Positions 1 to 64,000 of a stretch of 64,000 nucleotides of DNA are shown in pieces. A program made the translations under genes and the position numbers. Each line of letters starts with the position of its first letter. Position 1 is the stretch's first letter. The notes below the pieces were generated by a model. It ran no database searches. It worked only from the letters and a program-made list of their open reading frames with translations, and was not told where the DNA came from. The DNA is from Rhizophagus irregularis (lineage: Eukaryota): assembly GCF_026210795.1 (NCBI RefSeq), contig NC_089430.1, forward strand, positions 4,030,001 through 4,094,000, in the 5' to 3' direction.

Positions 1-31
1 TTATTAAACAAATATTTTATTTCATAATATA

Positions 32-171
32 TAGCTTCGAACACTTTTAGGTAAAATCCACTATTCTCCACAACGTCAAGAAAAATTGAGTTCCAACTGT
101 AAACTACATGAAATCATTAATTTAAAAGTTGTTTTAAACGTGTCAACTCGTTGGAATTCTACATTTGATAT
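32..171 (+). pseudogene. hAT transposase, 5' fragment (continues off the left edge); interrupted after ...STRWNSTFD
   Basis: Translation LRTLLGKIHYSPQRQEKL...VSTRWNSTFD contains the hAT TRWNS motif; the frame is cut by a CACTG element terminus. Confidence 0.8.
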
Positions 172-174
172 CAC

Positions 175-418
175 TAAGGTTGCTTGTCTAAACCTCTTCA
201 AAATCTTACGATTAGTTTCGTCAAAATTTTACTATAGATTTATTATAGTTTCAGCAGAGTTTCAGCAGTTTCGGCATTTATAATAAGTTTCGGCAGTTTC
301 GCCTTTCTCCAAAGTTTCACCAGTTTTTTAATATAACTTTAATATAGTTTCAGCAGAATTTCGCTTTTTGGCGAAACGCCATCTTGCCTAAACCCCTAGG
401 TTTCGGCAAGCAACCTTA
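175..418. mobile_element. 244-bp hAT-type MITE
   Basis: TIR taaggttgcttg/caagcaacctta; 8-bp TSD gatatcac (167-174, 419-426); near-identical copy at 45044-45287. Confidence 0.92.
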
Positions 419-829
419 GATATCACTGGTCAAAATAGTCCATTTCGTCCAAATTTCAAATTGACGAATATTGGACGAAAGTTGGTCTAATTTTGGCTGA
501 TCATTACCAAAAAAATCGTCAAAATTAAAATGCACGATTTGCACAGTTCGCCTGCCACTTGGCAATTACAATTCGGCAAAAATTCATTAAAAAATCGGAA
601 ATAACTATTCGTCAACTTTTACTAGACATTCGTCCAAATTTCAAATTGCCGAATGTTGGACAAAATTGAGTCTAATTTTGTCTAATTATTAACGATTTTT
701 ATGTATTTAGCTTATTTTTAATTTTGTAATAGCAATCAATTAATTATATTTTACTATTTCGCTTTATTAAAAATTACATATTAAAAAGTATTATATTAAA
801 TTTCTAATATCTACAGTATCTGTCTATTT

Positions 830-975
830 ACACCTACCATCTACCATCCACCATTTACCATTTACTATCGTCAACCATTGTCAACCATTATTAACTATCG
901 TCCACATCCATTGTCCACTACCCATCATTCACCATCCATCGTTCACCATCATCCACCATCATCCACCATTATCTA
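830..975. repeat. Degenerate (CCAT/CCACCAT)n simple repeat inside element E
   Basis: Seen directly; mirrored as (ATGG)n at about 29720-29865. Confidence 0.8.
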
Positions 976-1029
976 CTCATCCAAAATTATCTACAACTCA
1001 CTCAGCTATCTGACAAAAGTCCGAAAGAG

Positions 1030-3300
1030 AAACCTAATAAAAAAAATAAAGAAATGGTTAGTAAACCGATTCTTTAATAAAAAAAAATTTAAGTTTCAAA
1101 ATATTTTGCAACTTACCCAACCAAAAATCTGAAGTGGAAACTTACCCATATATCCAAAGCCCAACCAAAAGTCAAAACCTACAAAATAGAAAAAAAATTA
1201 AAATAAAATTTAAAAAAAATCCTTTTTAAAATAAGTTTTGAAGTTTCACTTCAAAACTTACCCATATATCCAAAGCCCAAGAACTGAAAGTTGAAACCTA
1301 CAAAATAGAAAAATAATCAAAAATAAAATTAAAAAATATTTTTTTTTAAATTAAGTTTCAAAGTTTCTTCGAAACATACCCACATATCCAAAGCCCAAGA
1401 ACCGAAAGTCGAAACCTACAAAAAAGAAAAAAGAAACAATTAAAAAATATTTTTTTTTAAAAGTTTCGATTCTTTCATTCCGATCAAAATTTACATATAA
1501 TATATTCAACGTCCAATAACCAAAATCCTAAACCTACAAAATAAAAGAAAAAAAAATTAAAAAAATAATTTTATTTAAAAAAAGTTTTGAAGTTTTTACT
1601 CCGAAACTCACCCGTATATTCAACACCCAAGAACCGAAGGCTAAACCTACAAAATAGAAGAAAAAAAAATTTTAAAAAATATTTTTTAAAAAAAAGTTTT
1701 GAAGTTTTACTTCAAAACCTACCTATATATCCAACGTCTAAGAACTGAAAGAAACCTACAAAATAGAAAAAAGATACAATTAAAAAAAAATTTTGTTTAA
1801 AAAGTATAAAGATTCGTACTTACAAATCTTGGGTATTCTGTTCTTTGGAATCCCACCCGAGACACCTGAGACCTAAAAAAAAAATAGAAAAAGAACGGTT
1901 AGAAACTGTTCATAATATTAAAAATAAAAAATAAAAAATTAAGATTTATAGTTACTTACGAATCTTGATTTTTCATTGTTCTTCGGAACTCGAAAGCCTA
2001 CCAAACCTAAAAAAAATAAAGAAAAGAACAGTTATTAGTAACCGTTCATTAATAAAATTAAAAAAAATAAACAAAAAAATAAACCAAGATTCGTATATAC
2101 TTACGAATCTTGGTTCTTTTCTGATCTTTGGAATTTGGAAGTCCACTGAATCTAAAAAAAAGAACGAACGGTTATTAGTAACCATTCGTTAATAAAATTA
2201 AAAAAAAAATAAAATAAAAACCAAGATTCATATATATACTTACGAATCTTAGTTTTTTTCATTCTTCAGAATTTGGAAGCCTCTCCCGACACTGAACCTA
2301 TAAAAAATAAAAGAAAAAAAACGGTTAATAACCATTCATAATATTAAAAATTAAACAAATAAAAAAATAACCAAGTTTCGAACTTACGAAATTTGGTTTT
2401 TTCCATTCTTCGGAAGTTACCCCAGTACTGAACCTAAAAAAAAAGTAAAAAAAGAACGGTTAGTATTAACCGTTCATATTTTATTAAAAAAAAACAAAAA
2501 AAAAATTTAAAGAATTCATACTTACAAATTCTTTGGATTTCCATTCTTCAGAAGTCACCCGAGAGCCAAACCTAAAAAAAAAAAAAGTAAAAAAGAACGG
2601 TTATTAGTATTAACCGTTCATATTTTATTAAAAAAAACAAAAAAAAAAATTTAAAGAATTCGTACTTACGAATTCTTTGGATTTCCAATCTTCAAAGCCC
2701 ACCCGAGTGCCGAACCTAAAAAAAAGTAAAGAGAACGGTTAGTATTAACCGTTCATATTTTATTAAAAAAAAATAAAAAAAAAATTTAAAGAATTCGTAC
2801 TTACGAATTCTTTGGATTTCCAATTTTTGAAGCCCATCCGAGTGCCAAACCTAAAAAAAAAAGTAAAGAGAACAGTTAGTATTAACCGTTCATATTTTAT
2901 TAAAAAAAAATAAAAAAAAAAATTTAAAGAATTCGTACTTACGAATTCTTTGGATTTCCAATTTTTGAAGCCCATCCGAGTGCCAAACCTAAAAAAAAAG
3001 TAAAGAGAACGGTTAGTATTAACCGTTCATATTTTATTAAAAAAAAAACAAAAAAAAATTTAAAAAATTCGTACTTACGAATTCTTTGGATTTCTATTCT
3101 TCAGAAATCACCCAAGAGCCAAACCTAAAAAAAAAGTAAAATAGAACGGTTATCATTAGTATTAACCATTCATATTTTATTAAAAAAAAATAAAAAAAAA
3201 TCCAAAGAATTCGTACTTACGAATCTTTGGATTTCTGTACTTTAGAAGTCCACCCGAGTGCCGAAACTATAAAAAAGAACGGTTAGTTTTAACCGTTCAT
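1030..3300 (-). repeat. Tandem array (~18 units) of micro-exon/intron-like units
   Basis: On the minus strand each unit reads poly(T)-TAG / short segment / GT(A/G)AGT, many with TACTAAC upstream. Confidence 0.8.
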
Positions 3301-3805
3301 ATTTTAATTAAAAAAAAAGGGACGAAAGGAAGTGGAAAGGGGAAGGGGAAAGGGGAAAGGGGAAGGGAAGGAAGGAAAGGAAAGGAGAGGAAAGGGGAAA
3401 GGGAAAGAAGGGAAGGGAAAGGAAGAAATTAAAAAAGTTTAAAAAAGGATGCATAAGATGAATCTTTTTTAAACTTTTAATACGCATATTGCGTAATGTG
3501 TAACATTTAATTAGTAACATAATTCAATCATAGATCATCGAATATAGGCCAATTTGTATTAAGGCCAAATATTCCAAGTCGATCGTGTGGTTAATAAAAA
3601 AATTGATAAAAAAAAAGTACTGGTCGATTTATGGTTTTTTTTTATGTTACAACTCAATCAAAAATTAACCAAAAATCGACCAGTTGATTTATGCCAAAAT
3701 ATTTCCAAATTTTGTAATTAGCCGATTGTATGACGAATCACGTGACGACGATGATGAACTTTTGACGAAAAGTATTAATGCTGAAAGAAATGATTTCGAC
3801 CAGTA

Positions 3806-4386
3806 TAACGTTTCTTTTTTTATTCTTTTTTGTAGATTTCGGCTTCCTGGATTATTTGGGATATTGGGTAAATATGTAGGGAGGTTTGGAATTTACTTTG
3901 AAGAAACATACTAATGTTTCTTTTATATTGGGATATGGGTAGTGTGTGGGGTGGGTTTACTTTAAACAAACATAATAATTTTATTTTGGTTCAAATTAAT
4001 AAATAATTTCATATTACTATATAATAAACTATAAACTAATGAATATATTATGGCTTGAATTAAAATCCGAAAAAAAAAATTCGGTATAATAATAAAAAAA
4101 TTATCAGATTGAACGGATTCAATCCCAATTTTCTGATGGATTTTGGGGCATACCTATACCGTACTGTAAGTCATATATATGACATACTATGCCGAAATAT
4201 TTCACTTTTCACCGATATATAGATGCCCGATATATAACCGATAATATAGATTTTGACCAGTGTGTATCAGTGATATATTGGGTACCCGATGTGTACCCGA
4301 TATATGTAACTGCCCGATATATATCCGATTTATTACCAATATATAGGTGCCTGATATATACCCGATAGCATAGATTTTGACCAGTG
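3806..4386 (-). mobile_element. Displaced terminal part of CACTG element B (joins 30253 onward before the inversion)
   Basis: Same repeat unit as 30253-30850; terminus gattttgaccagtg at 4386 and a second one at 4262; tta TSD shared with 30253. Confidence 0.75.
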
Positions 4387-6047
4387 CTTGTGCTGCTCAC
4401 ACCCTATAACTCTCAATTAATTGTGCATTTCAAAAAACTAACATTTAAATTAAACAAATTAAACGTTTAGTACATTTTTTTACAAGTTCTCCTAAGTAAA
4501 GTGAGCGTCTTAATAATACTTAAAAGGAATGTCAAAGGCATAAAAATACCTCTTTACAAGATATTTCTGATAATTCTAGTGATGATTCTGATGATGATGA
4601 TGATAGCACGAATAAACAAGTACTAAACATTTCAACTAATTTGCAAGAACCAATTTTGCGAAATATTGCAGATATTAAAACCTGATGGAATTCCAAATGG
4701 AACCATTTGTTAAAATTATGTAAAGCAATTGAGTGACTATGTGCAACATTATCTTTATCTGATAATTATGATGATCATGCAGATGGGAGAAGATTTAAAA
4801 AATGGCTTTTATTACTTCATGAATGAATTTATTAAAACAAATTGTAGATCTATTAGAGCAGGATTCTACTTACTTATAATAAAAGTCATTGTAGAAAATT
4901 GATTTTTTACTAATAGTTTTTACCTTACTTTTTTCTTAAATTCTATTGGTTAATTAGCTAAAAAGGAAAAAAATCATAACAATGTAACATAAAATTTCCT
5001 TTTATAGTAGGATCTGCAAAGAATTTTATATATGATTTTTACCTTAAGCCTGAAGGTGACTTATCTTATAAGTAAGCAGGGTCCTATTAGAGCTTTTTGA
5101 AGATGCCGTGACATACTTTAGTAGAACATCCTATGCTACTTTGTCAATTATTTATCCTTTGATTCAAGTTCTCAAATTTAAATATGCTGAAAATGATGAA
5201 GTCAATGATGATGATTTAGAATTAGAACAAGGTAAATTGAATATATTGTTATTATAAATTATTATATTATTTTAAAAATTATATTGCTAATTAATTATAA
5301 TTTATTTAAAGATACTCCAAATTTTTAGCATGAAGAATCAGATGAAGAAAGCGACTTAAGCAGACGCGATAGTGACGAAGATAATTCAGAAACGATACTC
5401 AGGAGCAATCAACAATACATCATCACCAAACTCAATCTAAAGTAGCAGCAGCATCAACTATTCAGCCAGCATAAGATATTCTTAAAATAATGAAACAGAC
5501 TATTTATAATTCTTTGTTTGTCTATTGGAATGAATCCATAATGATTGGTCTTTTAGCATTTCTTTTAGATCTGCGTTTGAAAACACTCTCTAACTGGGAT
5601 GAAGAAACATGCAACAAAGCAAAAACAGAATTAATACATCAATTTAAAGAATTAATTGATTTAAATTTGGTACAATCATCACCATCTGGTAGGCTTAAAA
5701 AGCTAACAATAACATCGTATGATCAATTACGCACTTTATTTTTGGTGTGCAGGTGACAGCAAATCCCTTTTCTGAATTAGAAAGTTATTTGGATCCTATT
5801 CGTACACCAATAGCTGCTTATAGCGTGAATCCTTTTGAGTGGTGGGCAATTCGGAAAACTCAATTTCCTAATGTTGCTAAATTAGCTAGAAAATATTTAT
5901 CTATTTCCAGTTCATCAGTACCCAGTGAAAGATTATTTTCTGACACGGATAACTAAATTACTGCAAAACGTACACATTTAGATTCAAAACTGGCGGGTAA
6001 AATGATGTTTTTAAAGAGAAATTCAAATGCAATTCATATATTTTAGT
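4387..6047 (+). pseudogene. hAT transposase pseudogene, 5'-truncated by a CACTG terminus
   Basis: CAAHTL (CxxH) at the start; C-terminal dimerisation motif WW..FPNVAKLARKYLSISSSSVPSERLFS; many stops and frameshifts; MITE insertion. Confidence 0.85.
4860..5085. mobile_element. MITE, AGGA-terminus family
   Basis: TIR aggattctacttacttataa/ttataagtaagcagggtcct; 8-bp TSD attagagc. Confidence 0.88.
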
Positions 6048-7029
6048 TGAAGTATTTTTCACAATTGTAAATTGAAATTTAAATAAAAAACTTCTTAAAT
6101 CTGTTCCAAATTACAATTTACTGTATATAATATTGTATGATAATGTATGTAAATCAAATCACTAAAATGATTAATTAAAATTATACTTCTCCGCTAATTA
6201 ATTACGTCATATTTCGGTGAACGGACTAATTCATTATTTATTATAAAATTACTATGAATTAATTACGTCTGTCAAAATAAATTTAATTAGTATTTTGTCA
6301 TTTTAACAAAAAGTATAATTAAAATATTAAATATATAATAATATGCAATAATTTTATTAATTTAATTTAATAATTACGAAATAAATACAAATTAAATTTT
6401 GTTTATTAACAACAAACCCATTTTAAATACTGCGCCAATAAACCACCCAATTTCAACTGGATACGATTTTAAAAATTACATGGATATCCAGATGATCATT
6501 TATGATACGGTTCCAATCTCTAATATTAATGAAGATTTTAAAAACTGTAAGTTATGATGAAACTTACCATTTTTATTTTTTTATTTTATTTTTTTTTTTA
6601 ATAAAAAGTATGTATTCAGAAAAAATTTATGGTTATTTATTTCTTTATATATAACGTTTACTAATTAATTTAACTTATTTATTAGTAAGCTCTTTGAATT
6701 TATTATTTACAATTAAATCAGAATTTATTATTTTTTATTATTCTAGAGAAATATGTAATATATGTAATTATATGAAATAAATAAATATACGTTTATACAA
6801 TTTAATAAATACATATTAATAATAAATAAATATAAATAAATATATATATATTAATAAATAAAATAATAAATAAATATCTTAGGAGATTTTTCCAATTCTT
6901 AGGAATTCTATAAACATTTTTAATTCTAAAAATCCGCTGAGGTAGGGAAGAATCTACACAAATCCTTACTATTTACAGAAAATAAGGATTTCACATGGAT
7001 CTTTACTCCTAAAACATTACCGATGTTAA

Positions 7030-7209
7030 GGTAAAAATTATATATAAAATTCTTTGCAGATCCTACTATAAAAGGAAATTTTATATTACATTGTTATAAT
7101 TTCCTTTTTAGCTAATTAACCAATAAAATTTAAGAAAAAAGTAAGGTAAAAACTATTAGTAAAGGACTAATTTTCTACAGTGACCTTTATTATAAGTAAG
7201 CAGGATCCT
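7030..7209. mobile_element. Partial inverted copy of the AGGA-terminus MITE
   Basis: Reverse complement of 4860-5045; ends taagtaagcaggatcct; left end not resolved. Confidence 0.7.
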
Positions 7210-7670
7210 GGTATATCCTAAAAAATGCAACAAATGTGTTCTAAAATATATAGCTATTTTAAAAATCTTTTTGCATCTTATTTTGATAAACTTAGTACAA
7301 CTCTAGATATGAATAGGTATTTTTACAGACTTTTACATAATGATATAATATAAAGAACTAGATGAGTTTAAGAAGAAAAATTAGGTGATACACTAAAAAT
7401 AAATCCTACATCACGAAATTTAATCAAATAGGAGTCTTGTATTTATCAAATGACAGTATTTGATAAGTATTAAAAATTTGCATTTATTAAGTAATAAAAA
7501 AATAAAATACTTAAATATTACAATATTTTATTATTTATTAATTATTTAATTTTTTAAGCATTTTTTTAATACTTTAATTTAACATTCATAGATACTTATC
7601 AATATATCTTGTATCAATAAGTGCTATTTATAAATATTTAGTAAATGCTTTGATAAACATTATGATGTAC

Positions 7671-9445
7671 CACTAGTCAAAATAAGGCAAATCAGAAATA
7701 AAGCAAATCATCTTTATTTCGGCTAAATTTTGGCTAATAATCAATGATCATCTGTATATCAGGTGATATTTGGTGTAGCCGATTTCTGATTTCACTAGTT
7801 GAAAAAGACCAGTCTATATTCAATTAAAAATTCAACTATGATTTATGATTAGACATTGGTCAAATAATCTAATTAAACATCATGTGTTACGCGTATCAAA
7901 AGATATTTTTTAAACTTTTCCCTTTCCCTTCTTTTCACTTCTCTTCGTCTCTTACTCCTTTACTTTCCCTTGTCCTTCCTTATTATCCATCCTTCCCTTC
8001 CTCTATTATCTTTTCCTTTCCCTTTCGTCTTTCCCTTACTTCCCCTTTCGCTCTCTCCCTTTTCTTATACCTTTCTTCTGCCTCTTTTTCTTAAAAGTAA
8101 TGTAAGTTTTGTTTCAAAACTTACATATTTTTTTTTAATTTATTTTTTTTTAATTTTATATTTTTTTTAATTTAAGAAATGAATTAACGTTTCTTTTCAT
8201 TGTTTTTTTTTGTAGGACGCTGACTTTAACACAAAACTGGACTTTAAGATAAAAACGGGAAAGGAGAAGTTTTGTTAATTTAAGAAATGAACTAACGTTT
8301 CTTTTTATTATTTTTTTTGTAGGATGCATAGGAGAACGCTGGCTTTAACATAAAACTGGACTTTAAGGTAAAAAATAGGGGAAGGAAGATGAGATTTAAG
8401 AAACAGATTAATTAAGTCTTTGGTTTTTATTTTTTAAATATTTCGGAATGGTTACTAACAGTTCCTTTTTCTTTTTATGATAGGTTCAGTGGATTTCCGA
8501 TAAATGAATGAACCAAGATTTGTAAGTACGAATCTTAGTTTATTTATTTTTTTTATTACTTAGAATGGTTTACTAACCGTTCCTTTCTTTTATTTTTTAG
8601 GTTTCGTTTAACTTCTGAAGATTAGAAAAAAAGGAACCAAGATTCGTAAGTACGAATCTTGGTTTATTTTTGTTTTTTTTTATTACTTGGAACGGTTTAC
8701 TAACCGTCCTTTTCTTTTATTTTTTAGGTTTCGGTTGACTTCTGAAGATCAAAAAAAAAGGAACTAAGATTCGTAAATACGAATCTTAGTTTATTTTTTA
8801 TTTTTTTTATTATTTTAGAATGGTTTACTAACTGTTCCTTTCTTTTTTTTTTATAGGTAGGCTTCCAAGTTCTGAAGAATGGAAAAAGATCAAGATTTGT
8901 AAGTATATATGAATCTTGGTTAAATTTTTTTTATTAATATTAATGAATGGTTACTAATAACCGTTCTTTTTTTTATAGGTTCAAGTGGATTTCTGATGAA
9001 TGGATAAACTAAAACTAAGATTTGTACTAAAACCAAGATTCGTAAGTATGAATCTTGGTTTATTTTATTATTATTATTTTATTATAATTTTAAATTAGCA
9101 ATATTTATTTGTAATTTAGATAGATGCTAATAATAATAATATAATTATAAAGTTTTTAAGCATTTAATTAATAAATACATTTAAAAAATTTGATAATAAA
9201 AATTGAAATAAATTCAGAAAAAAATAGTCCGATTTTTGTCCAATTTAAGTTCTGAAGTACATCTGATTGATTGTCTGAATTTAGTCTGATTTAATTCTGA
9301 TTTATATCCAATTTAAATTCCAAAGTACATTTAATTGATAACAATCAGAATATATTTTTTTTGCAAAAATTGGATATATTTAAGCCGTAATTCAACCTAA
9401 AATCAGATATCCAATTTTAGCCGATTTGCCTTATTTCGACTAGTG
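7671..9445 (+). mobile_element. Non-autonomous CACTA element with micro-exon-like array
   Basis: 23-bp TIR cactagtc(a/g)aaataaggcaaatc; 3-bp TSD tac. Confidence 0.92.
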
Positions 9446-10078
9446 TACCAATAATAATTCAGTATTTTAGCCTTATAAGAAAATCAGAATACAGATATAA
9501 AAATTATTAAAGAACTAAAATACTAATTACTGATCATTTCATTTGTATTACAAAATAAACCTCTTAATATTATACAAGTCCAGCCATTTATTCCAAAAAG
9601 AAAGAATAAACAGATTACATATATATGCTGATATCATCTTACAAGGCTTAGTCAGTGATAATGATAGGCCTATAACTCTCACCTTTTGGCTTTAAATAAA
9701 GCGTTTAATATACTTTTAAGAAGAGCAATACATTAAAATTTAAAATGCAAATGCAAAAGGATAAAAAGTTGAAGCATTATAAATTGAAGAAACATATATT
9801 TACAATCATGATTGGATACACTCTTATAAATAAAGAGAGTATTAGAAAGATTGTAATATATAATATTTCTGTAATATTTATTTAATTCAATATTTTTAAT
9901 GGCTTCAAACTTTGGGATTATACTATTGCAATAAAAATTAAAATGCAAAAGAAGTACATAATAGTTATACTATCAATAGAATTTTTTGAAAGAATAATAA
10001 ATTTATAAAATGAGAAACTTAAACAACTCCTTTTTACGATATGCTTATATAATAGTTTTCAGTATCCTAAACTTTGAA

Positions 10079-10304
10079 AAGACTCCACTAACTTATAATA
10101 AAGATTACCATAAAAAATTGATCTTTTATTAATAATTTTTACCTTACTTTTTTCTTAAATTTTATTGATTAATTAGCTAAAAAAGAAAAAAATTATAACA
10201 ATATAACATAAAATTTCTTTTTATAGTAAGATCTACAAAAAATTTTATATATGATTTTTACCTTAAGTCTGAAGATGACCTATCTTATAAGTAAGTGAAG
10301 TCCT
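10079..10304. mobile_element. MITE, AGGA-terminus family (degenerate)
   Basis: Homologous to 4860-5085; TSD actttgaa/acttttaa. Confidence 0.8.
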
Positions 10305-10602
10305 ACTTTTAAAGTAACATAAAAAATGTAAAAGATTTCAAGGTGTATTAATAAACATACTTATTGGCCTTAATGCAAGTGTTTTATATCTGCCAATAAT
10401 CTAATTTAATTATTGTTAGCATCTTATAAAAGTTGCTATGCATATAAGATAATTTAAGAATATGAGCATAGAAAGTTAATTATATATTATGATATATGAA
10501 TTAGTTTGGATAAAGTATTAAATATAGAATTTCCTTCAAAAAATATAAAGGTAAATAAAAAAGGTCTTTTTGTCCATCTTAAATAGACTTAGAAATAGGC
10601 TA

Positions 10603-10880
10603 CACTGGTAAAAAAATGGTATATCACTGCATATCCATACACATATCTTACATATATCGAATGCTGAAAATGTAGAAAATATGCACAAATAATACACGTA
10701 TCATATACATATAGATACTTATATATATAGTATACCTATCAGGTACCTGATATATGTATGATATATATATTAGTACCCGATATGTGTATGATATGTGTAT
10801 TATTTGTGTATGATTTTCTACATTTTAAGTACCCAATATGTGTAAGATATGTGTAGGATAAATCATTTTTTTCCACAGAG
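10603..10880. mobile_element. Small CACTG MITE
   Basis: Starts cactggtaaaaa; tacccgatatgtgt subterminal repeats shared with 40680-41058; right end degenerate. Confidence 0.6.
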
Positions 10881-11797
10881 TACCAAAGCAACGAATCCTG
10901 CTAGAAGTAAAAGCTAAGGTAAAAATCTCAATATATTGCAAAAGAAATAACTTAATATTCAGTTTAAGAAGGGAAAGTTTTATAAAAATAATATGTACAA
11001 AAAAAGCTTTAACGGTTATTATTTACTAATCCTTTTTTTAAAAAATTTTTTACTCTGACTTTTATTTTACTTTTTTTATTTTCTTGTTTTTATATCCTAA
11101 ATTTTATGTTGCAATTACAGTAAGTCTTTGAATATTTACAGGAAAGAAAGGTTCTCCTCTAAAAAAGAACTTCTTCAAGAAGCATTTACTTTTCTAGTCC
11201 AGAATTCCAACTGACAGTACACATATGATTGTTCCATCATAAATTAATAAGTGATTTAATACTTATTAAATTAGTTTAAAAATTTTTTTATATATTATAT
11301 GTATACATATTATGAATTTATTTTTTTTACTAATAAAATATTCAAATGTACTGCAGCCAAAAAAAAAATATATATATAAAGTTAAAAATAGTATTCAAAA
11401 TATATATATATTTTTTTTAAATACTTTGAATTTGAGGTTGCATCATGGTTTTTAATAATGATGTGATCGTTTAAGTGACGAATTCACATTCTTTTATGAA
11501 AAGTAGTCTTGTTTTATAATGCTTAATTCTTATATGTATTTGTTTATCTTATATTTTGTAAGTTTTTATATATGTAAGTAGTTGTGATTATAATAGTACA
11601 TGATCGCATCTATAATAAAGTATTAAAAAAAAAAAAAAATATTTTTTTAAATAAACTTGCAGATAAAACTCTAATCAATTCAATCCTAATTTGATAATCC
11701 AGACTGAAAATTCAAATTGGTTCAGTCTGAATTGATATTTTAATTAGATTAAAATATTTAGTTTAATCTAATCTAATTTTGGATTATAAATCTACTC

Positions 11798-11993
11798 TAA
11801 GGTTGTGAGCGAAATCCCATAGTAAATGCGAAACTTGACAAACCTATATTAAAATATTAATAAAAATTTGGTGAAACTTGACTATAAAATCATATGAAAT
11901 GACAAAACTATAATAAATTTTTATAAAAAAATTGACGAAACTGAGGTTTAAACGTTTTGCCAAATTCAAAAACCAGTTTAGCCTGCAACCTTA
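11798..11993. mobile_element. hAT-type MITE
   Basis: TIR taaggttg/caacctta; 8-bp TSD atctactc. Confidence 0.88.
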
Positions 11994-13097
11994 ATCTACT
12001 CAGAACTGAATTAAATGGGTTGAGACTAAACTGGATTGAATAATTATTTTTATAATAATTTTATATTAAAACTATTGTGATTGTTTAATTATTAAATATA
12101 AAAATATTGCAAAATATTTTTTTTAATATATTATTATAAAAAAAATATTTTTGCAACATTTCTATAATTAATATAATGAAGAAATATTGCAATTCATTTT
12201 TTTAAAGTAATTTTAATTAAAAAAACATTTTTGTAACATTTTTAATTAATTTAATGAAAAAACATGCAAATTATTTTTTCAAAATAATTTTAATTAAAAA
12301 AATGTTGCAAAATATTTTTTAAAGTAATTTTAATTAAAAAATGTTTTTGCAATATTATTTTAATTAATTTAACAAAAAAATGTTGTGAAATATTTTTTAA
12401 AGTAATTATAATTAAAAAATATGTTCACAATATTTTTTATTATAGGATTAGATAGACTGAACAAGATCAAATGCAAAATAACTGGTTTTGTCTGATCTGA
12501 TTCTGAATTATTTTTTAACATAAACTGGATCATATCGAAATAAACCAATTTTTCAGTTCAGTCCTAAATTACTTCTTAACCAAACCAATCTAAACTATTT
12601 AGAATTTTATTTGCAAAGCAGGCTAAAATATGCTTATTTTATGGTTTTTAAATTTATATTAATCTTAATTTATGAAAAAATTAATCAAATTATATTATAT
12701 TAAATTACATGATTCTACTCTTTAAACATTATCTATAATGGATCAATTATCTAATTAGCTATAATAAAAATAATTTGATAAACTGGATTATATGATTATT
12801 AGCCAATAAAATTTAAGTAGTAAATTTTAATTTTAGTTTGAATTATAAAAATCTTAATTTTAGCTGAAATTATATATTATTATATTCAATTAAAAATATT
12901 TTATATTAATTTTTATGACTTCTATAATTTAAAATTAAGATAAAAAAATTAAATTATAGTGATATATTAACATTAAAAATTCAATATAATAGATTTTTAA
13001 TATGGAGATGTCCATAGCAAAAGGAAGGAATAGGCCAAAAAATTCAAATTTGAGATTTTATTATAATAAAAAAATATAGTTTTTTATTAATAATATA

Positions 13098-13529
13098 GGA
13101 TATTGCTAAATATCACCAGTAGTGATTGTTACCATACCACTTAATTCTGGCTGAAAATTATAATTTTGGCCAGAGTTAAAAAACACATCGTAAATTTTTT
13201 TTCAAAAATTTCAATTTAAATAATAAATGTGTAAAACAAACCTGAGTAGATACTAATCACACTAAAATTTTGAAAATTTGACTAAAAAAAATCTTTTTTA
13301 AAACAAAAAATTGTATTTTGCTTATAAAATCAAACTTTCCTATTTTTCTCAAAAACTATCTAAACAACAGCTTTTATAATCTAAGGCAAACTTGTTCTAC
13401 CCATAAATTTACATATAGTAATAATATTTATATTATAATTAAAATAATATCTCAGTCAAAAATTTTTGAAAATTCAAAAAATATTTTATTTGTGATGACG
13501 ATCACCACTGGTGATATTTAGCAATACCC
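13098..13529. mobile_element. Mutator-like MITE
   Basis: ~35-bp TIR gg(a/g)tattgctaaatatcaccagt; 9-bp TSD aataatata. Confidence 0.85.
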
Positions 13530-13791
13530 AATAATATATTAGTAAAAAAAGTTTAATTTTGAAATTTTCTTATTATTTGCATTTTACTTTTATAGTATTA
13601 ACAAGCAACATAAACTTATTAAAAGAAAATTAATACTCTTAGTAAATTGCCTGTAAAATTTAGTTTTAAATAAAAAAAAAGGTCCAAAAATCAATTTATT
13701 TCACAATTAAGTGATGATCTGCCAAATTTATCACGTGATTTATATTGCGATTTTTTTAAAATTACAGAATTATCTTTTTGCTATGGGCATC

Positions 13792-14025
13792 AGGACCCAG
13801 AAATATGTATAAAAGGGTCAGGTTTGAGTTTGCGTATTTTGAACTAAAAAAATCATGAAAATCTTTCCTTTTTTAGATTACTTTTGATAATTCCAGTCAG
13901 AATTTTATTTCCTATTATAGTATCCAACTGACATTATCATAATTCCGGCCCTGAAAAAATGCGTACAGCTCATAGTAAAAAATTTTTTTCATCACCTGAC
14001 CCCTATATACATATTTCTGGGTCCT
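13792..14025. mobile_element. MITE with AGGA termini (second family)
   Basis: TIR aggacccagaaatatgtat; 8-bp TSD tgggcatc. Confidence 0.9.
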
Positions 14026-14379
14026 TGGGCATCCCTATATATCAAAATTTTTTCACTATACTGAATATTCCAATAAATTAGATATTTTTAGTGGAATTGA
14101 TAAATCCAGTTTATCAAATTTCACTATGTATTTAGAAAACTATATAACTTTATTTGATTTCATTTATTTGTATATTTGATGTTTTTTCTATTATTTTTGA
14201 ATTCATATAAATTTAAATAAATATAAAGGTACTATGTTATTTATATTTTTAAACTAGTTTAAATCAGGTCAAATATTATATCACATGTGAAAATGGAAAT
14301 TTATAAATTTATCTGAAATGAGTAATATAAAATCACACTCACTAATTAATGATCGTGCAAAATGTCAAATATCAATAGG

Positions 14380-14490
14380 TCGGTGATTGGCTATTCATTG
14401 TTGATTATTTGTCGCGTTTAAAAAGTATTATTACGTCACCCGTTTGTAGTTTAGTTGATTATCTAGAAATAAGCTCGGTAATATAAAAAG
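14380..14490 (+). promoter_or_regulatory. Putative cyclin promoter: reverse CCAAT (gattgg), MCB-like tcgcgt, TATA-like tataaaa
   Basis: Motifs seen upstream of a 5'UTR intron (about 14660-14784); function is inferred only. Confidence 0.35.
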
Positions 14491-14822
14491 ACCAAATTTT
14501 CATAGTTTTATTGCCTTCAATCCAGTGCTTATTTGCGTCTTCTTTTACTTTCTACTTCAAATAGTTTATCTACTTCACAGAAAACGGGTAGTCTAGTAGC
14601 TAGTATATTTCGACCTTTATATAAAACACGCCTATCTGTTTACTGGAGCTTTTGCTGAGGTATTGAATTGAAACCTGTTATATGAGATTGGAATAATTTA
14701 GTAAATCTTACATTTAAAGTTTGCAAGCTGACTAACTTAAAGAAAAACTATTAACGAATTTACTTTTTTTGTATCTTAAAATAGACTCCATTATTTTTGT
14801 TGCTTATATGAACGGTTGAAAA

Positions 14823-16281
14823 ATGTTGCCAAACGCAAACAGGAAGAAGCAGGTATATGACTTACCGGTAAAAAAGTTTTCAGTATAACGATAACAATTT
14901 TATTCATATACTTTTAAAATGTTGTAGGTGCAACCACGCAAAATTGCTCCGATGAGAGCTCCTATGGCTGCTCATCGTGATGAAAATGTTGTTGCAACAA
15001 AACAACTTGCTATCCGTGAAGGAGTTAATAATGTTACCGCGATTCCACAAAAAAAACTCGGTGTGGTAACGAGAAAACGCGCGGTGCTTATGGATCGTAC
15101 AAATGTCTCACTTAAACAAAATTCAGTCAATGAGCAAACACATGATATCACAAAACCAATAATAAAAGAGAATGTAAATTTAGGTTTTCAAGATATAAGG
15201 TCTAAAGAGAAACATGAACTATCTTTTGATACTACACTTGCAACAACTGCGGAATCGGAAATATATGAATTTGATCGAAAGCGCTCTAAAAAACAAAAGA
15301 CTCAAGACTGGGAGGACTTAGATGCAGATGATTTCTACGATCCTATGATGATTTCTGAATATGCTGTGGATATCTTTAAATATTTAAAGGATTTAGAGGT
15401 ATTTTAATGAAGAAATTGATTGTATTATTAATCTATAAATTATTTAAATTATTTAAATTATTTAAATTATTTATATTAGAGTGAAATAATGCCTAAACCT
15501 GATTATATGTCATCTCAATCCGAACTAAGTTGGAGAATGCGAGGAATTCTTGTCGATTGGTTGATCGAAGTTCATCATAAGTTTCGCCTACTTCCTGAAA
15601 CATTGTTTTTAGCGGTAAACATCATTGATCGCTTCCTTTCAGTCCGTGTTGTTTCCCTAGTCAAACTTCAGTTAGTTGGAATTACTGGGTTATTTATTGC
15701 GGCAAAATATGAAGAACTATTGGCTCCGTCGATAAAAAATTTCATTTACATGGCTGATAACGGATACACGGAAGAAGAAATTCTCAAAGCAGAACGATAT
15801 GTTCTTACGACTATCGATTTCAAATTGTGTTACCCAAATCCCATGAACTTTCTTCGACGATCCTCCAAAGCTGATCATTTTGACATTCAAGCACGTACTG
15901 TTGCTAAATATCTTATGGAGATATCACTTGTTGACTATAAGTTTTTACCATTACCGCCCTCAATGATTGCTGCAGCCGCTTTGTATCTTTCTAGGAAAAT
16001 GCTTAACCGTAGTGAATGGGTATTTAAGTCATTATTATGTATCAACATTTGATAATGTATCATGAACTAAAATTATTCTTTTTTTTCAGCATGCCAACTT
16101 GATCCATTACTCGCAATATACTGAAGAAGAGCTTCAACAATGTGAGCAATTAATGCTTCAATATTTAATGAAACCCACAAAACATGAGCAATTATATAAA
16201 AAATACGCCGCGAAAAGATTTATGAAAGCTAGCATATTTGTCAAAGATTGGATATCTAAAAACGTAGAAAGGCAGCAATAA
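14823..16281 (+). CDS. G2/M B-type cyclin (Cdc13/Clb-like); exons 14823-14852, 14928-15398, 15480-16019, 16090-16281
   Basis: Cyclin box MRGILVDWLIEVH..FRLLPETLFLAVNIIDRFL; AAKYEE; D-box RAVLMDRTN; in-frame GT-AG introns. Confidence 0.96.
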
Positions 16282-16465
16282 TATGCAAAATTGTTGTCTA
16301 CGTCACAAATGATGTAATATTGTAACATTTTATTACTAATAAAATAGTACGGGCTTTATAGCGGATTTACTGTTTTTTAAATTAAATAGAAAACAGAAAT
16401 GAAAGTATATATAATTGACTTATATCCCCAATAAAGAATTTTTTTATAATAAATTATAAAAAACA

Positions 16466-19422
16466 ATGGGTAATGGTCATCGTAAAAAACCTTTTAGTGG
16501 AAAACAAAAGAAGAAGCAGTTACAAGCAAAACGCGAAAAAAATCTTTCTATAAAGGAGGAGGGTGCGTTTAAATGGGTTTAATTTTTTTTTTTAATATCG
16601 ACTTAACAGGTGTTCAGTACAATAGAATATTTTTTTGACAATAATAAAGGATTATACCATAGTGTATTTTTTGACAAAATAAAGAATTTTACCATACTGT
16701 ATTTTTTTCTGACAAAAATAAAGAAAAGCCATGTTGTTTATCTCAATTAAAACGGTTAGTATCTACAATGGTTAAAATGTTTAATATTTTGCATAATTTT
16801 TATAATTTAAAAAGATTCAGACGAAGAAATTGAAGCGGATAAGCATGTCGTGAGGAAACATGCTGACGAGAGAAAGTATGCTGAAAATGGAGAAAGTTTA
16901 TTAAAAAAAGAACAGTTTAATAATAAGGATGATAATATCACTCTCCCTTCTACACAAAAGTTGCTTGGATCAAGTAAAAGGTAGGGATTTTTTTTTGTTA
17001 AATTTGAAAGGAAACTTATAAAATTTCATTTTGATTCTAGTAGGTTACATTCGGTCTTTGAAAAATCATCACCACGAGAGATAAGAGCTCAACGTAAAGC
17101 GAGCATGAAAGCTTTCACTCGTTTACCTTCAGTACGAATCAATGATTTGTAAATGTATTTCAAGTTGATCGAAAATTTATATATATTCCTATTTTAAAGA
17201 CTGCATTAGAAGTTTCTGTTAATGATATTTATACAACCGTAATTGACTTTCCAAAACGACCGTCTTGGCATTATGGAATGACAAAAGAAGAATTAGAATC
17301 TAATGAAGAACATTACTTTCGGCAATGGCTAGATGATGTTTATAACAAATATCCGAGAGAGGAATTAAGTTTTTTTGAACATAATCTTGATGTAATTATC
17401 GTATCAATCTTGTAATTATTCATTTTATTTTTGTCAATTTCTCATTAATTTTTACCTTCATAGGTCTGGCGTCAATTGTAACACTGTTTACACATATCTT
17501 TATTATTTTTTTTGCGTCTCTTTAAATAACAATATTCTTTCTTAGATGGCGTGTCCTTGAAATTTCAGACATTATATTGATTGTAGTAGATATCAGGCAT
17601 CCTCTGTTACATTTTCCACCTTCATTATATAATTATGTTGTTAAAGATATGAAGCGGAAGATGGTTCTTGTATTCAATAAGGTTTGAATTATTGTATAAC
17701 TTTTCCGATTTCATTCTAAATATTTATTAATTAATAATTAACATTTTTAATTTGATCTTTTGTAGGTTGATTTAGTTGCAGAACATACAGTATATTCATG
17801 GACTAAATATTTTGAAGAACAGTTTCCTGAAATTAGCATTGTTGAGTTTAGCTGTTATCCCAGGGATAATAGATTTGTTGATGATACTTCCACAGGTTTT
17901 TATTGTCTGTGAAATTTATACATTTATGAAATTATCAATATAAATAATTATTCTGTAATATCAGCATTTTTGCAGAAAAGAACAAAACGTCCAAAGAAGA
18001 GACGCTATCAAGCTTTAGGAATTAAAGAATTGCTATTAGCATGTAAAAATACAAATTTAGTCAAACAAGATGTAGAAGTGAATTGGACAGAATTGATTGA
18101 ACAGTATAATCGAAATGCAACAGTTTGTGACAATCTAGATGATATTACAGAGGAGGAGGTGGAAAAAATAGATGCAATTCAGGAGGAATCATCATCTGAT
18201 GTTGAATCTCTGGATGCAGAAGAAAACATTAAACAAATTGGTGATTAATTTAACATTTTATATTGTAATAAAAAGATTTCTTTTTTTTGATTCATTTACT
18301 TTTTATTTTTTTTTATTTATTATCAAAGAAAATCAATTGAAAGTAGTAAATATCAACAATATAGAAACATCACCTCATAAAACACTAATTACAATAGGAC
18401 TTGTAGGTATGTATACTACATTCATTAGCTATCAGTTACCTAAACATGTATAATTAAAAATAATAAAATATTATTGTCTTATTACTAATTGATAGGACAT
18501 CCTAATGTTGGAAAAAGTAGCCTTATAAACAGTATATTTGGAAAAGTAGTTGTAAGCACTTCTAGAACTCCAGGTCTGATATTTACAAAATTATATATAT
18601 ATATATGTATATTATACATTATTACATCAAAATCTATTAATTTTATAGGACATACAAACCATTTTCAGACAATTCATTTATCAAAAAATATTCGTCTTTG
18701 TGATTCTCCAGGATTAGTTTTTCCAAGTCTTTTATTAAAGCAATTACAGGTTTTTTATATTTTTTTAAAAAAATTGATTATTTATAATTAAATAAAAATT
18801 TATATTTTGAAATTTTTTAGATTTTATTAGGAATGTATCCAATTGCACAAGTTCAAGAACCTTATAGTTCTATACAATATATGGTATGTATAACTAAAAA
18901 ATATCTTTATTTATAATATTAATTATAGAATTTAAATATTATTATAGGCTGAAAGAATTCCTTTAGAATCAATACTTAAACTAAAAACTTTAGAAAATAA
19001 TGAATGGTCTGCCTGGAATATATGTGAAGGTAATAAATTTTTAAATAAAGCAATTTATTATTTTTATTAATATACAATTAATTAAAAATTTTTATATAAT
19101 AGCTTTTGCAATTAAACAAAAATATTATACAAAAGCTTCAAGACCAGATGTTTATCGGGCAGCTAATGCTATTTTACGTTTAGTTAATGATGGTCGTATT
19201 TTACTTTCTTTTAAACCACCAGAATTTTTTACAAGTTTAAAATATTTAATTGCACAAAAAAATGAAATTGATTTACAGATAAAAGTTGAATCTAAAAAAA
19301 TGGGAATAAATACTAAAAAAACTGATAAAAAAGAAATTTTTGAAGAATTAAATAGTCAATCTAAACAGCAATTGGGTGGTTATTTTGAATTATTAATAAA
19401 TTATAATGATGATAAAAATTAA
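16466..19422 (+). CDS. GNL1: GNL1-like circularly permuted GTPase (YlqF/YawG, Lsg1-related), multi-exon
   Basis: N-terminus MGNGHRKKPFSGKQKKKQLQ; FEHNL-VWRQLWRV; NKVD (G4) precedes GHPNVGKSS (G1), SRTPG (G2) and DSPG (G3); RPDVYRAAN. Confidence 0.9.
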
Positions 19423-20159
19423 TTATATAGGTTTTTAAAATTAATAATAAATTTATAAATTAATTTTATATTAGAAGTTAATTTAAAATTAATTTATTTA
19501 AATTTATATAAATATTTATTAAGATGTAAAATTTTAGTAAAATTTAATAAAGTAAATTTTATTTTGATTACATATAATACATTAAAATTTTCAATATTTT
19601 ATAATAAAATTCACTAAAAAAAAATTTTACTTTAATTTATATAATATATATATAAACTAATTTTTAAAGATTTTTTTTAGTTTTTTTTAAAATTATATAA
19701 TAAAGGTAAATTTATCTGGAATAATTTTTATCTTTAATAAAAGTTACTTCTAATAAGCATTAAATTTACTTTAAATTTATAAAATTTATAAATTTATAAA
19801 TATATCAGTCATTAATATAAATAATTAAAAATTCTATTAAATTATAATACTTACTTATTAGCAACAATATAACTAATTTTATTTTGGATTTATTTTATCA
19901 ATTCTGAAAGGAAATATATAAAAAAAAAATCAGTATAATTTAAATCAATAAATATAATATCACTTATTTTTATTTTACTTTTATTTTTATTTGTATTTTG
20001 ATGATTACATCTTATTGAATAAATATAGCTCATGATAATTTGTTTATATGGTATATAAATTTAAGAAAATTTCAAAGTTTACACATGATGTTTAAACACG
20101 GATCATGTGAAATATAATAACACCAATATCACACCCTTTTACTTTTTTTATATAATATA

Positions 20160-20371
20160 TGTATTTTTGACTGCTCTGCAAGTTTACTTAAGGCATTAAA
20201 GGGGGTTTTGAATGTCGTTTTTGACTTATATATGAAAACTGTCTTTGTCAATCATTTCCTAAATTTTTTTAAGAGCGATTAGCAAAATCACTTATTCATA
20301 GGTAAAGTCAAAACTGACATTTTAAAGCACCTTTAATGCCTTAGGTAAACTTGTAGAGCAGGCAAAAATCC
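20160..20371. mobile_element. Foldback MITE nested in an older inverted-repeat element (about 20055-20485)
   Basis: ~45-bp inverted repeats ctgctctgcaagtttacttaaggcattaaagg / cctttaatgccttaggtaaacttgtagagcag. Confidence 0.7.
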
Positions 20372-20887
20372 ATTTATTTACTAATTTTAAAGTTAATACT
20401 ATTAGTCAAAATGGCAATAATCACATGACCCAGATTCAAACACCTGTGTATAAATAGAAATTGCCTAAACTTAATATTAATAAAGTATATATAGATCATT
20501 AAAATATATATACAATATATATAACTTAGTTATAATGATTAAAATTGATGAAATTCAAATCACTACTACTTATTCAAAAAAAAATGATAAATGTAAAGTA
20601 TAAGCTATACAATAAAAAAACATTAAAACGAATATGAACATAAAATTATAGTTATAAAATGTTTTTTAATAAAGTAATAGCAATTCAAAATTAAAATATT
20701 TTACTATTAAATTAAATATTTGGTCACTTTACTTTGACCAAAATTATATGTAAATCTGGCCAAAATTACTTTTAGTTATATAAATCTAGCTAAAATTATA
20801 TTTAAGTCTAGCTAAAATTACAAATTATAATTTAAACTATATAAATCTAGCCAATAAAATTGCAAATTTAATGTATCATATGATATA

Positions 20888-23800
20888 CAGTCAACTCTCT
20901 TTATAGTCATCCATTTGGAACAGTCCATATTTGATGATTATAAAGAGATGTGACTATATAAAAAATTTCTTATATTAGTATATCATAATTCCGGCCAAAA
21001 ATTAACATAATTTTGGCCAAAATTATACTCAAAACTTTATTGTATTGTAACTCTGCCAATATTAGTCATAGAAAGATAATCTTACCACCATTTGATTCGT
21101 CTTGATGAGTCAGTTCTAATGATATAAAATACATCGAAATCTGATCACTAGATTAATTTTCAAAATTAAAAAAATATTAATGGTTTTTGTGTAATAACTT
21201 TGCCAATATTGATCCTAAAGAGATGATCTTACTACCATTCGATTCGTCTTAATGCAACGAATCTAATGGTATAAAATACATCAAAATCTAATCACTAAAT
21301 CAATTTCCAAAATTAAAAAATATTAAATGGTTTTTAAGTAGTAACTCCTTCAATATTGATCACAGAGAGATGAGCTTACTGCCATTTGATTTATTTTGAT
21401 GAGGCAATTTCAACGAGCTATTAATCGTCTTTTTACAATCACTAGGTACTGAGAAATTTAGAAAAATGTTAAATAGCGTAGTAAACGTAAATCAAGAAAT
21501 ATAATAATGCCGATGCTTAACATTTTGTTGAATAACTTATTAACCAATGATCGTAAAAGAATAAAACTACAAAAAAAACTCTCTCCCGTTACCCTCATGA
21601 CAGTATTTTGTTGGAAAAAATATTTTTATTTTTCTGGGTTCTTCTTTCTTTTTATCCTTCCGTGAACTTTTAGCCTTCGAACTTCCGCTTCCCTTGAATT
21701 ATTTTAATATTACTTTTACTTTATTTTTTCTCCTTTTTGAGAACCTTTCTCTTATATTTTTTACTATTTTCTTTGGTCCACTTTCTTTATGGGATGTTAG
21801 AAAGAAAAATTCTCTTGTCCCCGTTCCAAACGAAAAACTAGTAATTTAACTTCCTGTTCTCCCCTTCTATTGCCCATGATGAAAAATGGTGCAAACTCGC
21901 TGACAAGTTAATGGACTCACACCTTGCTTATATCAAGTTGCCTTTAATTCATAGATGGCAAAGTGTAATTGCTCATGAAAAAAATTTGAAGGATTTTGAA
22001 TTCTCATATATCCCCTTCTACCCTTCTGATAATAAAGTTCTTACTACTTATCGTCTTGTATTAGCAGACTCTTCTCGTTGTCTCAAACTTTTTCTTTCAC
22101 ATGACCAAGAATATTTGAAATTTGTGGATTCTTGGTGTAACCCTTCTGAAAAATTGATATTGAAAGATTTGCCTGATTTTCACCTTATTTATCCAGGATT
22201 TTTCAGAAATTCTTTATCTTCTGAATTTACGCCTCCTGCAGTTGCTCCTATATTTACGCTTAATGATCATCAAGATGACTCTTCTAATATGGCGTTAGAT
22301 CCTGTTTTTCAATCTGTAATACAAGACCCTGCTTTTTAACGGATTTGTCCTATAGGACCTGATCTATATACCTTTGGCTCTGATGATGAAATGGACGAAT
22401 TTCTTTTTCCTGACCAACATACAAAAAGTTTTTAGAAAAATTCTGAAAATCTTCTGAAAAATACTGAAATCTGCAGTAAAATGTCTGAAATCATTCAAGA
22501 TTTAAAAAATTTACTGGATTTTTCAAAAACCTTTCAGAAAATCTGGCAAAATTTGAATAGATTTCGTACGCTGTTCCTGACTATTTGATTCAACTTACTC
22601 CAATTGATTATGAGAATAATGCTACTAGGTTTCACTTTTCTTGCACATTTAAATATAAGATGATAATGATGATGACCTCTCTGCTTATATTCCTCTATTG
22701 CTTGATAGCATTCTTTCAGCATTGAAAGTGTCGGATGCTTTGAACTCCACTTATTGCCTTGCAAAATTTACTCGTCTTATTGCTAAGCTCCCTGCTTTAC
22801 ATGCCGCTGCTAAAGCTAAGTATACTCTACCTATTGTTACCCCTCCTAGACAGGTCGATTCTTTTATAGATTTTGATGAACTTCTCTCAGTTTACGACAT
22901 TCCTCTTCTGCTGTGTACTTTTAACGCATCTATGTTGAATGATGATTCTGATGATGAATCATATGATTCTGATAATGACTCGTTTTTCTCTTTTTCATCT
23001 TTTGATAACTCTTCTTTTATAAGTCCTCTCTCAGAATCTATTGTTTTTCTTCTGATCGCTTTTCCTCTATTTTGCTTTGATATTGATCCTTTGGTGGCAG
23101 TTTCTACTATAATGTTTTCAAATGATATTTCTAAATATAAACCCTTTTCTATCAGCTCTTTTTTTGATTTTTCAAAATTTGAATGTTGTCATAAATGGAA
23201 AATTTATCATTTTTCTCTTCTTCCTGTCATGATATTTATCAGTTAGATCAGATATTTTTCACTTGTTCTATCTAGTTTTGGTCTTACTTAAGAATTATAG
23301 ATGATCTTCTTAAGCTGACCTTTTCTTGTTCGATTAATAGGTTTATTAACCTATTTTCCTCTTGGCCTGGTTAGATTACTTTTTTTGTTTTGTTTGTTTA
23401 GGTCGTTTGTTCACTTTATAGTTGTGTAGTTATTTAAGGCATGTGATGTTTCTTAATTTGCCATCCCCTTCTATATGATCTATAATTTTATTTTATAGTT
23501 CTCTTTTCTTTATTATTTTGCTTTATTTACAACTATTTTGTTTTCTTTTTGCACCTTTTCGTTAAGAATTTTCTGTAGGTAATCTTTTTCTGGTTCTTCT
23601 AACCTTTTTGTAGTTTTTGCTTTTATTACCTTTTATTGGTTTAGTTTTCTTTTTATAAGAAACTATTTAGTCGCCTCACAGTGATTTTATATTAATCTAG
23701 AGGATGTAGTGCCTTTATTAATAATTGTTTATAGTTTTTTTTGAGCTTTAACTTTCATTTTATTTTGTACTATGAGATTATTCTTTGTTTCTTTATTTGT

Positions 23801-24176
23801 TTTTTTTGAATTTATATTTCTTTTTAATTTGTATATTTCTATAAAAATAAATAAAAAACAGCATAAAGACCTTTTGTACAGTAAAAGGATAAAAGCTACT
23901 ACCATTTGATTTGTCTCAGTAAGATGATTCTGAACATAGCTTTTCATCTTTGTATGATTATTAGATGCCAAGTTATTTAATATATTCTTTATATAACTGT
24001 GATTATAAACAGTTCTTTTTAATATAAGATTTTTGAGGATAGGTGTGATAGTGACTATAGATAGATTGTGACTATATAGGATAGATTTTAATAATAAAGT
24101 GTTTTGAACATTCAACTGGTGTAACTATATAGTAGAATGTGACTATAATTGAAGTGACTATAGAGAGAGTTGACTG
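20888..24176. mobile_element. Tc1/mariner(pogo)-type MITE P, copy 1, with a 2.3-kb insertion
   Basis: TIR cagtcaactctct(t/c)tatagtca; TA TSD; homologous to 48393-58760 and 52418-53523. Confidence 0.92.
21571..23880 (+). mobile_element. Unclassified insertion with ~18-bp TSD and a decayed ORF (about 21790-23373)
   Basis: TSD gtaaaag(a/g)ataaaa(g)ctac at 21553-21570 and 23881-23899; absent from the empty copy 52418-53523. Confidence 0.75.
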
Positions 24177-25014
24177 TAATTTGATATTTAAAAAGTTGTA
24201 TGCACTGTATATATATAATACTTACTTATTTAATAATATAAATTTGTATAATATTAAAAATATAATTTATAAATTTAGTTATACTGTAATAAATAAGCTG
24301 ACTGTCATCTATAAATTATGGTTTCATAATTTGGCTTTTTCTGTTTTATAATTCATAGTTAATTTATTAAAAAAAAAATTAAAAAATTTAGAATTTTTAA
24401 TTTTTTTTTTCAAATATTGGTTAGAACTTTTATTAAACTTTATTAAGTTATATTCGAATTACAAAAAATTTTGAAGACCTTCTACTTTTACTTTGCAATA
24501 AAAATAATAAAAATGTTTAGGTATACTAATATTAAATGATACCAAATAAATTAAAGAAATAAAACGAAAAAATAAAAATAAAAATAAAGTAAAAAATAAA
24601 AAAGAAATAATCAGTAATAAAGCCTTTTACTAATAACTACATCTTAAAATTAAGATAATCTAAACATTTTGTTGAACTTATTAAAATACTCCTAATTTTC
24701 TTAATATTAATCTAATTTCAGCTAAAACTATTAGTTTGTTAATATTATTCAAGATTTATTTATCTTCATAATTTATTTAATTACTTTTTACTTTTTACTT
24801 AATTGCATTATATTAGTAGTATTTTGAGAAATCTTGAAGTTATCATCTTGCTTTATTTTTTAATTGTGAAATATAATATATATAATATCTTTTTCAATTA
24901 TCAGTAAATTTATCTAAGCTAAATATCTTACCAATAACTTTATCTAAACTAGTTTATAACTTATAGTAATTATAAGCTTATGAATACCAGAATTCTGAAC
25001 ATTACTAAAGCAAT

Positions 25015-25581
25015 AGGAGCCTGAACAATACTGATACAACTCACATTTGAGTTTGTGTAGAGTTTATATTAAAATTTTTCAAAAGTTGCGTATTACAGAG
25101 ATATTTTAAAATTTTGTTATCCTACATATTTCTGTTTTTAACACAATTAGTGATTTGATTTTAATAAAATTTATATCATTAAATTCGTCTCGATAAGAGG
25201 ATTCTAATTATAGTAAAATTGAATGTTTAGCTTCAATATTGACAGTATTATATCATAAAATGTATTTTTATTTCAGTATTTAAAGTTTACTTGTGAGTTA
25301 TATTAGTATTATTTGGGTCTTAAAGCAACTCAGATTTTATATAACTAAAATTTTAAAATGTTATATTTCAGTAAATATTACACCTAAAAAGATGAACTAT
25401 ATATCAAAATATTTGTCTTGTTAAAATAAATTTAATAAACTAAAGATCTAATTACTAAATTCTGAAATAGTAAAATTTGAAGCTAAAATCTACATATAAT
25501 TTTATACATTTGAAACAAAAATTAATTATAAGGTTTATACAAATTCAAATCTGAGTTTTTTTAGTGATGTTTAGGATTCTT
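25015..25581. mobile_element. Degenerate MITE; related partial copy at about 45340-45610
   Basis: Imperfect inverted ends (aactcacatttgagtttgtgta / tatacaaattcaaatctgagtt). Confidence 0.55.
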
Positions 25582-25721
25582 AAATTATATATAAAGTCAA
25601 AATTAAAACCCAAAAGTTGAAATATTTTAACTTGAGGAGGTCAAAAGTCAAAATTAAAGTCAAAATAGTCAAAATTATATTATACAGTCAACTTTTAATA
25701 TAATGAAATGATTGTTCAGAT

Positions 25722-26070
25722 TAGTGTTCTGCATGGATCGAATTAGACTGAATTAGGATAGATTTGGAATTTGGTTCGATCAAATCGAATCTGAAAATTT
25801 GAATTCAGATCGAGACAAATCAGTTCAAATCCGATTCGAGATTTGATTCGAATTTGATTTGATTTGATTTAGATTTGATCTGATTCAAATCAAATCAATC
25901 GAATCAAATCTTGAATCATTTGAACAGATTCGTAATTTGATTTGATTCGATTTGGATTTGATTTTGATTTAAAATTCAATTTTATTCGGTTTGAAAATTT
26001 GATTCGAATCTGAATTTGATTTGAAATTTGATTCAATTCAGTTTGAAAATTTGATTTGAATTTGTTCAAA
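25722..26070 (-). mobile_element. 3' terminus and gattcga subterminal repeats of the split hAT element
   Basis: Terminus tagtgttctgcatg, also the TIR of the MITE at 47656-47919; lies downstream of the minus-strand transposase. Confidence 0.75.
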
Positions 26071-26330
26071 TTTAATAATTTAATTATTATTTATATTAAA
26101 AATTTACAAGGATGGTTAGCAATACTTATTAAAAAATATTTATTTTTTATTTGCAATATTAATTGTTATTAATGTTATATTATATTAATTATAAAATTAA
26201 AAAAAAAACTAATTATTTGAATTTCAAATAAATCGCAATGGCAAATACTAATAATTGTTAAAATAAAAAATTAAAAATTAGTTAGTTAAAATTTCTACAA
26301 CGATCCTAATATTATTAAAATTAAAATTAA

Positions 26331-27363
26331 TTATTCAAATAAATCACTTAATGAATTCGAAAACTATGATTTTAAGCATATGCAGGATCTTATAGTTTTT
26401 CTTTCCAATTTGTTACACTTATCAGTAATTAAATTTTTACTGATTGAAAAACATTCTTCAAAGGAACGCTAGTAGAAGGTATAGCTAAATAATCCATCGC
26501 CATCTTAGCAAGTCTAGGAAACTGGGTTTGGTTTACTTTCCACTATTGAAGTGGATCAACGCTTTTATCACAAACTGGTGATAAAAGGTATACTTGAAAT
26601 TTATCAATCTCTTGAGTATATTTTCATTTAAATATTTTTGATGTAATTGAATTTTTATATTCATTATTCAAAGAATTGCTTAAAGTTGAACTTGAGTTTG
26701 GATTAGAATAAGTAGAATTATAAACATTTAAAAATCTAAAAATTAATATTTAAATATTGTTAGTATATATATAATATTATAAATTATAACTAAAAATAAA
26801 TTTTAAAATATTAAAAATATTAACTTTTCGTGAATTTTCTTCCTCTGATCATCATTCCATGTCTCGTCATTATAGTACTTCATTTTAAGCCTTGGATCTA
26901 AAATTGTTACAATAACATACGCATCATTCGTCTTGTTATAGTATTGGAGTAATTTTTCCCAGCTATTTGTAGCTGCTTTTTTAATAATTGATTCTTTATC
27001 TACACTTCCATTTTCATCATCACCTTCGTTTTCATCTTCATTTTCATTTACATTTTCATCTTCAAATATATAATCTTCCATATGATCAATTAAAGCATTA
27101 TATAAAGGAATGAGCATTGAAAGTGTAGGATAAGATGAACCGGACATTAATACTGTTATTTCTTTAAATTTTTCAAGAAATAATTTAACTTTCTCAAGTT
27201 CAGTTCATTTATCATCCATAATAACGAAATTTTTAAGATCTTTTTCAGAAAGTGCAAGGGAATTAAGCGCCTAGTAAAATTTTATAAATTAATAAATATT
27301 AATTAATAATAAATAAAGTTATATAATTTTACTTCTTTTAAATATAAAGTTCTATTGATCATA
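26331..27363 (-). pseudogene. hAT transposase, 3' part (continuation of 32-171)
   Basis: MINRTLYLKE/intron/ALNSL...SGSSYPTLS...ILDPRLK...FPRLAKMAMDYLAIPST; in-frame stops. Confidence 0.87.
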
Positions 27364-30252
27364 CACTGGTTGAAATCATTTCTTTCGGCATTAATACCTT
27401 TCGTCAAAAGTTTGTCATCATCATCATGTGATTCATTACACAATCGGCTAATTACAAAATTCGGAAATATTTCGGCATAAATCAACTGGTCGATTTTTGA
27501 TTAATTTTTGATTGAGTTGTAATATAAAAAAAAACCATAAATCGACCAGTACTTTTTTTTTATCGATTTTTTTATTAACGACACGATCGACTTGGAATAT
27601 TTGGCCTTAATACAAATTGGCCTATATTCGATGATCTACGATTGAATTATGTTAATAATTAAATGTTACACGTTACGTGATATGCGTATTAAAAGTTTAA
27701 AAAAGATTTATCTTATGCATCCTTTTTTAAACTTTTTTAATTTCTTCCTTTCCCTTCCCTTCTTTCCCTTTCCCCCTTTTCTCTCCTTTCCTTTCCTTCT
27801 CTTCCTTCCCCTTTCCCCTTTCTCCTTTCACTTTCTTTCGTCCCTTTTTTTAATTAAAATATGAACGGTTAAAACTAACCGTTCTTTTTTACTTTTTTTT
27901 TAGTTTCAGCACTCGGGTGGACTTCTGAAGTACAGAAATCCAAAGATTCGTAAGTACGAATTCTTTGGATTTTTTTTTATTTTTTTTTAATAAAATATGA
28001 ACGGTTAATACTAATGATAACCGTTCTATTTTACTTTTTTTTTTAGGTTCGACTCTTGGGTGATTTCCGAAGAATGGAAATCCAAAGAATTCGTAAGTAC
28101 GAATTCTTTAAATTTTTTTTTTTGTTTTTTTTTAATAAAATATGAACGGTTAATACTAACCGTTTTCTTTACTTTTTTTTTAGGTTTGGCACTCGGATGG
28201 GCTTTTAAAATTGGAAATCCAAAGAATTCGTAAGTACGAATTCTTTAAATTTTTTTTTTTATTTTTTTTAATAAAATATGAACAGTTAATACTAACCGTT
28301 CTCTTTACTTTTTTTTTTAGGTTTGACACTCGGGTGGGCTTTGAAGATTGGAAATCCAAAGAATTCGTAAGTACGAATTCTTTAAATTTTTTTTTTGTTT
28401 TTTTTTAATAAAATATGAACGGTTAATACTAATAACCGTTCTTTTTTACTTTTTTTTTTAGGTTCGGCTCTCAGGTGACTTCTGAAGGTAAATCCAAAGA
28501 ATTTGTAAGTATGAATTCTTTAAATTTTTTTTGTTTTTTTAATAAAATATGAACAGTTAATACTAACCGCTCTTTTTTACTTTTTTTTTTAGGTTCGGCA
28601 CTGGGGTGACTTCCGAAGAATGGAAAAAACCAAATTTCGTAAGTTCAAAACTTGGTTATTTTTTTTTTGTTTAATTTTTAATATTATGAACGGTTATTAA
28701 CCGTTCTTTTTCTTTTATTTTTTATAGGTTCAGTGTCAGGAGAGGCTTCCAAATTCCGAAGAATGAAAAAAACCAAGATTCGTAAGTATATATATGAATC
28801 TTGGTTTTTTATTTTGTTTTTTTTTTAATTTTATTAACGAACGGTTACTAATAACCGTTCGTTCTTTTTTTAGATTCAGTGAACTTCCAAATTCCGAAGA
28901 TCAGAAAAGAACCAAGATTCGTAAGTATATACGAATCTTGGTTTATTTTTTTGTTTATTTTTTTTAATTTTATTAATGAACGGTTACTAATAACCGTTCT
29001 TTTTTTTAAAAAATATTTTTTAAAATTTTTTTTTCTTCTATTTTGTAGGTTTGGCCTTCAGTTCTTGGGTGTTGAATATACGGGTGAGTTTCGGAGTAAA
29101 AACTTCAAAACTTTTTTTAAATAAAATTATTTTTTTTAATTTTTTTTCTTCTATTTTGTAGGTTTAGGATTTTAGTTATTGGACGTTGAATATATTATAT
29201 GTAAGTTTCGATCAGAATGAAAGAATCGAAACTTTTAAAAAAAAATATTTTTTAATTGTTTCTTTTTTCTTTTTTGTAGGTTTTGACTTTCGGTTCTTGG
29301 GCTTTGGATATGTGGATAAGTTTTGAAGAAACTTCGAAACTTAATTTAAAAAAAAATATTTTTTAATTTTATTTTTGATTATTTTTCTATTTTGTAGGTT
29401 TCAACTTTCGGTTCTTGGGCTTTGGATATATGGGTAAGTTTGAAGTGAAACTTCGAAACTTATTTTAAAAAAGGATTTTTTTTTAAATTTTATTTTAATT
29501 TTTTTTCTATTTTGTAGGTTTTGGCTTTTGGTTGGGCTTTGGATATATGGGTAAGTTTCCACTTCAGATTTTTGGTTGGATAAGTTTCGAAATATTTTGA
29601 AACTTAAATTTTTTTTTATTAAAGAATCGGTTTACTAACCGTTTCTTTATTTTTTTTTGTTAGGTTTCTCTTTCGGACTTTTGTCAGATAGCTGAGTGAG
29701 TTGTAGATAATTTTGGATGAGTAGATGATGGTGGATGATGGTGGATGATGGTGAACGATGGATGGTGAATGATGGGTAGTGGACAATGGATGTGGACGAT
29801 AGTTAATAATGGTTGACGATGGTTGACGATGGTAAATGGTAAATGGTGGATGGTAGATGGTAGGTGTAAATAGACAGATACTGTAGATATTAGAAATTTA
29901 ATTTTTAATAAAGCGAAATAGTAAAATATAATTAATTGATTGCTATTACAAAATTAAAAATAAGCTAAATACATAAAAATCGTTAATAATTAGACAAAAT
30001 TAGACTCAATTTCGTCTAACATTCGGCAATTTGAAATTTAGACGAATGTCTAGTAAAGGTTGACGAATAGTTTATTTCCAATTTTTTAATGAATTTTTGC
30101 CGAATTGTGATTGCCAAGTGGCAGGCGAACTGTGCAAATCGTCCATTTTAATTTTGACGATTTTTTTGGCAATGATCAGCCAAAATTAGACCAACTTTCG
30201 TCCAACATTCGTCAATTTAAAATTTGGACGAAATGGACTATTTTGACCAGTG
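27364..30252. mobile_element. Non-autonomous CACTG element E, copy 2 (inverted, fewer internal units)
   Basis: cactggttgaaa ... ttttgaccagtg; reverse complement of 424-3805. Confidence 0.92.
27860..29700 (+). repeat. Tandem array (~14 units) of micro-exon/intron-like units
   Basis: tactaac..ttttag/46-nt segment/gtaagt repeated with ~120-140 bp period. Confidence 0.82.
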
Positions 30253-33200
30253 TTAGTACGTTTCTTCAAAGTAAATTCCAAAAAAACCCACCCTCACACA
30301 CTTACCCAATATCCCAAATAATCTAAGAATCCGAAATCTACAATTGTAAAGAATAAAAAAAGAAACATTAGTACGTTTCTTCAAAGTAAATTCTGAAAAA
30401 ATCCACCCCACACACTTACAAAGACCCTGGGAAGACAAAATTTACAAAAAAAGAATAAAAAGAAATGTTAGTACGTTTTTTCAAAGTAAATTCCGAAAGA
30501 ACTCATACACATTTACCAATATCCCAAATAATTCAGGAAGCCGAAATCTACAATAAAGAATAAAAAAAAAATGTTAGTACATTTCTTCAAAGTAAATTCT
30601 GAAACCCGTAAATCTGAAAAAACATTTCACATAAAAAACCCATACACAAAAAATCCGGGAAGATGAAATCTACAAAAAAAAATAAAAAAAGAAACGTTAG
30701 TACGTTTCTTCAAAGTAAATTCCAAAAGAACCCATACACTTACTTACCCAATATCCCAAATAATTCAAGAAGCTGAAGTCTACAAAAAAGAATAAAGAGA
30801 AACGTTAGAAAAATAAATAAATAAATAAAAACAAAAAAGAAACAAAATCCCCTCCTCCTAACTTACCTTCAAGCCGAAATCCAGTTCCAGGAAGGTGTTC
30901 CCTTAGAAAAACGAACGTCCTAAGCCGTTTAAGCCAAATTCCGAAGGGGAAGACTGAAGGAGAATAAAAAATATTTTTTTTTAAAAAAAAAATAAAAAAA
31001 AATAGGATTTGACCAGATTATCTGATCAATCCGGTCAATCCAGTCATCCATGTAATATCTGATCTAGGATTGCTTGCCAAAACTAGGGTTTCGCAAAATC
31101 ACCTGAAGTTTCGGTTAGGATCCAATCATTTATTGATCATTGATAATCTAATAAAAATCAATACTTAAAAAAAAAATATTTCATTTTTTATTTTTTTTGT
31201 AGGAGTCGGACTCCTATTTTTTGTAGAACGCCGGACCTTGGAGACCAGGACGAACTGTCAAACCAATAAAGGTAATGTGGGAGAAGGAGATCGGGGTTAT
31301 GTGTTTTACTGTAATTAAGAAACGTTTTTAACGTTTCTTTCTTTTTTTTTGTAGAACTAGGACGCTGGACTCTTGGAAACGAATCCGGACTTAGAATGTG
31401 TGTAAGGAAAGAGGAAGGGTTAATATTAAAGAAATGTTTTTAACGTTTCTTTCTTAATTTTTTTTATAGAACTAGGACGTCAGACTCTTGGAAGCGAATC
31501 TGGACTTGGATAATGTAAGGAATGGGAAGAGGGGGAAATGTTTTTTTAATATTATGTAAAGAAACGTACTTACGTTTCTTTCTTTATTTTTTTGTAGGGC
31601 TAGGACGCCGGACTCTTGAAAACGAATCCGAACTTGGATAATATTAGGAATAGGGGAGGGGAATTGGTTTTTTGAATATTAAAGAAACGTACTAACGTTT
31701 CTTTCTTTGTTTTTTTGTAGGACTAGGACACCAGACTCTTAGAAGGCGTATTTACATTTGATGTAAGTTGGATGGGTGTAGTGTGTCATGTGTGTTAAAT
31801 AAGAAACGTTTCTAACGTTTCTTTCTTCTTTTTGTAGGAAAGCCGGACGAAATTACGAACTGGACTTTTGAGTGAAGGTATTAATGGGAAAGAAATTTAC
31901 TTCTCTTAGTAACGTTACTAACGTTACATTTTTTTTTTTATTGTAGGAACGCTGGACGAATTATACAAACTGGACTTTAGTGAAAGGTAAATGAGGAAGG
32001 GGGAGTTTCACGTTTATTTTTTTTCCTTAGTAATGTTACGCGAATTTTTGCGCATGTGATTTCCGATATTATATGGTGATCTGATAAAATTTGATACATT
32101 TGTGTATATGTCAATTGGTGATATTATGTGCCGATTTATATCGATATATAACTGTTGGTTTGTGTACACCGGATTAACCTAATAAAAGATATTGATTTTA
32201 TTTATTTTATTTTATTATATTTACATAAGTAGTATTATATATTATTCATATTATTATTGTTTATATTATTTATTTTCTTTATTTGTATTGTTTATATATA
32301 TAAGATTTTATTAGAAGTTATTGTGGGGAAATTAGCTCAATAGTAATTAATCGTCTAAAATTATCATTTGTACTTTATTAAAGTTGCTTATAATCGTATT
32401 GTATTGTATAATCGTATTGATATATTACGAAATATCACGATGAAACTTTGACAATAGGAAATCAATAGCCCATCAATAGACATCTTTAGATTAGATTTTG
32501 CCTTGATGACAGAAAAAAGAGATGACAGTTAGATAAAATAAGATATAAATATACCTTCTGCCAACTCTTTGATAGAGTAGTTACCAAATAGCTATTTTTT
32601 TTTAGTTATCTTGTCGTTAAATATCTTTAAGATATATTTCCTATCCCTTTCTGTCACTTTTTATCACCTTGTTGTAAAGACCCGAATTTACATCTACTAA
32701 TAAAATTGTTATATTTTGGTCAATATTACACGTTGTTTCTAACAGACATATAACAGTTGTTGTTATAACTATTGCGTACTATTCTTTATCGTATTTTGTA
32801 GTTGTTATCTTAACGATTCTTAACGAACAATACCGGAATACCAAGATAGGTAGTATTGAGTAAGAATCCCGTTGATAATCGAGTGTTTATACGATATAAT
32901 ATCGATAGTTATCTGACTCTTATAACCGGTAACAGTAACATTACTTTTTTTTTCTTTTGTAGGTTCTTGGAGTTTCTAAATAAATATTTATTATTTGATA
33001 TTACGAAAAATCAGTGATTTACCATGTTGACTGGTATGCATGATGGGTGACAAATAGGCTACCGATAGGTACATGATTTGTGACTAATTGGTATATTTAA
33101 GTAGGGTTTTGTATTATTTAAAGCGATAAAGAGTTTAACTTGCAGTGTAATTCTAGTATAAATAGTATAAATGCATTTTTTTTATTAATTATAATAATCC

Positions 33201-34362
33201 GGTTAAAATCCATGGCCCAATCAGAATTTGTTATTGTAATCAGGCGATTAATCACATGATTTCGGTATTTATATTTCGCACTTTGTTTATTTTTTTTTTC
33301 TTTCGTAAAAGCCCTTTCTCTTAAACTTTTTATTTAAAACAAACTCTTTACTTAGTTATTATGAAATAATATTAATATATTTTTTTTTTTATTTTTATAT
33401 TTAGAAATAAACATAAAGGTATATTTTCATTATGCTTGTTTTTTTCTTTTTATATATACATTTTCTATTGACATTCTAATACTTTTTTTCTTTTCTCTCA
33501 CTAATGTTTTCTACCACTTAACATTTTCTATTAATATTAAATACTACTAACATGTTTTTATTAACATTCTCCTATTAACATTTTCTATTTTACTAACTTT
33601 TCTTTCTTCCTATTAACATTTTTACTAATATTTTCTATATTTACTACTAACGTTTTTATTAATATTTCTATTTTATTTTCTCCTATTAATTAATATACTT
33701 ACTAATATTTTCACTGATATTTCTTTTAAATAATAAACAGATATAACAAAACAAGCAAAGAGGTAATTTTATTATCATTGCTACTTTCAGTAGAACTTAA
33801 CATATCACTGGTCGAATAAAGAAGCATCGGTATATGAAACATCAAATAAATATCGGATCATATCGGAAAATCGAAAATTTTCTGATATTTCTTAAACATA
33901 TAAGGCAAGAATCGATATACTAATTAAGTACGATATTACATTACATAGAAACCGATATTTGTAATATTCGTAATACGAAAAAAATCAGGTTTTTTGTGAA
34001 AAGCTATCAGTTAGCCGATATGTCTTTGATATAGTATATGCACAATCGGAAAGCTTTCATAGGTCTATCGATTTTTTGTTTTATTTAAATATATCAAATA
34101 TATCCGTATATTTTTTTTTTATGCGAAAAATAATTATTTTAAAATTTTTTTTTCTTTTCGTGTGAGAAAAATAATTATTAGTATTTTTTGAAACGATATA
34201 AAATTAGCCAGTATAATTTTGTAAAACAATAAAAAATTGCATCATTATTGTTTAATTTTTTTTTTCTTTTCGTGAGAAAAAATAATATTTTGTGATATAT
34301 TTTTGCGAGACAATATTTTTTTTTCTTTTTGTGAAAAATAATTATTTTTAACGAAACAATAT

Positions 34363-37300
34363 TTAAATATTAAATTTTCTATTTATTGGAATAACCGATA
34401 TATATTTTTTTGGATTTCTCTGACCAACTTCGAAACTTCCTGAAACAAATCGACATAAAATATTATGTATGGGAATGATGCAATCCCTTCCCATTTCAAA
34501 AAATTCTGCTTTCCACAACTCAATATTACAAGATTTATCATCATCTTTATCTATCTTACAGTGAAACCTTATCTTGTGGTTTTCAGCCGCCTTATACCAT
34601 CTTACAAAGGCTAAATAATGTGTTTTAGGACCCTCTGGTAACCAAATGGTGTGTTCAAAAAAAAATTGAATCTGGCCGGGATATGTATCAGACGAATTAT
34701 CGCTTAAGATAAAGCGTGCCAAAATCTTTGCTGATTTTGCATGCTGGGAAGACAATGTTGACCCAAATATTTCCGTTCCAATTTTTAATCGGCTAAATTG
34801 ATTGACTTTCGAAAGAATTGGAATAGATCCGTCCGGAGCATTATGAAGTTGCGATAGTGTGACAAAATTTTTATCATACGTATTGTGATAAAATTCTGCC
34901 AATAAAAGTAAAATATCTTGCTGTAAAGATATATCTTTTTTTGACGGACCTAAAAAGGAGCCCGGAAATGGTTCAGTACCAAAAGCTGCGCCTTCTTCTA
35001 TATTTGCTGATAATAATCGAAACGTTCGGTGGTCTTCATCGCTGTACATAGAAAGGCTTCCAACCGAATCATTAAGCTTTAATATTTCAAGACTTTCCCG
35101 AAGCTGTTGATTTTGATCAGCGTGAGATGTTAATTCATCAAGAATGGTATTATTTTGCATAATTTTCATAAGTTCTGGTTCAATTTTTCTTCGACTGTTA
35201 TGTAACGATCCTAAAAATGTGATAGAATAATATTAATATACAGTATATTATGATAGATTATTGGTATCTGGAGATGATCAAATTACCCAATAACCCGTTC
35301 ATTCGTTCCATTGAGTAGCACCAGAACGAGTATAGAGGGCCATAATCCAATGAACATTCACATAAATGTATACACAAATGCAAATTAGGAGAAATTTTTT
35401 TAGGCCCGTAAGTTTTCTCAATTTCTTTAACCATTTCTAGCAAACGTTGGTGAGCTTCTATAAGACTATTTTTTGATACTATTCTGCATACCAAAATATT
35501 ACAAGCACGCACAAAGTTTGCTAAAATTCTTCGATCTGGCTCTTTCAAAAGATCCCAGGTAATAGACGTTGCATATATTAACATAAATGTTTTCCACTGG
35601 TCTGCAGAAAACCCAGAAAAGCCTTCTCCTGTTGACATTTTGTTCGGAAGCCTACCAATATCCGCTGGTACCTGGATTCGGTTGGCCCTTTCTTGCATAA
35701 GTAATAGGTTTTCCGGGTTTAATTTTCCTTCTTCAATCCATAGTCTCATTACGATCCACTTAGCAATGCCTAGGAAAAGGCAGTGCATGGGATCCACTAC
35801 AAGAAAACGTACAGGATTAAAGTAAGGTAATCGATATATTTCGGACCATCGTACCAGGGTTTTTGATACATGATTCCGACGTTGCTCTTGTGTTTTGCAA
35901 TTTTTCCATGCAAGTGCATTATTTTTAATTTCCTCAACATTTCTTTCTATAAACCAGCTATCTATATCGGCTAATCCTCCAAAATTCGGTTGATTCCTAT
36001 CATCAAAACTGGCATGTTTAAGACATCGATGGCATGCAATTCTCGCAGATATATACCCACAAAGTTTTCTTGCAGCGGGTATATCGCAGGAACAGCATAT
36101 AATAGCACCTCTAATTTTTTCACCATTGGGATTCTCAAAAGTTTCTGATAAGTCTATACCATGCCATAGTTCAATTAATTGATCAATGAGAGGAGCCAAG
36201 TAGTGATTTAGATGATGTAATTTTGGTTCTTTGAATACCCGGAATTAACGCTAATGTTAATATATTGGAAGGTTTAAACCTCTCATTTCGGGGCAAGTTG
36301 CAAATGATGGCATAAATTGCTCCTGTGCTATATTGAGAATTTTCGTAAGGTTGGAACCAATCGATATTGAGCATTATTCCGAGGTGAGTATTTGCCGTTT
36401 CTGGCCGAAAGAAGGTTACCCCATTATCATCACTAAATGACTTCCATATTCTCCCGTCATATACATCAGTAAGAATCTCTGGGTCAGAAGGACGGTTAAC
36501 CCACTTTCGGCATGATTCTTCAAAGCCTTTTCGCTTGAATAGATTATTCAACTGATGTTTCAAGCTGACCGTAGGAAATATTAAATTTGGCCTTTTAATT
36601 ATACCATTTTTTGTACAAACTTGCTTATACAAAGGAGTTCCGCAAGCATTTTTTTTGTGACTCATCGGGTGGTTAGGAAAATCTTGGTATATGCAATTCG
36701 TGAATTTAGGCGTAAGGTTAGGATTACTGCTAGATACATCAGAAACCTTATACAATTTACAGCACTTTTCACAAGCCGCATATTTTATCAAATGAGCACA
36801 AATTCCGAGATTCTTTTGTGCCATATAGAGAGATGTAGGAAATGTAGAAAACAAGTTTTCGTCTATATTCACAAGAACGTAGCGGAAAAATTTAAAGAGA
36901 TAATTTATCGCTACGTTAGATAGCCGACACCTCTCCTGGTACTTCAAGATCCATACAACAATCCACAAAAAAGGGTGATCTAGTCCTTCAGCATGCCCAT
37001 AATTGCTTTCTCCTAATTCCATTTCAGGTGCATCAAAATTCACTTGGTAATCTTCTTCTGAATCATCTGATGAATATTCTGAAGTAATATCTTCAAAGTT
37101 TCTTTCATTGTCTTCTTCAGATGCATTGTCACCATTATCAGATAATAGTTCATTTATTATTTCCGGAAGAGAGGTTTCAGACCTTCTGTATTTTTGAGAA
37201 GCAATTGGTGCTCTTTTTACTAAAAAGGGATAGCTCTCTTCTTGCGGTTCTTCGTTATAGCTCATATCGTTACAATTAAAATCATTTTCTGGATTTGGAG

Positions 37301-37511
37301 GCGCTAATGGAATTTCTGGTGCTTCAGGAAAATTACGGGTAGTTTTGCGTTGAGGTTTAGTCTTGTTCTTGGTGTGAGATGCTTTAGTTCTAGGATCTAC
37401 TGCTTTTCCTTTGCAACCCTGACAGTAGCATGGTTCAAACTTTCGATTTCGGGGAGGACGAGTATAGGGAGTTTTCTGAACACTTTGAACGCTAATTGTA
37501 TTATTAGACAT
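34363..37511 (-). pseudogene. CACTA/EnSpm (Tnp2/Transposase_21-type) transposase; one frameshift near 36233, intron 35211-35286
   Basis: NIDWFQP, NLPRNER, CDIPAARK, DPMHCLFLG, PNLH..H, YGP..FWCYSMERMNG; removing one base restores PG.KEP. Confidence 0.92.
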
Positions 37512-37786
37512 TTTGAATTCTTTTAACAAAGAATGAGAAATTTATTATTTATTATAATAATTATATAATGGTATTTTATTGTTTAGCCACAATTTGTGAT
37601 TTATAGTTTAAAGTTAGTTTGTTTCAATTATGATCGTAACGCGTTTATATGATCTACATACGTATATAGTTTAACTAATTTAAACTCTTTCTTTTTTCTT
37701 AATTTTCTTACCAGATCCTCGGCTTTTCTTACTTTGCCTAATATTATCTATTTATTATTTTTTTTCAAGTACCTAATTATACAACA

Positions 37787-39956
37787 ATGAACAAAAACAA
37801 GTAAGTTAAAAAAATTTTTAGAATCATGCAAAATTACAGATTCTAAGATTATCTTCGATGGTATAGAAAAACTTCGTTACAAGAAAAAAGAGTTAAAAGT
37901 CAAACTCCATATTCTCATCAAGATGACTCTTCATACTCAGAAGAAATTTCGTATTCTCGTCGGAAAAGTATTTCATTAAACATGAATAGAAGTCAAACTC
38001 GAGATAATGTTTCTTTAAACAGAAATAGAGGCCGGACTCGGGACAATGTTCCTTTAAATAGGAGCAGAAGTAACTCTCCATACACTCATCGGGATAATAT
38101 TTCGTTAAATAGGAGCAGAAGTAAGCTCGCCATACGGCTGGCAGGACAATGTTTCGTTAAATAGGAATAGGAGTAACTCTCCATACACTCATCAGGATAA
38201 TGTTTCTTTAAACAGAAATAGAGGCCGGACTCGGGACAATGTTCCTTTAAATAGGAGCAGAAGTAACTCTCCATACGCTCGCCAGGACAATGTTTCGTTA
38301 AATAGGAATAGGAGTAACTACTCCATACACTCATCAGGATAATGTTTCTTTAAACAGAAATAGAGGCCGGACTCGGGACAATGTTTCGTTAAATAGGAGC
38401 AGAAGTAACTCTCCATACGCTCACCAGGATAATGTTTCGTTAAATGGAAGCAGAAGTCGCTCTCCGTACTCTCGTCGGGGCAATGTTTCGTTAAATGGAA
38501 GCAGAAGTCGCTCTCCGTACTCTCGTCGGGGCAATGTTTCGTTAAATGGAAGCAGAAGTCGCTCTCTCGTACTCTCATCGGCAAGTCATCTCGTTAAGCA
38601 GGAATAGAAATCGGTCTTCATACGCTTCTCGAGAAGATGTCTTACTAAATAGGAATAGAAAACGAACTCCACATTCTTCTCATCGGGGAAATTATCTGTT
38701 AAATGTAAGGGATATTGAAAGAGAAAGAAGGGAAAGTAATGTTGGTGAAGAAAATCATGGAAGGAATAAGAGCAGAGAGAGAAATCTTGAAGGTAATTTC
38801 ATAAAAACATGATAGATATAAAAATTGTATTTCGGCTACTAATAATATATCAGAAATTTCAGAATTACGTACGGCCATCTCGGATTTAGGAAGAGAAGTA
38901 AGAGGACTTCGTCAAGAAAAGGAAGATCAACCAAGGACGCAACATTCCTGGTCTCCTGATCCATCATCAACTAGATATACTAAAGTCTGGAAAGTTTTAG
39001 AGCCAATGGATCACGAATACAAGAAAGCTTTCCGGGTTAGTATAAGATATTTGTGCGTAAACATGTTAATCTTTATTTAAAATTTTTTCCTAATATAGGA
39101 CGAAATTGTCCAAATTCTAAAGGGTTTAGATGATTCTTTGACGATAGATCATAAGAACCGTTGGACTGACATCGAAAGACATGTGACTCAAGATACCATT
39201 CCAGCTATAAAGAGAGTTCTCGGTAATAAATTTCAGTATACCGATATAGAACTGAAGAAGGTTTTACAGAATCTTCATCGCCATCGAAGGGATGCTTACA
39301 ATGTTTCAAAAGATCCTTTAAAATCGAAAGTGAACAAACGACGAACTGGTATAAACACCAGGAGAAAAGATGTGAGTATCAGTTTCATATTAATTTATTG
39401 ATTTTTTATTACATTTTAATACTAATATTTATTCGTTATTTTATTATATTACAAAAGAAAAAGGAGAGACGGCAGAGAGGATTTCGTCATATGTTAAGTA
39501 GGAGAGATCAGAAGCTAACAGATCTTCAGCCTTCTATACCATGGGATGATTGGATTGAAGGCTTAGAAGCGATTATCAATGACTCAAGTTATCATTCAGA
39601 TGAAATTTCAGAGTCAGACGAAGAGAAAGTACAAGAAGAAAAGAACAGAAATATTCGCCCATCACGAAACGAAAATTCAAACCATGTGATTCACGTGTAC
39701 GATAAACAATGGAGATCTAGTAAGGTAGGTTATATACATAAAATAAGAAATATATTTATTTACATTTTACTAATTAAATTTTTATCTATAGATTCGAAAT
39801 TTTTTACGACATGCTGATTTGACGGGAGAAAGTATTCAGAATATAAAAGTAGGGAGGAAGAGGTGGTATAATGATCAATTGTATATAGAAAATAATTCAA
39901 AACCACCTCGTAATGCACCGGCATGGGCAATTTCATCTTCATACCGTTCTGAATAG
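37787..39956 (+). pseudogene. Second (accessory) ORF of the CACTA element with an Arg/Ser-rich tandem repeat; multi-exon, with frameshifts in the repeat
   Basis: Repeats NRSRSNSPYTHRDNVSL; C-terminal SYHSDEISESDE...WRS...PPRNAPAWA; GT-AG introns at about 38793, 39036, 39372 and 39725; start codon uncertain. Confidence 0.7.
37985..38700 (+). repeat. Coding minisatellite (51-bp and 36-bp units)
   Basis: Recurrent aatgtttcgttaaataggagcagaagtaactctccatac. Confidence 0.9.
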
Positions 39957-41221
39957 ATACTTATTTTAAAGGTCTTTGGCGAAAAGTATCGATCGTTAGA
40001 AATAATTTCCGTTCTGTATTTAAAGATCAGCAATTTATTGATTTAAATTTGTATTAATTATTTATTACTAGGAAACTTTTCGTGGCATTTAATATTAAAT
40101 TCAATATTTAAATTCAATTTATTTTTAATAAAAATTACAAATATGATATAAATATCGTACTAATATTATATATAGATTATTAAGTATATAAAACATATCA
40201 GAAATTACATTATACTTATATCGGAAGAAAATCTAGATAAATCGGGAAATATTTAGGGGTACCGATATTTCTCTCTATCCGCTGATATTCATAATAAAAT
40301 CGTCTGATGTGACAGAACCGAAATTTACATTAAAGATGCATGATTTGCGCCAAGAACCGGTCACAAATCGGGTGGATCGATCAGCTGCCATTCAGGTCAA
40401 AATCGAAAATGTATAATAGGGCTATCGGGTATATGAAATTTACCCGGTACCCTTCATTTATTTCCAGTGTATTACATAGTATAATTATGTTCAACTTTAT
40501 TTGATTTTACATAGCAGATAGTGTAAGATTTGTATTATTGCTTTTATGTAAATAAATTTATAAATTTTAATAAAATTGAATTTCATTTAGCCAAAATTAA
40601 AATAAAAAAAAAGAGATATAAATCTATTAGTTTTAATATGAAATTGTCAAACGTATACAATAAAAATATATATTACCAATATTTTACATATTTTACTACC
40701 TGATATATGTGTGTTAAATGTATGATATCTATAATATATATCACTGATATTTTACTACCCAATATGTGTGTGTTAAATGTATGATATCTATAAGATTTAT
40801 CACTGATATTTTACTACCCAATATGTGTGTGTTAAATGTATGATATCTATAAGATATGTTACTGATATTTGACTACCCGATATGTGTAAGATATGTATAT
40901 GATGTTTACATGATGTGTCACCAATTTTCTACATTTATACTACACATATCAGGTACCCGATATGTGTAGTATTGTTAAATATCATACACATATATTACAT
41001 ATATTATACACATATCAGGTACCCGATATGTACCCAATAGCACCAATTTTGACCAGTGATAATTAATTACGATTTTGTAATTTCAGATTTTGGATTTGCC
41101 AATTGAATTTCGGAAATAACTATACTTGTAAAACAAAAAAAAGTTTGTTCAAATTGAATCAATAGAATCCAAGATAATTATATAATACTAATTATTATGT
41201 ATAATATTTAATATTTAATAG

Positions 41222-41633
41222 TATGGTGGCTGTCACCTATAAACTACACTAATATTAAGTAACTTCAAATTTTTATAAATTGTAAATTGAATAGTAAAAA
41301 AAAAAAACTAAACTGATAAAATGATAGAGCAATATGTACTAAACATTTCTATCAGATTATTTTATAGAATTTAATAAGAATTTTAATTAATATTATGGGT
41401 TAAAGTTGGATAATTTTAATAAGTAGCAATAATAAAATATAAAATTTTGGACTAGTTTTCATGTAATTTTTATGGAAATCCACAAGAATTTGATGTAATA
41501 TAGCAAAAAAAATTTTGCCGCTCACGTAACAATTAATATTTTGACAAAATACTTTAAAAAATAAGTTACATAATATAAATAAATAAATTTCAAAATTTTG
41601 GACTATTGTTATTTATAAGTGACAGCTACCATA
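41222..41633. mobile_element. MITE
   Basis: TIR tatggt(g/a)gctgtcac(c/t)tataaa. Confidence 0.8.
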
Positions 41634-41885
41634 ATAATTTTTTAGCCAACCAGATTTCAATCAGATAGGAGTAGAGGTTAAAGCTACTAATTGAAAGAAA
41701 TCAGCTGATTTCTAGCATGCCCCTAATTGAATTTAGAATTTTACTTATAATTACAGCAGCTCAAAATAATTTAGGCAACATGTATAATTGCTATAATGAT
41801 AATTATTTATAACTAAACTAATAATAACTAATCTATGAATATAACTAATTTAAATATAAATAATTATAAAACTATTTCTATTTAT

Positions 41886-42253
41886 ACATTACGTGTGTAA
41901 ATACGAGTCATGTGATTATTGTCATTTTCTGGTGATCTGCATAAAAAAATTTCCTAATTTGGAATTCGTGTAATACAATTTCATTTTTACTGAGAAACAA
42001 ATTTTCCCTTTTTGATTGTGTAATGTTACTCTAATTTCCAAAATTGGAAATTATAGTAATTTTTAACTGGAATTATTGGAAGTATGAAATTTGGCCGAAA
42101 TTATGGTGTATGACATATAATATGTGACAAATAAGGTTTTTTCTACTGAAAAAATTTTAAGTCCCTAGAATAAATAGTAAAATTGGAAAACTATAGGGGT
42201 GTGACATGAGTGCCAAATTATAGTCATGTGATACGTGTTTTGCACACTAGTGT
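41886..42253. mobile_element. Tc1/mariner-like MITE (degenerate)
   Basis: Imperfect ~30-bp TIR flanked by TA. Confidence 0.6.
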
Positions 42254-42766
42254 ATATTAAGAAATTATCTAATTATAAATAGCTAAACTATAAATAAATG
42301 TAACTATAAATAGATATTGTGTAATAAGCATTACATCATATAGGTTATTTTATTCTTCTAATTATTTATCCTTCAGTTAATTATTTATTCATAATTATTT
42401 TATTTGGTATATTATTTATTTATATTACGTGATTATCCTAATATCTAAAGTTATAATAAGAATAATATATATGATACATCATTTATTATAAATCAAAAAT
42501 AAATATCATTCATAACTTATATAAATAATATACAATGAATTTCAGAATTTAAAGAAAATCTAGAAGATATACTTAACTTAAAAAGTATTTATAAATTTTT
42601 TAATTTAATTATATTAGCTTAAATTTTTTAATATCTATACAGTTAATAAATCAGATTTAAGTCTAAATCAGATTTTTTTACTAAAACCAAATCACATATA
42701 TTAAAATGGATTAATTTCACATTCACCTTAATCTGCAATACATTAAAATTATTAAAATTTTTAAAT

Positions 42767-45022
42767 TTACCCTGGTGAAATTCACCAGGTGATTTCATAT
42801 TACACAAACGTGTAATGCATATTTTGTTTTTTGCTTTCTTGTAGTATTGTTTTCAAAATGACCAGCTTTTACTGGAACTTTTTAAGGTAAGATTTTTTTT
42901 ATTTTCTTATTACTTCGCTAGTTTAATGTTCTTTTTCTCTTATGCTAACTTGTTAACTTGTTTTTCAGAAAACATCAATTTCAAATAACTTCAAGAAGTT
43001 AAGGTAAACTCATTTTTATTACTAGTATTTTTATTTTTCTACCATTCCCTTTACTTCCACTTTGTTTTTAATTATCCTTTTCATTTATCATTATCCCTTT
43101 CACTCAGTTCATATCAGTTTTCATCATTCTATATTGCTTCATATCACTTTTCATCATTCCATATCGCTTCATATCAGTTTTCATCACTTCATATTGCTCT
43201 ATATCATTTTTTATCACTCTATATTGCTTCATATCATTTTTCATCACTCCATATTGCTTCATATCATTCCATATCACTTTTCATCACTCCATATCACTTC
43301 ATATCAGTTTTTATCACTCCATATCGCTTCATATCGGTTTTCATTATTCCATATTGCTCCATATCACTTTTTATCACTCCATATCACTCCATATCACTTC
43401 ATATTGATTTTCATCACTCTATATCACTTCATATCGTTTTTATCACTCTATATCGCTTCATATCATTTTTATCACTCTATATTGCTTTATATCATTTTCA
43501 TCACTCCATATTGCTTCATATCGTTTCATATCAGTTTTTATCACTCCATATCGCTCCATATCATTTTTATCACTCTATATCACTTCATATCATTTTCATC
43601 ACTCCATATTGCTTCATATCATTTCGTATCAGTTTTCATTACTCCATATCGCTCCATATTATTTTTCATCACTCTATATCGCTTCATATCATTTTTCATC
43701 ACTCCATATCGCTTCATATCATTCCATATCAGTTTTCATCACTCCATATCGCTTCATATCAGTTTTCATCACTCCATATCGCTTCATATCAGTTATATCG
43801 CTTCATATAGTTTTTCATCACTCCATATCGCTTTATATTGTTCCATATCAGTTTTCATCATTCCATATCACTCCATATCGGGTTTCATCACTCCATATCA
43901 CTTTATATCAGTTTTCATCACTCCATATTGCTCTATATCACTTTTCATTACTCTATATCGCTCCATATCATTTTTCATCACTCTATATCGTTTCATATCA
44001 TTTTTCATCACTCCATATCGCTCCATATCATTTTTCATCATTCCATATCATTTTTTATCCTATGTTTACTAATTGGTCCCCAGTGATTTTTTTGATGATA
44101 TATTCATATCTGTAATTTTTCAGATGATATTTTCATGCTCACGTATTTTTATAGTTTATTTATACCTCTCCCACTCTCTCCCATCACTGGACGTTAGCTT
44201 ATGAGATAAAAGAGTTATTTCGCGTATCATAAATATGTGATTTTCAACGGGCCGCGCCGTAAAATCGATGATATTCATGACTTTCCCCGTGAAATAACTA
44301 TTACATATCATTTTTCATCACTCCATATCGCTCCATATCATTTTTCATCACTCTATATTGCTTCATATTGTTTTTCATCACTCCATATTGCTTCATATCG
44401 TTTCATATCAGTTTTCATCACTCCATATCACTCCATATCATTTTTATCATTCTATATCGCTTCATATCATTTTCATCACTCCATATTGCTTTATATCGTT
44501 TCATATCAGTTTTCATCACTCCATATCACTCCATATCGTTTTTATCACTCTATATCGCTTCATATCACTCTATATCGCTTCATATCGTTTCATATCAGTT
44601 TTTATCACTCCATTTCATTTTGCAACATTCCACTTTATTTTTCATCATCTCAATTCACTTTGTATTGTTTCATTTTGTTTTACATCATCCTATTTCTGTT
44701 TTCATCAACCTATTTCACTTTCATTTCATTTTTCATTATTATAAAGGATTATATATTATGCATTACTATAGGTTTTAAATTAATGAAAAATCTGGATTAA
44801 ATGGTTAGTGGATGGGTGTAATAGTTTAATTGAAGTTATATTAATTTAAAAAGAAACTTTTTGTTAATAAAACTTTAAAAATTTATGCTTAAATGGTCAA
44901 TAGAAAAAACTTCTTTTTACAATGTTTATTCAAATAAAAAAAATTTGATGCGATGAATTTTACTAAATTTTAATATAATAATAAATATCACATGATATGG
45001 TGAATTTCACCTCTGGTGAGCG
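42767..45022. mobile_element. TTAA-flanked (piggyBac-like) non-autonomous element with internal satellite
   Basis: Inverted ggtgaaattcacca near both ends; ttaa on both sides. Confidence 0.55.
43090..44620. repeat. Degenerate minisatellite (tcatcactccatatcgcttcatatcagttt and variants), two blocks
   Basis: Seen directly; explains the overlapping H/I/F/S-rich ORFs in all three frames. Confidence 0.92.
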
Positions 45023-45043
45023 TTAAAATAATCCTATTAAAAT

Positions 45044-45287
45044 TAAGGTTGCTTGTCTAAACCTCTTCAAAATCCTACGATTAGTTTCGTCAAAATTTTA
45101 CTATAGATTTATTATAGTTTCGGCAGAGTTTTGGCAGTTTCGGCATTTATAATAAGTTTCGGCAGTTTCGCCTTTCTCCAAAGTTTCGCCAGTTTTTTAA
45201 TATAACTTTAATATAGTTTCGGCAGAATTTCGCTTTTCGGCAAAACGCCATCTTGCCTAAACCCCTAGGTTTCGGCAAGCAACCTTA
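45044..45287. mobile_element. 244-bp hAT-type MITE (copy of 175-418)
   Basis: Same TIR; 8-bp TSD attaaaat. Confidence 0.92.
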
Positions 45288-45698
45288 ATTAAAATAATTT
45301 TAATATATTGGAATTTGCTAGTAAAAGCTTGATATTTACTATAATAGAACTGCTAAGACTTTAAAGATTACTAAAAAAAAATTAAAATGTAATATCTCAG
45401 TTAATATTGCACTTAAAAAAATAAATTACATTAAAATATTTATTTTATTAAAATGAATTTAATAAGCTAAAGATTATTAAAATCCAATTATAAATTTTTG
45501 AGATAATAAAATTTGAAGTTAAAATCTATATATAACTTTATATAATTGAAATTAATTATAAAGTTTATACAAATTTAGATCTGAATTTTTTCAGTAATTT
45601 TCAGAATTTTATCCGTTTACTTATAAGGAGTATGCTAAAAATCAGTTGATTTGAAAGAGAATGGAAGGAGTTAAGCTTCAAATCAGTTCTATATATAT

Positions 45699-45855
45699 AG
45701 GTGCTTTGCAGTAGAAAAAAATGAAATTATTAAAAAAAATAAAAAATAAGTTAATATAAAATCTGAACAAATTATAGTATTTAGAATATTTTTGGCATAT
45801 AAAAGAAAATTTGAATTTTTTCAGTAATTTTATCCTTTTCTACTGCAAAGCACCC
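45699..45855. mobile_element. MITE with 4-bp TSD (Sola-like?)
   Basis: TIR (a/g)ggtgctttgcagtagaaaa; TSD atat. Confidence 0.8.
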
Positions 45856-45950
45856 ATATATATCATATGACATTTATATATCTAATTTTTTTTTTAATCA
45901 CAGTACATTTACTAGTTTATTAAGTATTAAAAATATAGAAATACATAAAT

Positions 45951-46105
45951 GGGGTCTTTGCAATAGAAAAGTATGAAACTCAAAAAATATCAAAAATTGA
46001 ATTAATATTAAATTTGCATTTATTTCAGTAAAAAAAACATAATTAGCATATAAAGTAAAATTAAAATTTTTTTTGAGTTTCGTACCTTTCTAATGCAAAG
46101 ACCCC
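45951..46105. mobile_element. MITE with 4-bp TSD, related to 45699
   Basis: TIR ggggtctttgca(a/t)tagaaa; TSD aaat. Confidence 0.85.
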
Positions 46106-46194
46106 AAATGTAAAAAAAAACTATATATCAAAAACCTAATATTATTAATTAATGAACTATTCATTATATTATAAAAATATCCACATATATACAT

Positions 46195-46646
46195 AAGTCA
46201 AAAAATGAAAAAATCAGGTATCAACCAGTTACTAATCAGTTACCAATCAGGTAGCTGTTTGGTAACTGATTGGTGACTGATTGGCATTTTTACCAAATAT
46301 TATCACCAATCAGGCAGTTTGCTAACTTTTGACCCAGTGATCAAAAAAAATGAAATATAGCTCGTTAGAATTGTCTTAACAAGACGAATCTAATGGTAGT
46401 AAAATTGCATTTTTAGGATTAATAGTTAATAAAAAATTAAATAAAATATAAATGATATATTTTTATTTTTATATTTTACTTAATCTATTAATCCATTTTA
46501 ACTACTACCATTAGATTCAGCTTGTTGAGATGATTCCAATAAGCTATTTTTTATCCTTTTCTGATTACTAAGTTAAAAGTTAACAAACTGCCTGATTGAT
46601 GACTGATTGGTGACTAATTGATGCCTAATTTTTCACTTTTTGATCT
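46195..46646. mobile_element. Foldback MITE (empty, older copy of 50886-56196)
   Basis: Long inverted arms with accaatcag repeats. Confidence 0.8.
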
Positions 46647-47269
46647 TTAATACTGTCAGATGAAAATTACATCCAAAAAGTAAAACATATATAAAATGAT
46701 CTTTCTTAGTAAAAGCCTCTTTTTCTACATGATAGGATCTATAGAACCTACTGCACCATTACTGCTGTACTATAGATAAAAAAATAATTTTCTCTGCAAA
46801 GTAAAGTAAATTAATATCAACAAAAAACGCCTTTATTAAATTCACCACAGATTCAAATTCAGATAAATTTTGAAAAGAAGTTCACATCTTTATAAAATTT
46901 AGTAGAATCAATAATAAAAAAACTGGATTGGATACACTTTAAACTTTAATTACTTTCTTCAAATCTGTCAATGTATTAGAATTGATGAATTTATATTTAT
47001 GTAAATCCTTAAAATATAAATAGGAAAAAAGGCTGACCATCAGATAAAGTAAAGAAATATGGCAAGTATTCTCTATTTTCATTATTCTAAAATACCCATT
47101 AAATTAATAAATAGCTTTATAATCCATAAAAAAGAAAAAAATAATAAAAGAAAAACTAAAATAAAATTAAAAAATCACACTAATTTATAAAGAAATATTT
47201 CAAAGAGATATTTATCCTAATCCTTGAATTTTCTCAGAGTGTAGAAGTAACTGTAAATGAGATCTAGAC

Positions 47270-47494
47270 AGAACCTCACCTACTACTAAGATATGTTACC
47301 AGTAGAAATTTTACTTTCATATGAAACCTTACCTTGAAATTTGCTTAAATTCTATTGGTTAATTGACTAAAAAGGAAAAAAATCATAACAATGTAACATA
47401 AAATTTCCTTTTATAGTAGGATCTTCAAAGAGTTTTATATGTAAACCTTACCTTAGGCCATAGGGTGACCTATCTTAATAGCAGGTGAGGTCCT
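47270..47494. mobile_element. MITE, AGGA-terminus family
   Basis: Homologous to 4860-5085; 8-bp TSD atctagac. Confidence 0.88.
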
Positions 47495-47655
47495 ATCTAG
47501 ACGCTGAATTAGGTGTTATTTAAAGAAAAACTATTGAAGGTTATTTCTATAAGCTGAATAAAATAAAAGTTATGTTAAAAGTCATGTGATCTGGTAAATA
47601 TCTAAAAAGTTTTTTCTGTTCTGGTATTTCATTATTTCAAAGTGAAAGTTATCTT

Positions 47656-47919
47656 TAGTGTTCTGCATGAATCAAATTTTTCCTCTAAAATTTGATTCAA
47701 TTCGACTCAATTTGATTTCCAAAAATTAATATCTTAGGATCTAGTGATCTAATTTTAATGATCTTTTTTTAATCGATAGGTCTCATTGTCCTGATCAAAA
47801 TATAAAAAAGATCATTGAAATTGGACTGCTAGATCAAAAGTTATTCACAAAATACATTTTTATTATTCAGAAGCAATCAGGGTCACACCATATTACGAAT
47901 TGATTCATGCGGAATACTA
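47656..47919. mobile_element. hAT-type MITE
   Basis: TIR tagtgttctgcatgaatc/gattcatgcggaatacta; TSD gttatctt/gttatatt. Confidence 0.82.
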
Positions 47920-49065
47920 GTTATATTTCATATCCATTATAATTTGTTGTAATACTGGTAGATTTTTGAAAGTGTTGAGAAATACATCCAGTTTCAGATA
48001 TGTTATATCCTAAAATCATTTAAAAGGTTTTTTAATTAAAAGTTGTGTAATCTGACAAATAGGAAAAACCAGTTTAAGTGTGTAAATAATATTTTTTATA
48101 GGAAAGAATGTAAAAGAGTTATATTCAAAATATTTCAGTAAGCTAATAAAAGTTTTCTTCTAAAGATATTTCTTGTAAAGGTATTTTGTATATTATGGAA
48201 TCATCTTGTATTTCTTAATAGCATCTTCTAGTATCATGAAAAACAAAGGCCTGTTGGTACTTAAGTTGTTGTTATATAAAAAAAAATGAAATCTTCAGTA
48301 ATAGTTGACTCATTGAAGTGAATTCTTTTCATTTATAATATTATTTTCTGCTTAAAAATGTCATTTAAGTCATTTTTTACATCTTGCAAATACAGTCAAC
48401 TCTCTTTATAGTCACACATTTAAAACAGTCCATACTATTTGGTGATTATAAAGAGATGTGACTATATAAAAAATTTTTTATATTATAATTAATCCAAAAA
48501 TTAACATAATTTTGGCCAAAATTATACTTAAAACTTTATTGTATCATAACTTTACTAATATTAATTATAGAAAGGTAATCTTACTGCCATTTTATTCTTT
48601 TTGATGAAACAATTCTAATGATGTAAAATACATCAAAATCCAATTACTAGATTAATTTTGAAATTAAAAAATATTAATAGTTTTTATGTAATAACTCTGC
48701 CAATATTGATTCTAGAGAGACGATTTTACTACCATTTGATTCGTCTTGATAAGACGAATCAAATGGTATAAAATGCATCAAAATCCAATCACTAATTCAA
48801 TTTCTGAAATTAAAAAATATTAAATAGTTTTTGAGTAGTAACTCTATCAATATTGATCACAAAGAGATGAGCTTACCATCATTTGATTCATTTTGATAAA
48901 GGAATTCTAATAAGCTATTAATTGTCTTTTTATAATCACTAGGTACTGAGCAATTTAGCAAAATGTTAAATGGCGCAGTAAATGTAAATCAAGAAATTAT
49001 ATAATGCCAATTTTTAACATTTTGTTAAATAACTAATCAGCCAGTAATCATAAAAGAATAAAATT

Positions 49066-50067
49066 GGGTTGATCACCTTTTCTCAGTGGTAAGTAACCGA
49101 GACCCTCATTAAGCCTGAGTATGGTGAGGTCGCAGGTTTAATTCCACTGATTACAAAATTAAACGAATTTTACTGCAGACGCTACAACCAATAGCGTGAA
49201 GATATAGGGATTAGCGTAGTTGGACTGCATCATAGTGAATTAGTGTGTACAGTTAGGCCGCACATTTCAACTAAGGGTCATGATGTCCTTCTAACGTTCC
49301 CTATGAGGCCATTGGCATGTCCGCAGTCCTGTTCTTGAGGTCACTACTATACTTTGGAGGGACTTCCTGTCCAGGTGGTCACTCCACGATACCGCTTGGG
49401 GTCAGTAATGGCTAGATGGTTATCCTAGATGGTAAAGCTGAGGGTGCAATGTCTTAGTGGTAGTTAGACCTTCTGTTAGGTCTTAGACCAACTAAGGTGT
49501 TCATGCACAGAACAGGTAGCATGATTATGGGGTTCAATTCCCTACTCTTTGGGTCGTTGGTGATCCCTGGTGGTTGATACCCACTATAAAGGGTGATCCT
49601 GGACAGATGCCTGCTACTTCCTGTCTGGATGGTCCCTCATGTATCCCACAAAGTATACCGGCAAAAGGGTACCAGGGGTAAACAACTGTACTATCAGTGC
49701 TAGGTAATCGCGGGCTGTAGTGGCCTTTGAGTGAGACCTCGTACCTAAAATGGTGGTATGGAAGGGTACTAGATGGTTGATGCTACCTGTCGAAAGTCCT
49801 CCATGAAAATAGGTGCTCTCTAAAGGTCGTAAAATAAATTGAGTACCAGTATCATGCAATGGGTTTAAGGACGAGTAGACGGTATATTCCTAGCTTCAGA
49901 TCAGCCTTAAATGTGGCCTGATGGGGAATGTCCTCATATATGATGCTGTCTGTTTGAGGAACAATAAGTACTCAGTGGTATGGTTACCCCTTGGGGATGA
50001 TAGGATACTAGTCTGATGATGCTTCATAAGAAGTAGAGGGAGACTTGGCCGTAAAAACTTTAGCAAA
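49066..50067 (+). mobile_element. ~1-kb SINE-like structured non-coding insertion with tRNA-like modules
   Basis: 16-bp TSD ataaaagaataaaatt; GC far above background; A/B-box-like motifs; nested long-range complementarity. Confidence 0.75.
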
Positions 50068-52417
50068 ATAAAAGAATAAAATTACTACTATTCAATTTGT
50101 CTCAGCAAAACAATTCTAATAAGCTATAGTACATTTTTGTACAATTATTAGATGTCAAGTTAGTTAATATATTCTTTATATAATTATGATTATAAACAGT
50201 TCTTTTTAATATAAGATTTTGATGATAAGTGTGATAGTAACTATAGATAGATTGTGACTATATAAGATAGATTTTAATAATAAAGTGTTTTGAACATTCA
50301 ACTGGTGTGACACTGGTATGACTATATACAGTGTTGTCATGGGATACAAATACGGACATAGGACAGCTAGAACCGGACAGTCCCTGTCCATATCCTGCAC
50401 TTTTTATGTTCCTGACATATCACGGATATTATATATAAATCACATGATTATTTTATTTTACGATTTAAATAAAAGTTTATGTTTAGAACAATGATTATTG
50501 ATTAATAATTAGTATATTTATGTTTAAATATAAAATCCATTTATTATTTTGCAGAATTAACATCAGAGATACAGCAAATTTACATCAATTATTAAGTTTA
50601 CATCTATATTATTAAAGAGTGTTAACAAATCCCATTTAGTACTAGTATCATTAGCGGGATGAGTAACATTACCTATTTGTGTATTACTTTGTTCTTCAGT
50701 TTCTTCATCAAGCTCAACATTTTTTTCTTTCTCTAGCATTTCAGCCCAACCTTGAAGATATTCACTAAAATCATTTTCTAGCCAGGGTTTAATGATTTAA
50801 TCATCTAAATCATCTTCTATTGGTTCAGAATTAGTTTCTAAATTAGCAGCTGAACTATTATCTCTAACATTTTCCAACACAAGATAGGTCGAAAAGTGAA
50901 AAATTAGGCACCAATCGGTCACCAATCAGGTAGCTGATTGGTGACTAATTGGTAACCGATTAGTGCCTGATTGGCATTTTCACCAAATACCGTCACCAAT
51001 CAGGCAGTTTGCTAACTTTTGATCCAGTGATCAGAAAAGGATGAAATATAGCTCATTGGAATCATCTCAACATGATTAATCTAATGGTAGTAAAATCGCA
51101 TTTCTAGGATTAATACATAATGAGAAATTAAGTAAAATATAAACACTAGTCGAATGATGTTAAATCGGGAACCAATCAGGTGACCGAATTCCACCCGATT
51201 GGTCCCTATTTTTTTAAAAATTTTCATCAATTGGTAAACCCGATTGCTGCCAAAAGATGGCGCAAAAGGAGGATACTTGGGTACCAATCGGGATATTCAA
51301 TAAAGTACAATCGGGTATTAATAGTTATCAATAGGATATTTACTGAATATTTACTATTTGACATATCAGTATACCAATTGATAACTTTTTGATTAAATGT
51401 CAATATACTGATTGATTACTTTTTAATTAATTTATAACAACGCATTTTTATTTAAAATTATTTGAAATTTACATTAAAATTACAAAAACCAGAAATACTA
51501 ATTACTAAATTATTTAAATTATTTAATAATTCCATATATATTTACTAATATTATCATTGAATTCTTATACTTTCAAAACTTTACCAATTCAAATCCAAGT
51601 CAGGATCAGAACCGATAGACCTACAAAATGAAGAAAAAATTAAATATTTTTTAAATATTAAAAGTGTTTCGAAATGAAACTTTTCAAAACTTACTATTAC
51701 CGATCTAAGCTGATGGTAACTTAAAAAATAAAGAATATTTTTAAAAAAGGTTCGAAATGAAAGTTTTCAAAACTTACTGTTATCGATCCAAATCCAAGTT
51801 CAAAGATCGGTGCCAATAGTTCCTACAAAACAAAGAAAAAAAATTTAAATATTTTTTTAAATATTAAATAAAAGTAAAAAAGGTTCAAAACGAAAGTTTT
51901 CAAAACTTACCATTACCGATCCAAATCTAAGTCCAAAGATCAGAGTCGATGGACCTAAAACAAAGGAAATAAAATTAAATACAATATTTTTTTTCAAAAA
52001 AAATATTAAAAATTTCGAAAGCTAAGCTAAACTTTCAAAACTTACCGATCCCATATCGAAGTCTGGGATCGTTCCTAAAAAAAATTTGAAAATGGAACAT
52101 TAGTAAAGTTCACTAATGTTCCTAATTTAAAAAAATTTCCCCCTCCCCTCTTTATTTACCTTCTGAGACGTTTCGTCAGTTCTGAAGCGTCTTGAGGATC
52201 CTACAATAAAAAAAAAATGGAACGTTAGTAAATGACACTAACGTCCATAATTTAAAAAAAATCCCCACTTCCCTTCTTTAATTACCTTCTGAGGCGTTCC
52301 GTTAGTTCTGTGTCTGGAAGGTTAATAAAAAAAATCATTTTTTTTTTTATTTTTTTTATAAAAAAAAAGATCATGTCTGATAATCTGTTATTCAGACTTA
52401 TCAGATCATGTGATCTA

Positions 52418-53523
52418 CAGTCAACTCCCTCTATAGTCACTCCCGTTATAGTCACATTCTACTATATAGTCACACCAGTTGAATGTTCAAAACACTTTAT
52501 TATTAAAAACTATCCTATATAGTCACAATCTATCTATAGTCACTATCACACCTATCCTCAAAAATCTTATATTAAAAAGAACCGTTTATAATCACAGTTA
52601 TATAAAGAATATATTAAATAACTTGGCATCTAATAATCGTACAAAGATGTATCATAGCTTGTTAGAATCGTCTCACTGAGATGAATCGAATGGTGGTAGT
52701 TTTATCCTTTTGCGATCACTGGCTGACGAGTTATTCAACAAAATGTTAAGCATCGGCATTATTATATTTCTTGATTTACGTTTACTGCGCCATTTAACAT
52801 TTTGCTAAATTTCTCAGTACCTAGTGATTGTAAAAAGACGATTAATAGCTCGTTGGAATCGCCTCATCAAGACGAATCGAATGGTGGTAAGCTCATCTCT
52901 CTGTGATCAATATTGACGGAGTTACTACTTAAAAACCATTTAATATTTTTTAATTTCGGAAAATGATCTAGTGATTGGATTTCGATTTATTTTATACCAT
53001 TAGATTCGTCGCTTTAAGACGAATCGAATGGTAGTAAGATTGTCTCTCTAGGATCAATATTGGCAGAGTTATTACACAAAAATCATTAATATTTTTTAAT
53101 TTCGGAAATTAATCTAGTGATTGGATTTCGATGTATTTTATACCATTAGAACCGTCTCATCAAGACGAATCGAATGGCGGTAAGATCGTCTCTCTAGGAT
53201 CAATATTGGCAGAGTTATTACACAAAAACCATTAATATTTTTTTAATTTCGGAAATTAATCTAGTGATTGGATTTCGATGTATTTTATACCATTAGAACC
53301 GTCTCATCAAGACGAATCGAATGGCGGTAAGATCATCTCTCTACGATAATATTGGCGGAGTTACGATACAATAAAGTTTTGAATATAATTTTGGCTAAAA
53401 TTATATTAATTTTTGGCCGGAATTATGATATACTAATATAAGAAATTTTTTATATAGTCACATCTCTTTATAATCACCAAATATGGACTGTCCCAAATGT
53501 GTGACTATAAAGAGAGTTGACTG
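52418..53523. mobile_element. MITE P copy 3 (empty, CpG-rich, inverted)
   Basis: Same TIR; TA TSD; one extra ~140-bp internal unit. Confidence 0.93.
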
Positions 53524-54144
53524 TATCTGATATGATAACATCAAGTGGAATAGTGTCAGAATGGCAGAATTGATTCTATAAAAAATTTTACTGTTATTTC
53601 TGTAAAAATGAATCTTTTACAGATCTATTCATGGAAAATATAAATAATTTGGTAAATTCCATGATATAAGGTAAAATCAAAAAATTGGAACAAACGTTCT
53701 GATAAATTTTTGCATAACAGATATGCAATTAAAGTTTTGAAGTCGAAACTTTGGGATTCTAGTATCCAAATCAGAACCGATTTCCCTAAAAAAAAAAGAA
53801 AAAAAACGTTATTTAAAGAACGTTTTTTTTTAAAAAAGTTTCAAGTTTTGAAGTTTCATAACGTTGGTAACGAAATTTCGAAACATTGGGATTCCGGTAT
53901 TCAAATCGGAACCATTTCCCTACAAAAAAAAAAAAATGTTAAAATAACATTTTTTTTTAATAGTTTCGAAAAAATTATTCAAAACTAACCTATGGGATTC
54001 GGTATCCAAGTCGGAACCGATTCCCTACAAAAGAAATAAAAAAACATTAAAATAACATTTTTTTTAAAAAAACATTTCGAAGTTTCAAAGAAAGAGAAAC
54101 TTTGAAACTTTGGGATTTTGGTTTCCAACTTCAGAACTGATTTC

Positions 54145-54932
54145 TAGTGCTCTGAATGATACGAGTTGACCCGGGTTAATTTGACCCGACTCAACTTTTA
54201 AATCAGGTCGATACTAACGATTTTTAATGACCTGTGACCCGCATGACCCGCATGACCCAACCCACCGGGTCGGGTTATAAATTTCCTTGACCCGGGTTTG
54301 ACCCGAGTTTGATCCGGATCGACCCGGATGTTTTTAATTCTGGCAAAATTATAATTTTGGCTAAAATTAAGCCAAGTATTAGTTTTAACAAATATTAACA
54401 TAGCTTAATCAGAAAAATAAAAAAATTAGCATTTGGCTTTTGAGAATAATATTTTTCTGATAGCTTTAGAATTCCAATTTATCTTTGATTTGAATATCTG
54501 CTAATTATTTTGCCTAACTCTTTGACTTTTATTATATTAAACCAGGTTCAAAATTCGTATTTTTAATTTTATTTTAGATAATTTAGTCTAGGAGAAAAAT
54601 AAGAGCTAGTATTACATGTTTTGTATAACCATTCATGATACAAATTTCAGGTGGCTACTAGTGGTTAATCACTAAGTTGCCTTTTTTTCAAATAAAAGGA
54701 AATTAATTTTGTTATTATTAGAAGAAAATCTCACATAATATAAGTTAGTACCCATTTTACTTAAATGTTCGGGTCTAACCTGGGTTACATGAGTTAAATT
54801 ATACTCGGTCGAGTCAAGGGTCGGGTTACAAAAATATGAGACCCGAATAAATACGAGTCTTATATTTTTTTATTCAGATCGGGTCGAATATTTCCTCAAA
54901 ACCCGACCCGACTTGACCTGGTAGGAGCACTA
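54145..54932. mobile_element. hAT-type non-autonomous element
   Basis: TIR tagtgctc/gagcacta; TSD ctgatttc/ctgatttt; gacccg subterminal repeats. Confidence 0.88.
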
Positions 54933-57900
54933 CTGATTTTCCTATAATAAAATAAAAAAAGAAAAGTTTCGAATTGAAACTTTCTTTTTGGGATCGGTTT
55001 CCAACTTCGGAACCGTTTCCCTACAATAAAATAAAAAAGAAAAACGTTTTTAACGTTTTTTTAATAGTTTCGAAAATTTTTTTTCAAAACTAACCTATGG
55101 GATTCGTTATAACTGATTCCCTATAATTAAAAAGGAGTTTCGAAATTTTTTTTTGAAACTTACCTATGGGATTCGCTATAACCGATTCCCTATAAATTGA
55201 ATAATAAAAAAAATGTTAAAAACGTTTTTTTAATAGTTTCAAAAAATTATTTTTTAAAACTTACCTATGGGATTCGTTATAACCGATTCCCTATAATTGA
55301 ATAATAAAAAAAAGGAGTTTTGAAATTTTTTTTTCGAAACTCACCTATGGGATTCGTTATAACCGATTCCCTATAATTTTAATAGTTTCGAAAAAATTTC
55401 TTCAGAACTGATTCTCTACAATAAAATTTTAAAAAAAAATGTCAAAAATCATTTTTTAATAGCTTCAAATAAATGATTTTTTCAGTTTAATAAAGTTTCG
55501 AAAGTAAAATGTTTAAAACTTTTGTGGAATTCCGGTATCCAAATCGGAACTAATTTTTTAAAAAAAAAAATTTTTTTAAAAGTTTCAAAAGTAAATGTTT
55601 GAAAAAAAATGTTAAAGATAGTATGAAATAGTTTAATTAAGTTTCAAAAGTAAATGTTCGAAAAAAATGTTAGTGTAAATTTCAATAATATAAAATAGTT
55701 TAATTTTAGTTAATGAAAAATAGTTTATCAATAGTCTAATTGAAACAATAGAAATCAATCGGTAAATTTAAACTGAACAATAGTTATCAATCGGGTATTA
55801 CCCTGATTGATACCCAATTGAAGTGTACACCAATTTCTAACTATTGAATAAATCAGGTGACCGATCAAAAAAAAAGTTACCAATTGGGTAGGTACCCGAT
55901 TGGTCAGCGTTTTACCTGTGAAAAATAAAAATGTATCATTTATATTTTATTTAATTTTTTATTAACTATTAATCCTAGAGATGCGATTTTACTATCATTA
56001 GATTCGTCTTGTTGAGACAATTCCAATGAGCTATATTTCATTCTTTTCTAATCACTGGATTAAAAGTTAGCAAACTGCCTGATTGGTGATGGTATTTAGC
56101 GAAAATGCCAATCAGTCACCAATCGGTCACCAATCAGATACCTGATTGGTGACTGATTGATGACTGATTGATGCCTGATTTTTCACTTTTCGACCTATGC
56201 AAACCATTTATATTATTAAAATGTTGATTAATATCAGTTTCATTTGCATTATTAATATCTAATGTAGGTTCAATAGATGGTGGATTATTATGAAGACATT
56301 GGCCATATGTAATTTCAGCTCTTAATTTACTCATTTGGAGAGCTTTAGATGACTATATATTAAAAAATTAATGTTAGAATATATATGTTTTTAACAAAAT
56401 ATGAATATAAATATACCATTAATCTATTACGCCAATTTGTTTGTAAAAACCCCATGCAGTTCCAAAGCCTTTTTATAGAAGCTGCATTTACGTATATACC
56501 AAAAATTCTATAAGCTACAAAACCCAATTCATTTGTAGAAACACTAATATAGTACTAATAATGCCAAATATCATTATTAAATTGTCTATAAGATTCAAGA
56601 TCAAATGGATATTTAGCTAGCCAGAAATCATCAAACTCACGGAGTATACATTTTGGTTCTTTTCCAGACTATGCACGATAATAATACATTAGCCACTTTC
56701 CAAATGCTGAATAATTGACACTAGAAATTGTATTATTAAATTGATTCATTCGGTACTTAGAATGTAATAAATAAGATAGTAAAAGGAGGGGTTATTCCCA
56801 ATCTTTCCAATGTTTTTCCAATCGTCCAATAATTCGTTTAGCAAGTGTATCATCTGAATAATTCAACTAAAATTGAACCAAATAATTCATACTATGTACT
56901 ACCTGAAATAAACGCACCTTATCACATTGTAGTAAATTAAGCAATTTGCAATATGAATCAAGAATTTCATTAATAAGCGTAATTTGATCCCAAAATGTAG
57001 AAGAGTCAATAATCTCAAATATTTCACATGGTAAAGTTGGTGTTTCTCCTTGCTGACGACGTATTTTAACAATTGGTGGTTTGAAATTGATAGCTAGAAT
57101 CTAATAAAAAAAATTAGAATTAAGTTTATATTTATTGCTAATTTTTAATAAATGATTAAATTATTTAAATATGCTTACTTGTAATTCTTGTTGAATTTTT
57201 AAAAGACTAACACATATATTATAAAGACTATTCTATCATGTCTCTCCTAGAACAGATATTGCAATATGTTTTTTATATGTTTCATATTACTAATTTCATA
57301 AATATCCAATAAAGAATTTATAATTTGAATTGTTAGAATAAATAGCAAGCCGGATACCACAATCAACAGTAATCTTAAATTCAGTAGATTCTTTGAAAAT
57401 TTCGCTCACACAAAGGTTAATCTGATGGGCAAAACATGGTAAAAATATTATTAACCTATTTGAAATTCTCATCCGGTGTCTTATATAATATAATATAAAA
57501 GATATGTAAATCTTTAAATATTTAAATAAATTAAATCAAATAATAAAAAAATACAATACCGAGCTGCAGCATATGCAGATGCACTATCAGTAACTATAGC
57601 GCAAACAGTAATTTCTTTATTTTTTAACTCAGTAAGTATTGCTTCAGTTTTATTTATTACTGCAGTATTATTTTCGTGTTCAGATGTGATATCAACTATT
57701 TTCCAAACATAAGGCTTTCCTTCAGAAGATAATATAACTGTTCCTAACAATTGCTCATTCTTTACATTGGTCTATCCATCAAAAGTTAAAGTCACACCAA
57801 CAGGATCTTCTTTAAGTGCGATTTCCATAGCTTTATCTGCATCAGCTACAACTTGTTTTAAAATATCACCCCAAAAATATAGCGATCAGGTAGTTTAAGA

Positions 57901-59089
57901 AAAGGATTTAAAAAATCGAACAACTCCTTAGCTTTAGGATTATTTACCTATGATAATGCCCATCCACAGGAAACTGTAAGTCGAAGTAGTAACATGTTAA
58001 ACTTTTTTAAATCTTCTTTAGATAAGGATCGCACAATATAATTATCCATAGGCCCATAACATGATGAACGGTTAATCACTGCTACTTTATGAAAAGAACT
58101 TGATGCCAGAAAAGCTTGAGAGGATACGATGTAAAGTCTGGAATTAAAATAAATATTATTTAATAATGAATAATATACTATTAAATTTTTTAAAATATTT
58201 ACATGTTCTCTTTTGAGGAATTATATTCGTAATAACATTATTGTTATTAATTTGTAATAATTCAAATATTTCTTTTCGTTGCTCTTTATTTGTTTGGGCA
58301 AAAAATTAGTACATTTCTTAAAATGTTGAATTATTCGATCTTTTTTATTTGAAACCCATATTTTTTGCCCTTCCTTCTCTTCCAACTCTTCTATATAAGG
58401 TTTACAAAAAGTTTTGAGATTGCTTTTGTTAACTTTAATATCAGTTCTAATAATATATGAAGCTAACAAAGAAGGAAGCGGTGGCATAATGAAAATTTTT
58501 TATGAAAATTTTTATTGTGGCTTAGATACGGACATCCTGAACTGGCCGGACATATAAAATTGTTCTGGACAATTTGGAAATATGCTTGGACACTGTCCAT
58601 ATAACAAGTGATGATTGGAACATTTTCTGGGATATGGATAACGGACACGGGACACAGACATTGTTGTCTTAAGTAAAATGCTGCAGCAGTATTCATATGC
58701 AATACTGCTATATAGTAAAATGCGATTATAATAGGAATGACTATAGAGGGGAGTTGACTGTATCTTCAGTCTTACTTGTTCTAGGCAATATGACTCTTCA
58801 AATTATTTTATATTCAAAAATCTCACAAAAATTAGAGATATGAAAATAAAGCTAAAAAAGTAAAATATAAAAATTAAATATCCCTGAAGGGTTTTTGTTA
58901 TCAAGATAAAACTTGAAGTTTATATATATATAAGTGTATTTAATAAAAGAAAAAATAATAAAGAAATAAAAAAAAAAATATTTTCTTTTTGTTAATATAA
59001 ATAAATGTTAGTGAAAGAATTCCTTCTATATATCTATTATCTAATTATAAATATAAGTAATTTAATTATTCTTATATATAATTACTATA

Positions 59090-59235
59090 ATGCAATTATC
59101 TTGACTTCTAGTGATCTAATTTTAACAAACTTTTTTTTTAATTTATAGCTCTCATTTAGTTCTATAAATCTAGCTTTACAAAACAAAAAAAAGTTTGTTC
59201 AAATTAAATCACTAAAAGCTAAAATAATTGTATTT
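59090..59235. mobile_element. Small foldback element; half-copy at about 41125-41185
   Basis: Inverted arms aacaaacttttttt / aaaaaaagtttgtt. Confidence 0.6.
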
Positions 59236-59296
59236 ATATTATAATAATTATTATAATACAAATAACTTACCAGTCCATTATTTTTTATGTTATATG

Positions 59297-59524
59297 TAAG
59301 GATGCTTGCCAAAACTATTTTTTCAAAATTTTAGTTTAATCAAATTTCAATCTGAAACTATTTTTTATAAATAAACTTAACTGCTGAAACTATTTTTATG
59401 CTTTTCTGAAACTAATTATAATTTAGAAAAGTTTTGGATTTACCAATTTTTTCATTAAAAATAAAGTTTTTAAGTTTCAGATTTTTGAATTTTATTATTA
59501 AATGAGTTTCAGACAGCAATATTA
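59297..59524. mobile_element. hAT-type MITE (degenerate)
   Basis: taaggatgct ... agcaatatta; 8-bp TSD gttatatg. Confidence 0.8.
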
Positions 59525-61119
59525 GTTATATGTGTAAATCTTGTAGTATAGTAGGACTTTTTAAAGTAATAAGAAATGAAAATAATTTAAAATAATCAGA
59601 TTATTTTCAATTTGTTTTACATATATATAATGCTATAATATAATAGATTTTTTAGCATTTTAAGTATATAAAAAGTGATTAAACACTAAAATGCAATATT
59701 TTATATACTAAGTAATAAAAACTGTTGTAATGTCTGAAGCACTTATTTAATGTACGTATCAAATCAAAATGTAATGTTTATATAATATATAACACTAATT
59801 CTATAATTTTTAGATAGTTTTTTTTTGCAAAAAATTTAACAATCTTTTTGAGGAAAAAAGCTTAATTTATTACTAAAATTTTAATAAAAAATATTAATTA
59901 CATGTTAGATGTGTTACCAAAAATTTGATCATATGATAATAATCAATATATGATCATTATGATTGGTTATAAATCATATGTGCAGATAGATATATCTTGC
60001 ATTACAATGTGTCTAATCAAATATGTCCTTAATTACACTTCAGACAAATCAATATTCATTGAATACAATTGGTCAATAAACAATGCATACATAAAGTATT
60101 TTTCAATATAATAAGTGGTTTATTAGTTATAATATTATACTTGTAATTTTTGTTATCTTGTAAACTTTTAATTTAATAAATTGGCATAAAAAAAAAAAGA
60201 ACAAAAACATGTATTTTTTTAATAATTTTATTAAAGTATAATGTAAATCATGTTTCAATAAAATTCATTGAAGGTAAATATTATATATAAATAGTATTTA
60301 TAAATTTGTAAATTATTTTATATTAATTTATCTGGTTTATATTTTAATATAATATATTAAAAAATAAATAGAATTTACTTATATTTTATTTTTTTTTTTA
60401 ATGTATATATCTGCCAGTTAAATAGGTAATGAATCCTATAATAGGTTTTATAGAAATAAAATCTGATTAATAAAAGTTAATACAAATATATTAAATTAAA
60501 TAAAAATAAATAAATATATTGTATATAATATTATATATGTATTTATTGCTATTGCCAAATTACAGTAATATATTTGTATTTACTAATTATATTTATGAAA
60601 ACAAATATTAATATATTAATTTACAATAATCACGATATATTATATACAAATGCTTAAATTAAAATGCTTATTATTATAACTTTCAATCTTATCCTAACTA
60701 CATTTAAATTTTCTTTTTTTTTTACAAATTTACAAAGTGAACTACTGTTTTTAATTAAGATATATATTTTTTTATGGTATAAAATCTATGAAATTATGTG
60801 CAAAGATCTAATTATAACTGGCTTTACAATAAAAATGGTACAGATACCAAGGAGTATTAAATGAATTAAGAAACACAAAATATTATTCAATAGCCCAATC
60901 TACAAAGAAGCAAAAGAAGAAATTAAAGATATTAAAACGAATAGATTACAAAAAAAGGGTTATAATGGAAAATAGTCAGAATAAAAAGTTCTTTCAAAGT
61001 AAAAAGGAAGAGATAGTAAATAACGCTTATATTAAATAATTTTGAAAAAGAATCTTTCAAAAAAAAGTCAAACAAAAAGAAATTATACAACCCAATATAA
61101 AAAGGATGAGTGAAAGGAT

Positions 61120-62556
61120 TTAATTCGTAGTGACTACGTTGTCTGAAAGGTTAACAAGGAGTTGCGCTAAACAACGTTTGGTGACCACATCATCTTTCAA
61201 GACCTGCGAAAATGTAGCATCTCGTAGTGGTTCTGGCAACCATTGTCGAAGAGCTTCTCGTGCTCTAAAATCAAAAAATATATTATATATATATATAGCC
61301 CTAGATATTTGCTTGACTTAACAAAATTCAAACCTTGGATTATCAGAGAGGCGAAGATAGCACCTAACGACATGCTTCAGCAAACGAACCGCTTGTGTCT
61401 CAACAAGTTGGCTAACCATATTGCTCAAAACAGTTCCTACAGCATAAAAACGTTCATAAGTGGCACAGATATAGGCCAACCCCATTTCATCCAGCAAAAT
61501 CTTCTGAACGATAAAAATAGCAACCTAAACAAAGAAATAAAGATTAATTTATTATTAAATACAATTAAAATAAATTTAAATCTTAATAAGAATACCGTCT
61601 TGGATAGTTCACTTCCGGTTTCCATTATACGTAAACATAGAGGTATAATTTCAGTTGACAACAAGAATGAGATTACTTCGGGATTATCGTTCTATAATAT
61701 ATAATGAAAGATAAATAAAATTTTTTGAGGCTAAATTATGAAAATCTAAATTTATGAACCTTTACAAGAGCACCTATGACACCTAGACTTGTTAATCTAA
61801 GATATTCAAATGGTCTCGTCTTGCTCGTTGTATTGAGAAAAGGGTACAAGAATAAAGGAATGTGAGCTGAAGGAAATTTTATTGTAAATTAGTAAAAAAC
61901 TTTATAATAAAAGGGATAAAACTATCATAAATTTTAACAAACCATTTAAAAATAATCCTCGGGTTTCACTATGACTTGCTACACATTGTAATAATGCCAA
62001 AGCATTACAAACACGGTTGGATATCTGGCCTGTAAGTTGAGGAGGCACAAGAAGTGGATAAACTGATACAATTTCCTGTAACAATGCCGCCATAACACCT
62101 ATGTTTATATATTAAATGATTTTAGATATAAGATAATTAATAATCCATATTTTGTATTTTGCAATAAATTCATCCATGACAAGATATAAAGAAAATCATA
62201 CCAAAAGAATGCCATAATATCAACGCCAAATCATCATATTGTTCCCGCTTTTTACTCAACTCTACAAGAGCTTGTTCTCTGTTCGCAGGATTTGTTAGCT
62301 CAGTAATTAAAGAATAAATCTTTTCTTCTTCAAAATGCGGCATTTTATGTTGGTGTTGCATCGGCAAAGACAACGGAGTTCCTGCTCCGGCTCCCCAAGG
62401 ATCGTTACCCATATGTAAACCATGGAGATTTGATACGGAAACGTGTAATTGCGAAGCTAGGTTATTAGCCCCTCCAACATTCAATGGATTCGGAGTTGCT
62501 AAAGCCGATGCTGAAGCAAAATAGGGATTAGTGTGATGTGGGGCGAGAGAATGCAT
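61120..62556 (-). CDS. CAF40: CCR4-NOT subunit CAF40/Rcd1/CNOT9, multi-exon
   Basis: [80 protein letters not shown] introns. Confidence 0.96.
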
Positions 62557-64000
62557 TTTTTGGTTAGAGTTTTCTTGTTAAATCTCTTTATAATAACGAA
62601 GTGTATTTGAAGGTTTAGACTTTGACTTTTATAACAAATAGAAAAGAAAATTAGGCTGTTGATATTAATTTAGAGAGAGAGTTTTGGGATAATTTTTTTA
62701 ATCACAAACAGGTTTTGGTCGAGAATTAAAATTATGTCACATGATCTTTGTATTTGTTTGTTACGTCATCATACCTGCACATGACTAAACAATTTATGAG
62801 GACTCCGGAGTCCGGACTCCGGATAATTAATTAAAAATCTAAATCTAAGGAAATATACATAGTTTAGTTATTTATATATGCTTAATATATATTACAAATA
62901 TCCTTTTTTTAGCAAATAGATCCAAAACTTTATTTCATATTAAGTATTTAAATTTATATAGCATTATAAATTGACTTTATAGCAAAAAAAATTATATATT
63001 GTAAATATTACAAATAAAGGATTTTTTAGCAGTATTGTTAATTGTTAATTTTAACTAATAGAGAAAAAGTCCTGAAAGGAAAATTAAAGTAATAGAAAAG
63101 ATACCAGATATTTAAAATATAATAAATATTAGGAAATGGAATTGTAAAAAGAATTCTATTTTTTTTTTATAATTGCAATGCATTTGAAAGTTTATTAAAA
63201 TTAAGTTCTAACCTAAATATATATAAGTAATAATGTAATAAACTAGATAATAAATTCTAATATTATTAACTACCAAACCATTCATTATACTTAAAGGCTA
63301 AAGGCATCTTACATGTGTATTGTATGTTAGGTAGATAAGTTTTACTCAAAAGTAGAATTTATGTAAAATAGCCTATTCTTAATATATAATACCCTTCTTT
63401 ACAAAGTATTTACAGAACCTACTACACCATAGCATTTTGTAATTATTTCTGTAAATCAAAAAGTTAAAAATCCATCTAGATCATCCTATCATTTTACTTG
63501 CTTTCCAATGCAATTAGTATTGTTCAAGCAAATACCTTAATCAGATAATAGGATTTAAGTTTAGCATATATAAAAAATAAGATCTAGACTGATTAGCTGC
63601 AAAAGTAGTTGCCTCTACTTTTTTCATTTCATAGATATATGAAAAAAAAGTGATTTTATTTATGATAAAGAAGTTGGATAGTACTAATAAATTCCATTTT
63701 ATCCATTATCAGATATCCTTCTATATGCATTATTTCTTTTATATATCATATTTTTCTTCAAATTATATATCAGCTAATTGGAAAAATTGGGCCTTAGTTG
63801 TTTTCCTAAACTATTAATATTATGTAATCTGATTCTCTAAAAACTCAAAAAAAAATTTTTTTATATGTTTAAGCCCTTTTTTATTTATGTAGAATCATGT
63901 CTAACCCTTTTTTTATTATATATATTATTATGTAAATCACATCTAACTCATTGTCCTTCTTTCTAACTTATTGTTCCAAATACTATAATCTGTCAAAATA

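Follow-up and report, generated by a model that had tools for sequence, protein, structure and literature searches.

The window examined here, a stretch of 64,000 nucleotides of Rhizophagus irregularis DNA (positions 4,030,001 to 4,094,000 of contig NC_089430.1), is AT-rich eukaryotic DNA with 27% GC and carries intron-rich cyclin and GTPase genes, as well as 2 copies of an element that we refer to as E. Copy 2 was located at 27364-30252 on the forward strand and had CACTGG..CCAGTG ends, with the flanks ATA to the left and TTA to the right. Copy 1, which contained 18 units, was located at 424-3805 on the reverse strand and had the flanks TTA to the left and ATA to the right in the orientation of the element. 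The left ends of the 2 copies were 93.9% identical in sequence and the right ends 93.6%. In copy 2, the left end with the terminal repeat and subterminal short motifs covered 27364-27700, and the right end with subterminal repeats followed by the terminal repeat covered 29950-30252, both on the forward strand.

Fungal EnSpm elements are defined by 5'-CAC..GTG-3' ends and 3-bp duplications (PMC12730594), and CMC elements have expanded recently in R. irregularis (PMC8647823). Terminal inverted repeats of this kind were present in E, as were 3-bp target duplications, ATA and TTA, which were exchanged between the 2 copies. Subterminal short repeats were also identified: there were 8 occurrences of the motif TTCG[GT]C within the rightmost 306 nt and 3 within the leftmost 335 nt, compared to 2 in the 1,811-nt array. 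There was no open reading frame of at least 90 amino acids on the array strand of E, and no coding frame for a transposase was found in it. By the features tested, E is thus a non-autonomous EnSpm/CACTA transposon, and the earlier proposal that the array is transposon-borne was borne out by the ends and the target duplications. A related element at 7671-9445 on the forward strand, with CACTAG..CTAGTG ends and a TAC/TAC target duplication, contained a CT tract, a donor, and type III followed by type I units (see below). A candidate autonomous partner with CACTGG..CCAGTG ends was located at 33806-41058 and encoded an EnSpm-type transposase on the reverse strand; the match to Transposase_21 had an E-value of 3.9e-06 and a score of 26.7 bits, which is below the Pfam cut-off of 28.6, and no matching target duplication was found at its ends. 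The same segment also held a second intron-containing gene on the forward strand, with a serine/arginine-rich tandem repeat at 37970-38700.

The interior of E was filled with a tandem array of short units. In copy 2, 14 acceptors consisting of a T tract and TAG were identified on the forward strand at 27903-29663, and these delimited 13 internal exons of 33 to 54 nt (41% GC) and introns of 78 to 128 nt (18% GC), whereas the opposite strand of the array contained 0 acceptors and 0 GTAAGT donors. In copy 1, 17 acceptors were detected by a script and the first one, which has a shorter T tract, was read directly, giving 18. These numbers, as well as the single polarity, agree with the preliminary description, which had counted about 14 and about 18 units and had placed a CT-rich tract before the array. 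Such a tract was present at 27740-27850 on the forward strand, where it is a likely promoter or first exon, and just 5' of it was a 15-bp perfect inverted repeat (27691-27736) that may have a promoter-like role. It was also noted that the element at 7671-9445 was arranged like E around the palindrome and CT tract. The last acceptor of copy 2, at 29663 on the forward strand, was followed on the same strand by a putative last exon (29664-29950), with a (GATGGT)n-like repeat and an AATAAA at 29907.

The units were arrayed as previously claimed, but not of a single design, since 2 unit types were present in copy 2. The first 8 were of type I (27862-28990, forward strand), each with a branch hairpin, a T tract, TAG, an exon and the donor GTAAGT, and with hairpins on both the donor and the branch point. 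Their exons of 43 to 54 nt were located at 27904-27949, 28047-28092, 28184-28229, 28321-28366, 28462-28504, 28593-28638, 28728-28781, and 28874-28920. The remaining 5 were of type II (29049-29663, forward strand), in which the donor was paired by a downstream arm within the intron, the branch motif was weak and the branch hairpin was missing; their exons of 33 to 39 nt were located at 29049-29083, 29162-29200, 29280-29315, 29398-29433, and 29518-29550. A type III unit, whose branch hairpin is different again, filled the element adjoining E as well as part of the element at 7671-9445. A 20-nt unit motif had 19 matches in the window, compared to 0.01 expected (0 of 100 shuffles). A scan of metagenome contigs for exact motif matches yielded 4 loci, L001 to L004, all with type I arrays, and in L002 (305-1053) the terminal repeat of the right end of E stood next to a type I array, the two being oriented to each other as in E. 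The DNA word depth at unit motifs reached up to 77,610, compared to 141 in a flank bin, a value that is not to be read as copy number.

The splice signals of the units were strong. The donor GTAAGT was found in 33 of 45 array introns from an automatic parse and the perfect branch motif TACTAAC in 13, compared to 0 of 19 in both cases for host introns, which were read by eye from 3 genes in the window and not checked with RNA. Array donors are therefore stronger than host donors. Among 49 type I units from the window and L001 to L004, anchored on the branch hairpin, TAG followed the T tract in 48, and 38 of 46 donors were GTAAGT; these units share ancestry, so the counts are descriptive and not independent trials. 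The arrays thus displayed the GT..AG ends, branch motif and pyrimidine tract of U2-type introns, with the branch motif weak in type II. The claim that every unit carries the full set of signals held in part: GTAAGT was present in 11 of the 13 donors of copy 2, whereas a perfect TACTAAC was present in only 4 of its 14 units.

Many of these signals were located in hairpins. A donor hairpin with an 11-bp stem and an AAGT loop was confirmed at 28084-28109 on the forward strand, and it recurred at 28221 and 28358. It had been described as capping the donor; the exon end and the GT were indeed paired, whereas the AAGT was in the loop in type I units. In type I units, 14 of the 16 donors had a paired GT and 16 of the 17 branch sites a paired A; of the 17 type III branch sites, 12 had a paired A. 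The 22-nt branch hairpin quoted earlier was found as an exact match only in the inverted copy, 3 times, and with 1 or 2 changes in copy 2. Donor windows folded better than shuffled sequences (z < -2) in 13 of 16 type I, 5 of 12 type II, 1 of 7 type III, and 0 of 19 host cases. Stable folds were found in 11 of 17 type I, 9 of 17 type III, and 1 of 16 host branch-point windows, and in 18 of 150 random windows. In each of types I, II, and III the donor or the branch point was covered, each time by different hairpins. For type I, the fold energies of the sense and antisense strands were similar. The segment 27300-29000 gave 11 weak Rfam matches, all far below the gathering score, and thus no sign of an intron-encoded snoRNA. 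Furthermore, splicing removes one arm of the donor hairpin, and the suggestion that the array releases structured introns found no support in these 2 observations.

The donor arms co-vary. The arm pair accaagattc/gaatcttggt changed together at 28772/28796 and 28911/28933, as had been pointed out. Across 26 distinct donor arm pairs, an average of 5.27 of 7 positions formed Watson-Crick pairs with their own partner, compared to 4.08 ± 0.20 with shuffled partners, and the observed value was reached in 0 of 10,000 shuffles. DNA template switching gives the same pattern of arm co-variation, for which reason the co-variation is not proof of a role in RNA. Single CpG changes in the hairpins had left a G-U pair 24 times and an A-C mismatch 9 times (de-duplicated by eye; 2 mis-anchored rows are included in the co-variation and G-U analysis), which was not different from the 32 versus 18 in the exon CpG control (p=0.48). 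CpGs were intact at 139 of 184 hairpin sites, compared to 52 of 105 exon sites, which fits either selection or arm repair. Fully compensated CpG-to-TpG/CpA pairs occurred in hairpin arms, and palindromes were common in the array elements outside the signals too, including in exons and T/A tracts. Of the proposed structure-gated splice sites, the hairpins on the signals therefore stand, whereas gating does not follow, since template switching fits and the G-U excess is not different from that of the control.

To examine splicing, reads were aligned to the type I units (27300-28990) at 87% likeness. Of the listed runs in which the stretch occurs, none is recorded as RNA, which speaks neither for nor against its transcription. 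The RNA runs, chosen by species label, were X21 and X22, which are polyA RNA runs of one study, and X24, which comes from a different study and is of uncertain type; X15 consisted of DNA contigs. The aligned records numbered 805, 1,019, 63, and 1,132 for X21, X22, X24, and X15, respectively, and most aligned reads were 90% to 95% alike to copy 2. Only 43 of 805 (X21), 29 of 1,019 (X22), and 0 of 63 (X24) reads were 99% alike to the locus, and the reads thus mostly derive from other copies. In RNA reads, agreement with the DNA ended at the exon base adjacent to GTAAGT, after which the letters of an exon start followed. Among the joints listed (15 of 25; for loose ends 24 of 285), the joint at donor 27950 was supported by 9, 13, and 3 reads in X21, X22, and X24, that at 28093 by 4 and 8 RNA reads, that at 28639 by 8 reads of X24, and a further joint by 6 reads of X22. 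An exon end joined directly to an exon start before 27916 in 27, 32, and 18 reads of X21, X22, and X24. Among the X15 joints listed, none was at donors 27950 or 28093; 29 X15 joints that fell on repeats were left out, and contigs are no proof that the DNA lacks the joined form. In the DNA examined, the exon-end motif was followed by GTAA in 40 of 78 cases and by an exon start in 0 of 78.

In X24, about all reads over the first exon diverged from the DNA on reaching its donor (13+6 reads, with a depth of 19). Unspliced reads through the T tract, TAG and exon were also frequent, with 64, 92, and 19 reads at 28871 and 36 and 39 at 28860, and in X21 and X22 they outnumbered the spliced reads among the rows listed. 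The libraries carried no strand information, with both mates falling on both strands, and antisense RNA or DNA caught by A tracts is a possible source of the unspliced reads. These data show that type I units of the family are spliced, partially, in RNA from related copies. Precise removal from RNA, as expected of U2-type introns, was accordingly observed for type I, with reads mostly from related copies. The predicted junctions were recovered at 27950, 28093, and 28639 at the family level, and the idea of a heavily spliced transcript stood to that extent, with many reads remaining unspliced. Differences in depth between exons and introns were not taken as a sign of splicing, as the DNA run showed the same pattern and the aligner skips repeats. 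Joints that went backwards were likewise rejected as circular RNA, as the units are near-identical and the reads come from other copies.

The exons did not encode a protein in any consistent manner. Type I exons were 30 to 54 nt long, with lengths that were multiples of 3 in 13 of 46; their stop codons were spread over all frames (19, 20, and 14), and the joined exons of each E copy had 3 to 12 stops in every frame. No frame-preserving exons or single open frame were found in the E arrays, in agreement with the earlier description of the transcript as non-coding. An open reading frame across one metagenome array nevertheless matched R. irregularis proteins, and a profile of 8 such proteins matched 222 database proteins at E≤0.001, and also 143 cluster representatives. 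All 119 named array-related proteins were R. irregularis gene models, as were 10 of 10 further matches checked, and several had alternative isoforms. Signatures of 2 or 3 frames of one exon were mixed in 92 of the 119 array-derived proteins, and 0 of 22 tested contained a Pfam family above the cut-off. Profile searches for a host homolog of the exons returned only array-derived, domain-less gene models, and a type III stretch had no match when compared to proteins of 30 to 165 residues. The array-derived proteins are best understood as gene models that were annotated across arrays of non-coding exons. A coding micro-exon gene for a repeat peptide, which the public annotations and their isoforms would suggest, is largely refuted by the lack of a kept frame, the stops in all frames of the joined exons, the mixing of frames and the absence of Pfam families, and we consider it hardly tenable.

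In 4 proteins, P0083, P0112, P0120, and P0122, the gene models joined array exons to long unrelated sequence, which hints that arrays can be spliced onto neighboring transcripts. We also noted that the tract before the array is represented by its purine strand at the start of P0007, P0008, and P0083 and by its pyrimidine strand at the start of P0185, and the orientation of the tract relative to the array is therefore variable.

Conservation between the 2 copies of E gave little indication of constraint. No difference was present among 39 acceptor sites, and 3 were present among 78 donor sites. Signals and arms were not significantly more conserved than neutral parts (p=0.12 for CpG and 0.31 for non-CpG sites, with low power), nor did the signals alone (3 of 110 versus 42 of 1,382 sites changed, p=1.0, likewise with low power). 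An uncorrected comparison of the copies seemed significant, but this was lost after CpG and non-CpG sites were separated. The expectation that splice signals would be better conserved than neighboring positions was thus not borne out between these copies. Relative to non-CpG sites, CpG sites had changed 8- and 13-fold faster in the arrays; for 5 array-less repeat pairs the factor was 3.8 to 14, with one of the 10 comparisons containing no CpG. Transposon CpGs are methylated in R. irregularis (PMC8647823), and since CpG decay in the arrays was as high as in array-less repeats, both E copies appear to have been silenced like the others, which weakens the suggestion that the array licenses these copies against silencing. 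The case for selection instead rests on deeper time, with unrelated unit types sharing near-optimal signals that host introns lack. In type I units of the window and L001 to L004, CpG decay on the spliced strand favored TpG over CpA in hairpins and exons alike, and this skew may come from transcription-linked deamination.

We are highly confident of the core of these results at the family level, namely transposon ends and duplications around 14 to 18 units of one polarity, with strong signals, no frame, and exon joints beside unspliced reads. For the meaning of the array we favor, at slightly short of an even chance, gene mimicry by splicing, in which strong introns would be kept because gene-like processing aids the spread of the element. 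Transcription would start at the palindrome or CT tract and end near the AATAAA, and selection among element lineages would preserve the splice signals, as suggested by 3 or more unrelated unit types that share only these signals. The hairpins would slow or tune splicing and not block it. Young source copies processed as intron-rich genes could stay transcribed and accessible to a partner transposase, and might benefit by evading RNA-guided silencing or by being transcribed more; in C. elegans, introns are an obstacle to silencing by small RNAs (PMC5554785). Ordinary inserted copies, including both copies of E, would later become methylated and decay. A further version, for which we hold out somewhat less hope, is that splicing itself is the selected cargo, with unrelated units amplified repeatedly, each with perfect splice signals beneath a hairpin design of its own, such that the element would be coated by spliceosomes, pass as a host gene and adjust how fast it is spliced through RNA structure. 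It is rather unlikely, in our estimate, that the array is a neutral, splice-competent minisatellite. In that case slippage or gap repair within the element would have amplified one strong exon-intron unit, DNA template switching would have produced the hairpins and would repair them, and use of the signals by the spliceosome would be incidental. The palindromes outside the signals, the compensated CpG pairs (as one template switch would give), the lack of a G-U excess over the exon control and of measurable constraint between the copies, and methylation like that of other repeats are all as such a process predicts, yet it does not account for near-optimal signals in all unit types despite their unrelated exons and hairpins (0 of 19 host introns), for stable folds on type I donors and on type I and III branch points at far above the random frequency, or for the single polarity of each array.

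The array could alternatively act as a splicing trap, in which strong signals attract spliceosomes, the hairpins stall them, and the stalled transcripts are passed on to RNA-dependent RNA polymerase and give rise to small RNAs regulating the family. The paired GT and branch A and the many unspliced reads agree with this; stalled spliceosomes trigger siRNA in Cryptococcus (PMC6643885, citing the work of others), and 41% of the R. irregularis small-RNA loci are in unannotated regions (PMC8647823). Complete exon-exon joints were however common, about all first-exon reads of X24 left at the donor, the unspliced reads may be antisense RNA or DNA caught by A tracts, and silencing itself is of little gain to a selfish element, which makes a trap improbable. 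EnSpm ends typically carry inverted motif repeats, and the similar fold energies of the 2 strands in type I would also suit palindromes that serve as binding sites for transposon or host proteins or as cruciforms, with splicing as a side effect. We find such a role at the DNA level very unlikely, as the subterminal motifs are different and concentrated at the ends (8 in 306 nt versus 2 in the 1,811-nt array), the hairpin sequences differ among unit types with the same termini, and the asymmetric T tract, TAG and donor would be left unexplained. Gene mimicry by splicing remains the reading that we prefer.

E shares its termini, 3-bp duplication, subterminal repeats and apparent lack of a transposase with EnSpm/CACTA (CMC) elements, but differs in that its interior is a tandem array of 14 to 18 non-coding units. 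Like E, the soybean CACTA element Tgm-Express1 has CACTA ends around spliceable exons and introns and gives chimeric transcripts, but it carries 5 unrelated host fragments, whereas E carries one short, tandem-amplified unit with signals under hairpins (PMC1947982). Introner-like elements and the repeated stwintrons of fungi are also families of near-identical structured spliceosomal introns (PMC3609843, PMC8469720), and many such introns were seen in the array units; those elements are dispersed singly in host genes, whereas in E both exon and intron multiply in tandem as cargo between terminal repeats. Single introns at unrelated host-gene sites, as expected of introners, were not observed, as all units in the window and L001 to L004 were in tandem arrays, and the array donor was found in 0 of 19 host introns within the 64 kb examined. 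Transposon-derived long non-coding RNAs of Blumeria hordei resemble E in being non-coding transcripts from fungal transposons, but are antisense, unlike the built-in, repeated exon-intron unit of E (PMC10648671). Splicing serves as a self/non-self cue in the stalled-spliceosome RNAi of Cryptococcus (PMC6643885) and the intron barrier of C. elegans (PMC5554785); these are cases of host surveillance, whereas E would be a transposon with amplified strong introns. The introns of Glomhopper are scattered in a coding gene, unlike the array of E (PMC13465315). The strings "intron" and "splic" had 0 occurrences in the main texts examined on R. irregularis transposons, and no introner reports for Glomeromyc* taxa and no description of an E-type array were found in the open-access literature searched; the supplementary files and repeat libraries that accompany PMC8647823 and PMC11075540, as well as Repbase, may contain E-type consensus elements. 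E is thus apparently an undescribed variant of the EnSpm/CACTA transposons that is real, spliced and non-coding.

If the arrays are selected, they would represent a transposon strategy not found in the literature searched, in which strong introns are amplified without a protein to protect, and whether splicing marks DNA as self against genome defense could be examined in a fungus that offers many natural copies, some carrying arrays and others not. Should splicing be the cargo, the family would serve as a natural experiment on the licensing of foreign DNA by introns in fungi. Even if the arrays are neutral, at least 222 "hypothetical" R. irregularis proteins are explained as translated non-coding transposon exons, which bears on the count of orphan genes and on unclassified repeats, the latter making up 24% of the R. 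irregularis genome (PMC8647823).

The 2 copies of E also bound an apparent 24-kb inversion. The flanks were ATA/TTA at one copy and TTA/ATA at the other, and the duplications are thus exchanged. A hAT transposase frame at 61-170 on the forward strand broke off after ..TRWNSTFD at the outer flank of copy 1 and resumed at 27363 on the reverse strand, at the inner flank of copy 2, with MINRTL.., which we take to be a hAT transposase motif; a downstream exon also matched hAT. A type III array was split at matching points, with parts at 3806-3960 and 30253-30870. From the swapped duplications, the split frame and the split array it follows that each copy had its own duplication and that the 24 kb between them was flipped, by recombination or by misassembly; the family may accordingly rearrange the R. 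irregularis genome.

The neighboring element that hosts the insertion of E (30253-32050) contained type III arrays at 30256-30870 on the reverse strand and 31200-32050 on the forward strand. Both pointed away from a central stretch of 330 bp and are arranged as if transcribed bidirectionally, to judge from their layout. Other CACT-ended elements in the window were filled with other unit types with different hairpins. At 51144-55920 on the reverse strand, intron-like arrays of other unit types started at a CACTAG end; they covered 51540-52340 and 53700-55600 and were interrupted by 2 insertions at approximately 52418-53525 and 54146-54932, and in one unit type the whole exon was a hairpin. A 244-bp palindromic miniature element was present at 175-418 and 45044-45287 (96.7% identical), the former within an 8-bp duplication that included the first bases of the terminal repeat of E. 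A long, low-complexity tandem repeat of the CATAT/CATCA type at 43070-44740 was apparently located within another palindromic-ended element. Finally, the segment at 49090-50050, between 2 copies of another repeat family, had a GC content of 44%, compared to 27% for the window.
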